DNA of 64,000 nucleotides from Methanotrichaceae archaeon (GCA_963803145.1 CAWDLW010000025.1:32001-96000); one strand, 5' to 3'; shown: positions 1 through 64,000, counted from the stretch's first letter. Notes: generated by a model from the letters alone, not told the origin. Program-made: numbers and translations.

Positions 1-4
1 ATGA

Positions 5-817
5 TCAAGTTCCTATCTTTACAGGTTCGACGATTGAGCGCAGCGTAGCTATAGCAGATAGCGCCGCAAGATAGCTCGTTCTGGGATTCTTCGGTGAAGG
101 CACGTTCTCTACACGTGTAGTTATTTGTCCGAAGTCGCCCTCAGCTACAATCTCATGTCTGTTGACATGGATGTTCGGATCCGCCACAATCCTCACGCGG
201 ACATCTCCATCGCGCGTAGCCAGGCAGAGTGTCGCCGCGACATTCACGTTCGCTGGGAATGCCTTTACGGCTTCAGCCGCAGTCCCCTCGAAGATCAGCG
301 TAGGTTCCTTCAATGCCTTGAGATTGATGTTCTTCTCGCGGATGTAAGGAGCGCCCTCAAGACCTGCGGGGTTCTTAGTAGTAGTAAGAGTAACCTTTCT
401 AATATTGCCTAGGCTGGCTGATTTAAGTCCATCGAGCCCTGAGATGGCGCCTGACGGCAGGTAAATCCTGGAGCCGTGCTCTGCCGCAAGACTCTTCACC
501 TCTCTGTAAAGGTTCAGATCCGTCAAGGCACCGACGCTCATGATCATAAGCTGCTTTCCCTTAACGAGTGTAGCCCTGGCAATAGCAGGAACTGTGCTCT
601 GTGCCGCAGCCTCGACAACGATATCGGAGGCGTTCACAAGCTCCTCCAGGTTTGCTCTGACAGGCTTCTTCTTCAAGCGGCCGATAAGACCGTCGGCGCA
701 CTTGATATTGCGATCGCAGACCGCCACAAGCTCTGCATTGATATCTCCGCTATCTATTGCCCTGGCGATTTCACTTCCTATGGCGCCGCACCCAACCAGC
801 CCGATCTTCAAAGGCAT
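5..817 (-). CDS. nadX: L-aspartate dehydrogenase
   Basis: Rossmann GxGxxG (GCGAIG), PSGAIxGLD, FPANVNVAA and NPRTSYLAALS motifs; divergent from nadC. Confidence 0.93.
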   Translation of the reverse strand: MPLKIGLVGCGAIGSEIARAIDSGDINAELVAVCDRNIKCADGLIGRLKKKPVRANLEELVNASDIVVEAAAQSTVPAIARATLVKGKQLMIMSVGALTDLNLYREVKSLAAEHGSRIYLPSGAISGLDGLKSASLGNIRKVTLTTTKNPAGLEGAPYIREKNINLKALKEPTLIFEGTAAEAVKAFPANVNVAATLCLATRDGDVRVRIVADPNIHVNRHEIVAEGDFGQITTRVENVPSPKNPRTSYLAALSAIATLRSIVEPVKIGT

Positions 818-858
818 CGGAGCCTATAAATTCAATTGGACATCAAAATCCTTGCGGT

Positions 859-1701
859 ATGCTGAGGTCTGAGCTGGAGAGGTTTATATCCGAGGATCTG
901 GGAGAATGGGATGTTTCAAGTGCAATAATCCCCGAGATCGACACTGGAGCAACGATTATCGCCAAAGAAGACTGTATCATATCCGGCTTAGTAGAAGCAT
1001 CTGAGATCTTTGAATATTTTGGCCTTATACCAATACCACTCTATGATGAGGGCGAATATGTAACGGCAGGATCTATTATCATGGAGGTTCGTGGGCGTGC
1101 CAGAAAGATATTGCAGGCTGAGAGGCTTGTGCTTAACTTTCTAACAAGGATGAGCGGTATATCGACACTAACTCGAGAATGTGTTGTTCGCGCCGAACGG
1201 TCATCGCGCAATGTGCGTGTGGCCTGTACGCGAAAGACTACGCCCGGCTTCAGGGTCCATGAAAAAAGGGCAGTCTTTCTAGGTGGGGGAGATGCCCATA
1301 GGTTCAACCTCTCGGATGCAGTTCTTATAAAGGATAACCACATTAAAATCCTCGGCTTAGAGAATTGCATAGCTAAAGCGAAGCGATTGGCCAGCTTTAC
1401 AAAGAAGATAGAGGTTGAGGTCGAAAGCCTCGAAGATATGCTGCGCGCTGCAGAGCTTGGCGTGGATATAATAATGTTCGATAACATGGAGCCGTCTGAG
1501 ATAAGGAGGGGTGTAGAGCTACTGCGGGCAAAGGGGCTTAAAGAGCATCTAATTCTCGAGGCCTCTGGAGGGATAACCCTTGAGACTATAGAGGATTACG
1601 CATCAACAGGAGTTGATGTGATCTCTATGGGTGCCCTGACAAGAGATGCAAAATGGATAGACATAAGCCTGGAGATGGAAACGGGCAAAAGCATCGAATA
1701 A
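859..1701 (+). CDS. nadC: Nicotinate-nucleotide pyrophosphorylase (quinolinate phosphoribosyltransferase)
   Basis: TRKTTPG, HRFNLSDAVLIKDNH, IEVEVE, EASGGI motifs; start moved to ATG 859 because the longer ORF overlaps nadX. Confidence 0.95.
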   Translation: MLRSELERFISEDLGEWDVSSAIIPEIDTGATIIAKEDCIISGLVEASEIFEYFGLIPIPLYDEGEYVTAGSIIMEVRGRARKILQAERLVLNFLTRMSGISTLTRECVVRAERSSRNVRVACTRKTTPGFRVHEKRAVFLGGGDAHRFNLSDAVLIKDNHIKILGLENCIAKAKRLASFTKKIEVEVESLEDMLRAAELGVDIIMFDNMEPSEIRRGVELLRAKGLKEHLILEASGGITLETIEDYASTGVDVISMGALTRDAKWIDISLEMETGKSIE

Positions 1702-1722
1702 CTAATGGAATGGTGGACCCGT

Positions 1723-2892
1723 ATGCGTCTGATTTATCTGGCGGTCCTTGTTTTGCTGACCTTATCGATGGCTAGCATTCATGGCAAGGCATCGAATGAT
1801 GATGTTACTTTTAGTGATTTCACACTCAATATCGGCGATAGCATAGATATAGGTGATTACACTGCCCAGCTGATTGAAATCCAGTCTGTCCGCGACGGCC
1901 TTGCGCTTATGAAGGTATCAAGCCCAGGAGGTCATTTGGACGAACAGAGGGTCCTCCTAGTCAATAGTGCCAATAGCTTCGATGGTGGAGCTGATGACAG
2001 CGGTATAACAATTACACTGATAGACATCTTCGATGAGCAATCCGCGAAAGTAAGGATTGAGTACCCCAAGAGCCTCGGCAATCCAAGAAGAGACTCCGCG
2101 GAGCCCAATCAGATAACAGTGGTCAGCAAACAGCCGAATCTGATAGTGCAGAAAAGCTTCGATAAAATGAACCTGAGCGTTGGAGATGAGGTTAAGGTCA
2201 CAGTCACAGTTAAAAATATCGGAACAGATACTGCATCGGGTGTAGAGGTCGATGATCTTCCACCAATCCCTGAGTTCTCCTACATTGCAGGCTATCCTCC
2301 GAAGATCAAAGATACTCTAGATTCCGGTGAATCGGATTTAGCAGTATACGTTATAGATGCTGTGAAGGATGGATCGATAACAGTTCCTGCGATAGAAGTC
2401 AGATACTCGGATTCAAAGAAGAACATCAAATCAAACACATCACAGCCATTTGATGTAGTGATTAATCCAAAAAGCAAGCCGGACATCAGAATTAAGCTTA
2501 GCGCTCCAGGCTCGATGGCGAGTGGAGAGAAAGGTATATTGAACGTCAACATAATCAACGCGGGAAAGGCGTCTGCTTCAAATATCCGGATCCAATCGAT
2601 GATAGATCCCTCGGATGGCCTATCCTCGACCGGCCTTGATAAAACACTCCCTAATATTGATCCTGGCAAGATGGAGAACTACTCTGCCGAGCTCGTTGGT
2701 GAGCGTAGCGGGAACTATACAATCGACCTGAAGGCCAGCTACCAGGGAGGAGACGAGACGATGCTTGCCGAGGGCATGACAGATGTGAACATTCGAGAAC
2801 AAGAGTATAAATATCTATATTACTTAGTAATCATCCCAATCATCGCAATAGCTGCGTGGATATTTAAGCGATACAGAGAGTATAAATATTGA
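1723..2892 (+). CDS. Exported Ig-like (DUF11/BatD/COG1361-like) surface protein with C-terminal TM anchor
   Basis: Signal peptide, 'VGDEVKVTVTVKNIG' Ig-like repeats, C-terminal hydrophobic helix plus basic tail. Confidence 0.7.
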   Translation: MRLIYLAVLVLLTLSMASIHGKASNDDVTFSDFTLNIGDSIDIGDYTAQLIEIQSVRDGLALMKVSSPGGHLDEQRVLLVNSANSFDGGADDSGITITLIDIFDEQSAKVRIEYPKSLGNPRRDSAEPNQITVVSKQPNLIVQKSFDKMNLSVGDEVKVTVTVKNIGTDTASGVEVDDLPPIPEFSYIAGYPPKIKDTLDSGESDLAVYVIDAVKDGSITVPAIEVRYSDSKKNIKSNTSQPFDVVINPKSKPDIRIKLSAPGSMASGEKGILNVNIINAGKASASNIRIQSMIDPSDGLSSTGLDKTLPNIDPGKMENYSAELVGERSGNYTIDLKASYQGGDETMLAEGMTDVNIREQEYKYLYYLVIIPIIAIAAWIFKRYREYKY

Positions 2893-2970
2893 AGGAGTTG
2901 TGTATCTCCGGAAGAATACCATGTGGGCAATAATAAGAATTCAAGTCATAGCTCAAACAGGTTTGAGATC

Positions 2971-4071
2971 ATGCTTAACGTACTCATACTTGGCGTAGGC
3001 CAATGCGGAAACAGGATCCTTGATGCCATAAACAAGGAGGCTTTCGGGGGGTCCACCATCTCAAAGTACTGCTTGCGCCCGAAGTTTCCCAGCCGAGTGG
3101 AAACAATCGCCATTAATACCGCTGTTAACGACCTCAAAGAGCTGAGGTTCACGACTGCCAAGGATAGACTCCATGTCCCAAATCTGCATGGAGTAGGGGC
3201 GAACAGGAATGTAGGCAAACAGGGATTCTGGGAGAACCGCGACCTGTTAATGGAGGAGATCGAGAAGAGAGGAGACTTCGATCTGGCCTTCGTGATCACA
3301 TCAACATCAGGCGGCACAGGTTCGTCTTTTTCGCCGCTGCTTATTCAGGAGCTGAAGAGGAGATACAGGAATATAACGGTGGTGACGGTGGCTATTCTTC
3401 CCTTCAGAGAGGAGGGCTCAATCTATCTTCAAAATGCTGCCTTCTGCATGAGGGAGCTGATGGAGGTTGATTCGGAAGGTCTCATTCTCGTTGATAATCA
3501 ATATCTGAAGAGATGCAGCGGAGATATAGCCACTGCATATAATAAGATAAATAGCATGGTTGCACAGCGACTGCTCTTTCTCATAGAATCGTTGGACAGC
3601 GAGATGTTATCCGTAACTGATTTGGGCGATTTCAAAACCGTTATGAGTGGTGGCTTAAGAATATGCACAATGGGCTTCTTCCAGGCCGACAGGAAAACGC
3701 CTTCAGTAAAAACTGCAATAGAGAATAGCGTCAAACCGGGCAACCTGCTTTATCCTGCAAACATCTACGAGGATGCTGCAAGGGCCATGGTTATCATACA
3801 GGGATCTAAAGAGCATCTCGATGTTGACGAAATAACTAAAGAGATCGAGAGGCTCTCCGCAAGTGCAGGACACGTCTTCAAGGGACTTGTGGTGAAGAAA
3901 GGATATCCTAGGGTTCTATCAATATTTACGCTTGCAAGTGTGCCGGAACTAGAGGCACTATACGCTCAGGCTGCTCGTGCAATCCAAGAGGAGAAGGATC
4001 GAAAACAGAGGGCGAGAAAGAATCTGAGCGACGCATTTGCGCATATTGAAGATCTGGAGGAGATTTATTAA
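2971..4071 (+). CDS. cetZ: Tubulin/FtsZ superfamily protein, CetZ-like
   Basis: GVGQCGNRI, AINTA, GxGAN and SGGTGS signature, LVDN; tubulin-like GQxG and GGTGS rather than FtsZ GGxG/GGTGT. Confidence 0.75.
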   Translation: MLNVLILGVGQCGNRILDAINKEAFGGSTISKYCLRPKFPSRVETIAINTAVNDLKELRFTTAKDRLHVPNLHGVGANRNVGKQGFWENRDLLMEEIEKRGDFDLAFVITSTSGGTGSSFSPLLIQELKRRYRNITVVTVAILPFREEGSIYLQNAAFCMRELMEVDSEGLILVDNQYLKRCSGDIATAYNKINSMVAQRLLFLIESLDSEMLSVTDLGDFKTVMSGGLRICTMGFFQADRKTPSVKTAIENSVKPGNLLYPANIYEDAARAMVIIQGSKEHLDVDEITKEIERLSASAGHVFKGLVVKKGYPRVLSIFTLASVPELEALYAQAARAIQEEKDRKQRARKNLSDAFAHIEDLEEIY

Positions 4072-4126
4072 TATTATTTATAATACCGCTAGTAACTATT
4101 TAGCGCATGTTCTATAATTTTATACT

Positions 4127-5014
4127 TTAAAGGCTAAATCGCTTATACATCATAGCATACATTTGGTTCAATCCCAGGACTTTTGCCACGTCTGTCATCT
4201 CAGCAGCTTTCAGAATTTGCGCCTTCACAGGAGGCACAGGCTTACCATCTTTTGCATACACAGCACCGCCTTTCATCTTTGAGCATATGTAGCTGCCAGC
4301 GCTCCCTTCGATGAACACCTCTCCGCCATGCATCTCGGCACCTGTGAAATCGCTCGCATTGCCACGAACAACAATTCTCCCGCCCTTCATCAAAACGCCT
4401 GTGTTGCGGTCTGCGTTTCCATAGATATCTATCAAGCCAGAGCGCATGAGTATTCCTGTGCTCATGCCGGCATTGCCTCTAAGTGATATAGTTCTCGTGG
4501 CAGTCATCCTTGCCCCGACAGTATCTCTTAAGATGCCATCGCGAATCAATAGTCCATTTGTATCAAGGGTATTGGGCTCCAAGATAGTAGTGCCGTGCTC
4601 AAGAGCATCGGTGATGGATATATATTTCCTGTATCCGCTGAGATCTGTCTCGACTTCTATAATATTTCCGATAGGCTGCCCAATCTTGCCGCTCACATAA
4701 ACAGTCCCACGAAGCATGCTTATGCCCATTCTGCTGCCTACGTCGCCATCCACTACTATTTTGCCTGTTCCCTCTATTGGCCCGCCCTTGCCTCCGAATC
4801 TGACTAAATCGACTCCAAGGCTCGACCCAAGCCTGCTTCTTACAGAGCCTCTTATGCGCACTGTCTCTCCTCTTTTCAGTGCATCTACGATCCTGCGGAA
4901 GCTAATGCCGCTTATGGTCTTTTCAGGATCCAAGCGAGAGCCTTTATGCTGCCAATAAAAGTCAAATGTAAAATCGCATAGACACTCTTCTCCCGAGGCC
5001 TCAATCTCTATCAA
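4127..5014 (-). CDS. GXGXG beta-helix protein (FwdC/GltB C-terminal-like)
   Basis: Repeated GxxMxGGxIxxxGxAG units. Confidence 0.75.
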   Translation of the reverse strand: MIEIEASGEECLCDFTFDFYWQHKGSRLDPEKTISGISFRRIVDALKRGETVRIRGSVRSRLGSSLGVDLVRFGGKGGPIEGTGKIVVDGDVGSRMGISMLRGTVYVSGKIGQPIGNIIEVETDLSGYRKYISITDALEHGTTILEPNTLDTNGLLIRDGILRDTVGARMTATRTISLRGNAGMSTGILMRSGLIDIYGNADRNTGVLMKGGRIVVRGNASDFTGAEMHGGEVFIEGSAGSYICSKMKGGAVYAKDGKPVPPVKAQILKAAEMTDVAKVLGLNQMYAMMYKRFSL

Positions 5015-6114
5015 TTGGACTCCTTAGAAGGATGCTCTCCAGCTATGCGTTTGGAGATATTGATGCCCACAATAGTGACGAGTATGGCAGCGACAGCAGA
5101 TACAGCCAGATATTGAAGAGATTGTACCATGCCGAGGCTGAAATGGAGGTCCGCGTTGCTTGCAAGTATGAAGCCGCTTGCAGACCAGAGCACAAGGCCT
5201 GTAGCGAAGAAAAAGAATGGATATGAATAGGTGCGTTCATCTCTTATTCCCTCCAAATACATATCCATGATCTTCCCGAGGTTGGCGCAGATGGCCGCAG
5301 CCATGTACCACCATATGCTGTCATGAAGATAGACCATCACCAGCGTGAGATAGCCATACCATATAGGCTCATGCCAGTACTGCAGGAAGCTTGCTGCACC
5401 TTGAATCGTTGCAATGATCACTAACATGGCAGCCAGAATATAGGTGACGAATGCAATCTTCCCGGCGTAAAGTGAAGTCCGCAATGTCTGCTTTGCGTCC
5501 TCCATAGAATCATCCAGGCCGAGACCCCTGAAGAGAAGATAGAGCCCGATTGCGCCCGTAATAGCGATCACAGCGCCCTCTGGATAACGCAAGAAGCTGA
5601 ATAGTGCGTACATCAGCAGTGCGAGGCCAGGCGGAATGAATACTGTATGACTTATCTTTGGATCAGTGAAGATCTGCTTCAGAAGGTAATAGGTACTCTC
5701 CAGGTTAGGACTCTGCTTTACAACAACTCGCTTTACGCCATTTACTTTTACACGAGATTGAATTATAGGAAGTATGGCCTCGTCCTCTGCACCATCAGAA
5801 ACGACAATAACGCCGTCGGGATTGAACTGGCGCATAAGCTCTTCAAGCTGGCATGCAAGCTTCTCATCAGAAATCAGACCGACCTTGATGTCGCCTGCAA
5901 GAGAGGCTATCTCTGCCTGCTTTCCTGAGGCAACAAGTTCATCGAGCACCTTGATGCCCCCGAAGATGGTATTGCTGTCGGAGTCCTCAGGATCGGCTAT
6001 CGCCAGCTTCAAAGCAGCATCGATATTGGCTCCTCGACCGATAACAGGACAAGCTACCCCCGCTTTCCGTCCCAGATCGTTGTCTCTGTCGATACATAGG
6101 ACGAGGATGCTCAT
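5011..6114 (-). CDS. DUF373 family membrane protein
   Basis: LCIDRDNDLG, DPEDSDSN, SDGAEDE, VVKQS motifs followed by several TM helices. Confidence 0.88.
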   Translation of the reverse strand: MSILVLCIDRDNDLGRKAGVACPVIGRGANIDAALKLAIADPEDSDSNTIFGGIKVLDELVASGKQAEIASLAGDIKVGLISDEKLACQLEELMRQFNPDGVIVVSDGAEDEAILPIIQSRVKVNGVKRVVVKQSPNLESTYYLLKQIFTDPKISHTVFIPPGLALLMYALFSFLRYPEGAVIAITGAIGLYLLFRGLGLDDSMEDAKQTLRTSLYAGKIAFVTYILAAMLVIIATIQGAASFLQYWHEPIWYGYLTLVMVYLHDSIWWYMAAAICANLGKIMDMYLEGIRDERTYSYPFFFFATGLVLWSASGFILASNADLHFSLGMVQSLQYLAVSAVAAILVTIVGINISKRIAGEHPSKESN

Positions 6115-6289
6115 ATCCCCAATATCGGTGAAGTATTGTACTTAAAGGATTCCATGGACTGGTGCGATGACCTCATTGTAGAATCACAAGATCGTAGAGG
6201 TTTCCAATGGTTATCGTTTATTGAAGTGCCAACATTTTGCGGAGGATCTGCCATAAGATATTTATTCATTCGGAACTAATAACTTAATT

Positions 6290-6760
6290 ATGAGATATTT
6301 GATATTAATATTTATGATACTCCTAATGGTATCTCTCTGTCCTCATGCATCAGCTGCCACTATAGATAATTCAACAGTGCAGTATTATGTAAACATTTAT
6401 AACAGTAGGATAGATAATGCCCCTGATATCCTCAAAGCTCTTGTTGGAAATCAGAGGATCGATTTAGACGTCATTAGAAATGATGGAAGCATATACAAGA
6501 CAGGATTCGAGATGCAAAACGCTCGCATCAGCAGTACGGTAGAGGGTGGTATAAGTGATCCCACCATCTCGATTAACGCCACAGAGGATTCAATAAACAG
6601 GATCAGAAGCTCAAGCGATCCTATATCTACGTTCCAGCAGGAAAGAAGCTATGGCGGAATAAATATTCAAGGCAATACATTTACTACAAGGGCAGAACTG
6701 GGCATCGTGTTATCGAATACAGATGTTCTGAAATTCTTCTATAATATCTTCTTTGGCTAG
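6290..6760 (+). CDS. Exported hypothetical protein (possibly SCP2-like fold)
   Basis: Signal peptide ending ASA; 156-aa ORF; fold guessed from residue pattern only. Confidence 0.55.
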   Translation: MRYLILIFMILLMVSLCPHASAATIDNSTVQYYVNIYNSRIDNAPDILKALVGNQRIDLDVIRNDGSIYKTGFEMQNARISSTVEGGISDPTISINATEDSINRIRSSSDPISTFQQERSYGGINIQGNTFTTRAELGIVLSNTDVLKFFYNIFFG

Positions 6761-6842
6761 CTGGAGTTATTCCAGCTAGAACAACGCTTTTTTATTAAGG
6801 ACTCGATAATAAGAGGCAACGTGTAGATAATTAGAGGCAGTT

Positions 6843-7970
6843 GTGTACGATGTGATAATAGCGGGCGCTGGTCCTGCGGGATCTTCCGCCGCCAGGAATG
6901 CAGCTAAGCTTGGCTTGGATGCGCTTGTTATTGAGAAGGAAAGTTTTCCCAGGTATAAACCCTGCGGAGGAGCCATCTCAGAGCGGACGATATCATATCT
7001 GGACTTCTCCCTCCCGAGCTATATCTGCGAGAGGAACATTACAGGCGCCAGAATGCATTACCGCGACAATGTAGTCGATGTACAGAAGGGCTATCGAATC
7101 ATCACTCTTGTCACGAGAAGCGCATTTGATCATTTTATGCTCCAGAAGGCGCTTGATGCCGGAGCTCAAGCGATCATGGGTAGCAAGGTCAAAGGGTACA
7201 AGGAGAAGAACGATAGCGTCGAGGTTTATACAAATGAGGGAGTATATAGCTCTAGGTATTTGATTATAGCATCAGGCTGCCAGAATTTGCTTAAGGAAAC
7301 GATCCGGGGCCATGATAGAAATGATCAGTACGGCGCCTGCTTGGTGGCAGAGATACCGGAAGATGATAATAAGATAGAAGAGCGCATGCGCAGTATCGTA
7401 GATGTCCATTTCGGAGTGGTACCGACGGGATATGGCTGGGTTTTTCCGCATAAGGGTTACTATTCTGTTGGCATAGGCGGCATTGCATCGCGCCTAATGC
7501 ATCCCAAGGAGATTATGATAAATTTCCTTCGAAAAAATGGGTTTTTGGGAGATTACAAGCTTCATGGACATCTGATCCCCTTTGAGGGAATAGAGAGGAG
7601 TCTGGCAAGCCAAAGGGTTCTTCTGGCAGGAGATTCAGCTGGTTTCGTAGATGCATTCACTGGAGAGGGAATAGCCTATGCAGTGCGATCCGGGCAAATA
7701 GCATCAGAGGTCATAGCGGACGGGCTTCCGCAGGAAAGCATACCCAACGAATATAAAGCAAGATGCGATGCGGACTTTGGAGCGGAGTTGAGATATGCTC
7801 TTCTATTCTCGAAGACAGTCCATTCCCGGCCAGAGCTGTTCCTGAAATTGCTGATGAGCCAGGAAAAGTTCATAGACAAATATGTGGAGATCATAGCCTC
7901 AAGAGGAACATACAAAAGCTACATCAAATGGCTCCTGCCAAGGATTCCCATGTCTTTTCTTTCCCTATGA
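6843..7970 (+). CDS. Geranylgeranyl reductase family FAD-dependent oxidoreductase
   Basis: GAGPAG, PRYKPCGG, GYGWVFP, GDSAGFVDAFTGEGI motifs. Confidence 0.9.
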   Translation: MYDVIIAGAGPAGSSAARNAAKLGLDALVIEKESFPRYKPCGGAISERTISYLDFSLPSYICERNITGARMHYRDNVVDVQKGYRIITLVTRSAFDHFMLQKALDAGAQAIMGSKVKGYKEKNDSVEVYTNEGVYSSRYLIIASGCQNLLKETIRGHDRNDQYGACLVAEIPEDDNKIEERMRSIVDVHFGVVPTGYGWVFPHKGYYSVGIGGIASRLMHPKEIMINFLRKNGFLGDYKLHGHLIPFEGIERSLASQRVLLAGDSAGFVDAFTGEGIAYAVRSGQIASEVIADGLPQESIPNEYKARCDADFGAELRYALLFSKTVHSRPELFLKLLMSQEKFIDKYVEIIASRGTYKSYIKWLLPRIPMSFLSL

Positions 7971-8105
7971 TAATCATCCCAAGCAATTTTTCGCATCTAT
8001 CTTTTGACTGCCAGTCCCGATCCGAGGATAATTATATCTAAATATATTATATAGAGGAATGCCCTAATATCTAAGTTAAGTGTAATAAGATATTGAGGCG
8101 GTAAC

Positions 8106-8972
8106 ATGGCCAGGACAGGGGCTGCACTGGTATTCATGATGCTACTGGCAGTTTCTCTATCGTACTATCTCGATTATGACCTGAAGCATCTCGGTGGTGG
8201 CAGCGTAGTAGGTGATCTTCTAGAAAAGACAGCATATGCCATCTTGGGAAATGGGGATGTCCAAGCAGTATACCGCCAGATGCAAGCTGCTGTAACTGCT
8301 GTAGATGCGGATACTATAAAGAAAGCAAGTCAAGACCTCAAAAGTCTACTCACAATAGCTATCGCTACTGCTATCAATAAAACGAAGATTATCGTTGCAA
8401 TACTGGCATCCTACGTGCCGTTTGCAGAGAAATATTGGCAAATGCAAAACTTACAAACGCAAGCAGTATTGGCTTTCATAATAGCATCAATAGTAATTTT
8501 AACTTTATTCAAAGCTAGATTGCCGTCCATATTCCTAGGAGAAAACTGGAGTAGATATTCTTCCGAGTTAGATATCAAGATAAAATGTATAGAGCCGTTA
8601 TTGAAGAATTTGAAGATCAATTATGTTATCGAGAGGCCATGCAAATTTAGGGAAGGACATGTTACGCATGAGGGCAAGATCGATTTCTATCTGTATGATG
8701 ATATGGGGCCTGTTACCATAATCGAAGATAAAGCAACAATAAAAAACGATGAAGATCTTAGAGATGCACGAGCACAGGCAAGATCTTATTGCCTCGGATT
8801 GTATATCTTCGAAAATTTAGTGGTAAATAGCTTTGTGATTGCTTCGAAAGAGGGCTTAAGGATATACCAAATCAGACACAAAGAGGATCATCTCGTTGGA
8901 GAGGTGAGCCCCGATAGACTAAACCGGTCTAGAAAAAGATGGATAAAGGAGAAGCTACTGGAGATAAGATAG
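8106..8972 (+). CDS. Membrane-anchored protein with C-terminal HsdR-N-like PD-(D/E)xK nuclease-type domain
   Basis: N-terminal hydrophobic segments; C-terminal 'GKIDFYLY...IIEDK...AQARSY' pattern resembles type I restriction HsdR N-terminal domains. Confidence 0.5.
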   Translation: MARTGAALVFMMLLAVSLSYYLDYDLKHLGGGSVVGDLLEKTAYAILGNGDVQAVYRQMQAAVTAVDADTIKKASQDLKSLLTIAIATAINKTKIIVAILASYVPFAEKYWQMQNLQTQAVLAFIIASIVILTLFKARLPSIFLGENWSRYSSELDIKIKCIEPLLKNLKINYVIERPCKFREGHVTHEGKIDFYLYDDMGPVTIIEDKATIKNDEDLRDARAQARSYCLGLYIFENLVVNSFVIASKEGLRIYQIRHKEDHLVGEVSPDRLNRSRKRWIKEKLLEIR

Positions 8973-8988
8973 CATAAATGGATTAGGT

Positions 8989-9723
8989 ATGAGAGCCAAA
9001 TCTTTAGCAGCATCAATTTTCCTAGAATCGGGTTCCCTGGCATTAGTTCTCCTCTTTCTGATAGCCATATCTACGGCTGTTCCTCAGGGATCTTATGGGC
9101 AGCAATATGGCTATGGAGAGTGCCAGAAGTCGTTCATTATTGGAGTGGATCTTCAAAGGGTCTCCGGGCAGGTTAGTTCCCAAGGCTTTCTTGTGTATTT
9201 AGATGGCGCATACATGGGCTCTACTGATAGTGATGGCAGATTGGGGATTAGTACTTATGGCGGTCAGCACATCATAAATGTCTCTAAACAGGCAGGCATG
9301 GATACATATTCCGGAAGTTGGACTGGGATCATCGATTGCTATTACCCGGCCGGAGGGACGAATTATGTACCCATTACGATAAGCTGGATTCCAGGTAAAA
9401 CATCCGTTCAAGTACAATCTGCTCAAGTACAGCCTGCTCAAGCGCAGCCTGTGATCAATATTCCCAAGCCTGCCAATTTAGAGGGCATCATATTGATCGT
9501 AGTAATAGCTATTGCGCTAATAATCGGAATAATCATTGTGCTGAAATCTATAAGATATTTCCTTGTGAACGCTATCCTGGGATTATTGGTGCTATACCTG
9601 GCGAATGCATTTGCAGGGCTGAATATTGCGTACACATGGCTTGTTATAGTGATTTGTGCGATAGGTGGAATTGCAGGAGCCATAATTGTTATTATCCTGC
9701 ATCTATACGGAATGCCGATATAA
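8989..9723 (+). CDS. Exported PEGA-like domain fused to a BofA-like 3-TM domain
   Basis: Signal peptide, 'VYLDGAYMGST' PEGA-like motif, QP-rich linker, C-terminal 'NAILGLLVL...AIGGIAG' BofA-like region. Confidence 0.55.
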   Translation: MRAKSLAASIFLESGSLALVLLFLIAISTAVPQGSYGQQYGYGECQKSFIIGVDLQRVSGQVSSQGFLVYLDGAYMGSTDSDGRLGISTYGGQHIINVSKQAGMDTYSGSWTGIIDCYYPAGGTNYVPITISWIPGKTSVQVQSAQVQPAQAQPVINIPKPANLEGIILIVVIAIALIIGIIIVLKSIRYFLVNAILGLLVLYLANAFAGLNIAYTWLVIVICAIGGIAGAIIVIILHLYGMPI

Positions 9724-9852
9724 AGTTTAGATATGTTTATAATTCCTAGAAAATGTATCCTACATTTATTCTACATTTACAGTCGTCAGGTTGCTTTACG
9801 ATTGTTCAACTAGGCAGATTAAGATTTTGATTCTTTAAGATGCCACATTAAA

Positions 9853-10145
9853 CCCACATTCCGCGCTTTAACTTCCTAAACCGATTATTTTTCTAGCTAG
9901 CGATTCTCCAAATATAATCAAAAAATATATTATCTATTTATATCAATAATTTATTTGTTTGCTGCGTCGCCCCTAATTAGACCCTAATAAGAGAATGATT
10001 TGCCATCTTATACCATAAGGGAAAAATGGCATATTGCAAAATTAATCGAAAAGAAATTCTTTATAAATTAAAATATTTTCATTCAATATCTGAAATAGAT
10101 AGCTAGAAAAATATTGATTTCTGATCTCAAAGTGCGGAATGTAGG
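9853..10145. mobile_element. MITE (293 bp, non-coding), probably IS1634-family derived
   Basis: Ends CCCACATTCCGCGCTTT and AAAGTGCGGAATGTAGG are inverted repeats that continue imperfectly for about 60-70 bp; exact 6-bp direct repeat ATTAAA on both sides (9847-9852, 10146-10151). Confidence 0.8.
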
Positions 10146-10305
10146 ATTAAATCCACAAAAAGAGATTAATAATTCGAGATGACGTTCGCATATTTACAGA
10201 GATTAAATATCATATCGTTTTCAGCAAATATAATATTCAACTCTATTCCTCTAGCGCAGTCCCCTAGCTTTAGCTCAGAAGGCTAGAGATAGAGAGGGAC
10301 TATCT

Positions 10306-10752
<447 letters not shown>

Positions 10753-10788
10753 TTATGTGCTCACATGCTCATCAATTTCACGCACACT

Positions 10789-12003
10789 TTAAGCATAAGC
10801 CTTCTCGCCATGCTGGGAGATATCGAGTCCTACGTACTCTTCTTCTTCGCTTACCCTAAGGCCCAGTGTTGCGTCCACAATCTTTGCCAGCACAAAGGTC
10901 ATCACGAATGCGTAGATCACCGATGCTCCGGCGGCCATGATTTGAACCAGGAACTGGTGGCTGTTTCCATAAAGCAGCCCAGAGAAGCCGTTGATTGCAG
11001 GGCTAGCGAATATGCCCGTTGCGATTGCTCCCCATAGTCCGCCGGTGCCGTGTACTGCCCAGGCATCGCAGCTCTCATCGAGTCCTCTGCCGACACGGAA
11101 GAGCAGAGCTGTGTAGCACAGGACTCCAGCTATACCGCCAATGACTATTGCGGCCATCATATCGACATAACCTGCAGCTGGCGTTATAGCCACTAGTCCA
11201 GCTATAGCTCCGCTGACCATTCCAAGCGCGCTGGGTTTTCCCTTCATCCAGCTTGCTGCCATCCAGGTCAATGCGCCTGCAGCGGCAGCTGTGTTTGTAA
11301 CGGCGAAGGCTGAAGCTGCCAGGCCGTTTGCCGCCAAAGCTGAGCCTGAGTTGAACCCGAACCACCCGAACCAGAGTAGGCCGGCACCTATCATAGCCAT
11401 TGGAATGTTATGCGGCTCCATGACATACGATCCAAAGCCGATCCTCTTGCCTATCACCAGTGCTATTGCCAGTGCAGAGAAGCCTGAGCTAATATGCACG
11501 ACTGTGCCGCCTGCAAAGTCCAGGGCCCCGAGCTGAGCTGACCAGCCGCCAGCCCAGACCCAGTGAGCCAGAGGGTCGTAGACAATGGTCGTCCAGAGCA
11601 GGGCCAGTACTATGAAGGAGCTGAGTTTGACCCTCTCGGCCACTGCTGAAGTGAGTATGGCCAATGTTACTGCAGCGAATACAAGCTGGAACATCATATA
11701 GACGATATGGGGAATATTTCCGGCCAGGGGCGCTGGGTCCATGCCAACGCCGTGCATTCCTATGAAGTTTAACCCGCCTATGACTCCAGAGATATCTGTG
11801 CCGAATGCAAGGCTGTATCCGAAGAGCACCCACTGGATGGATGCCAAAGCGAAGGCCAGGAAAGAGAGGCCTATCATCGAGACGACGGTCTTGCTCCTGA
11901 CGAGGCCGCCGTAGAATAATCCTACACCTGGGGTCATCAGCATTACCAATGCTGTGGCCGCCAGGACCCATGCTGTGTCTCCACTGTTTAGAACCAACTG
12001 CAT
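10789..12003 (-). CDS. amtB: Ammonium transporter
   Basis: [34 protein letters not shown] motifs; start approximate (ATG 12003 or TTG 11997). Confidence 0.95.
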
Positions 12004-12386
12004 CACCTTTGAATTATTATCGTTATGGAACGGAAGCTCTATTGTATGGGCACCTCTGAGCTTCAAGCTTAAGCCTTAAGCTTCAGAGCTGAGATGCCCC
12101 TAAAGCTTCGCAATATCACCCAGACTTGAGCAGTTAAAAGGGTATTTGATATAATTTCTGAAGTTCTATGATCCAATATGATTTGCTGAGAATTGTTCAT
12201 ACAAGTTAAGAACTGATGGTGTTTTCACTTCCTTGATGTACCCGGAATCTCAAGAGTAAAATGATCAAATACGAGACACAAAGAACGTCTATGATAAGGG
12301 ATTGCATCAAATAATCGTAAGAGGCCGTGTGTAGAACTAAACAGGAGTATACTCGCCCAATCTTGCCTAACCCTGTTCATTCTAAC

Positions 12387-13250
12387 TTATTCAGGCCTTC
12401 TGGTGGGCCTCCTGGCAGCCACCTCCAACATGCCCATCCCTACGTATGCCAATCCATCTTTAAGCGGGTGCCGCTCCAGATACCTATCTGAGATCTCCCG
12501 TATAAACTGCGGCCTCATCTCCTCAGGGATACGCTCGGTGACGGAAAGCCACGTAGTGCGGATGAAGCCTTCCAGTCCGGCCCTTCCTGGCAGCACCAAA
12601 TCCTTGATTGTCAGATCCGCCTTGAGTTCCTCAAGGCCTGCCTGATCCAGCCAGGCGTGATACTCCTCAGGGCCATAGATCCCGTGGGGGTTGGAGTATC
12701 CTCTGAAGTATCTGGACCACATCTCGCTCCTGATGACCGCTCTTGTCAGGTCGAAGATATTGCCTTCTGCTCCATCACTTCTGCCGCTGCACTGAATGAT
12801 CATACGTCCTCCGGGCTTGAGGCTGCGCTCTATGCCCTTGAGAACTGCCAGGTGATCCTTGATCCAGTGGAGGCAGGCGAAAGATGTGATCAAATCGAAC
12901 TCATGATGGTAGTTCAGGTTAAGGGCGTCTCCTGTCTCGAAGCTGAGATTGGCGTAAGAGGATAGTGATGGAGTAAATGGAAATTGATTATATGGAGCAG
13001 ATGATGATGAAATGGATGATGATAATATTCTCTGGCGGGCGAAGGCTATCATCTCATCAGAGCTGTCTATTCCCAGCACCTTGCCGCGAGGAACCATGGC
13101 TGCCATCTTTAAGGTGATCTTGCCGTCTCCGCAGCCGATATCCAGGATGTGCTCGTCTCCTTTGAGATCAAGCTTTGAGAGAACGGCTAATGCTGCCCTC
13201 TCCTGGGCGGAGGAGTTTTTCTCGTAGTCGCTGGGGTTCCATTGATGCAT
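12387..13250 (-). CDS. Class I SAM-dependent methyltransferase (Tam-like)
   Basis: WNPSDY, LDIGCGDG, SFACLHW, LKPGG motifs. Confidence 0.88.
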   Translation of the reverse strand: MHQWNPSDYEKNSSAQERAALAVLSKLDLKGDEHILDIGCGDGKITLKMAAMVPRGKVLGIDSSDEMIAFARQRILSSSISSSSAPYNQFPFTPSLSSYANLSFETGDALNLNYHHEFDLITSFACLHWIKDHLAVLKGIERSLKPGGRMIIQCSGRSDGAEGNIFDLTRAVIRSEMWSRYFRGYSNPHGIYGPEEYHAWLDQAGLEELKADLTIKDLVLPGRAGLEGFIRTTWLSVTERIPEEMRPQFIREISDRYLERHPLKDGLAYVGMGMLEVAARRPTRRPE

Positions 13251-14069
13251 GAGATCTATCGAAACTGAGGGCGCTTAAATAAATATGGTCTAGGATTTTC
13301 TGACGTTCATGTGAGTCAATAAGTAAATGAGGTAAAAGAAAAAAGACTTAAATAGCTAATCATTATTTATCATAAGCCAGAGTTAAAAAATTTGCAGTAA
13401 GTGGAATAAACTAAGGGTAATAAACGAGGGATAATAAATGAGGGGTAATAAATTAGGCATAATAAGCCTATTTGCAATATTGGTTGTTGTGACCGTACCA
13501 TTTGGACTCGCTAGACCATCTCTTCCGACAATCCCCGGAGCAGCGGATTCGCAATTAGCCAATAAGATAGATTTTAGTTCACCATCTGTTCCGACACTTC
13601 CCGCAGCAGCGAATTCGCAAATAGCTAACATGTTAGGACCTGATTCATCATCCGATCCTGGGACGGGGACTCTCGAACCAACAGGATCTGAACCGGGAGG
13701 AGAATCAGGCTTGGACTTGGGTACAGGGAGCGAAGGCATAACAGTTCCAGAAGAATCGATCATAGTAACTGTAGCGGGACAAGAGCTTCCCTTGGAAAAA
13801 TATCAGACGTATGGAAGTAATGCCCTTTGGATTGAAGGTACGCAGGGCTGGACGCAATATACAAGTGTTCCGCAGTATTCAGATATGTCTCTCATTGTCT
13901 ACACGCCCACCGGAGGCCAAGGGGCCATCTATGAGATGTATCCGAACCAGGGTTACCAAGGAAGCTACACGATTAATATCTATAACTTCTCTCCTGGGTA
14001 CAATCGATTGGGATTCCGTGGAAATATTCCTGGCAGACATATCCTGAGTTTATCAATGAACAAACAGTC

Positions 14070-15207
14070 GAGGATTCCTATAAACCTACCCCCTGCTTTA
14101 GCATCGAAAGTGTTAAATACAGCAAATAGTATTTATTGTTATGGATTCTTTTACTACTTGGGTATTGAAAGGTCTAAATGCAAAGCAAGAGGAGTCTAAA
14201 TTAGCTCAAGTATCTGGATTGATCAATTGGGTTCCCTTTCGTCCTCTTCTGGAAGGGATGTATACTAATAAGACCGAGAAGGGAGGAAGGCCCAACTGTG
14301 ATGTTATTCTAATGTTCAGGATCCTGATTCTCCAGCAGTGGTATGGCCTGAGCGATCTGGCTGTTGAACGGCAAATGGCTGATCGCATATCATTTATGGC
14401 ATTTCTTGGTTTTCCTGATCAGTTCCCTGATTCCAGAACTATATGGTCATTCAAAGAACGAATGGCGGAGACAGGAACAGATAGGCTTGTTTGGGCTGAA
14501 CTTCAAAGACAGTTGGATGCAAAAGGATTGAAGATCAGACGCGGAATTGTTCAGGATGCTACCTTTATAGAAGCAGATCCAGGATCATCGGAGTCAAAGA
14601 AACCACGTGGCGATGAGGCTAAGACACGTCGCAGCAAGGATGGCACATGGGCTAAGAAAGGCAATGAAACTCACTTCGGATATAAGTTACATCAAATAAC
14701 TGATATCGATTACAGCCTAATACGTGATATAGAGACCTCGACTGCATCACTGCATGACAGTCAGGTTGATCTCTCTATCCCTGGCGTGCCAGTTTTCAGA
14801 GATAGAGGATATTTCGGTGTGAAGGCCAAAGGTATTGATTTTACAATGAAGCGCAGGACTACTGATAAACCTCTTTCTGATCTTGATAAAGAACGCAATC
14901 AGTTGATCAGTATCCTCAGATCGCCTGGCGAAAGGCCCCATGCTGTAATCAAGAGGGTTTTCGAGGCTGGAAGAGTGCTTGTTACATCAGTCAGAAGAGT
15001 GCATGTGAAAATGATAGTTACCGCTTTCGCTTTTAACTTGTATCAGCTTTGTACTCTTAAAAAGGCAAATGTCATTTAGGGATAGCGGATGCTATCGAGA
15101 ATTAACTGAAAAAAAACAGGTTAGACCAAGAATAGCGAACATCGTAAGGCAAATCTAGAGTCGATTTAAAAAAACCGCCCTTAGGATACAAGTAAATAGG
15201 AATCCTC
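14070..15207 (+). mobile_element. IS5-family insertion sequence
   Basis: Perfect 12-bp terminal inverted repeat GAGGATTCCTAT / ATAGGAATCCTC; 4-bp target duplication AGTC (14066-14069, 15208-15211). Confidence 0.92.
14141..15079 (+). CDS. IS5-family transposase
   Basis: GGRP, LQQWYGLSD, PDSRTIW, QDATF, HFGYKLH, DRGY motifs. Confidence 0.93.
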   Translation: MDSFTTWVLKGLNAKQEESKLAQVSGLINWVPFRPLLEGMYTNKTEKGGRPNCDVILMFRILILQQWYGLSDLAVERQMADRISFMAFLGFPDQFPDSRTIWSFKERMAETGTDRLVWAELQRQLDAKGLKIRRGIVQDATFIEADPGSSESKKPRGDEAKTRRSKDGTWAKKGNETHFGYKLHQITDIDYSLIRDIETSTASLHDSQVDLSIPGVPVFRDRGYFGVKAKGIDFTMKRRTTDKPLSDLDKERNQLISILRSPGERPHAVIKRVFEAGRVLVTSVRRVHVKMIVTAFAFNLYQLCTLKKANVI

Positions 15208-15386
15208 AGTCAAGCAACAATATAATAATAGATGTGCAAGGCGGTACGACCTCAACTGCAAGTATGTACCCTACACAGGGATTAGGTACGACTAGCTTCC
15301 AGGTCGGTGTGTCAAATATAGCCCTACCATAGATACCTAGGAACGCTAACATTTTTTTGGATATCATAGATCTTACTAAAATTGTT

Positions 15387-15477
15387 CCCCGCTTGCGGGG
15401 TCAGGGGCAAGCCCGCGCGGCGTCTGAGCGCGCCCGTTAACCATTAGCGCGCGAGATCCACAGACGCGCGGTGCCCC
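15387..15477. repeat. GC-rich nested palindromic element of unknown type
   Basis: CCCCGC-TT-GCGGGG hairpin, then nested stems GGGGCA/TGCCCC, GCGTCTG/CAGACGC and GCGCGC/GCGCGC, set in AT-rich DNA. Confidence 0.55.
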
Positions 15478-15546
15478 AGAAAGTCAGCAGTTTGTTGTTG
15501 TATAATGCCGCAATGAGTTCCTCCAGCTAAATAGCGATTACTTCAC

Positions 15547-16113
15547 TTGATTGGTATATCCTTGGAGGAAACGGATAATAACTTTATGAAGCTTGTAAAT
15601 AAATTTATAATGACCACACTCTTTGGCGGATCAGCTCTTTCTAACTCGATTATTCTAAAGGTTATAGGAACTGGTTGTATTAGCGGTGGTAGTGATGCTG
15701 AAGCTTCTTTTGAAGCTAAAGTTCCTGGAATTACTATTCCTGTTGTTCCTGGGGTTCCTATACCAATAAGTCTTGGAAATGCGGGAATTAAATTAGAGGG
15801 TGTATCCAAAAAGAATGTTGGATTTTATCTGACATCAAAATCCGGCCTTACTCCCTTTATGACGCTTTATGGTATTCGTAAGTGGTCGCCACTCCATCTC
15901 AACGGCCCTAATGAGATGTTTACTCAACTAACTGCAATGTATCTAAGAGATCAATTCACATACGGGCCAGAAACTTTAGACGATAAAAATACATATATGT
16001 TACAAAGGCACCCTTTCACGCGCCAGATTTTATGTTTACGTGCGAAGGTACTATTTGATAACGTCTATACAATTAGTGGATTAACAAAATGCTATCATAT
16101 ACTGATTGAATAA
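15547..16113 (+). CDS. Hypothetical protein (AT-rich, no recognisable motif)
   Basis: 188-codon ORF (ATG alternative near 15586 behind a GGAGG); convergent with the ubiquitin-fusion gene; may be a fragment. Confidence 0.4.
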   Translation: MIGISLEETDNNFMKLVNKFIMTTLFGGSALSNSIILKVIGTGCISGGSDAEASFEAKVPGITIPVVPGVPIPISLGNAGIKLEGVSKKNVGFYLTSKSGLTPFMTLYGIRKWSPLHLNGPNEMFTQLTAMYLRDQFTYGPETLDDKNTYMLQRHPFTRQILCLRAKVLFDNVYTISGLTKCYHILIE

Positions 16114-16141
16114 AAATAAAAAAGAAGATCAGAACAAACTC

Positions 16142-17155
16142 TTACACGCATGGCAGCCAATCAACGCTGATTGAGCCGCATGTGGAGTTGCCCCAGAGCT
16201 GGATGAACTTCTCTATCGAGAAGACACCAGTCAAGTCTTCAACAGACCTGCCATACTCTGCGTGACGTCCCTTGAGCGTGTTCGGCGCGTTTGCTGCTGG
16301 ATCTCGGGATAGCCATCCGATATGAGCAACGCCTATGACGTTGCTGTTCAGATTGGCCTCGAGAACACCTGTACAGCAGGTTGGGCAAGATGGCCCTTCA
16401 TTAATGTTGCCGCCTGTCTCAGCGTTTATGCCGTATCCTCTTGTCTTGACCTCGGTTGTCTTCTGCAGGTGCTCTGCATGGGTGTATATCTCTGTCAGAA
16501 CTGCGCCGATCCTGTAGTTCTGGACGCACAGCTTCTCAATCCACTTCTGGTCGTATTGACCGGTCTGGTATGAGACAGGCATGTACTCGAACTCTGCATC
16601 CTTGGTGAAGTTGATGTAATCCATCTTGCAGTTCGTGTCAGCATAAGTACAGCTATAAGACAGAGGGTATTGGTTAGTATCAAGCTGTCTCTCAGCCTCG
16701 AGCTCAGTCCTCTCTATGATAACGTTGCCGGAACCTGACTCCTTCTCTACTAACTTCTGGCCGGAAAATCCATACTGCGTAGATATGATCGTCTCTACGT
16801 TCTTGTATCCTACGCCCTTTACGCTTGCCTTCTCGTACATGTAATTGCCATTGCCAAACGCCGCCTGATCTAAGCCTAAATGGAGGATCGAATCCTCCTG
16901 AATGTTATAGTCATTTAGGGTAAGGGCATCATCGAGTTGTTTGTCGGCAAAAATTAGACGCTGCTGGTTTGGTGGGATTCCTTCTTTATCCTGAATCTTC
17001 GCCTTGACTTGAGCGATGGTATCAGTAGGTTCCACCTCTAGTGAGATAGTCTTACCTGTCAAAGTCTTTATAAATATTTGCATCGCCACTGAATCAAGTG
17101 TAAACCCAAACAACAGAATAAAGACCAGCAGTAGACCGATTAACCTCCTAGTCAC
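16142..17155 (-). CDS. Signal peptide + eukaryote-like ubiquitin domain + Cys-containing C-terminal domain of unknown function
   Basis: aa 25-100 (17083-16856) [18 protein letters not shown]...SILHL aligns without gaps to ubiquitin; preceded by a 24-aa signal peptide ending SVA; no Gly-Gly. Confidence 0.9.
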
Positions 17156-17213
17156 TATCCGTCCCCCCTAATCCAAGTGTATCTGGCTATATGGATTACA
17201 TTATTCATATTTA

Positions 17214-18296
17214 TAGTTAATCCACGTAATTTTTACCTCATAGATACCCTTAAATAATTAATATACGATATAGCCGTTCATGGGCAGGAAACCTGTAATT
17301 GTAAGACATATCTCGAAGGTAGAATTAGATCAATTGTATAAAGATGAGAGAAACATAAGAATTAAAGAACGGCTACTAGCGATAATACATTTATACGAAG
17401 GAAAGAATGTATATATAGTAGCTGATATTCTTAAACGAAGTGAAAAGACAATAAAGAATTGGCTAAGCGATTGGAACAAACAAGGATATGATGGATTGAT
17501 ACCACAGAATAGAAACGGCAAAGAACCAATGATATCTTTTGATGAATGGGATAAAATTATCGAAGAGATTGAGGACAAAGGAATGACTATAAAAGAGGTA
17601 ATAAAATATGCAAAAGACACAAGAGGCGTAGAATATTCGTATAAAGGTGGTTGGAAGATTTTAAGATCAATAAAGAAAGTCAAATATGGTAAACCATATA
17701 TTAGAAATAATAAGAGGCCTGTTAATGCAGAAAGTTTTCTAAAAAAAGGATAGATTCAGTAATAACAACAGTCAAAGAACCTATTATTGGATTCCTTGAT
17801 GAAAGCTCTTTGCAACAGCGACCTAATACACGCAGGGTTTTAAACACCCATATGCTAAATTATCAACCTGGAAAAGTTAGGTCTAGAACTGTTTTTGGGT
17901 TCATTGCATTGAATGGAAATGATGAAGTTATGGTCTCTCACTCATCCAAGAAAGAAGATTTAATGATCTTCGCCCAAAAATTGAGAAGTAACAATATTAT
18001 GAGACCAATATGTATTGTCCTAGATAATGCTAGAATACATCTAGCTAAGAAGTTTAGGGCATTAGCCCACGAACTTGATATCCATTTAATATATAACGTG
18101 CCATATTCCCCTGATTTAAATCCTATAGAGTTCGGTTGGAAGGATTTTAAAAGAGAGATATCAAAATATACTGATTTTGATGAAGCTATTGAGGATGCCC
18201 AAGATTGCGCTTTACAAATATTTTATTCCAATAAAGATGGATACTCTAAGTCTTGGATAAAGCAGTTTATAAGGTAAAAAGTTGGGAGAATGACTA
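17214..18296 (+). mobile_element. IS630-family insertion sequence
   Basis: Imperfect terminal repeats TAGTTAATCCACGTAATTTTTACCT / AGGTAAAAAGTTGGGAGAATGACTA, TA on both sides (17212-13, 18297-98); low GC. Confidence 0.88.
17280..18277 (+). CDS. IS630 transposase in two ORFs joined by a probable programmed -1 frameshift
   Basis: HTH ORF 17280-17753; A7G run at 17741-17748; the -1 frame gives ...IGFLDES...VLDNARIH...YSPDLNPIE (DDE triad). Confidence 0.88.
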
Positions 18297-18451
18297 TAGT
18301 TTATCGTTAAACATTGTATGAAGGATTAAAAAAAGTCAAATAGGCGCACACGCTGCAAGCTGGGACCTTTCAGTTAGATGCAGTCAGATGATTTTTCGAT
18401 CTGACCAGCAAAAATCAAAGATCAAAAATAGTTGGGATAAAGGGCGCTAAT

Positions 18452-18790
18452 TCAAACCGCGCTGCACCCTCTTTCCTTCGTCCTCACTCGAACAACATCC
18501 TCCACAGTATAGATGAAAATTTTGCCGTCTCCAGCCTCGCCGGTGTGTGCAGTTTCGCAGATTGTATCGATCACCGTCTCTGCATCCGCGTCATCCACAA
18601 CAAGCTCCAATTTTATTTTTGGCAGGAACTCGACTCTATAGTCTCCCGCACGCCACTGAAGAGCAATGCCCTTCTGCCTTCCTCGGCCCTTGACCTCAAT
18701 GGCGGTCATTCCCGAGAAGCCTTTTGCATCCAGCTTTTCCCTAAGAAGGTTCAGCTTCTCAGGCCGAATTATCGCCTCAATCTTCTTCAT
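18452..18790 (-). CDS. glnK: P-II nitrogen regulator
   Basis: [28 protein letters not shown]; 112 aa; follows amt. Confidence 0.95.
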   Translation of the reverse strand: MKKIEAIIRPEKLNLLREKLDAKGFSGMTAIEVKGRGRQKGIALQWRAGDYRVEFLPKIKLELVVDDADAETVIDTICETAHTGEAGDGKIFIYTVEDVVRVRTKERGCSAV

Positions 18791-18799
18791 GTCTAAACC

Positions 18800-20062
18800 T
18801 CAAGAGTAAGCTCCTTCTCCGTGCTGGCTGATGTCGAGTCCAACGGACTCCTCCTCATCCTTGACCCTGATGCCCATGACTGCATCTATGGCCTTGGCGA
18901 TGCCGAAGGTTACTACAAATGAGTAAATCCAGACGCTTACGATTGCAATTATCTGCACAACCACCTGATGCGCATTTCCTGCAAAGAGCCCGGCTGATCC
19001 GATGCTTGCGAAAAACCCTGTTGCAAGGACGCCCCAGGTGCTGCCCATGCCGTGGCATGCGAGCACATCAAGAGAGTCATCTACCTTCTTGCTGCCTCTT
19101 ATGATGAGAATTGCATAGTAACCTACAATAGCAGCGCCTACACCTATGGGAATTGCCGCCAAAGGCGTAACGAAGCCTGATGCAGGAGTGATCGCCGCAA
19201 GTCCAGCCACTGCACCTGTGACTATTCCCAGGGCGCTGGGGGCTCTATGCCTCCATGAGAGTATCATCCATGTTGTGGCTGCGGCAGCTGCTGCAGTGTT
19301 TGTAGTGACAAAGGCATTTGCAGCTATGCCATTTGCTGCAAGGGCCGATCCTGCATTGAACCCAAACCATCCGAACCAGAGCAGGGCAGCGCCCATGACC
19401 GTCGTAGGTATATTATGCGGTTCCATTGGGTCAGTCCCAAAGCCCTTTCTTGCCCCGACAACCATAGCTACCGCGAGCGCTGCAACTCCTGCGCTTATGT
19501 GTACAACGAGGCCGCCCGCAAAGTCCAGTACACCTAATTGAGTCAACCATCCTCCTCCCCAGACCCAATGAGCTATTGGATCGTAGACAAGGGTAGCCCA
19601 TGCGAGGGAAAAGATCAGGAATGAGCTGAACTTTATTCGCTCGACAAAGCTTCCAGTGATGAGTGAAACGGTTATCACGGCGAACATTGCCTGGAAGATC
19701 ATGAACGTGAGACCTGGTATTGTAAGGCCCTCTTTCACATCTATGCCGACTCCACTTAAGCCCAGGTGTTCAAGGCCGCCTATGATTCCGCCGATATCCT
19801 TTCCAAAGGCTAAAGTGTAGCCGAGGAGAATCCATTGAAGGCTTATTATGCCCATGATTGCAAAGCTGAATATTATCGTCGATATGGCATTCTTTTTCCG
19901 AACCATTCCCCCGTAAAATAGCCCCACTCCTGGAATCATTATGAGTACAAGGGCCGCACTGATGAGCACCCAGGCATTATCTGCAGCATTTATCTGCCCG
20001 GTATCTGCAGATGCTGTGCCCAATAGAGCAGCCAATAATAGCAATAGCCAAACTGCACGCAT
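18800..20062 (-). CDS. amtB: Ammonium transporter with signal-peptide-like N-terminus
   Basis: [38 protein letters not shown] motifs. Confidence 0.95.
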   Translation of the reverse strand: MRAVWLLLLLAALLGTASADTGQINAADNAWVLISAALVLIMIPGVGLFYGGMVRKKNAISTIIFSFAIMGIISLQWILLGYTLAFGKDIGGIIGGLEHLGLSGVGIDVKEGLTIPGLTFMIFQAMFAVITVSLITGSFVERIKFSSFLIFSLAWATLVYDPIAHWVWGGGWLTQLGVLDFAGGLVVHISAGVAALAVAMVVGARKGFGTDPMEPHNIPTTVMGAALLWFGWFGFNAGSALAANGIAANAFVTTNTAAAAAATTWMILSWRHRAPSALGIVTGAVAGLAAITPASGFVTPLAAIPIGVGAAIVGYYAILIIRGSKKVDDSLDVLACHGMGSTWGVLATGFFASIGSAGLFAGNAHQVVVQIIAIVSVWIYSFVVTFGIAKAIDAVMGIRVKDEEESVGLDISQHGEGAYS

Positions 20063-20190
20063 TGTTACCACCAATTGATATGAAAAATTGCTATTTAATA
20101 AGCGTGTTTAGGAAAAGATATGTAAAATTCATAGAAATTATGATAAATTATGATCGCGGCTGAATTAAAGGTTTAAGGCCAGATGCTGCA

Positions 20191-20250
20191 AACTATCAAT
20201 TAGCCAACTATCAGCTAGCCAACTATCAGCTAGCCAACTATCAACCGGCT
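20191..20250. repeat. 15-bp tandem repeat (AACTATCAGCTAGCC) x about 4
   Basis: Two exact and two degenerate copies, directly after the stop codon of the minus-strand gene 20250-21557. Confidence 0.85.
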
Positions 20251-21557
20251 TAACCCTTTTTGATGATCCTCCAAATGGCTATTATCCCGATGGTGTTTAC
20301 GAGTATTATCAGTATGATGCCGATAATCTTTCTAGTATCGTTTCCGTTTCCACTGGCGGCTGCTGCAAGATCGATTGAACACTCCCCATTCACGCATATG
20401 TTTAGAGATTTATCGCCGCTTGAAACTGTGTAAAGCCCGCGCTGCAATCCCTTGAAAATATAGTTATCATCACCGGAGGCGTTTGCTAATAGCTTTCCGC
20501 CATTATAGAGCGAGACCTCGCCTGATGCATTTGTCACAAGGAGGTCATAGCTGTCCTTGATGGGCAAAGGCCTGGATGAGGATATGTTCCAGGGCAGACC
20601 AAGCAGATCTAGAATCGTCGGGGCAATATCCTCCTCGAACCAGATGCCTCCCAGGTGAATCTCATCAACGCCAGGGCCGAATACGGCCAACGGAGTTCTC
20701 AGGCTTTCCAGGCGGTCGGAAAATTTGGCTGCTGAATGGCCACCCTTTCCTTTCTCGTCGGGAAATGACATGCCATGATCTGCGGTTACAAATAATAGCA
20801 CATTGTGCTTGCGGCATGTCTCAATCAGCTTCCCCAGGGGCGCATCCAGGCCCTTGATAATTTCAAGATAATCCTTTTGGCCGAGGCTCTGACCACCGCT
20901 GTCAACTGCACCCACGTTGATCATGAGGATAAATGGGCGATTTCCCATATTTTCAACAAGGTCTGAGGCAGCTTCAAGCCCCCAGCGGTTATATCCAATG
21001 TATGTCTCTGTTCCGTGCCCTACATCATACTCGGGAAAAGCATCGCGCCATCTCTCCAAGACCGCGCGTAAATCAGCAGGAAGATTCTTCTTGGCACTCA
21101 AAGATGCATTCGCATTATAGATTGAGTTGTTGCCGAAGTAGAGAACACCATCCTGTCTTATAAGCATCTCTCGAAAGTCGGCATGTTGAAGAATCGCCAA
21201 GGAAAGATAACCATTCTCATGCGCCACATCAAAGATCGTTCTTCCTAAAGATTCAGAATCTGCCTGCACTGAGCCTGCAACAATAATGCTATGGCTTTTC
21301 AATGTCTCAGGGACTCTTGAGCGCATATCGAGCACTCTTGCGCCATCGCCTGTGAGATTGAAAAGAATGGTTTTGCTGAGCTGTATTCCATCCATTGTAT
21401 AAGGACTAAACTCGCGCTCAGGGTAGACATAAGAGGCGCCGAGACCATCTACAACCAGGAGAACTGCACCTATGGGATGCTGCTCCTCGCTGACCTGAAC
21501 ATCCAGTGCACTGCCTGTGCTTAATAAGAGTAATAAAACAAGCAAATGCAGGATCAT
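20250..21557 (-). CDS. Exported alkaline-phosphatase-superfamily metalloenzyme with C-terminal TM anchor
   Basis: LLVVDGLG, TADHGM, GGH, DIAPTILDLLG motifs; signal peptide and C-terminal helix. Confidence 0.8.
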   Translation of the reverse strand: MILHLLVLLLLLSTGSALDVQVSEEQHPIGAVLLVVDGLGASYVYPEREFSPYTMDGIQLSKTILFNLTGDGARVLDMRSRVPETLKSHSIIVAGSVQADSESLGRTIFDVAHENGYLSLAILQHADFREMLIRQDGVLYFGNNSIYNANASLSAKKNLPADLRAVLERWRDAFPEYDVGHGTETYIGYNRWGLEAASDLVENMGNRPFILMINVGAVDSGGQSLGQKDYLEIIKGLDAPLGKLIETCRKHNVLLFVTADHGMSFPDEKGKGGHSAAKFSDRLESLRTPLAVFGPGVDEIHLGGIWFEEDIAPTILDLLGLPWNISSSRPLPIKDSYDLLVTNASGEVSLYNGGKLLANASGDDNYIFKGLQRGLYTVSSGDKSLNICVNGECSIDLAAAASGNGNDTRKIIGIILIILVNTIGIIAIWRIIKKG

Positions 21558-21671
21558 TGGAGACTTATCGATAATCTTGTAGGATTTATCTCTATCTCTT
21601 TCAGGCTTACTTTATGGATCTTCTAAGGATCGATGCTTTGATTAGCATTAACAATCATTAAGCCGATTGGC

Positions 21672-24383
21672 ATGCCGCCAGATACCTCATCGCCCATAGG
21701 CTTCAAGGTTTTGGTAATAGTATCCCGACCTTTGGATCTCAAGGACCTCCCGAACATTGCAGACCAGTGGGCCCTGCTCGATGGTTTGAGGAGAGTCAAT
21801 GCCCCCGCATACCTGAAGATTCTCCGGCCGCCCACAGTGGAAGGCCTCCGCACAGAAATCCTGAGCGGTTACGATATTGTTCACTTTGATGGACATGGCT
21901 CCTTTGGAGTGCGCTGCTCAGGCTGTGGCTGGCTCAATCCATCAGGAAGCGGGGCGTGCGGCCGATGTGAAGCCATTCTAGAAAACCAGGATGCTAAAGG
22001 CCACTTTTTCTTCGAGCGGGAAGATGGGAAGTTCGATTCTTTAGCTGCGGATGAGCTGGCGGAGATCATCATGAGCGATCCAGGATCTACTACAAAACTA
22101 GTCTTCTTGAGCGCATGCGAATCTGCCAAGGGAGGAGAATCCAGTCTCATGAATGCGCTGATAAAGAAGGGCGTTCCTGCAGTTCTGGGAATGAATGAAA
22201 CCGTCCCGGCCAGGGCGACCATGGCCCTGGCAGCCCCCTTCTATGCCGGTCTGGGAGCAGGAATGACCATAGCCAGAGCCTTCCAGGCCGCCCTGCCAGC
22301 CCTGAAGCGATTGGATGACGGCGCTGATCTTCAGAAAATCCCTATGTTGGATGGGCCAGGAAAGGAGATACGCCTTCTATCCTCCAAGGTTGCTGGAAAG
22401 GTAAGCTTCGATATCGAGCCACTTTTTGGGGTTCCGAGCCACGAGTTTGTGGGAGATTACATACGCAGCGATCTGCCTCGTGGTCGGAAGGGATTTGTCT
22501 CACGAGCTATAGACGCACTTCAGGGAGGAGAAAAGCTCGTCGTCCTCACAGGCCAAGGCGGAATAGGCAAAACTGTACTCGCGGCCGAGGTTGCACGGCG
22601 ATTGGTCTGGCGCTATCAAGGTGGAATCTTTTGGCGGAGTGCTGCCGATATGAAGCAATTGGGCTTGAATGAAGTGCTGGACGCTTTTGCCAGTGTCTTC
22701 GGCCCCGAGTTCCGCACGCTTCCCATCGACGCTAAACGCGATCAGGTTCTTAGTTATCTGCGAAATTACGACACCTCCAGCCTCTTAGTAGTGGACAACG
22801 CTGAGAATGTGCAGGACGAAAACCTCTGGCGTTTCCTGGAGAGCATCTCGCAGCCCAGTGCAGCTCTCGTAACCACACGGATAAGCCTGCCCCGAGAGGG
22901 CCGAGAGATCCGCGTGGAGGAGATGGAGCCGTTTGAGGCAGCCAGGCTCTTTATTAAAGAGGCCAGGCAGCGCTCACCCAAGTGGGGAGAGCACCTGAGC
23001 AGCGAAGATACAGACTGCTTGGACGAGATATCCCGCATACTCCACGGCCATCCGCTAGCTATCAAGCTGGTGGCTCCCCTGGTGGCAAGCAGAAGTTTGA
23101 CCAGCATTCGGGATGAACTTCGAAGAAATCCACCCAAAGGAGTATTAGATCGCTTTGACGTCTCTTACGCAGGCCTAACTGAGAGCCAGAAGGAACTGTT
23201 CCGCCGAATGGCTGTTTTCTATAGCTCTGTGATGGATCATGCAATTAAGGACGTGTGCTTGGATAGTGTCCAGAAAGATGATTTATCGATCTCAGATGGG
23301 GATCTCGGCGAGCTAGTCGGGAAGTCCTTTGTGGACAGAATTGAGGTTTCTGCTCAGGACGAATTAGGTAACGAGTCTATCGTTTATCGCTACCGCCTTC
23401 ATCCTCTCACGCGCCAGTATGCTATTGCTAAGGCTGGGGAGGATGTTTTGGCCAAGTATCGTGCTAGAGCCGCAAAGTACTTCCTGGGTTATGCTCAGCA
23501 TTTCCGTGAAAACTTCAACATGCTGGAGTGGGAGCGGGAGAATATCCTAGCTGGGATGGACTGGGCAGTGGAACAGCAGAGATCGGCATCCAATGAGGAG
23601 CTAGAGTCCGCTTCCTCCTGTGTTCTCCAATTCATGTTTGCCATTGATGATTATTTAGATACTAGAGGCTACTGGTCCGAATACGGACTGCGTCTTAGTC
23701 AGGCCATTGATGCTGCTGATGCTACTGAAGATAGAAAAGAGAAATCCATTTGGTTGTGTAACCTTGGAACTCTGGCTCAAAAGACTGGTGACTATGATGA
23801 GGCTCGTAAGCTCTACCAGCAGAGCCTAAAAATCTATCAGGATCTGGATGATAAAAAGGGCGCTTCTTATGTACTAGGAAATCTGGGCGTATTGGCTCAG
23901 ACAAATGGCGATTATGATGAGGCTAGACAGCTGTACCAACAAACTATAGATGTGGCAAACCAGCTTGAGGATAAAAGCAGCCTATCGAGGGGACTGCACC
24001 AGCTGGGTAACTTGGCCTATATGATCGGCGACTACGACGAGGCTCGTGGACTCTACCAGCAGAGCATGGAGATCAAACAGGCTCTGGGCGACAAGAGCGG
24101 GGTTTCCAGGTCACTGCACCAGTTGGGCATTCTGGCTCAAGACACGGGCGACTACGACGAGGCTCGCAGGCTATACCAGCAGAGCATGGAGATCGATCAG
24201 TCTCTGGGCGATAAGAGTGGCGTTTCCAAATCATTGCATCAACTGGCACTGCTTGAGGAGAGAACCGGGAATGTGAAAGAGGCATTGAGGCTAATCCGCC
24301 AAGCTGAGATAGCGTTCAAGGGACTAGGCAGCCCTTACGAGAAGCAGGCTCGTCAGGTTAGAGAAAGACTTGAGAGAAAGTGA
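21672..24383 (+). CDS. CHAT (caspase-like) protease - STAND/NB-ARC ATPase - TPR repeat protein
   Basis: HFDGHG and LSACES catalytic His/Cys motifs; Walker A GQGGIGKT, Walker B LLVVDNAE, TTR, GHPLAI, LHPL; about 6 40-aa TPRs GDYDEARxLYQQS. Confidence 0.9.
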   Translation: MPPDTSSPIGFKVLVIVSRPLDLKDLPNIADQWALLDGLRRVNAPAYLKILRPPTVEGLRTEILSGYDIVHFDGHGSFGVRCSGCGWLNPSGSGACGRCEAILENQDAKGHFFFEREDGKFDSLAADELAEIIMSDPGSTTKLVFLSACESAKGGESSLMNALIKKGVPAVLGMNETVPARATMALAAPFYAGLGAGMTIARAFQAALPALKRLDDGADLQKIPMLDGPGKEIRLLSSKVAGKVSFDIEPLFGVPSHEFVGDYIRSDLPRGRKGFVSRAIDALQGGEKLVVLTGQGGIGKTVLAAEVARRLVWRYQGGIFWRSAADMKQLGLNEVLDAFASVFGPEFRTLPIDAKRDQVLSYLRNYDTSSLLVVDNAENVQDENLWRFLESISQPSAALVTTRISLPREGREIRVEEMEPFEAARLFIKEARQRSPKWGEHLSSEDTDCLDEISRILHGHPLAIKLVAPLVASRSLTSIRDELRRNPPKGVLDRFDVSYAGLTESQKELFRRMAVFYSSVMDHAIKDVCLDSVQKDDLSISDGDLGELVGKSFVDRIEVSAQDELGNESIVYRYRLHPLTRQYAIAKAGEDVLAKYRARAAKYFLGYAQHFRENFNMLEWERENILAGMDWAVEQQRSASNEELESASSCVLQFMFAIDDYLDTRGYWSEYGLRLSQAIDAADATEDRKEKSIWLCNLGTLAQKTGDYDEARKLYQQSLKIYQDLDDKKGASYVLGNLGVLAQTNGDYDEARQLYQQTIDVANQLEDKSSLSRGLHQLGNLAYMIGDYDEARGLYQQSMEIKQALGDKSGVSRSLHQLGILAQDTGDYDEARRLYQQSMEIDQSLGDKSGVSKSLHQLALLEERTGNVKEALRLIRQAEIAFKGLGSPYEKQARQVRERLERK

Positions 24384-24414
24384 AAATGATCTATAGCGAT
24401 CAAGGTGTATTATA

Positions 24415-24627
24415 ATGTTAAAAATTCTCTGCCGGAATAATAACTGCGCCGCTCTAAATCATATCTTCCAGTGGAACGAGCGTCCCCACCTGGAAGCGGA
24501 AGGCAGACTAGCGAAGGAGGGAGACGAGGGAGCTGTCTCATTCGTTGTGAAATGCACCTCCTGCGGCACTAAGAACAAGATCTGGGTGACGAAGGTCAGA
24601 ACGATTGGTGTAACGAGGAAGCCCTGA
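24415..24627 (+). CDS. Small zinc-finger protein (70 aa)
   Basis: C-x4-C and C-x2-C pairs; SD-like AAGGTG upstream; its stop is 1 nt before the next ATG. Confidence 0.7.
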   Translation: MLKILCRNNNCAALNHIFQWNERPHLEAEGRLAKEGDEGAVSFVVKCTSCGTKNKIWVTKVRTIGVTRKP

Positions 24628-24628
24628 A

Positions 24629-25102
24629 ATGGCAGGTGTGGCAGGCGCTCCGGATGCCATAGGCGAAGATGTCACAGAGCTGGATGAGTTCTGGCTGGAG
24701 ACTGCCCGGACTGCAGTAAAGGAGTCCATAGGCTCCCTGGAGGAGGCTGCCAAGCAGCTCATAACTGCTGTGACGCTTGTGGAAGGCATCTACTTCGCTG
24801 CAGTCTCCTTCAGCGATCTGAAGAAGATATTGGCAGTTGCGGGATTAGATGCATGGGTGAGGATAGCAATCTTCGTCAGCCCAATCGTTATCTGGCTGAT
24901 CTGTCTGTTCTTTGCAGTGAGGGTCTTTACTCCTGAGAACTACAAGACCAATCTTAGTTCGCCCACACTTGCAGAGCAGGTTTATCGGGATATTGTCGGT
25001 TACAAGCATAAGAATTTGAAAAGAGCTTACTGGGCCCTACTGATCGGGTTTGTGCCGCTTATAATAGCCATTATCTATTACCTGAAATTGCTGGACGTCT
25101 AA
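24629..25102 (+). CDS. 3-TM membrane protein, topology reminiscent of Pycsar/DUF5706-type effectors
   Basis: Amphipathic N-terminal helix, two hydrophobic helices ending 'VFTP', then 'YKHKNLKRAY' and a third helix. Confidence 0.7.
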   Translation: MAGVAGAPDAIGEDVTELDEFWLETARTAVKESIGSLEEAAKQLITAVTLVEGIYFAAVSFSDLKKILAVAGLDAWVRIAIFVSPIVIWLICLFFAVRVFTPENYKTNLSSPTLAEQVYRDIVGYKHKNLKRAYWALLIGFVPLIIAIIYYLKLLDV

Positions 25103-25109
25103 AGTTGGC

Positions 25110-25262
25110 TTGATTGCCAGGTGAAAAATGGTGTGCCGATACGGTTAACCTGATGAGAGATGGCTACACCTGACCGAGGAGCATTCGGAGATGGCAGGTT
25201 ATTGTGCCGGTGTTCTGGAGACCGTGGAAGATCCTGATACTTATCGAGCAATTGAAAAATAG
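25110..25262 (+). pseudogene. Frameshifted remnant of a small RelE/BrnT-like toxin gene
   Basis: Reading across two frameshifts gives LIAR-KNGVPIRLT-DERWLHLTEEHSEMAGYCAGVLETVEDPD, resembling small 'IRLTxERWxHI..H.E....V..PD' toxin-like proteins. Confidence 0.5.
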
Positions 25263-25395
25263 GGTCGTGTCTGTGAGTTATTGATAATCGCTAACGAATG
25301 GCACAATTGATGCTCTTTGATAAAATGAAACTCGTGTGTGCGATTTCTGCAAGAACTTTCAGTAATCCACACCCACGACCAAAAATAGAAGGATC

Positions 25396-26583
25396 TTAGA
25401 AATCGGTCATGATCCTGTACTGATCGATCTCCGTCTGCTTGAGTGCAGCCAGGAACCTCTCTGCCATATCTTTTATGTCCTTGGATCTGGTTATGGCTCT
25501 GCCTACTACGAGTATATCTGCGCCTGCTGCTAGAGCCTGGCCGACGGTATCTACGCGGATTCCGCCTGCAACTGCAACAAGCAGCCTATGCTCCTTCGAG
25601 GAGAGTGCCTTGATATCAGGTATCTGGTCCCAGGCATGGGCGCTGTTCTCCATATCTATGGCTCTGTGAAGTTCGACTACATCAGGAAGGACTTCTATGC
25701 TCTTGAGAACCTGCAGCGGATTTGGAACATTTAGCATATCTATAATTGAGTATATGCTCGTCTTCCTTGCCTCATTTATCGCTAGCTCAAGGGTCTTCTT
25801 GGGCGCTAAGCCTGAGATCACGACAGCATCTGCAGTTGAATCCGCGGCCAGCCGTACCTCAAGGTTGCCTGTATCCAAAGTCTTCAGGTCGAGGATGACG
25901 AATGAGCCGGGCCTGATTGATCTGATCTCCTTGACAACTTGGATCCCAAGCATTTTCGCTAAAGGCGTTCCAACCTCGATGAGAAGATGATCGCTCTCAG
26001 GAAGCTCGCAGAGAACCCTTCTAACCTCAGCGATGTCCACAAGATCAAAGGCCACCTGAAGGTACGGCGGGTCCCATAGGCGTGTAACTCTGAATCCCAT
26101 GATCGGATGAGTTGACCTGTCCTTTTCGTAGAGCACCTTATCTATATCAGGGAAGCCTGCCATTGCCCTCTGAAGGGCAAGCTTTGTTGCACCATAGTTA
26201 TAGCGGTAAATGGCATCATAGTCCTTTGCTGCAGGATGTATGAACACAGATACTATTACTGCCAACTCCTCGACCCTATCCTTGGGAATTATGCCTTCAG
26301 CCACAGAATCGGCCACCGCTTTTGCAACTGCCATTTGCGCAGGCCCGAAGATCTGGGCCGCCTGTTCCATATTCTTTACAGTGACCTTGGGAACTATAAG
26401 CGTAGACGGTTTTGGCGGAAGGTTTGGCCGTATAACCCCCAAGAGTGGGGTATGTCCTGCAGAGAGCTGGGTAAGGCCATTTGCAAATGCAGTTCCAACA
26501 GGCCCATCCTTCTCCCCTATAATCAGGTCTATGTGAGCTATCTCAGGCTCTTTGCCGATCAGAGCCTCTCCAACTAAAAACAA
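25396..26583 (-). CDS. fae-hps: Bifunctional formaldehyde-activating enzyme / 3-hexulose-6-phosphate synthase
   Basis: GEALIG, AHIDL, FGPAQ (Fae) then LQVAFD, IEVGTPL, DLKTLD, VAGGI (Hps); TTG start behind GGAGGTGA. Confidence 0.93.
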   Translation of the reverse strand: MFLVGEALIGKEPEIAHIDLIIGEKDGPVGTAFANGLTQLSAGHTPLLGVIRPNLPPKPSTLIVPKVTVKNMEQAAQIFGPAQMAVAKAVADSVAEGIIPKDRVEELAVIVSVFIHPAAKDYDAIYRYNYGATKLALQRAMAGFPDIDKVLYEKDRSTHPIMGFRVTRLWDPPYLQVAFDLVDIAEVRRVLCELPESDHLLIEVGTPLAKMLGIQVVKEIRSIRPGSFVILDLKTLDTGNLEVRLAADSTADAVVISGLAPKKTLELAINEARKTSIYSIIDMLNVPNPLQVLKSIEVLPDVVELHRAIDMENSAHAWDQIPDIKALSSKEHRLLVAVAGGIRVDTVGQALAAGADILVVGRAITRSKDIKDMAERFLAALKQTEIDQYRIMTDF

Positions 26584-26675
26584 ATGTTCACCTCCTGATC
26601 GAGAGGTCCATAGCCCTATTAATCCTTTTTCCAATATCCCTTTAGCAGGCAAACTCCATAGGTCTACTTAATAGT

Positions 26676-27860
26676 CTATATTAACTGCCAATAGATCAGG
26701 GGTGCAAGTGCCAAGAGGGCTATACCTGTCACAAGCCTTATACCAGCTCGGTAGTCCTTTCTGTAGGCATCCACCTGCTCGGGGCTCATGCCTAGGGCGA
26801 TGAATCCGCCAAGGATGATTATGGGCAGAATAATCCCTATGTTATAGAACAGGAGATAAACTGAGCCTTCGAAGTAGCTCTTAGAGGATATAAGGTCAAG
26901 TATCGCGAGGTAAACAGCACCGACGCAGGGCGCCTTAACAAGTGAGAACAGCGCCCCTATCAGGAAGTAGGAGCTGTGTTTTCCGCTCGTTACCCCAGCC
27001 TTCACATATTTTAGCGCCCAATCAGTGCGGAATAATGAGTTCTTTCCTGCTCTCAGCCTTCTCCAGTCCTCGACATGCGCCAGGCCAAGAACGACAAGGA
27101 AGACGACTAGGATATACCTGAAGCCTGATTCTAATGCCTCGCCCTGAAGAAGATGCTGCATCCCGAGGCCGAAGAGGAAGTACATTGTGAATATTCCAAG
27201 GGAAAAGGAAATTATCATCGTAATAAGTTCACGCTTTCTCCCTGCGCTTGATAGGACCGAAGCTGCAAGAAATACCAGGATCCCTAAGAGGCAGGGGTTA
27301 AAGCCCGCGATCAGCCCTGCAGCCAGAACCATGGAGACAGTAGAGAGTGAAAGCTGCCCTAGGCTTATATCTGAGATGCCGCCGGTCAGATTGAAGCTTT
27401 GGTTCGTTTGATTACTGCTGTTGAGATTATTAGTACTGAGATTATTATTCGAATTGTTTTGATATTGATTTATATTCTGTATGATGCTCTCGTTGGTGCT
27501 TGTATTGGCAAGAGCCTCGCGGATCATTCTATCAAGCTTGCCGGTATCTCCGTCGTAGGTCTTGTAGCCGATAACCGTATGGCCGATTATTACAGAGGGT
27601 ATATCCGATTTTACCTTGTACTCCTTGATGATCCTGTGTCCCTCATCTGTGAAATAATCATACTTAACGAGAGTTATACTCTTGTTCTCGGCCATAATGC
27701 TGTCTATAGTTCTCTCTGCAGCGGCGCATTTCGGACAGCCGGGCGATTTAAGCAGTATAATTTCTGTGTTTGCGCTTGCCAGGCTAACTAATAGAGGCAG
27801 GGCCAGAACCAAAATAAGCATAAGCATTGCTCTGTAGGACTTCAAGCCAAAGGCACGCAT
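26676..27860 (-). CDS. Exported thioredoxin-like domain fused to a CcdA/DsbD-type membrane domain
   Basis: Signal peptide, CPKC, Asn-rich linker, GFNPC and KAPCVG conserved Cys in the TM region. Confidence 0.85.
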   Translation of the reverse strand: MRAFGLKSYRAMLMLILVLALPLLVSLASANTEIILLKSPGCPKCAAAERTIDSIMAENKSITLVKYDYFTDEGHRIIKEYKVKSDIPSVIIGHTVIGYKTYDGDTGKLDRMIREALANTSTNESIIQNINQYQNNSNNNLSTNNLNSSNQTNQSFNLTGGISDISLGQLSLSTVSMVLAAGLIAGFNPCLLGILVFLAASVLSSAGRKRELITMIISFSLGIFTMYFLFGLGMQHLLQGEALESGFRYILVVFLVVLGLAHVEDWRRLRAGKNSLFRTDWALKYVKAGVTSGKHSSYFLIGALFSLVKAPCVGAVYLAILDLISSKSYFEGSVYLLFYNIGIILPIIILGGFIALGMSPEQVDAYRKDYRAGIRLVTGIALLALAPLIYWQLI

Positions 27861-27977
27861 CAGAAAACCTACGTTGTCGAAGATATATAAAAGGAGATAC
27901 CATTGAGGAATTGAAAAAGCATTAATAGGCGCTCATACTAAAAAAGTATTAAGAGGCAGTTATACTTAGGGTTATAA

Positions 27978-28553
27978 TTAATCTGCCGTAGTATAAACTA
28001 ATGACGCCTTTTCGGGTGTCGTCTTTGAGAACTCTATCGAGGTGCTATCATCTGCAACCAATACTATAGAGTATCCACACTCAAGGCATTTCTTAACTGC
28101 CATTTTTATGATGGGTGTTACATCAACAGTGTACTCGCCCGGTTTTTCTATAGTTAAATTAGCAGACGTGGTGACATCGGAATCGGGCTTATCCGTCCAT
28201 GTCACAGTTTCCAGTGTTGCCCCCGAAACAAAGTAGGCCGTAACCTTGCCCGGTTTCTCTACATTATTGGCGTAAAGCTTTAGAGTTGCAGATTGAATCT
28301 TATCCGGGGTGGATGCTGAATTTGTTATAAAATCGTTGACAAAGCTTAGGTATGTCTCCTTTGTGGGCTTTCCATCCACAGATGAAACCCAAAGAGTATT
28401 ATTCCCACTAAAGCTTTCATTTGCTTTCGCAGCATCGACATAGGTGCCCACATCTAAGCTTGGGCTGAAACTTCCTGCTTCAGCTGATGTTACGCTAAAA
28501 AGAACCGCCAGTCCAATTAGGACATACAAATATCTCAAACCAAATACCTCCAA
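27978..28553 (-). CDS. Exported DNRLRE/CBM96-like domain protein
   Basis: Signal peptide; 'TYVD...N..LWV...ETYLSF...IQSATLKLY...VTW..KP' pattern; start may be TTG 28538. Confidence 0.65.
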   Translation of the reverse strand: MEVFGLRYLYVLIGLAVLFSVTSAEAGSFSPSLDVGTYVDAAKANESFSGNNTLWVSSVDGKPTKETYLSFVNDFITNSASTPDKIQSATLKLYANNVEKPGKVTAYFVSGATLETVTWTDKPDSDVTTSANLTIEKPGEYTVDVTPIIKMAVKKCLECGYSIVLVADDSTSIEFSKTTPEKASLVYTTAD

Positions 28554-28733
28554 GATAACAGGATATCCTGTAAATAAAAAACCTTTATGTTCATATGCGA
28601 CTTATATAAGTGCCTATAGTCCATAATAAGAGCCTCGCTCAACTGAAACATTGTTCTCTCGACAATCTACTAAGAAAAATGCCCTACGTTAGGTTTATTA
28701 ACTACACAACTTCTCTTGACAGCGGGTGGTTGC

Positions 28734-30197
28734 TTGAGAATTGCGGCTTATTCGAATTATATTATCTGCATAGTGCTGCTGCTGCCTACGATCGCGAATG
28801 CAGCGACAATTGACGTGAACTCAAATTTACAGGCTGCTATAGATGCCGCGTCTTCCGGCGATACAATAAGAGTGGCTCCGGGAGTGTACGATAATATAGA
28901 GATAACAAAGAGTCTCACCCTCGTCGGCGACGGCGCAGTGATCAATGGAGACGAGCGCAATGCATGCGTACGAGTACTTGCAGACGGAGTGAGCATCTCT
29001 GGCTTCGTCGTAAGAAACGGCTTTTACGGAATAAGCCTGGATACCGTAAAAAACTGCAGGATTTACAAGAACACAGTCATCTATTGCGCGCAGCCAGGAA
29101 TCATGCTGAAGTTCTCCAATAATAACATCGTTGAGGGCAATAATGCGAGCTTCAATGGCCTTGGAGGCGAAGGCTGGTATGGAATATACCTCACGAACTC
29201 GAACGGGAACGAGATAATCGGCAATGCGGCTTATGGCAATGGAGCCTACGGCATCAATCTCTTCCCGTCCTGCAATAATAATACTGTCAGGGGAAACATT
29301 CTACAGGGGAATATGTATGGCCTTTACATGTTCACAGATTGTAGCAAAAACCTGATACAGTCCAATACAATGACTAAAAATACTAATTCGGGGATGGATA
29401 TACGCTTCAACTGCCATGACAACCTTATACTCAACAATACCATAGATAACAACGTCGTCGCAGGCATAACTTTCATGGAGAAATCGGGCAATAATACCAT
29501 AAGAGGAAATACGATCTCAGGCAATGAGCGTTATGGCATCCAGATTCAGAGCGATTCAAACGATAACACCATCAACAATAACACGATATCACAGAGCCAA
29601 ACCGGCATATTCCTTGATGCCAATGGCAACCGAATTTATAGTAATAATATTATGGACAACGTAGTACAAGCAGAGGATCGGGGTGAGAATACATGGAACG
29701 CGGCTTACCCCGTGGGCGGCAACCTCTGGAACGACTATATTGGCGAGGATAAAATGAGTGGTCCAGGACAGAATAAGCCCGGAAGCGACCACTTTGGGGA
29801 TACACCCTACAAGATCAACGAAAAGGCAGTGGATAAATATCCCATAATGGGTAAACAAGTTCCTCAGATTACGATAGTTGATAAAATCGTGTCTCCGACG
29901 AGTGCCATGATAGGAGATAATATAGATATAAAGGCAAAGATTGCCGCAAAATATGGCATCGCTCAAGTAACTGCGCGCGCCTTTACTCTCAAAGGAGTTG
30001 AAGCAGAGGCATATTGCCGCATGGTACAATCGGGCGATTATTATACAGGATCCCTCTCAACTGCGCTTCTGGACCCAGGAAGCTATGATGTGGTCCTGGA
30101 CGCCAGGGATATGAGAGGATATGAGATGAAGGAGACCTTGGGGGAGATAAAGGTTGTATCAAGAGATGGCTTCGGATCATCTATACCGAGCAAATAG
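28734..30197 (+). CDS. Exported parallel beta-helix (NosD/CASH) protein with C-terminal Ig-like module
   Basis: LQAAIDAASSGDTI..PGVY, repeated GI.L....NN.I.GN, GGNLWNDY, DKYP. Confidence 0.88.
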   Translation: MRIAAYSNYIICIVLLLPTIANAATIDVNSNLQAAIDAASSGDTIRVAPGVYDNIEITKSLTLVGDGAVINGDERNACVRVLADGVSISGFVVRNGFYGISLDTVKNCRIYKNTVIYCAQPGIMLKFSNNNIVEGNNASFNGLGGEGWYGIYLTNSNGNEIIGNAAYGNGAYGINLFPSCNNNTVRGNILQGNMYGLYMFTDCSKNLIQSNTMTKNTNSGMDIRFNCHDNLILNNTIDNNVVAGITFMEKSGNNTIRGNTISGNERYGIQIQSDSNDNTINNNTISQSQTGIFLDANGNRIYSNNIMDNVVQAEDRGENTWNAAYPVGGNLWNDYIGEDKMSGPGQNKPGSDHFGDTPYKINEKAVDKYPIMGKQVPQITIVDKIVSPTSAMIGDNIDIKAKIAAKYGIAQVTARAFTLKGVEAEAYCRMVQSGDYYTGSLSTALLDPGSYDVVLDARDMRGYEMKETLGEIKVVSRDGFGSSIPSK

Positions 30198-30207
30198 GGG
30201 GAGTGTC

Positions 30208-31347
30208 ATGAGTTTGAACTCAAGTTATATCATCTTAGGAGCCTTTATAGGGCTTTTTGCGCTCGTAGCATTGGTAAACGGCGTACATGCCGCCGAATGC
30301 CATGATCTGATAGGCTGCGATAGCAGTAACGGTGACTGGAATGGAGCTGCAAAGCTGGATGAGATAGGGAATCCTCAGGCTCAGGCAGCTCAATCTCAGG
30401 CAACAAATGCAAAGATACCAGAGCTGTCCAGGATCAAGAGATGGAACATGTCCGGCTATGGATTCGGTGACGAGACGAATAAAACGCCGACGAATAGTGA
30501 TCCTGTGGTTGCTCAAAATACAGAAAGCACACCTACAAATGCCGCAAATGATAATGCGGTTCTACAGAGAAGTGCGCAGTCCAAGAGGATGCTTGCATCA
30601 ATAGATGATATTTCCAGTTCGGACATATTGGTAAATGTGAGCGAGAAGAGCGATAACCCCGGCGGATACGTCAGAAACATAAAAGGTTCTATAGTCCTTC
30701 CTTACACTGAGTTCGATATTGAGCCGGGAATCCCGAAGCCTCCCGCCGAAATAGCTCTAGTGTTGGGGAACGCCGGAATCTCTCGCAACGATTCTGTAGT
30801 GCTCTACGGTGAGTGTTTGCCCTGTGGAGGCGGCCCATCGCTTGCCACTTATGTCTACTGGATAATGAAGAGCATGGGGCATGAGAATGTTAAAGTGCTT
30901 GATGGAAACGTAGAGGATTGGGCTGCAGCCGGGCGCGAAACTACAAGTGAGGCTGGGATCAGGCCGGCACAGGTCTACGAACCCAAAGTCGTTCCGGACT
31001 TCAGCGCTCAATACGATTATGTAAAGAACGGCAGTGCTCAGATCGTTGATGCAAGGACCATACCGGAATACGGGATGGGCAACATACCTGGATCCATAAA
31101 TATAGACTATGACCGAGTGCTTAATAATCGCACGATAAAGAGCGATTCCGATCTGAAGAAGGTTTTTGCTATTCTGAGCAAGGGTAGGCCAGTAGTAGTT
31201 TATACAAACACCGGAGTCAAGGCATCGGTCGTCTGGTTCTCTTTAGAGATGATGGGCTATAATGCCAAGCTTTATTCCTGGCAGGACTGGCTTGCAAACC
31301 AGCCCCAGCCAGTAAAGCAGGGCAATACCACGAACGCTACAGCTTGA
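30208..31347 (+). CDS. Exported tandem rhodanese-domain protein lacking the canonical catalytic Cys
   Basis: VKVLDG..EDW, IVDART..EY..G.IPGS, YSWQDW; active-site loop reads YTNTGVKA; ECLPCGGGP insert. Confidence 0.8.
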   Translation: MSLNSSYIILGAFIGLFALVALVNGVHAAECHDLIGCDSSNGDWNGAAKLDEIGNPQAQAAQSQATNAKIPELSRIKRWNMSGYGFGDETNKTPTNSDPVVAQNTESTPTNAANDNAVLQRSAQSKRMLASIDDISSSDILVNVSEKSDNPGGYVRNIKGSIVLPYTEFDIEPGIPKPPAEIALVLGNAGISRNDSVVLYGECLPCGGGPSLATYVYWIMKSMGHENVKVLDGNVEDWAAAGRETTSEAGIRPAQVYEPKVVPDFSAQYDYVKNGSAQIVDARTIPEYGMGNIPGSINIDYDRVLNNRTIKSDSDLKKVFAILSKGRPVVVYTNTGVKASVVWFSLEMMGYNAKLYSWQDWLANQPQPVKQGNTTNATA

Positions 31348-31358
31348 AGGATGGGAGC

Positions 31359-33059
31359 ATGGCTGAAAATAGGAACAAGACAGAAAATAGGAACACGTCT
31401 GAAAATGGGCGCACTGCCAGAAACTGGTGTATCATATTATTAATAGCAGTAATAGCTGCTGTGCTGATGCCGGTTGTGAGCGCAGATTGTCCCTCTTGCG
31501 GAGGTGGCAGCGCACAGCAGCAGGCTGCATGGGATAATGAAGCGACAAATTTCCTGGCAGGCAAAGCAGTGGAGTCTAACTCCAGCACTCCTACCGTGTA
31601 TAATGCTAAAGTCGCTAGGGAGAACAATCCAAGCCTAAAATCTTTTGGATTCAGTAGCGATAACGGGAGTGAGAACAGCAACTCTGCGAAAACTGATCCT
31701 CAGCCGGCTCCTGAGACTCAAACACCACAGACTCAGATATTGCAAACTCAAACACCACAAATTCAGACATCGCAGACTCAGATACCACAGAGGAGTGGAA
31801 GCTTTGCAAAAGCCCTTGCGCCACTGTCGGAAGTAAAAAATGCAGATGTAGTGCTTGATATCAGCCCGAACTCGACAGAATATATCGCGGGCGCGATAAA
31901 CATAAACTATGAGAACTTCTTTGGCGACGATAAGCGCGAAAAATCGGTGTCTGAGATCGCCGAGATTTTGGGAGATGCTGGAATCACCCAAAACGATTCC
32001 GTTCTGATCTATGGAGAATGTCAGCCATGCGGCGGAGGACCTTCGGCTGCTACATATGCCTACTGGCTTATGAAATACCTTGGACATGATAAAGTCAAGC
32101 TGCTGGATGGAGGAATTGATGACTGGGTCGCAGCCAAACTCCAAACGCAAGATAAGCCTGCGGTTCTTCCTCAAAAGGTCTATATACCCACAATCAAGCC
32201 GGAGCTACTTGCCAACTATGATTATGTAAAGAGCGGTATTGCTCAGATCGTTGATGCGAGGACGGTAGAGGAGTTTGAAGCAGGCTCTATAACCGGATCT
32301 GTAAATATACCCTATGATAAGGTGCTGGACGGCAAGAGACTAAAAGAGGAAGCAGCTGTCGAGAACATCTTCTCAGGCCTGAGCAAAGATAAGCCTGTTG
32401 TAGTATACACAAACACTGGAGTCAAAGGATCAATGATCTGGCTCGCCCTGAATTTGCTGGGCTATGATGCCAGGCTATACTCTTGGCAGGACTGGATGGA
32501 TCATCAGTCCCTTAACTTGAGCCTGGAAAGTGTGAAAGCTGATCCAAACCCTGCAAAGACAGGAGATATTGTCAAGATAACAGCCGTCTTTAGACAAAGC
32601 AATGATAGTATGGTAAGTGCAAGCAGCCAGCCAACCACACCTTCAAGCAGTACCAATGGCAATGGAAATGAGACCATCCTCAAAATCAAAGGATGCTCAA
32701 CTTGCGGAGCTGAAGGATTCTTCTTGGATACTGGAGGTATGCATACTGGCAATGGCTCTGGGGTTGTTCAGCTTGGCTCTGCGGGCACGGGCAGTTCCCA
32801 GATGCAAATGGCATCTGGTCAGTCGGATATAAAATGTACAGCCACAATCATCAATTCTGATGGCACGGAAGTAGATAAGAGAAATATGCAGCAGGTATCG
32901 GATCGTGAATTCTCAGGCATATGGAATGCTAATGTTGCCGGAGGATCTTATAATGTCACAATAACTGCATCTTCTCCTGGTATCACAAAGATCTTTAGGG
33001 ATAAGCTAGAGATAGTGGTGGCAGACTCTACCAGTAGGTATATGAACGTTGGAAAGTAA
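31359..33059 (+). CDS. Exported tandem rhodanese-domain protein with C-terminal Ig-like module, lacking the canonical catalytic Cys
   Basis: Paralog of the previous gene: YTNTGVKG loop, ECQPCGGGP, plus CPSC and CSTC motifs. Confidence 0.8.
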   Translation: MAENRNKTENRNTSENGRTARNWCIILLIAVIAAVLMPVVSADCPSCGGGSAQQQAAWDNEATNFLAGKAVESNSSTPTVYNAKVARENNPSLKSFGFSSDNGSENSNSAKTDPQPAPETQTPQTQILQTQTPQIQTSQTQIPQRSGSFAKALAPLSEVKNADVVLDISPNSTEYIAGAININYENFFGDDKREKSVSEIAEILGDAGITQNDSVLIYGECQPCGGGPSAATYAYWLMKYLGHDKVKLLDGGIDDWVAAKLQTQDKPAVLPQKVYIPTIKPELLANYDYVKSGIAQIVDARTVEEFEAGSITGSVNIPYDKVLDGKRLKEEAAVENIFSGLSKDKPVVVYTNTGVKGSMIWLALNLLGYDARLYSWQDWMDHQSLNLSLESVKADPNPAKTGDIVKITAVFRQSNDSMVSASSQPTTPSSSTNGNGNETILKIKGCSTCGAEGFFLDTGGMHTGNGSGVVQLGSAGTGSSQMQMASGQSDIKCTATIINSDGTEVDKRNMQQVSDREFSGIWNANVAGGSYNVTITASSPGITKIFRDKLEIVVADSTSRYMNVGK

Positions 33060-33069
33060 ACGGGGAAGT

Positions 33070-35001
33070 GTGAAAGCCGGCCTTATCATATCTATTCTAT
33101 TTTTGATAAGCGTCCTCAGCTCTGCGGCACAACCTTCACCCTTACCTTCAGTCATGCCTGATGATAAGGCTGTAAGATGGTTCCAGTCTGAATATAATAA
33201 CTACTTCAAGACGAGCCAGAACGATGACACACCGCCTGAAATCTTCGATGCGAGCATCACACCAGCAGTTCTCAAACAGGGTGAGCTTCCAAGCGAGATC
33301 AATGCATTTGTCTATGATCCTGCAGGAATTGAACTGGTCTATGCAGAGGTAGGCAACCGCATGAACCTCATGCTGGACCTGGATATGGATCACAAGTATA
33401 CTGGCTACTGCAACTCAAATCTTCCTCCTGGAACCTATAAAGTTACAATTGTTGCAACAGATAAGGCCGGCAATGCGGCACGCACTGAAGCGCCGTCTCT
33501 CAAAATCCTGGACCCAAGTGACCTCAACGGGAACGGAATTGAGGACTCCCTGGAGATGCAGAAGGATAAGAATCTCAGGGTTATAGTCTTGCATGATGGC
33601 AACCTCAGCGGCTTTGGCCCTGCCAGCAAACAAGACAACTTAAAGATTCTTCCAGGAAGCTCCATGACACTCCCAGGGGATAAACTCGCTGAGCTGTCGA
33701 AGGTTAAGGGCGTCAAAGGCATCTATCAGGATCAGAAGCTTAAGGTGCTTGACGATTCAGGAGAGGACTTTCCTGATTTATCCGACAACCCATCAGTATC
33801 TGACAACCCCTCGGCTATTCCCGCCTCTACGGCATCCTCAGAGAAAAGCGGCATAGATGATCCTAGAAAAGAACGGAGCCTGAAGGGCGATGGGGAGGTT
33901 GTGGCATTAATAGATACGGGCGTAGACCCAAATCATGAGGCTTTAAAGGGAAAGGTCATTGCCTTCAAAGACTTCGTGAACAATCAGACAATGCCATATG
34001 ATGATAATGGCCATGGGACACATTGTGCGAGCCTCATAGCTGGTGGTGGTGATCTTCCCGGAGTTGCACCGGATGCCAAGCTGGTAGTTGTAAAGGTCAT
34101 GGATAGAGATGGAGCATGCTACCTCTCAGATGCAATCAGGGCACTAGCCTGGTGCCTTGACAACAAGGATCGATATGGGATAAAGGTAATATCTTTTAGC
34201 GTTGGTGGTGAGAGCCCAACTGAGAGTACATCGCTTTTGGACGAGGCATGCAACAGAATGGTAGATCAGGGTATGGTCATGTGCGTGGCTGCGGGAAACT
34301 CTGGTCCGGCATCAAGCTCGATAGTTATACCTGGCGATGCCGAGAAGGTGATAACTGTGGGGGCCACAGACAAAACTGGCACTATATTCGACCGCTCATC
34401 GCGTGGGCCTGTAGACAATGGTGAGATCAAACCGGACATCGTCACAGTGGGAGTGAATGTTATATCTGCGCTGGCAGGCTCAAAGACCGGCTACAGCTCA
34501 ATGAGCGGCACATCCATGGCTGTTCCGCAGATTGCAGGTGCTGCTGCGCTTCTTCTTGAGGCTGCGCCTGACCAGCAACCTTCGGATATAAAAAGGATTC
34601 TTCTTAAAACGGCAGATGATCTCGGCCAACCTGGGCCGGATAATAATTACGGTTATGGGGCTCTAAACCTGACGAATGCGTTAGGTGATATGAAGGGCAA
34701 GAACTTAGAAGCACCCAGCCTTGAAACGCTAAAATTGAGCAGCAATGATGCAACTGTGGGTGAGCCTGTGATGATAGAGGCCAGAGCATCCGGGGACATA
34801 AAAGCCGTTAACTCAGAGGTTATAGGTCCGGATAGAACTCTAGAGATACCTATGGATGACTTTGATGCGAATGGCATATACTCTGCGCGCTGGGAAACAA
34901 GCTTTTGGTCTCCTGGAGATTACAAAATAACGGCAGAGCTTCAGGGCGAATACGGAGAGGTGGCGTCGAATACGGTCCCTTTTCGTCTATTGAAGAGATG
35001 A
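33070..35001 (+). CDS. Exported subtilisin-family (S8) serine protease
   Basis: LIDTG, HGTHCAS, AAGN, SGTSMA catalytic motifs; signal peptide. Confidence 0.92.
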   Translation: MKAGLIISILFLISVLSSAAQPSPLPSVMPDDKAVRWFQSEYNNYFKTSQNDDTPPEIFDASITPAVLKQGELPSEINAFVYDPAGIELVYAEVGNRMNLMLDLDMDHKYTGYCNSNLPPGTYKVTIVATDKAGNAARTEAPSLKILDPSDLNGNGIEDSLEMQKDKNLRVIVLHDGNLSGFGPASKQDNLKILPGSSMTLPGDKLAELSKVKGVKGIYQDQKLKVLDDSGEDFPDLSDNPSVSDNPSAIPASTASSEKSGIDDPRKERSLKGDGEVVALIDTGVDPNHEALKGKVIAFKDFVNNQTMPYDDNGHGTHCASLIAGGGDLPGVAPDAKLVVVKVMDRDGACYLSDAIRALAWCLDNKDRYGIKVISFSVGGESPTESTSLLDEACNRMVDQGMVMCVAAGNSGPASSSIVIPGDAEKVITVGATDKTGTIFDRSSRGPVDNGEIKPDIVTVGVNVISALAGSKTGYSSMSGTSMAVPQIAGAAALLLEAAPDQQPSDIKRILLKTADDLGQPGPDNNYGYGALNLTNALGDMKGKNLEAPSLETLKLSSNDATVGEPVMIEARASGDIKAVNSEVIGPDRTLEIPMDDFDANGIYSARWETSFWSPGDYKITAELQGEYGEVASNTVPFRLLKR

Positions 35002-35008
35002 GACTCGT

Positions 35009-35581
35009 ATGCCTCTAGAGCCATGGATGGAAATCGCTAGGTTTGGCAAAAAGGTAGTTCAGTCGGGATTGACAAGCTCGCGCTTCGGTAATATCAGCAT
35101 TCTTAAAGGCGAAGATATTATCATCACGCGCACAGGAACTATGCTTGATGAAATATATGAGGATCAAGTTATAGATGTTGATCTACTGGGATCTTGTATA
35201 AATGATAAGATCGCCAGCACAGAGGTGTGCGTGCATAGGGCAATATACAGCAAAACCTCTGCGAAGGCTGTAATACACACACATTCGCCTTATGCCGTTG
35301 CCCTTTCGCTTATAGAGGATGAAGTTGAGCCAATAGATAGCGAGGGAAAGCAATTCCTGGGGTCCATGCCTGTTGTCGATGGCGGCTTCGGCACCGATAT
35401 GCTTGCTGATCATGTTTCTTCGGCGCTTATAGATCATAATGCATGTATTGCCCGCGGACACGGTGCATTTGCCGCTGGGAAGTGCCTTGCTGAAGCGTAT
35501 ACAATAGCCTGCATGGCAGAACACAGCTCTCAAGTGCGCTATCTAGTAAATGTATATAAGGGAATTAATCGTAATATATAA
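35009..35581 (+). CDS. Class II aldolase family protein (fuculose-phosphate aldolase-like)
   Basis: GNIS, STE..VH..IY, HTHS, GHG motifs. Confidence 0.9.
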   Translation: MPLEPWMEIARFGKKVVQSGLTSSRFGNISILKGEDIIITRTGTMLDEIYEDQVIDVDLLGSCINDKIASTEVCVHRAIYSKTSAKAVIHTHSPYAVALSLIEDEVEPIDSEGKQFLGSMPVVDGGFGTDMLADHVSSALIDHNACIARGHGAFAAGKCLAEAYTIACMAEHSSQVRYLVNVYKGINRNI

Positions 35582-35830
35582 TATTATGTGATATCTAATC
35601 TATGGTGCAATAATATGTATTATTATTATCCTTATTTGTTTTTGTGTATTATTGTGCTCAGTGACATACCTTCAAAAAAGCTTATTATCGATAATAAAGG
35701 CATAAATCTAAGCTGAATAATAATCCTCATTCGTCTGTTTTATGTCTTCATAGGGATTCCACCCAGTGCCTATCCGGCATTGGAGACCTCTCAGGGAAAG
35801 ATTTATATCTTAACTATCCAACGCAATAGT

Positions 35831-35900
35831 CGAGCGGGTATTCCTTATTTTCAAAATCCACACTGAACCCCCACTCTCCTACCCGCTCACATTATTCCTG
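35831..35900 (+). ncRNA. Candidate small RNA (closed stem with C/U-rich loop)
   Basis: BRE/TATA GAAAGATTTATAT at 35796-35808; 9-bp stem GAGCGGGTA/TACCCGCTC begins about 25 nt downstream; the next gene has its own TATA-like box. Confidence 0.4.
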
Positions 35901-35981
35901 AGGCACATTTTATCAATAGGTCTATTTATCTTGAGTAAAGTTATCAAAAGATCTATTAATGTTGCAGGCAGTTTTGTTAGT

Positions 35982-37097
35982 ATGAACTCCTCGTTCCAGA
36001 TAGGGAAGATCTGGGGCATACCTATCAGGCTCCATTGGACATTTATCCTGGGAATCATTTGGGTTGCGATAATCTATGCATCGGTAAGTACCACAGTGAA
36101 CGGCATGATCTACGGCTTCGCGTCGGTAGAGCCCACGGAGGTAAGGTGGATTTACTCATTTGTTTTTGCAATCCTCCTCTTCATATGTGTGGGCTTACAT
36201 GAGCTGGGCCATTCGTATATTGCCAGGCACCATGAGATAGGCATAAGGAGTATAACCCTGTATATATTCGGCGGCGTCTCCGCAATGGAAGAGATTCCCA
36301 GAAACCCAAAACTGGAACTCCTAATGGCAGCAGTAGGGCCTGGAGTCAGCGGGCTTCTTGGGATCGTTTGCATATTGCTCTATTTCGAGTCCGCTGTAGT
36401 ATTGGGAGGAAGTCACCCATTCAGCATACTTCTGTGGACCCTCGGGTTGATAAATCTGATATTGATGGCATTCAACCTTCTTCCAGCCTTTCCGATGGAT
36501 GGAGGCCGTGTTCTCAGGGCCTGGTTTGCTGAGCGTATGCCTTATGAAATCGCTACTCGCAGGGCGGCAGGAATAGGGAAGGCGTTCGCAATTCTGATGG
36601 TGGTATTTGGAATAATCTCCCTCAACTTCGTTCTGTTATTGATTGCATTTTTTATATATATAGGGGCATCTGAAGAGGAGAGGGCGACCACTGTGGATAT
36701 CTGCCTTTCGGGCATAAAGGTCAGGAATATAATGTCCTCAGATGTTCGCACGGTCACCCCAGATAAGAATCTGTTGGATCTAACGGATCTCATGTTCAGA
36801 GAAAAGCATAGAGGCTATCCTGTTATTGATAATGGTGCTCTGGCAGGAATAGTTACCCTGGATGATGTCCAAAGGGTTCCGGAGGATCAGCGCGGTTCGA
36901 CGACTGTCGGACAGGTTATGAGCAAAAACCTATATGTAATCGGACCTGATGAAGAGGCATCTACTGCAGCAAAAATGATGACCGAACGGAAAATTCGCAG
37001 GCTTCCTGTTATAGAGAATAAGAACTTGATAGGAATCGTCTCCAGAGAGGACCTGGTGAGGGCCATGGAGCTCTGCTCTGAGCGCTCTGAGCGATGA
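35982..37097 (+). CDS. Site-2 protease (M50) with CBS domains
   Basis: HELGH, FNLLPAFPMDGGR, tandem CBS pair. Confidence 0.93.
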   Translation: MNSSFQIGKIWGIPIRLHWTFILGIIWVAIIYASVSTTVNGMIYGFASVEPTEVRWIYSFVFAILLFICVGLHELGHSYIARHHEIGIRSITLYIFGGVSAMEEIPRNPKLELLMAAVGPGVSGLLGIVCILLYFESAVVLGGSHPFSILLWTLGLINLILMAFNLLPAFPMDGGRVLRAWFAERMPYEIATRRAAGIGKAFAILMVVFGIISLNFVLLLIAFFIYIGASEEERATTVDICLSGIKVRNIMSSDVRTVTPDKNLLDLTDLMFREKHRGYPVIDNGALAGIVTLDDVQRVPEDQRGSTTVGQVMSKNLYVIGPDEEASTAAKMMTERKIRRLPVIENKNLIGIVSREDLVRAMELCSERSER

Positions 37098-37118
37098 CCG
37101 TACCAAGAGGTAATCGAT

Positions 37119-38399
37119 TTGGAGAATACAGATAATCAAAATGGAGATTCTACGCCACAGCTGTGCGAAACGAACGTTTCGAGCCAGGGTACCGGTACAA
37201 GTTCTCCATCAGGCGAGCGTCATGAAGTGATAATAGTGGGGACAGCCCACGTCTCAGAGAAGAGTGTCCAGGAGGTCACCAAAGCTATTGAAGAATCGAG
37301 GCCCGATATAGTTGCGGTGGAGCTGTGTCCTGCGAGGTATCGGGCGCTTACCGGCCAGGAGGAGGAACAGGAGATAAAGATAAGCGAGCTTCTGAGTGGC
37401 GGTAAGCTCTACTATCTTCTTGTCCAGTGGTTCCTCGCATATATCCAAAAGAAGATCGGCTCAGAGCTGGGCGTGAAGCCCGGATCTGAGATGCTTGCGG
37501 CAATTGAATCAGCTAAAAGGGTGGGCGCGCGTGTAGCTCTTGTCGATCGAGATGTGGGCATAACTATACAGCGCTTCTGGTCCGCTATGGGAACTGCGGA
37601 TAAGGCAAAGCTGATTTTCTCGCTTCTGCCTGCAGTCTTCGGATGGGGTAATGAAGAGATCGATATAGATAGTATCACTCAGGAGGACATCGTCTCCCAA
37701 ATGATATCAGAGTTCAGGAAGGTATCACCAGCAGCCGCAAATGTGCTCGTTGATGAGAGGGATGCCTACATTGCCAGAAATCTATACCAGCTCTCGATGC
37801 AGGGCAAAGTTTTAGCTGTTGTAGGTGCAGGTCACAAAGAGGGCATAACCAGACATCTTGCACATCCTGAGGCTATTCCCGCCATAGAAGCCCTAAAGGA
37901 GCGGCCGAAAAAGAGAATAACTTTTGCCAAAGTCTTTGGGGCTGCAGTAACTCTGCTTATACTGGCGACCATTGGGCTTGTACTATTAGAGGCTAGGTCA
38001 AGTCAGAACCTACTTCTTGCCTTCGGCATCTGGTTCATCGTGACGGGAGGTTTGAGCTGCCTGGGTGTTGTTTTGGCAAGAGGCCATCCATTCTCAGCAT
38101 TAACAGCGCTTGCAGTTGCCTGGATGACGACTCTCAACCCCTTCGTAGCTGCTGGCTGGTTTGCAGGTATGGTCGAGGCTTGGAAGTTAAAGCCAACAGT
38201 AAGCGACCTTAGGCGTCTGGCCCAGGCCGAGAGCTTCGATGACATGATGGAGAATAAGTTCTTCAAGGTGATCTTGGTTGCTGCTTTAGCAAATCTGGGG
38301 GCAATGGCGGGGACATTTCTTGGAATTTACTTGATATGGCAGAAGCTTGGATTGGTCAACCCGTCGGAACTAGTAGCAAATATAACACATATGATATAA
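37119..38399 (+). CDS. TraB/GumN family protein
   Basis: VGTAHVS, VAVELC..R, DERD, VVGAGH motifs; C-terminal TM helices. Confidence 0.9.
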   Translation: MENTDNQNGDSTPQLCETNVSSQGTGTSSPSGERHEVIIVGTAHVSEKSVQEVTKAIEESRPDIVAVELCPARYRALTGQEEEQEIKISELLSGGKLYYLLVQWFLAYIQKKIGSELGVKPGSEMLAAIESAKRVGARVALVDRDVGITIQRFWSAMGTADKAKLIFSLLPAVFGWGNEEIDIDSITQEDIVSQMISEFRKVSPAAANVLVDERDAYIARNLYQLSMQGKVLAVVGAGHKEGITRHLAHPEAIPAIEALKERPKKRITFAKVFGAAVTLLILATIGLVLLEARSSQNLLLAFGIWFIVTGGLSCLGVVLARGHPFSALTALAVAWMTTLNPFVAAGWFAGMVEAWKLKPTVSDLRRLAQAESFDDMMENKFFKVILVAALANLGAMAGTFLGIYLIWQKLGLVNPSELVANITHMI

Positions 38400-38451
38400 A
38401 CGATGCAGTAAAAAGGTTAATGATTCGATATTATTACCCTTTATGGTATCA

Positions 38452-39108
38452 TCACTTCTCTTCGACTATTTTTACGCCTGTATTCTTGAGCTTATTGCGC
38501 TTTGCCAAATTCAGGAGCATAGGAGTGAGGCTCTCTATTTGGGCAGATACGGGAAGAGGGCCTACGTCGAGCGGCCGAAGATCCTTTATCTCCCTCGCAA
38601 ATCCTGCTACAACATCTTTGGACTCCTTGTCATCGCCGCAGATCATGGCGTCTCCCTTCAGAGCCAAATCCCTGTTATGAAGAGCGCTCGCGCAGATTGT
38701 GTGAAAGGCAGATACTATTCTCATGCCCTCTGGCAGAAGAGCCTTCGCCTGAAGTGCCGCGCAGCCTTCGGAAGGAGGGTTGTATTCAAAATATTTTCCG
38801 CTATAGCTCATAGGCACCACAGGAGATACAACTATCTGATCAGAGTATGATGCCTTGAGATCTGAAGTCACTGAGATAAGATGCTCATAAGGTATGCAAA
38901 GTACAACGATATCTGCGGCCTTGATGGCACTGCCGTTATCAGTTCCCCAGATGTTTCCAACACCGTCTAAAATAGCCATCACCTCTTTAACGCTTTCCTG
39001 AGCTTTCTCACTTTTCCTCGAGCCTATAATGATCTCATGCGCAAGCGACCAACGAACTGCAAAGCCAGTACCTATGTCGCCAGTACCACCAACAAGAGCG
39101 ATCTTCAT
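38452..39108 (-). CDS. npdG: NADPH-dependent F420 reductase
   Basis: GGTGDIG, IGSR..EKA, SAFHTI, IESLTP motifs. Confidence 0.92.
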   Translation of the reverse strand: MKIALVGGTGDIGTGFAVRWSLAHEIIIGSRKSEKAQESVKEVMAILDGVGNIWGTDNGSAIKAADIVVLCIPYEHLISVTSDLKASYSDQIVVSPVVPMSYSGKYFEYNPPSEGCAALQAKALLPEGMRIVSAFHTICASALHNRDLALKGDAMICGDDKESKDVVAGFAREIKDLRPLDVGPLPVSAQIESLTPMLLNLAKRNKLKNTGVKIVEEK

Positions 39109-39136
39109 GGCAAGCATTTAGGATATGCCTATTATT

Positions 39137-39517
39137 TCACGGTTTTGAGCCGAGAATAAGCTCCTGCATTATTCTTGAAAGCACGATGTAGATTACGACT
39201 CCGAGACCCAGGCTCTTGAATATCCCAAGCCTTTCGATCCCCAGGATAACTGTCGCAACGTAGCAGAGCCACGGGGGTGTGAAAATGATTAGTCCGCGAG
39301 CGTAATCAATCACAGTATCCTTTCCGCTCTCTGTATAGATCAGTATAAAGGTAAAAACAGTCAGAACTGGCAGTGTGGCTATGAAGGCTGCGGTTGCACC
39401 TCTGCCTATGCTTGCGAGGTAAATGGTAAGCACAGTTGTAGTCCCGCCAAGAAGAAAATATACGGCAAGCCGGGCCTCAGAGCTAGCTAGGAATGCGAAG
39501 TAATTGAGCAACTGCAT
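39137..39517 (-). CDS. Small multi-TM membrane protein (DUF3147-like)
   Basis: 'YFLLGG...AAFIATLP' pattern; four hydrophobic helices. Confidence 0.6.
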   Translation of the reverse strand: MQLLNYFAFLASSEARLAVYFLLGGTTTVLTIYLASIGRGATAAFIATLPVLTVFTFILIYTESGKDTVIDYARGLIIFTPPWLCYVATVILGIERLGIFKSLGLGVVIYIVLSRIMQELILGSKP

Positions 39518-39529
39518 GTCTAAACCTTT

Positions 39530-39631
39530 TTAGAAGGGATGGCACGAGATGCGAAAGGGAGTAGCAATGAAGGGGGTAATAAACGTCACCTCGTGCCGCT
39601 CAATCTGCAGTGTAGGGTTACATTGCAGTTA
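39530..39631 (-). ncRNA. Candidate small RNA or structured leader (two hairpins)
   Basis: Hairpins at 39605-39628 and 39541-39597 (GGCACGAG/CTCGTGCC) with a C/U-rich loop on the minus strand; TATA-like TTAATAAA at 39660-39653. Confidence 0.4.
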
Positions 39632-39706
39632 TCACTATTACGTATCTTCTCCTTTATTAAGTTTTAGGTTGCGAAAATGGACGAGTTTTTATAAATTTTG
39701 TAAATC

Positions 39707-40768
39707 TCAGGCACTTTTTACTGCAGCCTCTACCTCGCTTATACAGGCATCGGTTTTGATGCCGATTCCGCTGAAATGCGTTCTCGATGCCTTCCAACCG
39801 GATGCTAGGAGGAGATCAACTACAGCATCGATCTTTGAGGGAGTAATCTTCAGTCTCTCGCAGATACTATGATGATCATAGTATAATGGAGTATCCACCT
39901 CAGATGCGCAAGTCTCGATCAGCCTTAAGGCCCGGGCATTTCCATCGCCCAAGGAAGCAATTGCACTGCAGATCGCGCTTGCCTCCTGAATCCGCCCAAG
40001 CCAGAGCGGTCCTGCCAGCATAGTTCTACATCCGCATGCACTGCATGTTCCAACAAATCTAAAATCTCTCAGGCAGATGAAGCTGCCGCATGCCGTGCAG
40101 TGCTCAACATAGCCCATATTCTCGAGGCACTTATCCGCCAGACGAGCTCCCTTTCTCAATCGAAGGTATAAGCGCACATAATGATCTGTGGCGTGTGTGA
40201 GCATCGGTTCCATTGACTTATCCAGGCGTGCAAGCTCCCTCGCGGCAAGGCCCAGCAATATCCGAGCGCCCATCTCAGGATGGTAATCTGTATTTAACGG
40301 CATTGCCATATACTTCCTGATCCCGCTTTTAAGATGAGCACCACAGAGCGGGGCCGTATCAGTGGCTGTGATGAATAAGTAGGATAGGGCTGATCTTGAC
40401 CCTGCCGAGAGATAAGGCGATGGTGAACCAAAAGGATCTAGATCAACGGCCTGGAAATGCCTCTGATGCATGAGCACGTTTGCATTGCTGCACACTGCCT
40501 CGCAGTTTATGGCATCGTTTCTTGCTATGTTTTTCAGAATTGCCTCATATGCCTGGGGGCTAACATCATTCAGCGTAACGTGATTTGCATTTGCCTCCTT
40601 TGCTACTCTTAGGCCACGGATGCCGCTGGCTGAGAGGGCATCAAGATAATCGGTTATGCCCAGGGATTTTGCCATTGCCACACCGATATCTCTGTTGAGC
40701 TTCATCCTGGGGTTATAGAAGATTCCATCTGACTCGAAGGCTATTGCGCCTTCTTTAACCAAACTCAT
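39707..40768 (-). CDS. trm1: tRNA (guanine-26 N2)-dimethyltransferase
   Basis: FYNPRM.LNRD, SASGIRGLR, DLDPFGSP, TATD.APLCG, GPLWLG. Confidence 0.93.
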   Translation of the reverse strand: MSLVKEGAIAFESDGIFYNPRMKLNRDIGVAMAKSLGITDYLDALSASGIRGLRVAKEANANHVTLNDVSPQAYEAILKNIARNDAINCEAVCSNANVLMHQRHFQAVDLDPFGSPSPYLSAGSRSALSYLFITATDTAPLCGAHLKSGIRKYMAMPLNTDYHPEMGARILLGLAARELARLDKSMEPMLTHATDHYVRLYLRLRKGARLADKCLENMGYVEHCTACGSFICLRDFRFVGTCSACGCRTMLAGPLWLGRIQEASAICSAIASLGDGNARALRLIETCASEVDTPLYYDHHSICERLKITPSKIDAVVDLLLASGWKASRTHFSGIGIKTDACISEVEAAVKSA

Positions 40769-40935
40769 AGCGTCAAGAGAAAGGCAGGGCCGGGGATATA
40801 ATGCTTTTCTTAAAACATTGGGGGTGGCACAAAGTATAAAATTGAAGATAGTGATAAATATAATAGCAGCAGAAGTAGTGTAGCTGAAGAATGGCCGAAC
40901 TTAGGCTTAATTAAACGATTTATGAGGTATATGCG

Positions 40936-42819
40936 CTGAGCCAGAATAACGAAACGAGATGGGATCATTTTCGGAAGCTTTGGCCTGAAAAGATCGAGGA
41001 TGAGAATAAGATATTCCAGCATATCCATCCAGGAGCAAGGATATTTATCGGCACTGCGTGCTCAGAGCCTCAACATCTGGTGAAGGCATTTATCGATTAT
41101 GTCCAGGCATATCCACATGCAATCTTTGATGCAGAGCTGATTCAGGTCTGGCCTTTAGGCATAGAATCATATACAGATGGCAAATTCAAGGAGAATTTCA
41201 GGATCAACTCATTCTTTGTAGGTGAGGGCATAAGAGATGCAGTTAACAACACATCTGCAGACTACACACCCATATTTCTCTCGAGCGTGCCCGATCTAAT
41301 CTACAGGGGGATATTACCGATAGATGTTGCACTCATACAGACATCTCCTCCGGACGATGTTGGGAATATGAGCCTGGGCATAGGCGTAGATGTTGCCAAG
41401 GCGGTAGTTGAGAATGCCTCCATTGTTATCGCCCAGGCAAATTCGAACATGCCTTACATTCAGGGAGATGGTATCATCAATATCGATGATGTGGACTTCA
41501 TTGTTCCTAAGAATGAGAGCCTTTTGGAATACAACAATAATATCGGTTTCCCGGATGAGATCTCCCAGAGAATTGGAATGCATGTGGCTCGAATAATCGA
41601 GGATGGCTCAACGATCCAGGTGGGATATGGAAGTATGCCCAACGCCATTCTTTCAAATCTGAGAAACAAAAGGCACTTGGGACTTCATAGCGAACTCTTT
41701 AGCGATGGTATCGCAGATCTTATGAAAGCTGATGTTATCGATAATTCAAGAAAGAGCGTGGATATTGGCAGAGCAGTTGCCTCATTCTGTATCGGCAGAA
41801 AGGAAATATACGACTACCTGGATGAGAATCCCAATGTGGAGTTCAAAACCATCGATTACACCAACAGCATCCGAAATATAATGGCACAAAAGGGCATGAC
41901 TGCTATAAACAGCGCCATAGAGATAGATCTGACAGGCCAGGCAACCTCCGAATCTCTAGGCGGCATATTCTACAGTGGTGTGGGGGGCCAGACAGATTTC
42001 ATGCGCGGAGCAAACCTTGCGCCTGGAGGAAAGAGCATCCTAGCGCTATCATCAACGTCGGAGGACGGAAGCTCTTCAAGAATAGTGCCTCAACTGAGCC
42101 TTGGTGCGAGCGCCACTCTCCATAGAGGGGATATCAGATACGTTGTGACAGAGTATGGGATAGCCTACCTTCATGGAAAGAGCATTCGTGAGCGTGCGAT
42201 GGACCTGATTGCGATAGCTCACCCGAAGTTCAGGCCATGGCTGGTATCTGAAGCAAAGAGGCTTTCACTGATATATAAGGATCAAGAGTATTTGCCTGGG
42301 GAGTATCCAGAGTCCTTCGAGACCTGTAGGATCACAAAAACGGGCTTGAAAATATTCTTGAGACCCGCGAAGATAAGCGATGAGCCACTGCTAAAGGATT
42401 TCTTCTACTCTTTATCGGATCAAAGCATGTATCTGCGATTCGCCTCTGCAAGGAAGGACATGCCTCACAAGAGGCTTCAGGAGTTTGTTGCTGTGGATTA
42501 TTCCAGGGATCTTGTGATACTCGCTGAAGTCACGTTGAATGAAAGGGAGGTAATTATTGGCGTCGGTCAGTATAGCGTAAATGAGGATATGCACACTGCA
42601 GAGTTCGCCTTTGTCGTGAGGGATGATTACCAGAACAAGGGAGTTGGAAGAGAGATTCATTCCTATATGAAATATCTGGCAAGAAGGAAAGGTCTTCTTG
42701 GATTCACAGCCGAGGTGCTTGAGGATAATGCCGTCTCGTTCAGCCTCTTGAAGAAAATGGGTTATGAGGTTGCGGCTAAGGATGGCGGATCATATAGTAT
42801 GAGACTTATATTCAAATGA
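40936..42819 (+). CDS. Acetyl-CoA hydrolase/transferase domain fused to a GNAT acetyltransferase
   Basis: IFIGTACSEP, QVGYG.MPNA, HSELFSD, SGVGGQTDF, VVTEYG, then GNAT (AEFAFVV.D.YQ.KGVG); start placed at in-frame CTG 40936 behind TGAGGT. Confidence 0.85.
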   Translation: MSQNNETRWDHFRKLWPEKIEDENKIFQHIHPGARIFIGTACSEPQHLVKAFIDYVQAYPHAIFDAELIQVWPLGIESYTDGKFKENFRINSFFVGEGIRDAVNNTSADYTPIFLSSVPDLIYRGILPIDVALIQTSPPDDVGNMSLGIGVDVAKAVVENASIVIAQANSNMPYIQGDGIINIDDVDFIVPKNESLLEYNNNIGFPDEISQRIGMHVARIIEDGSTIQVGYGSMPNAILSNLRNKRHLGLHSELFSDGIADLMKADVIDNSRKSVDIGRAVASFCIGRKEIYDYLDENPNVEFKTIDYTNSIRNIMAQKGMTAINSAIEIDLTGQATSESLGGIFYSGVGGQTDFMRGANLAPGGKSILALSSTSEDGSSSRIVPQLSLGASATLHRGDIRYVVTEYGIAYLHGKSIRERAMDLIAIAHPKFRPWLVSEAKRLSLIYKDQEYLPGEYPESFETCRITKTGLKIFLRPAKISDEPLLKDFFYSLSDQSMYLRFASARKDMPHKRLQEFVAVDYSRDLVILAEVTLNEREVIIGVGQYSVNEDMHTAEFAFVVRDDYQNKGVGREIHSYMKYLARRKGLLGFTAEVLEDNAVSFSLLKKMGYEVAAKDGGSYSMRLIFK

Positions 42820-42983
42820 ATGTATCAACATTCGACTATTTGCCTAATAGATTCATGCTTTTAAATACATTCGTTGTGCTTTCCTATGAAAAATGATACT
42901 GCCCCTCGTTTTTTGTACTTATGGCACGGTTCATCGAACCATGACGATTTTGTGGTGAGCGTTCAATGTCGGCCAACCACAAA

Positions 42984-44381
42984 CTGTACTCTCCAACTTT
43001 TTCATAGCTTTATATTTATAGCTATATTTTCTTTTACCATTAAAATTAATTCTTGATACAAAATAGATTTATTTATAAAAGTATTTTACTATGTCATGAT
43101 CAAATTAGTTAAGATTCCATCACAGTTAGAGCCATTTCTAAAAGAATTTAAAGATTTATTCACCATACCGAGCTATAATTCTTTCTGTGATATGATTTCA
43201 GCATTGAGCGTATGTGATAAATCTAAGACCATCGCACACCTTAGTGATGCTATGGCAAAGGATCGAGAAGGTACGAAATCACGCTCTTCCTATAATTGGT
43301 TCTTTAGTGATGCAATCTGGGATGAGAACGAAGTAGCTCAGCGCAGTGCGGATCTATTTATAGAAGCTCTTCAGTTAAGTGCAAGCGACAAAATATTATT
43401 AATTATAGACGATACATATAATGAAAAGGAAGGGAAATGTACTGATGGCGTGGGCAAGTTTTACGATCATTGCAAAGATGACTATATTATGGGTAACAAC
43501 TTTGTTACCTCAGTCCTCCAATCTAGAGGTATATTTATACCACATAAAGCAAAAATGTATACTAAAGAGATAGACAGCAGTGAAGATTTCATGACTAAAA
43601 TAGAAATCGCTTATAAAGATATCATCGAGCCCTTAAAAATACCAAAAGGCTTGAGTCTTTATGTTGTTTTCGACAGCTGGTGGTTTTCTGCTGATTTTAT
43701 AACTAAATGCCTGAACTTAGGTCATCAAGTCGTTTGTGAAATTAAGTCTGATAAAAAGGTATGGATAAATAAGGATATGTCCTTCCAGGTCAGGGACTTG
43801 GCAAATCAGATTGACGAAATTTATTATAGAAGAACTACAGTCCAAGTTCGCGGCAAGAAGAAGGTATATTATGCAATCGAAAAAGAAGTCATCTTAGATA
43901 AGATTGGCAAAGTAAAGCTAGTCATCTCAAAGAAAAAGAAAAATGGTGACGCCAACTACTTTATTAGCACCAATTGTTCACTATCTTTGGTAGAAATCCT
44001 TTCTATTTATGAGGATAGGTGGGATATTGAGACTGCTCATAGAGAGTCAAATCAAAAATTGGGATTCAAGGATTATCAATTAAGAGGAAAACGATCAATT
44101 GAAAGATTTATTCAGATGGTTTTCTCAGTCTGGACAGCTATCGTTTTATATGAACTCAAAAACCCACCAGTGGAAAGAAATCAACAAAATAGAACGATTG
44201 GAGATATGATAGATAGTATAAAGGCTCAAGCATTCATTGATGCCTTTATATATGTATTACAATACTTTAATTTGCCAGTTCCTGATAGTGGTTTACTCTA
44301 TCTAATCAAAGAACAGGGATATAAGATATGACTTGATATAGAATGGAGATTATAAATTGGTGAGAAACTTGGAGAGTACAG
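42984..44381 (+). mobile_element. IS701-like (IS4 superfamily) insertion sequence
   Basis: Terminal inverted repeats CTGTACTCTCCAA (13/13; 19/21 extended); 6-bp direct repeat CACAAA (42978-42983, 44382-44387); low GC. Confidence 0.9.
43096..44331 (+). CDS. DDE transposase (IS701-like)
   Basis: LIIDDT..EK, VFDSWW, Y..RWDIE..HR..NQ.LG motifs. Confidence 0.9.
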   Translation: MIKLVKIPSQLEPFLKEFKDLFTIPSYNSFCDMISALSVCDKSKTIAHLSDAMAKDREGTKSRSSYNWFFSDAIWDENEVAQRSADLFIEALQLSASDKILLIIDDTYNEKEGKCTDGVGKFYDHCKDDYIMGNNFVTSVLQSRGIFIPHKAKMYTKEIDSSEDFMTKIEIAYKDIIEPLKIPKGLSLYVVFDSWWFSADFITKCLNLGHQVVCEIKSDKKVWINKDMSFQVRDLANQIDEIYYRRTTVQVRGKKKVYYAIEKEVILDKIGKVKLVISKKKKNGDANYFISTNCSLSLVEILSIYEDRWDIETAHRESNQKLGFKDYQLRGKRSIERFIQMVFSVWTAIVLYELKNPPVERNQQNRTIGDMIDSIKAQAFIDAFIYVLQYFNLPVPDSGLLYLIKEQGYKI

Positions 44382-44420
44382 CACAAAGTCATAAATAATT
44401 AAAATATTTAACTTAATAAG

Positions 44421-45542
44421 CTAGAATATCTTATGAACGCTCGAAAGCTTTTGTTTAAGCCCTTGAAGTGTCTCTGCCAGCTCTGCATTAATCCTTTTTT
44501 TCGTTTCGTTTCCGACCATTATATTGATGTCTGGGGGGCATAAGGGCTCGGAGCCAACATAGTTTATGAAGAACTCGACCCAATAAGGGGGCAGATATTC
44601 AGGCAAAGGTTCGCCCCTCATAATACGCAGAACGCCAGCCCATGCAACCGGCACCACCTCGAGATTGTAGCCTCCGCCTCCAAGTGCAAGAAGCCTGCCG
44701 TTTGCATACTTATTGGCCAGCTCAACGATCCTGTTTACAAGATAGCTGTAGCCTGTGAGCGTTAGATTAAGGCTAGTCAGAGGGTCAAGATAGTGTGTAT
44801 CAACTCCAAGCTGGGCAACGACCATATCAGGTTTGAACCACTCCAAAAGAGGAGGAACAATCTCCTCAAACGCTAGGTGGTATTCATCATCTCCCGCGTA
44901 CATGGGCATTGGAATATTTACCGAGTAGCCTAGACCTGGCCCTGAGCCGATCTCGTCTATGAAGCCTGTTCCCGGGAAGATGTACATGCCGGATTCATGA
45001 ATAGATATGGTGAGTACATTAGGGTCCTCATAGAATATCTGCTGAACACCGTCTCCGTGGTGGCCGTCTATGTCTATATAGAGAATGTTTTTAAACCGCT
45101 CCTTTAGAATGCATATTGCCAGCGCAGGATCATTGAAGACGCAGAAACCCGATGCCTGAGTGGGCATTGCGTGGTGAAGACCGCCACCGATATTAAAGGC
45201 TTTACAATCCTCGGAGATTATTCGCCTTGCCGCATCGATGCTTCCGCCCGCCAGGAGCCGGGATGCATCGTAGATGCCTTTGAAGACCGGAGTATCATCG
45301 GTGCCAAGTCCGAATGCAAGGTCAGGCTGCTCTGCCATGACAGAGGCCAGATATTCAAGGGTGTGTACCCGTAAGAGATCGGCATCGCTTGCAAAGCTGG
45401 GCTCTATACGGCATGTAGTGCCGTCGAGCATTCCACACTCTTCAATCAGCTTGTAGGTCAGCATCAGACGCACTGGCTTCAGTGGATGCTCAGGGCCAAA
45501 GTTGTAGCCCAGGAATCTGTCTGTATAATAGAGATAAATCAT
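44421..45542 (-). CDS. acuC: AcuC/histone deacetylase family protein
   Basis: HPLKPVR, GGLHHA, SGFCVFND, DIDGHHGDG, GGGGY. Confidence 0.88.
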   Translation of the reverse strand: MIYLYYTDRFLGYNFGPEHPLKPVRLMLTYKLIEECGMLDGTTCRIEPSFASDADLLRVHTLEYLASVMAEQPDLAFGLGTDDTPVFKGIYDASRLLAGGSIDAARRIISEDCKAFNIGGGLHHAMPTQASGFCVFNDPALAICILKERFKNILYIDIDGHHGDGVQQIFYEDPNVLTISIHESGMYIFPGTGFIDEIGSGPGLGYSVNIPMPMYAGDDEYHLAFEEIVPPLLEWFKPDMVVAQLGVDTHYLDPLTSLNLTLTGYSYLVNRIVELANKYANGRLLALGGGGYNLEVVPVAWAGVLRIMRGEPLPEYLPPYWVEFFINYVGSEPLCPPDINIMVGNETKKRINAELAETLQGLKQKLSSVHKIF

Positions 45543-45736
45543 TTATAGCCTTTCTCTATCAGCCCTTCGCTCCAGTAATTGTCGCATTTCCGGCAGTAAA
45601 AGATGGTTTCGATTACTATCTTCTGCCACCTTTCAACATCGAGAGCGCGCCTAAGCTCTTTTGATTCGCATTCGTTGCCGCATTTGGGGCAGAAGGGAAC
45701 GAACTCTTCAAGCACTGCCTGATCCTCATTAGGCAT
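45539..45736 (-). CDS. Small zinc-ribbon protein
   Basis: CPKC...CRKC; stop overlaps the acuC start. Confidence 0.65.
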   Translation of the reverse strand: MPNEDQAVLEEFVPFCPKCGNECESKELRRALDVERWQKIVIETIFYCRKCDNYWSEGLIEKGYK

Positions 45737-45797
45737 TATTATTCCTCTTAATTCAGAGTAATGCAATCAAGGCAAAAAAGGTATCGGTGATCTGAAG

Positions 45798-46083
45798 GGC
45801 ATTAGAATGGCATTAGAATGGCATTACGATGGCATTACGATGGCATTACGATGGCATTACGATGGCATTACGATGGCATTACGATGGCATTACGATGGCA
45901 TTACGATGGCATTACGATGGCATTACGATGGCATTACGATGGCATTACGATGGCATTACGATGGCATTACGATGGCATTACGATGGCATTACGATGGCAT
46001 TACGATGGCATTACGATGGCATTACGATGGCATTACGATGGCATTACGATGGCATTACGATGGCATTACGATGGCGTTAGAAT
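45798..46083. repeat. 11-bp tandem repeat (GGCATTACGAT) x26
   Basis: 2 GGCATTAGAAT + 23 exact GGCATTACGAT (45820-46072) + 1 GGCGTTAGAAT; no spacers. Confidence 0.97.
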
Positions 46084-46955
46084 GGCCTCACACCTGCCAG
46101 TATGCATCCTGCGAGAAATCCAAGTATTGCACCTGAATCCAGGAATGGAAGGCCGGCCTGAGGTTTGTCTCGCGATGTCATCATCAGGGCTAGAAAGCCT
46201 AAATATGTTCCGACCATTGCGCCAATTGCAGGTATATTCACTCCGTAAATGCTCGCAGCATGGAGCGACCAGTTGGCTGATATTACCAATATCGTGGGCA
46301 TTATGGCGTCTCCAAGCCCAAGGAAGTAGGCACCTTTGGCTTTTTCAGCTGACTGGCTTGAAATCGATACCTGATCCTCCCTGAAGCTGTAACCCTTGGA
46401 CTTAGGAACAACGAAAAGAAGCGGAGCTTTTAGGTTTATCACACCTTCTGCCAGGGTGACCATATGCCTTGTCTTATAAACTGAGATGGCATCATAGACC
46501 GCCAATATTATCAGTAGTATCAATGCTGGAAGGGTGGTCATACTTATGCCGAAGAGGGAGGCAATCCCACCGCATATGAAAATGCCTATGATATCAATAA
46601 CATACCATTCAGGATAGAAGCGCAGTAGAATGAGCATTACTATTGTGAGCACTAACGAGATGACCAGCGGCAGGAATGCTGTCAGGATATAGAATATGCT
46701 TGTTGCCACAGATATCAGTATGAATCCGCCTATGACCCATCCACGCCTGAGCCTCATGGCGATAAGCAGAAGTAATGTGAATCCCACTATGAGAATCACA
46801 TAAATAAAGGGGTTTGCGGCAGATGATGGATTTTCGAATACCCTTGTGTTGCTGATCTCAAAGGAAGGCATGAATGCTAGGGCTAAAAGCTGTACGATTA
46901 TCATGAAGAACAGCATTGCAAGCATAGGCGTGCGGCTTTCTGAGCTTTCTGTCAT
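46077..46955 (-). CDS. Presenilin-like intramembrane aspartyl protease (PSH)
   Basis: YD (AVYDAISVY), GLGD and AGLP motifs; multi-TM. Confidence 0.92.
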   Translation of the reverse strand: MTESSESRTPMLAMLFFMIIVQLLALAFMPSFEISNTRVFENPSSAANPFIYVILIVGFTLLLLIAMRLRRGWVIGGFILISVATSIFYILTAFLPLVISLVLTIVMLILLRFYPEWYVIDIIGIFICGGIASLFGISMTTLPALILLIILAVYDAISVYKTRHMVTLAEGVINLKAPLLFVVPKSKGYSFREDQVSISSQSAEKAKGAYFLGLGDAIMPTILVISANWSLHAASIYGVNIPAIGAMVGTYLGFLALMMTSRDKPQAGLPFLDSGAILGFLAGCILAGVRPF

Positions 46956-47010
46956 TATATTAATAGTATCTGGCCTAGATTATCTAGATTATTACTCTAT
47001 ACCTTCATCT

Positions 47011-47529
47011 CTAACTTTCGCGTTCTAGAAGCAGCTCTAGATATGATTTTCTTATAGATTCACCCAAGCCAAGTTTTATCATAAGGTCTTGAAGCAGTCT
47101 CTTCTTCTCGAGCCAATCATCGCCTCCGCCGATCTCTATCTCTATGAATGACCCAAGGCCCGAAACATCATCCATAGCGAAAATGATATCGCCTAGGGCA
47201 TACTTTGTCCTGCTCTTTATCACCTCGCCAGAGGGCACAAAACCCAAGGATAGAAGTATCTGTGTCATTGCGTCAGGGTCATCTATCTTGATTGTCAGCT
47301 CCTTCCTGGACTTTGTCTCACTATCGAGCTTAGGCCCTTTGTAGGTTAGACGTGCGCCCTCATCTTTAATCCTTATACGCAGGGCCTCATCGCTCCCCTT
47401 AAAATCCCGAACAGGCGAGTTAAAATAAATATCGCGATGGTGCTCTGTGCCAACAAGAACTGCACCGAGCGCCTTTATCCTCGGAAGCGTATCAGGTTTT
47501 AAGCGCGCCTTGACCTCGACCTCTATCAT
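47011..47529 (-). CDS. cyaB: CYTH domain protein (class IV adenylate cyclase family)
   Basis: IEVEVK, D.YF, LRIR, TYKGP, FIEIE, SYLEL. Confidence 0.88.
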   Translation of the reverse strand: MIEVEVKARLKPDTLPRIKALGAVLVGTEHHRDIYFNSPVRDFKGSDEALRIRIKDEGARLTYKGPKLDSETKSRKELTIKIDDPDAMTQILLSLGFVPSGEVIKSRTKYALGDIIFAMDDVSGLGSFIEIEIGGGDDWLEKKRLLQDLMIKLGLGESIRKSYLELLLERES

Positions 47530-50102
47530 TTTCTAACCAGCACAGTTGCTGTCCCAACCTTCAGTACATCCACTGCAGTGCCCGCGGAAAGTGTTTCTGT
47601 GATGATCTCGACAGAATCGGGAGCCACCTCAATCGTCTCGCCATCTAAGCTGATTTTGATAGAGCCAGCTGCCTTCTGCTCTGCGACCTCACCAGGATTC
47701 ATAGCTAAAAGAGCCTTGATGACTTTCCCGCTTTTATCCTTGAACCTTGGGCCAAGTATCTTCATTTGGGGCTTAGTCTCAATTGGCCTCATCTCTATAT
47801 CAGGCAGGCCCTTTCTGCTTTCTACTTGAGAGTTTGCCACACCCTGAAGGTCCATGGTCTCCAAATCCATATCGGAGTTTATGATTATTCCAGGCAGAGG
47901 TGAGTTCAAAGCCATGCCCTTCTCGGACTTGTACCTGCGCAACGCAGCAGCGATCTCCTTTATCAGCATACCTGCGGGATCTACGGCAATACCAGATGTC
48001 TCCGGCCAACTCTGGACATGAACGCTCTCGCCTGTGAGGGAGCGGTAGATCTCCTCGGCGATGAAGGGAATGAAAGGTGCCATCATTCTTGTAAGAGTCT
48101 CTATGGCAGTATACAGTGTGTTCTGCGCTGCTCTTTTCTCATGGCTGTTCTGCCCATAGAGCCTGGCCTTAACTAGCTCAATGTAATTATCTGCCAGCAC
48201 CTCCCAGGTGAAGGTTCTGATTGCCCTGAATGCCTCATCAAACTGGTACTTATCCATTGCACCTGTAGCAGCCTTAACCAGTGAATCAAGCTCGCCAAGC
48301 AACCATCTATCGACTTGTCCAGGGGACTCTCCCGTAGGAGCCATCAAGGGCGTCGAGAATCTGTAGATCGACCACAGCTTCTGCTGGAACCTGCTGGCTG
48401 CAGTTATCTCCTTCCACTGAAACATTACATCGTTTCCTGGACTGCCGCCTAAGGCTGCCCACTGCCTCAGTGCATCAGCCCCATTAGCCTCGAAAACCTG
48501 CTCCGGTATTATAAAATTGCCCAGGGACTTAGACATCTTTCGTCCGTCTTCTCCCAGAACCATGCCGTTAATAAGAATTGCGTCCCATGGCCGAATGCCT
48601 ACAAGATCCATGCATCTGAGTATTGTGTAGAACGCCCAAGTCCTTATGATATCATGGCCCTGCGATCTGAGCTGAGTTGGAGATCTCAGGTCAGGCCGTG
48701 AGGGCCATCCTGCAACTGCCAAGGCAGATATAGAGCTATCCATCCATGTATCAAGCACATCCTCCTCGGGCTTAAACTCACTACATCCGCATTTGCATTT
48801 TGTGGGCGGCTCTGCCCTGGTAGGATCAAGGGGAAGCCAGTCCTCTTCTGCAACTAAAACCTCGCCGCAGTCTTTGCAGTACCAGACGGGTATTGGTGTT
48901 GCGAATATCCTCTGCCTCGATATACACCAGTCCCATTCGACGGAGTCAGCCCAGTTCTTTAGCCTTGTCTCCATATATGGGGGTATCCAATCGATCTCCT
49001 TGGATGTCCTCTTGATCTCATCAGGATCTATCTTGACGAACCATTGTCTACCCGATAGAATCTCTATAGGCGTTTTGCATCTCCAGCATAGTCCGACGTT
49101 CTGCTCCAGAGGCTCCTGCTTATAGATGATGCCCTTGTTCTTCATGTCCTCAATAATCGCATGCTTTGCCTCGTCAATAGAGAGACTCGCATATTTCCCG
49201 GAAATTTCAGTTAGCCTGCCGTTTCTATCTATAGCCTGGCGTAAGGGGAGATCATGCTCCATCCACCATCTAACATCCTGCTTATCGCCAAAGGTACAGA
49301 TCATAACTACGCCCGTGCCGAACTTCGGATCGACGGCGACGTCAGTCAATACTGGAACATCATAACCAAAAAGAGGCACAGTCACCTTTGTGCCTGCATA
49401 TCCTTTGTACCTCGCGTCCTCTGGGTTTATTGCAACAGCAACGCATGCGGGCAAAAGCTCAGGCCTTGAGGTGGCGATTTCCAAAAATCCGTACTCGCTC
49501 GGAAAACGCATATAATTAAGAGCAGTGTTACGAGAATCGTATTCGACTTCTGCAAGGGCGATTGCAGTGCCGCAACGAGGGCACCAGTTGACTGGGTGAT
49601 CTTCACGATATATGAGTCCCTTTTTATACATTTGAACAAATGAGCGTTGTGTCTTAACGTAGTACTCAGGACTCATCGTCACATATTCGTTTGACCAATC
49701 TGTCGAAATCCCAAGCCGATTTATAGTTCCTCTGAACCTCTCTATAGCCTCTGATGTCATCTGCTCGCAGAGCCTTCTGAACTCATCCCGGGGGATCTCG
49801 TTCTTCGTTATATGGTACTTCTCCTCAACCTTAACCTCTGTGGGAAGTCCGTGGCAATCCCAACCCTGAGGGAACATGACATTGAATCCTTGCATCCTCT
49901 TATAGCGGGCGGCGAAATCCATATAGCACCAGTTGAGTGCATTGCCTATGTGGAAGTTGCCAGTAGGGTAAGGCGGAGGCGTATCTATTATGTATTGGGG
50001 CTTCTTGGATACCCAATCGAAGTAGTAGATGGACTTATCCCAGCTATCAACCCATTTCTCCTCTGTTTGCTTGAAGTTGTACTCTTTTGAGACCTCGCTC
50101 AT
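47526..50102 (-). CDS. valS: Valine--tRNA ligase (archaeal type)
   Basis: DTPPPY, HIGN, WDWCISRQR, KMSKS; start set at ATG 50102. Confidence 0.96.
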   Translation of the reverse strand: MSEVSKEYNFKQTEEKWVDSWDKSIYYFDWVSKKPQYIIDTPPPYPTGNFHIGNALNWCYMDFAARYKRMQGFNVMFPQGWDCHGLPTEVKVEEKYHITKNEIPRDEFRRLCEQMTSEAIERFRGTINRLGISTDWSNEYVTMSPEYYVKTQRSFVQMYKKGLIYREDHPVNWCPRCGTAIALAEVEYDSRNTALNYMRFPSEYGFLEIATSRPELLPACVAVAINPEDARYKGYAGTKVTVPLFGYDVPVLTDVAVDPKFGTGVVMICTFGDKQDVRWWMEHDLPLRQAIDRNGRLTEISGKYASLSIDEAKHAIIEDMKNKGIIYKQEPLEQNVGLCWRCKTPIEILSGRQWFVKIDPDEIKRTSKEIDWIPPYMETRLKNWADSVEWDWCISRQRIFATPIPVWYCKDCGEVLVAEEDWLPLDPTRAEPPTKCKCGCSEFKPEEDVLDTWMDSSISALAVAGWPSRPDLRSPTQLRSQGHDIIRTWAFYTILRCMDLVGIRPWDAILINGMVLGEDGRKMSKSLGNFIIPEQVFEANGADALRQWAALGGSPGNDVMFQWKEITAASRFQQKLWSIYRFSTPLMAPTGESPGQVDRWLLGELDSLVKAATGAMDKYQFDEAFRAIRTFTWEVLADNYIELVKARLYGQNSHEKRAAQNTLYTAIETLTRMMAPFIPFIAEEIYRSLTGESVHVQSWPETSGIAVDPAGMLIKEIAAALRRYKSEKGMALNSPLPGIIINSDMDLETMDLQGVANSQVESRKGLPDIEMRPIETKPQMKILGPRFKDKSGKVIKALLAMNPGEVAEQKAAGSIKISLDGETIEVAPDSVEIITETLSAGTAVDVLKVGTATVLVRK

Positions 50103-50174
50103 CAGAAAGCTCCTGCTCTGTGGCTGTATGGGAGTTGAACACAATGTTAATAGGATTATCGGTGGATCATTATT

Positions 50175-50684
50175 ATGATGGAGCTTGTAATATATCATGC
50201 AAACCAGTGCGACCCCAAAAAGTGCTCAGGAAAAAAGCTGGCACGCTTTCATCTTGCCAGGCTTACAAAGCGCATAAATGATCTGCGACCTTACATCGTC
50301 CTAAGCCCATTCTCAGAGAAGGCGATATCGCCTGAGGACCGCAGCGTAAGGGGCATTGCTGCGCTAGATTGCAGTTGGGCTCATGCAGAGGAGGTTTTCA
50401 AGAGGTTGAACCTTAGGACAAGAGCGTTGCCATATCTCATTGCGGCCAATCCAGTGAATTTTGGAAAACCATTTCAACTCTCTACCGTAGAGGCTTTGGC
50501 AGCTGCTTTAGTCATACTTGGTGAGCCCGGGAAGGCAGAGGAAATATTGAGCAAATTCTCGTGGGGACATGTCTTCCTCGAAGTCAATCGTGAACCTTTA
50601 CAAGAGTATGCTTCAGCCAAAGACTCCACCGAGGTTGTTAAAATTCAGATGGCATATCTAGGATATCTATCGGAACAAATATAA
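50175..50684 (+). CDS. tsr3: 16S rRNA aminocarboxypropyltransferase (DUF367)
   Basis: [32 protein letters not shown]. Confidence 0.93.
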
Positions 50685-50718
50685 GCTGCTAGAGCATATA
50701 TCCTTGGGGTGATGCTAT

Positions 50719-51219
50719 TTGGCGGGGATAATTCCCTTAGATGATCTCAGGCGCCTCCAAAAGAGCATGAACAGGCTCATGGAGGATTTGGGTCTGTCTG
50801 ACTGGGAATCCAGATATCTTGGAGAGATGCAGAGAATCCAGAAGAGAATGAATGATGTTATGGGAGAGATGGAGGTGCCGAAGGTGGAAGGCAACATAAT
50901 GATGCCCATGGCGGATGTTAAGGAAACAGACGATGCTATCGTAGTTACAATGGATCTGCCTGGCGTAGATAAAGGTGATGTAGATATATCTGTAACGGAT
51001 AATGAGCTACGTGTCGTTGCAGAGAAGAGTGCTGAATCGGAGACCTCTGATAAGGACTATCATAAGCGTGAGCGCACATACAATAGGTTTGAGCGTGTTG
51101 TTGCCCTGCCTGTAGCTGTCAAGGCGGATGAGGCAAAGGCAAGGCTTGAAAGTGGCGTGCTTGAGGTTACACTTCCCAAAGAGGTTACCACAACAAGAAA
51201 GAAGATAAATATAGATTAA
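50719..51219 (+). CDS. Small heat shock protein (Hsp20)
   Basis: DLPGV.K.DV, ER.Y..F.R...LP, GVLEVTLPK. Confidence 0.93.
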   Translation: MAGIIPLDDLRRLQKSMNRLMEDLGLSDWESRYLGEMQRIQKRMNDVMGEMEVPKVEGNIMMPMADVKETDDAIVVTMDLPGVDKGDVDISVTDNELRVVAEKSAESETSDKDYHKRERTYNRFERVVALPVAVKADEAKARLESGVLEVTLPKEVTTTRKKINID

Positions 51220-51233
51220 TCTAAATAATATTT

Positions 51234-52439
51234 TTAGCGTTCTTTCTGGAGGAGGAGGTGGTGCAGTTTATCCCTCTTTGTCTCCAAATAATGCCTGTTT
51301 ATGCTGTTCGGCGGAATTTCAAGAGGGACACGCTCAACTATCTTCAGTCCGTAGCCCTCGAGGCCAATTATCTTTCTTGGATTATTCGTGAGAAGCCTCA
51401 TCTTCCTTATGCCCAGATCAACGAGGATCTGTGCTCCGATCCCATAATCCCTTAGGTCTGGAGGATAGCCGAGCTTCGTGTTTGCCTCAACTGTGTCAGA
51501 ACCCTGGTCCTGCAACGTATATGCACGCAGCTTATTTGCAAGGCCGATTCCCCTGCCCTCCTGGTGCATATACAGAAGCACACCGTTGCCGTTCTCACTA
51601 ATGAGCTGCAGAGCCTTGCTGAGCTGCTCGCCGCAATCACAGCGCTTGGATCGAAATACATCTCCGGTAAGGCATTCCGAGTGCACTCTGACAAGAGCAT
51701 TATCCGCAGTAGGATCACCTGCCACAAGTGCGATATGGCACATGCCATCAAGAACTGACTCATAGCCTATTGCTGTGAAATCACCATATTCTGTAGGCAT
51801 GCTGACCTCTGCAACCTTGGAAACGAGCTTTTCCCTCTTCATCCTAAACTTGATGAGGCTTTCTATTGTCATCATCTTGATGCCGTGCTTCTCTGCGAAA
51901 ACCTCGAGCTGGGGCAGCCTTGCCATAGTCCCGTCCTCGGCCATGATCTCGCAAATTACGCCGCTCGGATAAAGGCCGGCTAACCTGGCAAGATCCACGC
52001 AAGCCTCAGTATGTCCTGTTCGTCTCAGAACGCCGCCACTCTTTGCTTGAAGGGGAAACATGTGGCCAGGCACAGAAAGGTCTCGCCTAGTTGTTGCAGG
52101 ATCGATAAGAGCTCGCGCTGTGGTTGCCCTATCAAAGGCTGAAATTCCTGTGGTTGTATTATGCTTGGCATCAACCGATACAGTGAAGGCAGTGCCCATC
52201 GATTCTGTGTTGGTTGATGTCATAAGCGGAAGATCAAGCTCACGAAGGCGTTCAGCAGTCATAGGCATGCAGATAAGGCCGCAGCCATAGCGGGCCAAGA
52301 AGTTGATCGATTCTGGGGTGACCTTCTCGGCTGCCATCATAAGATCGCCCTCGTTCTCGCGGTTCTCGTCATCCAATATTATTATGAATCTGCCGCTTCT
52401 GACATCTTCAATGGCCTCTTCAATACTGCAAAATGGCAT
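51234..52439 (-). CDS. ribBA: Bifunctional DHBP synthase / GTP cyclohydrolase II
   Basis: [31 protein letters not shown]...[18 protein letters not shown]. Confidence 0.95.
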
Positions 52440-52490
52440 ATAGAATCGTTGCCGTATCCTCGGATACTTAAACCTATCCAAAATCTATTC

Positions 52491-53510
52491 TCAAGCCCAA
52501 ACACCTGATATCTTCGTACCACACTTAGGGCATGAGCCATCAACCACTGAGTTCTTCATGACCCTGTATCCCAGGCGCTCAATAAGCATTTCTCCGCAAT
52601 TGGGGCATCTAGTGCTCTCGCTTTCGCCTGTAATGTTCCCTGCATAAACATATTTTAGGCCCGCCTCATGCCCTATTCTAATGCCCTTTCTCAGGACCTC
52701 TGGGCCTGTTCTAGGCACATCCTTTAGCTTATACATCGGATAGAATGCTGAAACATGCCACGGCATATCTGTGCTCACACTCGCCAAGAATTTCGCTATT
52801 CCTTGGAGCTGATCATCTGAATCATTGTATCCAGGTATAATTAGCGTCGTGACCTCAACCCAGACGCCGCTATCCCAGAACAGCTTTATGTTCTTCTCTA
52901 CGGGTTCAAGCCTCGCCCCACAGATACGCCTGTAAAACTGATCATCGCCCTTGAGGTCTATATTATTTGCATCCATTAGGGGAATGATCTTTTTTGCTGC
53001 CTCTTCTCCCGTATATCCGTTGCTTATGAAAACATTCTTCAGGCTCTTCTCCTTTGCGAGAGTTGCCACATCATAGGCGTACTCAAAGAACATTGTGGGC
53101 TCAGTATATGTATACGCAATAGATTGGCAGCTGTTGAATTCTGCCCGCGCTACAACCTCCTCAGGAGGGACATAATCGCCCATTATTTTGCCTGTCTCCT
53201 TCGGCAACTGGGAGATATCTGAATTCTGGCAGTGAAGGCATCTGAAGTTGCAGCCCATTGTAGCTATGGAATAGGCAAGGCTTCCCGGCAGAAAATGAAA
53301 GAACGGTTTCTTCTCTATAGGGTCCACATTTGCGGCTATGAGATTTCCATAGACAAGCGTCATGAGTTTGCCAACCTGGTTCTCCCGCACACCGCAAAGG
53401 CCACGGTTGCCTGGCTTTATGTGGCAGAACTGGTTGCAAAGAGTACACTCGACATCAGCGCCCTCAAGCTTATGCCAGAACTGTGCCTCTCTAGTGCTCT
53501 CTTTAACTAT
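52491..53510 (-). CDS. AmmeMemoRadiSam-system radical SAM enzyme (PFL-activase-like)
   Basis: DPIEKKP, GCNFRCLHCQN, YTYTEP, YAGN, CPNCG; the N-terminal C..C...C.I......CGVR lies upstream of the listed GTG, start placed at in-frame ATA 53510 behind GGTGA. Confidence 0.88.
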   Translation of the reverse strand: MVKESTREAQFWHKLEGADVECTLCNQFCHIKPGNRGLCGVRENQVGKLMTLVYGNLIAANVDPIEKKPFFHFLPGSLAYSIATMGCNFRCLHCQNSDISQLPKETGKIMGDYVPPEEVVARAEFNSCQSIAYTYTEPTMFFEYAYDVATLAKEKSLKNVFISNGYTGEEAAKKIIPLMDANNIDLKGDDQFYRRICGARLEPVEKNIKLFWDSGVWVEVTTLIIPGYNDSDDQLQGIAKFLASVSTDMPWHVSAFYPMYKLKDVPRTGPEVLRKGIRIGHEAGLKYVYAGNITGESESTRCPNCGEMLIERLGYRVMKNSVVDGSCPKCGTKISGVWA

Positions 53511-53742
53511 AATATCACCACAAGAGTTTTACTATTCATATTATGATATTATGACATATAATGCTATTTCTTAACGAGGTTCCCATAAAACTAGATCTTA
53601 ATAAACGCTTTATATTTTGTACTTTCCTGGTCTGAGGTTTCCTTAGCCGTCGCTATGATTTATTGCGAAGGCGTGAAAATGTTTCAAAGACGCATAGAAA
53701 AAGAGAAAGGCTGTGGAGAGCTTTGCTCTCCAGCATCCAAAT

Positions 53743-55983
53743 TTACTGTTTCCTTCCAAGGACGAGATATGCGACTGCCATCAAGCCAGTTATGGCGAAG
53801 ATGCTCTCGAATCCGGGAGCGGGCTTGGCTGGTGTTGTTGCATTGGCCGGCTTTGTTGCGTTGGTTGGTGTCACGTTCTGTACTGGTGCGGGTGTGACAT
53901 TCTCAGTTGGTGTGACATTCTGGGCAGGTGCTGTTACGTTGGTTGGCGCTGTGACATTGGTGGGTGCAACAGGTGTTACTGGTGCGGCACCAGCGATTGT
54001 AGCGGCCTTGTATATGTAGAACCTGAGTGGATTGGCTGCAGAGATGTTATCCTGATCTGCGGTCTGGATGTATACATTCTGCATCAGGACTGTGTTCTGG
54101 TTCTTGCTCAGAGTGACTGAGTTATCCTTGTTATCCATTGTGATGGTCTTTGTTGACGGGTCGACGTTCCTGATGGACATCTTGTCGTACTGCTGATCCG
54201 TCTGGACCGTCAGGGGTGTATCGGATATCTGGTACTCTCCATCGATAGTGGCGATGTTGGTGTCAGAGCCAAGGAAGGCGTTCTTGAAGTGAACAGCTAC
54301 CTGGATGATCTTAGCTGTTTGTCCAACTGTCGTCTTATAGTAGTATGTCCGATCGCCCATTCCAGCGTTGTCTATGGACGGCTGGATGACCTGATCGTCA
54401 ACTACCTGGCCGTTCTTGGTGAGCTCGACATATACCTTGTTGCCCTTGGTATCTATGGACTTGACAGCGAGCTGATAGCCCTCTTGCAGGACCAATGGGG
54501 TAGCAGATGTGATTGTTCTCTCTGTGTTATCATCCACAAGGACCTTGCTGATCTGGTTGTTTGTCATTAGGTTCCTGTTTGTGGATGTATCATACAGATA
54601 GGCTACCTTTGCGCCAGCATTTGTAACATCTGATGTTACAGTGGGCTCATAAGCGGCAAAGTACTTGTCAGCGAGGAATCCAATTACATCATAAGTGCCC
54701 CATGCCTTGAACTTGAACTTCGCGGCCTGAGCAGTTGTGTTGTAGATGATGCCTCTGTTGCCACTGGCATCAGCGGTACCGCTGAGGGTTGCACTGGACA
54801 TATCTCCGGCTACTTGGGATGGTATAACTGTTATCGTTTCAGTGCCTATGTTCTTGTTTATATCGTAGAAGAAGCCGGCGAATGTTGACGGGTTCCAAGT
54901 AAAGCTCTGGGCGGATAGGTCAGCGACTGTTCCCCTGATCTGATATGTGCCTGGCGCTGTGTACTTCTTATATATGTAGTACCTGAGCGGATTGTCGGCA
55001 GATATGTTATCCTGATCAGCGGTCTGGACGTATACGTTCTGCATTAGAACCGAGTTCTGGTTCTTGCTCAGAGTGATTGCGTTATCCTTGTTATCCATCG
55101 TGATGGTCATCGCAGATGGGTCGACGTTCCTGACGGACATCTTGTCATACTGCTGGTCTGTCTGGACCGTTGTGGGTGTATCAGATACCTGGAATTCTCC
55201 ATCGATAGTGGCGATGTTTGTGTCAGCGCCGCGGAAGGCATTCTTGAAGTGGGCAGCTATCTGGATGATCTTAGCTGTATTTCCAATTGTTGTCTTATAG
55301 TAGTATGTCTGATCGCCCATTCCAGCACCGGTTACGGACGGCTGAATAACCTTGTCGTCAACTACCTGGCCGTTCTTGGTGAGCTCGACATATACCTTGT
55401 TGCCATCTGTATCTATGGACTTGACAGCGAGCTGATAGCCCTCTTGCAGGACCAATGGGGTAGCAGATGTGATTGTCATCTGTGTGTTATCATCCACAAG
55501 GACCTTGCTGATCTGGTTGTTTGTCATTAGGTTCCTGTTTGTGGATGTGTCATACAGATAGGCTACCTTTGCGCCAGCATTTGTAACATCTGATGTTACA
55601 GTGGGCAGATAAGCGGCAAAGTACTTGTCAGCGAGGAATCCAATTACATCATAAGTGCCCCATGCCTTGAACTTGAACTTCGCGGCCTGAGCAGTTGTGG
55701 AGTAGACGATACCTCTATTGTTACTGGCATCCGTCTGATCGCTGAGGGTTGCAGAGGACATATCTGCACTTACCTGGGATGGTCTAAATGTTAGCGATTC
55801 ATTTCCTATGTTCTTGTTTATATCGTAGTAGAAGCCAGCGAAGGTTGATGGGTTCCAAGTAACTGTGCTCTCTCCGAGATTGTGAACAGTACTGCGAACA
55901 TCCACCTCCTGTGCTGCTACAGCCATCGCTGATGCGATTAAAACTATCATCGCGGTGAGCGTGATTGCAGTCATTCTCTTCAT
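53743..55983 (-). CDS. Major S-layer protein (two DUF1608-type domains, glycosylation linker, PGF-type C-terminal anchor)
   Basis: Signal peptide, two 'W....FAGF.YDI' repeats 960 bp apart, NVT/NAT-rich linker, PGF + TM + basic tail; strong SD GGAGGT. Confidence 0.92.
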   Translation of the reverse strand: MKRMTAITLTAMIVLIASAMAVAAQEVDVRSTVHNLGESTVTWNPSTFAGFYYDINKNIGNESLTFRPSQVSADMSSATLSDQTDASNNRGIVYSTTAQAAKFKFKAWGTYDVIGFLADKYFAAYLPTVTSDVTNAGAKVAYLYDTSTNRNLMTNNQISKVLVDDNTQMTITSATPLVLQEGYQLAVKSIDTDGNKVYVELTKNGQVVDDKVIQPSVTGAGMGDQTYYYKTTIGNTAKIIQIAAHFKNAFRGADTNIATIDGEFQVSDTPTTVQTDQQYDKMSVRNVDPSAMTITMDNKDNAITLSKNQNSVLMQNVYVQTADQDNISADNPLRYYIYKKYTAPGTYQIRGTVADLSAQSFTWNPSTFAGFFYDINKNIGTETITVIPSQVAGDMSSATLSGTADASGNRGIIYNTTAQAAKFKFKAWGTYDVIGFLADKYFAAYEPTVTSDVTNAGAKVAYLYDTSTNRNLMTNNQISKVLVDDNTERTITSATPLVLQEGYQLAVKSIDTKGNKVYVELTKNGQVVDDQVIQPSIDNAGMGDRTYYYKTTVGQTAKIIQVAVHFKNAFLGSDTNIATIDGEYQISDTPLTVQTDQQYDKMSIRNVDPSTKTITMDNKDNSVTLSKNQNTVLMQNVYIQTADQDNISAANPLRFYIYKAATIAGAAPVTPVAPTNVTAPTNVTAPAQNVTPTENVTPAPVQNVTPTNATKPANATTPAKPAPGFESIFAITGLMAVAYLVLGRKQ

Positions 55984-56215
55984 CTTTTAACCTCCTATTA
56001 TCCCTATTCGGAATACTTTTGCAGCATACAGTCTGATTACTCTTAAAACTATTGCTTGGCTAAAGTCTTCGATCGCCACGAACTAATTCTGGCACCCAAG
56101 TTCCTACATGGCTACCACTGCTTTGGCGTCTCTCAGACATGTATTAGCTACATCACCCTCCTAATCCCATAGGGGATTATAGGGTAGTGATAGGTTATTT
56201 CCCTATTATATCTTT
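55984..56215 (-). promoter_or_regulatory. Probable promoter and long structured 5' leader of the S-layer gene
   Basis: AAAAAAGATATAATA about 225 nt upstream of the ATG; hairpin TAATCCC-CTAT-GGGATTA near the predicted 5' end. Confidence 0.45.
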
Positions 56216-56578
56216 TTTGGTCCTTCAATTGCGGTTTGCGACCACAGCTTCTGATATTCTGATCCCTAAGTCAGATGCGGGCCTTATACATGATAGGTCT
56301 GATCTTTAAATGCTATTTTTAATCGATATAATTCAACCGGGGCCTGAAAAAGGCGTATCTATAAAAAAGATAGCAATTAACTGCTATTACTGAGTATAAT
56401 GCATTGCTTTCCCATTTATCGGATTAATTTAGCTTATTGATGCACAAACCATCTCATCCTCCGAGGCTGAACAAGATGTTATAGAGTAATTGTACCCAGG
56501 CTATTTAAGCCGGAAACGGCAGCGAGCATCCCTTCTAAAGGAAAACTGTTTTACTTTGAAGCTTTATTTAATCTAAAT

Positions 56579-57595
56579 ATGACAGGGACAGGCATAGTCT
56601 ACCATCCCATTTATCTGGAACACGATACCGGTGGGCATCCGGAAAGAAAGGAGCGGCTCACTGCAGTACTCGAAAGGATCAAGCTAGAGAACTTAAAGGT
56701 CGAATATATCACGCCTGAGCCCGTCACTATTGATCAGATTGCTACAATTCACGGACGAAGATATATAGACCAAGTTAAGGCCATTTGCGAACATGGCGGA
56801 GGCTATTTGGATATGGACACCATACTCTCCAAGGGCTCCTATGATGCGGCACTAACCGCTGCTGGCGGGGCTATTGCAGCCGTAGACGCCGTGCTGAATG
56901 GTTTCGATAGTGCCTTTGCCTTAGTGAGGCCGCCGGGGCATCATGCAATGCCCAATCGCGGCATGGGTTTTTGCATCTTCAACAATGTGGCTATCGCGGC
57001 GAAGCATGCGCAGGCAAAAGGTCTCACGAAGATACTTATTGTGGACTCTGATGTACACCACGGCAATGGCACAAATGCCGTATTCTACTCAGATCCTTCA
57101 ATCTTATACTTCTCCACTCACCAATTCCCCCATTACCCCGGCACAGGACGAGCTACAGATGTAGGGTCGGATGGGGCCGAGGGGACAAAGGTAAATGTAC
57201 CTCTACCATCAGGCACTGGCGACGAAGGCTACGTTATGGTCTTCAAGGAGATCCTCGAGCCTATTGCTCTCGAATTCAAACCGGATATAATACTAGTATC
57301 TGCAGGCCATGACACTCATAAGGATGACCCGCTCGGAGGCATGAGAATGACGTCTGCAGGCTTCGGAGCAATAGCAAGCATAGTAAAGGGAATCGCAGAT
57401 GATTGTTGCCAGGGTAGGCTTGCCGCGACGCTTGAGGGCGGCTATAATTTGGCTGCACAGGCTGATGCGGTCGTTGCTGAGCTTAAAGCCTTTCAGGGAG
57501 CCTCTTACAGTATCCAGGGCACGGATGTTAAGGTAGTTCAGCGGATCGAAGAGATCAAGAAGATCCAAAGCCGATACTGGAAATGCTTCCGCTAA
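56579..57595 (+). CDS. Histone deacetylase family protein
   Basis: [33 protein letters not shown]. Confidence 0.92.
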
Positions 57596-58908
57596 CAGAT
57601 TTTAGCTCTCTTTTCCAGGTAATCGCCTAGGAAAATCCTGAATGCCTTGTCCTTTATTTGAGCAAGTTCTTGGCCCATATATATTTTGTAGCCTTTTTTA
57701 ATCTCGGCAGATAAGTGCTTTCCAAGGGATATGCTCAAGATCTCAGTTTCGAGAAGATCTTTGGCCTGCGTATATTTTCTTGCCACATCAACAACAGCTC
57801 TGCCATTCTCAATATAGGGCCCTGAAAGAACATCGGGATGGGCTTCCAGGAATCTGCTAAGATTCTGCTCATCCCATACAGGCGGTCCAATCCGCCTGAT
57901 GACATTTGGCCTCTCCCATAAATCCAGCTCTAGAAGCATGCTTGCCCTTTTACTATAACTGCATACATCGCTACGCAGTACTGAAAACTCATTTCTTTCG
58001 AGGAGAGCTCTCACCGATTCCTCAGCCTTCCTGAGCTGAGGAAAAAGGATATCCTCGACCACGTGTGGAGCATCGAACTCTATAACGATGAAGCAGCTTT
58101 TTCTCTTCTGCATAGCATCTATCAAATGCTCATCAGACAGAGGCATCTGCCTTTCAGGGAAAAAGAAGTGGATATCAGGTGCATCTAGAAAGCAACGCGA
58201 TGTTGCTGTGAACTGAAGCATCTTATCCAGTGTCAATGCCGCTGCAACATTTCTCGCAGGATCAACGGGATCTACTACTATGAGTGGCTCATCGTGTTGC
58301 AACGTGGAATGCTTCTCTAGGTCTATGATCTCGCCAGGTCGCCATGATGAAGCCGCCTTGAGGGTACTTACAAAAGAGCCGTAACGAAGAATGAGCAGCT
58401 CGGCCAGATAACCTGAAAAGCCTCCAACCTTAAGCTCTGACCCATAGACTCCGATGCCCTTCATAAACTGCTTTAGTAGAAGGACCTCATCCTCAAGGCC
58501 GGCTATGCGGGATGATATATATTGTGTATGAAAGGGAGTGCGATCAACTGCCGATTTAATGCAAGTAGCACTCTCAATGAGATAGCAGGGGACTAAATCG
58601 ACATCAAAGCCTTCTATAGAAGCATGGACATAGGCATGCTCGGCATATTTCTCCTCGTGCTCAGGGGCGACAAGCCTGGCAAGCTCAAGGGCTCTATTTA
58701 GGTCCGATTCCCCGGTAACTGCGATAAATATGTCGAGATCGTGATCTCCAGCGAGCCAGGTGTTTCGAGCGGCAGACCCGACGAGGATAGCCTTACAATT
58801 TAATCCCAATGATTCTGATAGGCGATTTATACGGGATAATATGGATTCTGCTACCGATATCATCCGCTCGCGGTTTTCTGCCTTTGGCCTAACCCTATCG
58901 AGCACCAA
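57592..58908 (-). CDS. cca: CCA-adding enzyme (archaeal class I)
   Basis: [46 protein letters not shown]. Confidence 0.95.
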
Positions 58909-58909
58909 C

Positions 58910-59464
58910 TCACTGATCTGAGAGTGGGAATTCTGCGAGATCTTCGTAGATCGGGCCTCCGCTAGTTATGGTGCTCTTCTTCAAGAGAAAGCGATCGACA
59001 TGGAAGCTTCCTAAATCGATATCCCCTATCTGCGATATCTTCCGGGAGATCTGTTTTGAAATCTCAGGGCTCGGACTTTTCACTCTGCCTAGCGTTACAT
59101 GCGGGCTGAAGCCACGTTTATCGCGTTCAAAGCCGAATGGGGCCAAAGCATTTTCTACAGCCTGATAAAGCTCCAGGAAATTTCCTTCGAGCCCGAGCCA
59201 TACTACCCTTATGGATCTTCCAGGGAAAGATCCCATGCCCTTCAGTGATGCATCGAATGGCGTAGATCTTATGCTTCCTAATGCTTCAGTAATTTCACCC
59301 AATCGCTCTTCAGGAACATTTCCAAGGAACTTCAGTGTGACATGTACAAGCTCAGGCCTGACGAGCCTCAGCCCTCCTATTGCGATCTCCCTCTGGATGC
59401 GTGCGATATCGTCGCGCATTCCGGCAGGGAGATCAACGGCAACAAAGCTTCTGATCGAAGTCAT
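58910..59464 (-). CDS. thpR: RNA 2',3'-cyclic phosphodiesterase (2H family)
   Basis: Two HxT motifs ([15 protein letters not shown]), GPIY. Confidence 0.93.
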
Positions 59465-61110
59465 CTAAGCACGCTGCCAATGCTCGCAGAGGTCACAGAA
59501 TTCCTGTATCTGGCAAGGATTCCAGTCTTTATCTTGGGTTCAGGAGGCAACCATTTATTCCTGCGCCGCCCAAGCTCCTCTGCGCCGACTTGTAGATCCA
59601 GCTTTCTTGCGGGAATATCTATGCTTATCATATCTCCTGGCTCTACAAGAGCTATAGGACCGCCGACTGCGGCCTCTGGTGAGACATGCCCTATACATGG
59701 CCCCCTCGTGCCTCCGCTGAACCTTCCGTCTGTTATAAGCGCAACAGATTCGCTTAGACCAGCGCCCGCAATAGCAGATGTGGGTGCAAGCGTTTCCCTC
59801 ATGCCTGGCCCACCCTTCGGCCCTTCATATCTTATTACCACAACATCTCCGGGCTTCACGCCTCCGCCGACGATGCCAGCCATCGATTCCTCTTCAGAAT
59901 CGTAGATTACTGCAGGTCCCGCGTGCTTAAGCATAGATTTTGATACCGCAGTCTGCTTCACCACGGCCCCTTCGGGCGCAAGGCTGCCATGCAGTATTGC
60001 TATTCCGCCTTCGGAGTGTACTGGTGAGTCCAGAGTAGCTATGACCTCAGCGTTCGCCAACGGATTTACGGGCTTGAAATCGGCCAGCTCTTCCCCGAGG
60101 GTACGACCTGTGACCGTGAGGGCATCCAAGTTCAGCCTGGACTTGAGTCTGTCAAGGACTGCAGGTATGCCTCCTGCCCTATCAAGGTCTATCATATGGT
60201 GCTGCCCGCCCGGCCTTAGGTTGACAAGGTGAGGCGTTTCTCGGCTTAGGCTATCGAACTTATCCAGGTCAAGGTTCAATCCGAACTCTGCAGCTATCGC
60301 AGGCATATGGAGCACTGTGTTCGTGGATCCTCCTATTGCCATGTCTACGCGAATAGCGTTTTCTATTGCCTTATCCGTGACGATTTGCCTTGCTGTGATG
60401 CCACGCTCGATAAGCTCCATAAGCTTCATTCCTGATTTTTTCGCAATACGTATCTTCCGTGCATCTACTGCGTGGGTTGTTGCACATCCTGGAAGGCTCA
60501 GGCCCATAGCCTCTATGAGACAGGCCATGGTATTTGCCGTGAAAAGGCCAGCACATGAGCCTGCGCCTGGGCAGGCCATCTCCTCTAAAGCTGCAAGCGA
60601 TTCGCCGCCAGATTGCCAGCTCTCAAAAACATTGATGAGGTCCAAATCCTTATCACAGGCGTGGCCTGGAAGCATCGGCCCTCCTGTCACGACTATTGTT
60701 GGAAGATTCAGTCTGCCGGCGGCCATTACATGACCGGGCGCAATCTTATCGCACGATGGTATCATCACAAGGCCATCCAGCTGGTGGGCTTCGACCATTA
60801 TTTCTATTGAGTCTTCGATAAGCTCACGGCTTGGCAAAGAATACCTCATTCCACGATGTCCCATCGCTATTCCATCGCAGACTCCTATAGTCTGGAACTC
60901 GAAAGGAACTCCGCCGGCTGAACGCACCCCTGCCTTCGCTGCCTGGCCGATCTTATCTAGATGTATATGTCCGGGTATGAACTCATTCCATGAGTTTACT
61001 ATGCCTATAAAGGGACGTTCTATCTCCTCATCCGTAAGGCCGGTAGCCTTGAATAGAGCCCTGTGAGGCGCGCGCTCTGCCCCGACCTTGGTTATGTCAC
61101 TTCTCATCAA
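59461..61110 (-). CDS. ilvD: Dihydroxy-acid dehydratase
   Basis: [42 protein letters not shown]. Confidence 0.96.
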
Positions 61111-61240
61111 ACAACCTCTGTATTAAATTAATCAACCGAATTTGAGGCTCAAGAAACTTGAGCTGAATAGTCTTTCCTCCGGAAAACTGTCGTCCTACAT
61201 ATTAAATATACCCAGATCTTATGCTTCCCCTCGTGATCGA

Positions 61241-63157
61241 ATGGCTCCCTACCATCTATTCCTAATATTCCTCGCGATTTATATAGCGATGCTTGTAGCC
61301 ATAGGGCTGCTATCATCCAAACGCCAGAGATCTGTGACGGATTTCTGGCTGGCTGGTAGAGAATTGGGAGCTATCACCATAGGCTTCTCTGCTGCAGCAT
61401 CATGGATAACTGCAAGCGCGCTGCTGCTGGCCACAGGTCTCTTTCTATTGATGGGCATGAGTTCTATTTGGATCTGGGTATTTCCGAATATTGCGGCGTT
61501 AGTAGTGATCGCTGCGATCTCGGGAAGAATCAAGAACATACCTGCTCTGACTCAACCCGAACTCATGGAGATAAGGTACGACCCCATGGTTCGCGCGCCT
61601 GTAGCGCTTGCCATAGCGATCATGATGATTCTCTTCTCAGTCGTGGACTTTATAGGCTTCAAGCTGGTACTCGGAACCTTCTTCGGTGTAGAGCCTGTTT
61701 ACGCAATATTAATAATGGCAGCCTCGGTCGCATTCTATGTCAGTATTGGAGGCTTTCGCGCAGTCGTTTGGACAGATCTGCTGCAATACGTGCTTCTAGC
61801 AGGTCTGGCTATATTCGTTGGATACATGGCTATCGCGATTCCCATCCAACATGGAATCTCGTTTACAGCTACGGCCATCGCGCAAGGTTCTGATTGGTGG
61901 GACCCATTCGTTATCGGTGGTATCCTGGGGGCGCTGATATTTCAGCTCGCGCTCATGCCCGGCTGGATTGCAGAGCAGGACCCTTGGCAAAAGATATGGG
62001 CTGCCAGAGATGATAAAACCGCTAAGCTCGGCATTCTTTTCGGGGCAGTGCTTCTAGCGCTGGTCTACTTCTGCTGCTTCCTTACGGCCATTGGCCTAAG
62101 AGCGCTCTATCCCATGCCAAAGGGCGAGGTCGAAGCAGATATGCTGTATCTTAAGTTCATCAGCGATAATACCTCTCCTGTTATCATTGCGCTTTTGACT
62201 ATAGGCTTCGCGGCGGCATCTATGTCCTGCACTGATACATTCGCGACATCAGGGGCATCATGTATCTCCCGCGATATTATACAGAGGCATCTGTGGCCAG
62301 CGGCGACGATGCGAAAGATGATGGTTGTGAATAGGGTATTGGTAGTAATAATGATAGCAATCTCAGCATTCATAGCCCTGAATGTAGACAGCATTATGGA
62401 TGCCGTCATCATTGCTACTGTCATAGGCACGACATCTTACTTTTTCCCAATAATAGGTGGGCTTTACTGGAGGCGTGCAACTAAGTGGGGCGCGCTCGTG
62501 GCAATCATCATCGGTGGGGTGACACAGATTGCCATTATTATGTATGAGCTGTTCTGGATAAAGCAGCCTTTAAGCACAGCCTACCCTCAGTTCTCAGATC
62601 TCCTCACTGAACACGGCGTTCTGGTCGGCCTATCGCTAAGTGCACTGTTTTTCGTAGGAGTATCGCTTATAACGCCTGCTACAGAGAGGATACGTCTCGC
62701 ACCATTCTTCCCTGAAATAGCGGAGGATATATTCGGAGGCAGGAACCTAGCAGTGAACAGAAGCAGCGCGCGATATAAGGAGATACTTGAATCAATAGCA
62801 GAGAAAATCATAGGAGATAGGGCACACCTTCGCCTTTATGTCAATCTTAAGCCCGTTCAAGCTGATGGGGCGAAAATATTGGGCGAGCTGAGATGGGATG
62901 AGTTTGTTGAAAAGCTCAAGGCCATGCACGCAAGCTGGTATACGCCAACCGGAAGCCATATTGCATATAGGCTCTCGCAGGCGGATATGCTGGCATGCGT
63001 TAAGATGGTGCATGGCGATCTACGTCAGATCTGGCTCTCGGCTGAGCCGCGCCTGAGCCAAATAGAACGCCAGAAGAACGAGCTTTACCTCGCTTACGAG
63101 GAGATTGAGGATGTGTTGCTTGAGTTCGGGCTCTCCGCATCCCTCTCGAAGGCATGA
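61241..63157 (+). CDS. Sodium:solute symporter (SSS) family protein
   Basis: F.LAGR, GG.RAVVWTD.LQ, Q..WAA motifs; about 13 TM helices; hydrophilic C-terminal tail. Confidence 0.9.
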   Translation: MAPYHLFLIFLAIYIAMLVAIGLLSSKRQRSVTDFWLAGRELGAITIGFSAAASWITASALLLATGLFLLMGMSSIWIWVFPNIAALVVIAAISGRIKNIPALTQPELMEIRYDPMVRAPVALAIAIMMILFSVVDFIGFKLVLGTFFGVEPVYAILIMAASVAFYVSIGGFRAVVWTDLLQYVLLAGLAIFVGYMAIAIPIQHGISFTATAIAQGSDWWDPFVIGGILGALIFQLALMPGWIAEQDPWQKIWAARDDKTAKLGILFGAVLLALVYFCCFLTAIGLRALYPMPKGEVEADMLYLKFISDNTSPVIIALLTIGFAAASMSCTDTFATSGASCISRDIIQRHLWPAATMRKMMVVNRVLVVIMIAISAFIALNVDSIMDAVIIATVIGTTSYFFPIIGGLYWRRATKWGALVAIIIGGVTQIAIIMYELFWIKQPLSTAYPQFSDLLTEHGVLVGLSLSALFFVGVSLITPATERIRLAPFFPEIAEDIFGGRNLAVNRSSARYKEILESIAEKIIGDRAHLRLYVNLKPVQADGAKILGELRWDEFVEKLKAMHASWYTPTGSHIAYRLSQADMLACVKMVHGDLRQIWLSAEPRLSQIERQKNELYLAYEEIEDVLLEFGLSASLSKA

Positions 63158-64000
63158 TCCAGGTAGTTGTGATAGGTGCCGGGCCTGCTGGATCAACTGC
63201 TGCAGAGATCGCTGCAGTTAGCGGCGTGGAAGTGGCGTTGATAGATCGCAAGAATGAAATAGGATCGCCTGTCGAGTGTGGCGGCTTTCTACCCGCTGTC
63301 CATGAGCTAAGGGATCTTATGCCTGGAGCAGTTCTGCCGGATACTCTTGTGAACATCCCCGAGCGCTGTATATTTCACAGGACAAAGCTGCAAAGGTTAT
63401 ACGCGCCCTCTGGAAAATCCAAAGAGTTTGCTGTTGATGGTCGCGTTGTAGACCGCAGAGCCTTCGACAGATATCTCGCATACAGGGCGGCGCGCGCAGG
63501 CGCGACAGTCATGCCGGGAACGCGTGCAGAGCTAAATTCAGGAGAGGTTCGTCTCTCAGGCCATTTCTCTGATAAGATCAAACCTACTGTTGTGGTAGGA
63601 GCAGATGGTCCCGGCTCCGGTGTCGGCAGATCGATTGGGAGGCAGACAGGTGAAATGGGCGTCTGCCTAGAGTATGAGATGGCGGACGTCGATATCGATG
63701 CTGACGCGGTGGAAATGTATTTCGGCACACGCTATGCGCCCGGAGGCTATGCCTGGATAATACCCCAAGGGCAGGATGTCGCGAACGTAGGGATAGGGGT
63801 AAGGGTCTCATTTTTAGGCAAGCAGAAGCTTCCTCAGGTTCTTGGAAGATTCATAAAAGAACACCCTGTCGCAGGCAGAATTCTTGGGCATGGAGAAGTT
63901 CTTGCAGTCATGCGTGGTATAGTGCCTTCAGATGGAATGCGAGGGGATATCCAAAAGGATAATGTGCTTCTGGCAGGCGATGCCGCAGGGCATGTTATGG
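63154..64000 (+). CDS. Geranylgeranyl reductase family protein (runs off the window end)
   Basis: ATG overlaps the SSS stop (ATGA); translated by hand: VVVIGAGPAGS, PVECGG, DRR.FD, APGGYAWIIP, LAGDAAG. Confidence 0.88.
   Translation, partial: MIQVVVIGAGPAGSTAAEIAAVSGVEVALIDRKNEIGSPVECGGFLPAVHELRDLMPGAVLPDTLVNIPERCIFHRTKLQRLYAPSGKSKEFAVDGRVVDRRAFDRYLAYRAARAGATVMPGTRAELNSGEVRLSGHFSDKIKPTVVVGADGPGSGVGRSIGRQTGEMGVCLEYEMADVDIDADAVEMYFGTRYAPGGYAWIIPQGQDVANVGIGVRVSFLGKQKLPQVLGRFIKEHPVAGRILGHGEVLAVMRGIVPSDGMRGDIQKDNVLLAGDAAGHVM

Follow-up and report, generated by a model that had tools for sequence, protein, structure and literature searches.

Bacterial gasdermins are encoded next to CHAT or C14 proteases, some of which are fused to TPR or NACHT domains, and are released by cleavage (preprint 10.1101/2021.06.07.447441). 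In the type III-E Craspase, the TPR-CHAT protein Csx29, which is switched on by the RNA-guided sensor Cas7-11, cleaves Csx30 from the same locus, and the output is sigma factor release (PMC10028731); both cases are precedents for an effector that is licensed by a protease. Caspase-like N-terminal domains are also reported among prokaryotic STAND proteins (PMC13581612, a study that covers at least 90 families). Avs and bNACHT proteins consist of an N-terminal effector, a central STAND NTPase and a C-terminal repeat sensor, characterised Avs are single genes with a nuclease or other built-in effector, and the role of the Avs caspase-like domain is stated as unknown in the preprint 10.1101/2024.10.24.620036. 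In type IV Thoeris and in the type III-B SAVED-CHAT/PCaspase cascades, a caspase-like protease is the executing arm of immunity; small molecules switch on these proteases, which degrade many proteins by cutting after Arg, and those of type IV Thoeris are promiscuous Arg-specific effectors (preprint 10.1101/2024.10.24.620036). Finally, the ternary and NTPase-centred conflict systems of multicellular prokaryotes (Kaur, Burroughs, Iyer and Aravind 2020) combine STAND NTPases with caspase-superfamily peptidases and pore-forming TM effectors in variable operons of filamentous lineages.

Here, we describe a three-gene cassette in a methane-producing archaeon (Methanotrichaceae archaeon). In the 64-kb stretch of DNA analysed (the window), three ORFs follow one another on the plus strand at 21672-24383 (903 aa), 24415-24627 (70 aa) and 24629-25102 (157 aa), where 31 nt separate genes 1 and 2 and 1 nt separates genes 2 and 3; the ORF check exactly reproduced the protein lengths, outer coordinates and gaps given in an earlier note on this DNA. 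Gene 1 encodes an NLR-like sensor-protease (CHAT protease-NB-ARC STAND ATPase-TPR), gene 2 a putative zinc-ribbon (ZnR) protein and gene 3 a membrane (TM) protein. No model in PADLOC 2.0.0 matches the trio as a system, and our literature searches found no description of it in print, in agreement with the earlier note, which did not recognise it as a named system.

The trio resembles the gasdermin systems in that a sensor-fused clan-CD protease (fused there to TPR, WD40, LRR or NACHT) adjoins a small, candidate membrane-damaging effector, in the proposed cleavage-release logic, and in occurring in bacteria as well as archaea with enrichment in similar lineages; a caspase-like protease, which in gasdermin systems cleaves the effector, is here encoded next to the putative effector genes. 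By contrast, the effector candidate is predicted to be alpha-helical with three hydrophobic segments and assigned to the PycTM superfamily, there is an additional, obligate-looking zinc-ribbon gene, and neither the Pfam (E ≤1) nor the PADLOC hits for genes 2 and 3 include a gasdermin family. Gene 1 has the domain plan of Avs and bNACHT, with two conserved genes added, and its matches to the PADLOC Avs/NLR models do not extend beyond the TPRs. Compared to Craspase, with which it shares a TPR-linked CHAT domain and, if our proposal holds, activation by a sensor event and the cutting of a protein from the same locus, the sensor is a STAND ATPase, the candidate substrates are unrelated to Csx30/Csx31 and the likely output is membrane damage; neither a RAMP gene nor a repeat array is present in the insert described below, and RAMP genes accompany the ZnR-TM pair only at an unrelated locus (L034/L205). 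Unlike in the Thoeris IV and type III-B cascades, the protease is NLR-fused and tied to a dedicated membrane cassette. A STAND NTPase, a caspase-superfamily peptidase and a candidate TM effector are also what the systems of Kaur et al. combine, and one locus (L036), in which a distant TM relative lies between a TCAD9 protein and an nSTAND1 NTPase, resembles these systems; the passages of their text that we consulted describe neither the trio nor the gene 3 TM family.

The CHAT, STAND and TPR domains, read earlier as an effector-STAND-TPR protein with intact caspase-like His/Cys motifs, were all found by Pfam in that order. The CHAT domain (clan CD, caspase-like; residues 25-210, 21744-22301, plus strand) matches PF12770 with 9.9e-22 and 78.1 bits against a cut-off of 24, and was also recovered in a whole-genome search. 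It contains HFDGHG at residue 71 and LSACES at residue 146, the latter with the putative catalytic Cys149. Both H71 and H75 are invariant, and our assignment of the catalytic His between them presumes the caspase topology. The predicted dyad (HxxGHG His, SAC Cys) is kept in 19/19 aligned orthologues. Directly after the His lies a zinc-ribbon-like CxxC...CxxC insert (C82/C85/C96/C99; 21915-21968, plus strand), which all 12 aligned Methanotrichaceae orthologues have and none of the 7 bacterial ones. The NB-ARC domain (residues 276-476, 22497-23099, plus strand; PF00931, 2.2e-8, 34.1 bits against a cut-off of 23.5) has Walker A (GQGGIGKT, 294-301), Walker B (LLVVDNAE, 371-378), sensor-1 (TTR, 401-403) and GHPLAI (459-464), followed by LHPL at residue 576; the Walker A Lys, Walker B Asp, sensor-1 Arg and GxP motif are conserved in all 19 aligned orthologues, and among solved structures this region matches AfsR (8k60, 8.4e-9) and Roq1 (7jlv, 2.4e-4). 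The TPR sensor array (about residues 680-900, 23709-24371, plus strand; TPR_12, 2.8e-46) is the most divergent and most length-variable region, with a mean pairwise identity among orthologues of 0.47 compared to 0.65 for CHAT and 0.70 for the STAND region (NOD); the orthologues are 791-1212 aa long.

The 70-aa protein (24415-24627, plus strand) has no Pfam or NCBIfam family. Its four Cys, already pointed out in the earlier note, have the spacing C6-x4-C11 ... C47-x2-C50, accompanied by W20 and N54; they are invariant or near-invariant across 25 sequences and probably form a zinc ribbon. The C-terminal tail carries a near-universal Arg (VTRKP in the window).

The 157-aa protein (24629-25102, plus strand), which starts 1 nt after the zinc-ribbon stop, has three Kyte-Doolittle peaks (44-62, 79-97 and 137-155), consistent with the three TM segments proposed earlier; an invariant EEAAKQLI motif precedes the first segment and the N-terminus lacks a conserved basic residue. 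The suggestion that it be compared to Pycsar/DUF5706-type effectors proved fruitful. In hhalign, the gene 3 family aligned to six proteins above the Pfam PycTM cut-off with a probability of 90.9 and an E-value of 1.2e-6 over 100 collinear columns, which span the (E/A)(A/D)xK(A/Q) motif ahead of the first hydrophobic segment, all three segments and the K(Y/H)(R/K)xL helix. None of 61 controls reached 90.9: the reversed one scored 0.3, while 30 column shuffles stayed at or below 0.6 and 30 block shuffles at or below 58.9. Moreover, 22 of 26 members of the family match the PADLOC PycTM model (best 1.4e-5) and 11 of 26 relatives match PF18967 at E ≤1 (best 6.1e-4). The window's own gene 3 does not match PF18967 (cut-off 27.2 bits) at E ≤1 in a protein search or at E ≤0.1 in a search of its own genome, and has only an E-value of 0.08 per genome with the PADLOC model, ranking below a spurious match. 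On this profile-profile evidence, we conclude that the membrane protein and the Pycsar effector PycTM are remotely homologous. The membrane protein differs from Pycsar in that no PycC cyclase is among the three ORFs of the insert, in its zinc-ribbon and protease-NLR partners, and in that its family is missing the stretch of 30-40 residues that, in bona fide PycTM, follows the second hydrophobic segment and precedes the KY helix; on a tree, the family splits from PycTM with an SH-aLRT of 97.

This kinship raises the question of whether a cyclic nucleotide opens the membrane protein as in PycTM, with the CHAT-NLR merely nearby. One locus (L205), in which the ZnR-TM pair ends a type III CRISPR operon that includes a CARF protein and a Cas10 palm domain, offers a cyclic-oligoadenylate-signalling context for such gating. 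We consider this very improbable: the insert contains no cyclase or other nucleotide-synthesising gene, the PycTM stretch described above is missing from the family, and the CHAT-NLR linkage reported below is far too regular for chance.

The trio is contained in a 3,831-bp indel (21558-25388) that holds only the three genes and a trailing non-coding stretch and is missing from both same-genus genomes searched. In genome G019 its flanks directly adjoin (C1:515504/515512), and in genome G004 they are 259 bp apart. The ends of the indel form an imperfect 8-bp direct repeat (AGGATCAT / AGGATCTT), and its GC content is 0.508 compared to 0.469 for the whole window. As noted earlier, the block interrupts a run of minus-strand genes: GlnK, Amt and a phosphodiesterase-like gene lie to the left, and Fae-Hps and others to the right. 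By contrast, a toxin-like pseudogene said to end the block was not confirmed; Pfam gave no meaningful match for either of the short minus-strand ORFs, two in number, at 25102-25372, and the site is occupied by a MITE-like dispersed palindromic repeat (25263-25382), which is hairpin-forming, is flanked by AAAAATAG and has further copies in the window's genome and in one same-genus genome.

The same three genes are found again in Methanotrichaceae and other methanogen families, and also in Chloroflexota, Acidobacteriota and Zixibacteria. Of 100 other Methanotrichaceae genomes that were searched, 45 have a relative of the membrane gene, and such relatives also occur in three more archaeal families; the expectation that such a system would be unusual in an archaeon did not hold. 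Presence within Methanotrichaceae is patchy (31 of 64 genomes that are at least 90% complete, the window's own counted), many copies are frameshifted or fragmentary, and in the TM tree archaeal and bacterial rows are intermixed within the window's clade (8 + 8 rows; SH-aLRT 94). Together with the indel and the divergent TPR array, these features are as expected for immune-gene-like evolution.

They also bear on whether the trio instead performs regulated proteolysis in membrane or envelope physiology or in developmental death, responding to an endogenous stress signal and not to a virus. The hosts are mostly filamentous or aggregate-forming (Methanothrix, Methanosarcina-like genomes, Chloroflexota), caspase-STAND proteins are enriched in multicellular prokaryotes (PMC7159879; preprint 10.1101/2020.01.06.895854), and gene 1 has a weak NCBIfam match to HetF, a cell-division CHAT protein (4.2e-4, far below cut-off). 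Moreover, there is no defence island at the window's locus, the flanking genes being housekeeping, and no member of the gene 3 family turned up among viral contigs, phage records or plasmid records, which also counts against reading the trio as a conflict module. Nevertheless, we regard a non-immune function as improbable, given that presence is patchy even within the genus, that pseudogenes are frequent and the trio lies in an indel, that the family has moved between domains, that the TPR array evolves fast, and that CRISPR-Cas or dCTP-deaminase-like genes are occasional neighbours.

In line with the three-gene module of the earlier note, the small genes and CHAT-STAND genes are tied in most loci sampled. 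Among 36 loci on genome contigs with a membrane-gene relative, tblastn detected a CHAT-NLR upstream in 26, of which 4 are only the C-terminal end at a contig edge, and a zinc ribbon in 30. On metagenome contigs (80 loci), 66 of the 70 loci with at least 300 nt of upstream sequence have a zinc ribbon there, and 41 of the 52 with at least 700 nt (plus 2 with fragments) have a CHAT-NLR. In other archaeal families, 10/16 loci have CHAT-NLR, a small Cys protein and a TM gene. In Chloroflexota, CHAT and/or NOD/TPR are adjacent to distant TM relatives (E 1e-9 to 1e-35) in 14/17, in the orders NLR-TM, TM-NLR or ZnR-TM-NLR, and three sampled proteins were confirmed by Pfam. We conclude that CHAT-NLR is the usual partner of the ZnR-TM pair. 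The gap between the zinc-ribbon and TM genes has a median of 5 nt (19 loci), far tighter than that between NLR and zinc ribbon (median 23 nt, range up to 1167), and the two are fused, with the zinc ribbon N-terminal, in an archaeon (L186) and in Chloroflexota (L204; Zn_ribbon_3, 2.6e-8). Thus, the zinc-ribbon and membrane genes are the tight core of the module. Other clan-CD proteases also accompany the family: distant TM relatives lie beside a 1553-aa TPR-CHAT without STAND (L071), a Peptidase_C11 (L072) and a split TPR + CHAT pair (L189), and a Peptidase_C11 is 3.7 kb from the ZnR-TM fusion at L186/L206. The membrane family is, in total, linked with three clan-CD protease architectures: CHAT-NLR, TPR-CHAT and C11.

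In a minority of loci in every sample counted, the pair occurs without a clan-CD protease. L019 and L020 have none in the 8 kb upstream, where PP2C and IS200 are found; the examined sequence also lacks one at L127, near IS200, and L123, near an integrase-like ORF. At L153 the pair follows a dCTP-deaminase-like gene without CHAT or STAND, at L203 it lies beside Cas3, and at L070/L074 and L183/L184 beside housekeeping genes. The earlier note had held that small genes independent of CHAT/STAND would refute its module; such independence was found in part (L019, L020, L127, L153, L205), and it weakens the idea that protease cleavage is the sole trigger.

These loci would fit a model in which the ZnR-TM pair is a self-contained effector or a toxin/antitoxin-like pair that plugs into different sensors. 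Instead of specific cleavage by CHAT, the trigger would be protein-protein contact once a sensor is activated, or the disappearance of a labile zinc-ribbon partner. CHAT itself would then be the main effector, a promiscuous protease of cell proteins like that of type IV Thoeris, with the membrane cassette as a second, parallel arm. [quoted passage not shown] On the other hand, the TM family lies beside clan-CD proteases of three unrelated architectures, some without STAND or another sensor scaffold, which a model based only on contact does not predict, and protease-free loci are the minority; overall, we consider this alternative unlikely, although less so than the other two.

We favour the reading, with a probability of roughly 0.55, that the trio is a horizontally mobile conflict module of the NLR type, serving abortive infection or programmed cell death, in which the activated protease licenses the membrane effector. 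Gene 1 would be both sensor and switch: a ligand recognised by the TPR array would cause nucleotide-dependent oligomerisation of the NB-ARC STAND domain, and the CHAT domains would be activated by proximity. Genes 2 and 3 would form a translationally coupled effector cassette, with a zinc-ribbon protein in the cytoplasm and a PycTM-superfamily protein of three segments in the inner membrane. CHAT might cut the zinc-ribbon protein or, alternatively, the membrane protein at its cytoplasmic N-terminal helix, and the cut would lift the restraint on the membrane protein, which would impair the membrane and arrest or kill the cell; the role of the module would presumably be antiviral. The intact domains and motifs, the linkage across archaea and bacteria, and the fusions argue for the conflict module. 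The protease-free loci and the failure of the window's gene 3 to match Pfam PycTM count against this explanation, and two features count against the proposed mechanism: the gene 3 N-terminus is without a conserved basic residue, and a hypothetical cut after the conserved tail Arg of the zinc-ribbon protein would remove only 1-8 residues.

Because the trio recurs across archaea and bacteria, we regard it as a probable self-destruct or immune module that has so far gone undescribed. More tentatively, it is possible that the zinc-ribbon and PycTM-like proteins make up a portable death cassette that clan-CD proteases license, that arose in archaea and bacteria and moves between them, and that is as such a non-gasdermin counterpart of pyroptosis. 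If so, PycTM-superfamily effectors could be gated by proteolysis or a protein partner and not by cyclic nucleotides, and NLRs, free-standing TPR-CHAT or C11 proteases and even type III CRISPR-Cas could all make use of the same cassette.

The module consists of three co-directional genes on the plus strand that encode a 903-aa CHAT-NB-ARC-TPR protein (the NLR; 21672-24383), a 70-aa four-Cys zinc ribbon (24415-24627) and a 157-aa membrane protein with three hydrophobic peaks (TM; 24629-25102). The genes are separated by 31 nt and 1 nt, respectively, and are flanked by minus-strand genes on both sides. The ORF listing bore out the sizes, order and strand proposed in the earlier note. By Pfam, the 903-aa protein contains a CHAT domain (residues 25-210; E 9.9e-22, 78.1 bits versus a cut-off of 24), an NB-ARC domain (residues 276-476; E 2.2e-8, 34.1 bits versus a cut-off of 23.5) and a TPR array (approximately residues 690-890; TPR_12, E 2.8e-46). 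In a sequence search, its central domain matched the solved STAND proteins AfsR (8.4e-9) and Roq1 (2.4e-4). In an alignment of the window protein and 18 full-length orthologues, 19/19 rows retained the HxxGHG His and the SAC Cys, the Lys of Walker A and the Asp of Walker B, as well as the sensor-1 Arg and GxP. Pfam and these invariant motifs thus agree with what had been read from the sequence, i.e. intact caspase-like His and Cys residues, STAND motifs and C-terminal TPRs. The TPR region is the least conserved domain, with an identity of 0.47 versus 0.65-0.70 for the others, and the orthologues vary in length from 791 to 1212 aa. We also observed a zinc-ribbon-like CxxC...CxxC insert in CHAT just past the catalytic His (residues 82-99; window 21915-21968), which is present in 12/12 of the aligned Methanotrichaceae orthologues and in 0/7 of the bacterial ones.

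In the 70-aa protein, W20, N54 and the four Cys (C-x4-C ... C-x2-C) are invariant or almost invariant, and nearly all of 78 unique sequences have a (V/I)(T/R)R motif in the C-terminal tail, 1-8 residues from the stop. The protein matched no family in Pfam, NCBIfam or PADLOC, and a sequence search for relatives of solved structure gave only chance-like matches (best E 0.0017). The hydrophobic peaks of the 157-aa protein lie at residues 44-62, 79-97 and 137-155; the N-terminal region is acidic and the loop at residues 100-135 is rich in Lys and Arg. By the positive-inside rule, this pattern suggests an N-in, C-out topology in which both soluble parts would be cytoplasmic. Across the family, the variable, acidic N-terminus is followed by a semi-conserved GExLTxLDxFW motif. 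Neither this N-terminus nor the zinc-ribbon tail is callable as a cleavage site on present evidence.

In a scan of species-representative genomes, relatives of the 157-aa protein were identified at 36 loci in Methanothrix, Methanocrinis, other Methanotrichaceae, Chloroflexota, Acidobacteriota, Zixibacteria, Ignavibacteria and 'Clostridia' MAGs, including orthologues in cultured Methanocrinis or Methanothrix relatives (L018, L021). A second scan with an alignment as query recovered the same loci; the zinc-ribbon alignment was too variable to serve as a query. Using tblastn with the window proteins, a CHAT-NLR was detected upstream in 26/36 loci, four of which retain only its C-terminal end at a contig edge, and the zinc ribbon was detected in 30/36. 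Five of the ten NLR-negative loci (L012, L028, L030, L031, L033) have too little upstream sequence to judge, and the other five have ~8 kb. Among the latter, the zinc ribbon and TM genes lie beside PP2C or IS200 genes in L019 and L020, L029 contains a TM fragment only, and the pair follows RAMP genes in L034, all with no NLR match in the ~8 kb upstream; in L036, the TM gene lies between genes for a TCAD9 protein and an nSTAND1-wHTH NTPase. In metagenomes, the best 80 of 111 stretches encoding a TM relative were searched with HMMs from our own alignments. In this sample, the zinc ribbon was detected in 66/70 loci with at least 300 nt upstream, and the NLR in 41/52 loci with at least 700 nt upstream, together with two fragments; among the nine remaining loci are some with a WD40-GAF protein (L109), a gene resembling dCTP deaminase (L153), or IS200 or integrase-like ORFs. 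The two samples are not fully independent, as some contigs are duplicates (e.g. L082 = L003, L137 = L022). The co-occurrence check suggested in the earlier note showed that the small genes are mostly linked to CHAT-STAND genes.

Several of the loci have further neighbours. In L153, the dCTP-deaminase-like gene (3967-4734, +; Pfam DCD, 1e-42) lies directly 5' of the NLR-less pair and is itself preceded by unannotated ORFs of 241 and 488 aa. IS200/Y1-type transposase genes recurrently adjoin the pair (L020:7210-7626, L127:197-613, L026:7063-7506), and in L026 the transposase gene sits between the NLR and the zinc ribbon. L205 (G491:C59, the same place as L034) contains a Chloroflexaceae type III CRISPR-Cas operon (7068-18097) with a Card1-type CARF protein, Cas10 palm2 and five RAMP ORFs, and its last genes encode the zinc ribbon and a TM relative (E 1.1e-50); no protease was found within the 19 kb read.

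Loci in which the pair stands alone support the main alternative, which we consider possible but rather unlikely; the strongest case is L205, with the pair at the end of an operon that encodes CARF and the Cas10 palm domain. In this alternative, the pair would be a plug-in cassette that can be used by other sensors too, without specific cleavage, and CHAT may act as a promiscuous effector. Type IV Thoeris provides a precedent for a promiscuous protease effector (10.1101/2024.10.24.620036). Proteases that are not part of an NLR also adjoin the TM family, which speaks for proteolysis: among TM relatives with ~28% identity, L071 adjoins a gene for a 1553-aa TPR-CHAT protein without STAND (CHAT 1.2e-58), and L072 adjoins a gene for a 317-aa Peptidase_C11 (4e-25).

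The linkage extends to distant relatives. A second TM subfamily, ~40% identical to the window protein, is encoded 3' of a CHAT-NB-ARC/NACHT-TPR gene in 6/12 extra loci fetched, and the small Cys protein between NLR and TM has its two knuckles in swapped order. A phylum-wide search with the TM profile matched 16/401 genomes in four families, and 10/16 fetched loci had an NLR, a small Cys protein and a TM gene. In Chloroflexota, TM relatives were detected in 18/401 genomes with CHAT and/or NOD/TPR adjacent in 14/17 new loci, in the gene orders NLR-TM, TM-NLR and ZnR-TM-NLR (ZnR, zinc ribbon). By Pfam, three sampled Chloroflexota proteins contain CHAT and a central NB-ARC or AAA_16 domain, while the split L189 protein matched CHAT and the edge-truncated L200 protein matched NB-ARC. 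That the neighbourhood is kept despite changing gene order, with E values from 1e-9 to 1e-35, is a classical signature of functional coupling. In a tree of 51 family members and six PycTM proteins, CHAT-NLR partners are spread over three or more well-separated clades. Eight archaeal and eight bacterial rows are mixed in the clade of the window protein (SH-aLRT 94), indicating transfer between the two domains.

Within the module, the tightest association is that of zinc ribbon and membrane protein. Across 19 loci whose genes are intact, the TM start follows the zinc-ribbon stop at a median distance of 5 nt (range -11 to 20); between NLR and zinc ribbon the median is 23 nt and the distance reaches up to 1167 nt, once through an inserted IS200-like gene. 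Moreover, the two are fused in an archaeal 277-aa protein (L186:4758-5588, -; ribbon residues 1-59, TM profile 60-196, E 1.5e-15) and in a Chloroflexota protein with an N-terminal ribbon (L204:5998-6618, -; Zn_ribbon_3 2.6e-8, residues 39-63). These fusions argue for a physical association of the two proteins, and in them the ribbon would share a side of the membrane with the N-terminal helix of TM. A Peptidase_C11 gene (L206:2049-3281) lies 3.7 kb from the L186 fusion, and a 416-aa Methanotrichaceae protein (L187:4905-6152, +) combines a TM-family domain with C-terminal TPR repeats. A search for longer proteins among close TM relatives revealed no common fused forms; the lone longer match, a 347-aa protein with an ABC-permease domain, is probably a gene-call artefact.

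The 157-aa protein matched no Pfam or NCBIfam family of its own, and the family gave only chance-like matches to solved structures by sequence (best E 0.054). It is a large family: of the clusters formed at 50% identity, 942 reach E 1e-3 or better and 341 reach 1e-10 or better, and among 150 matches listed the lengths range from 83 to 266 aa with most at ~150 aa. Against PycTM, the membrane effector of Pycsar, the window protein matched the PADLOC profile at 5.1e-4 over its last 40 residues only and did not match the Pfam profile; moreover, a spurious ORF outranked it in a whole-genome search with the PADLOC profile. Among 26 family members, 22 matched the PADLOC profile (best 1.4e-5) and 11 matched Pfam PF18967 (best 6.1e-4). 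As PycTM reference, we used six proteins passing the Pfam cut-off from Acidobacteriota (6/301 genomes). A 235-aa neighbour of a bona fide PycTM at L213 appeared cyclase-like by eye, but Pfam gave nothing for it at or below E 1e-5; thus, we do not claim canonical Pycsar operons for these six proteins. Using hhalign, the TM family aligned to PycTM with a probability of 90.9 (E 1.2e-6) over 100 collinear columns spanning the three hydrophobic segments and the conserved motifs preceding the first and third. By comparison, the probability was 0.3 for the reversed template, at most 0.6 in 30 column shuffles, and no higher than 58.9 in 30 block shuffles, whose alignments did not exceed 61 columns. 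A homologue, P0005, falls in 'hypothetical' clusters of a protein atlas and in one cluster with PycTM on 21% of its members, a lead only. The profile check against Pycsar effectors suggested in the earlier note uncovered a remote kinship, and from these profile comparisons we conclude that the TM family is a remote relative of PycTM and not a member of PF18967. PycTM has a stretch of 30-40 residues that the TM family lacks, and the two separate on the tree (SH-aLRT 97). That a nucleotide gates the membrane protein is an explanation we regard as highly improbable.

Within Methanotrichaceae, matches to the 157-aa protein were detected in 45/100 other genomes, many of them fragments or with stop codons. 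It is present in 31/64 family genomes that are at least 90% complete, counting the window's own, and in 0/2 of the other genomes of the window's genus. When 10.2 kb around the trio was used as a DNA query against these two genomes, the left flank, which ends at window 21557, and the right flank, which starts at 25389, abutted in G019 and were 259 bp apart in G004; thus, among the three compared genomes, window 21558-25388 (3,831 bp) is present in the window genome only. The insert has a GC content of 0.508 versus 0.469 for the window and carries an imperfect 8-bp direct repeat at its two ends; besides the three genes, it comprises ~290 bp of non-coding DNA. At 25263-25382, this tail contains a ~120-nt palindromic repeat with the octamer AAAAATAG on both sides. 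The repeat is predicted to form a long hairpin (-36.9 kcal/mol, z -3.68; 0/200 shuffles as good) and has 77-79% identical copies elsewhere in the genome (C32, C15, partial C18) and in at least six places in G019. It has the look of a MITE-like element. The toxin-like pseudogene that had been suggested at the end of the block was not supported: the short minus-strand ORFs in the tail had no meaningful Pfam match, Rfam had no match in 21400-25500, and the dispersed hairpin repeat lies there. Scans with bacterial-type promoter and terminator models, which are not applicable to archaea, did not exceed shuffled sequence in the number of sites.

On the far side of GlnK-Amt, 3.4 kb upstream of the insert, there is a 155-aa fragment of a DDE_3 transposase (9.7e-16; window 17810-18277). 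In G004, a stretch ~5 kb from the empty site (C67:12688-13229, -) has 66% DNA identity to the NB-ARC part of the window gene and may be a paralogous STAND gene. The window's own genome encodes two further CHAT proteins (C9:27375-27962, L159; C25:10563-11444, L157), one a CHAT-NACHT protein encoded after a 114-aa ORF with a hydrophobic C-terminus and the other a 667-aa protein with a C-terminal CHAT; neither gene has a relative of the 157-aa protein nearby.

The neighbours of the window trio are housekeeping genes, and the flanks differ among Methanothrix loci except for Amt-GlnK near L017. TM relatives were found in 0/303 candidate viral stretches and were absent from the 72,556 plasmid records and 50,697 phage records searched. 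Such surroundings, together with hosts that are largely filamentous or aggregate-forming, a habit that fits developmental or altruistic death too (PMC7159879; 10.1101/2020.01.06.895854), are compatible with a non-immune role in regulated proteolysis. We consider such a role distinctly unlikely: the patchiness, frequent decay, indel, inter-domain transfer and least-conserved TPR array are, by contrast, typical of defence genes.

In total, we favour, with a probability of roughly 0.55, that the trio is an NLR-type conflict module in which the protease would license a membrane effector; we infer all steps leading from a ligand to membrane damage. Precedents by analogy are bacterial gasdermins and Csx29/Csx30. 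Proteases adjoin 43/50 bacterial gasdermins, most commonly CHAT, in some cases with fused TPR, WD40, LRR or NACHT domains, and cleavage takes off a short inhibitory peptide (10.1101/2021.06.07.447441); similarly, Csx29 is described to cut Csx30 (PMC10028731). The trio fits this known scheme of a protease-bearing NLR with a neighbouring membrane effector. The earlier note did not recognise the trio as a named system, and PADLOC 2.0.0 has no model for it as a system. We found no description of the trio in the literature searched; the supplementary tables of large STAND and conflict-system surveys may list the NLR clade.

If the proteolytic licensing reading is true, the trio would represent a second class of membrane executioner under caspase-like control, unrelated to gasdermins, and would be among the few NLR-type cell-death modules common in archaea. 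Because it comprises only three genes in 3.4 kb with obvious catalytic residues, the hypothesis is directly testable. The TM family would also bear on how Pycsar-type effectors act, as a naturally occurring minimal form that lacks the nucleotide system. In digesters and wetlands, where Methanothrix is a key acetoclastic methanogen, the response of its populations to viruses could be influenced by a suicide module this widespread.
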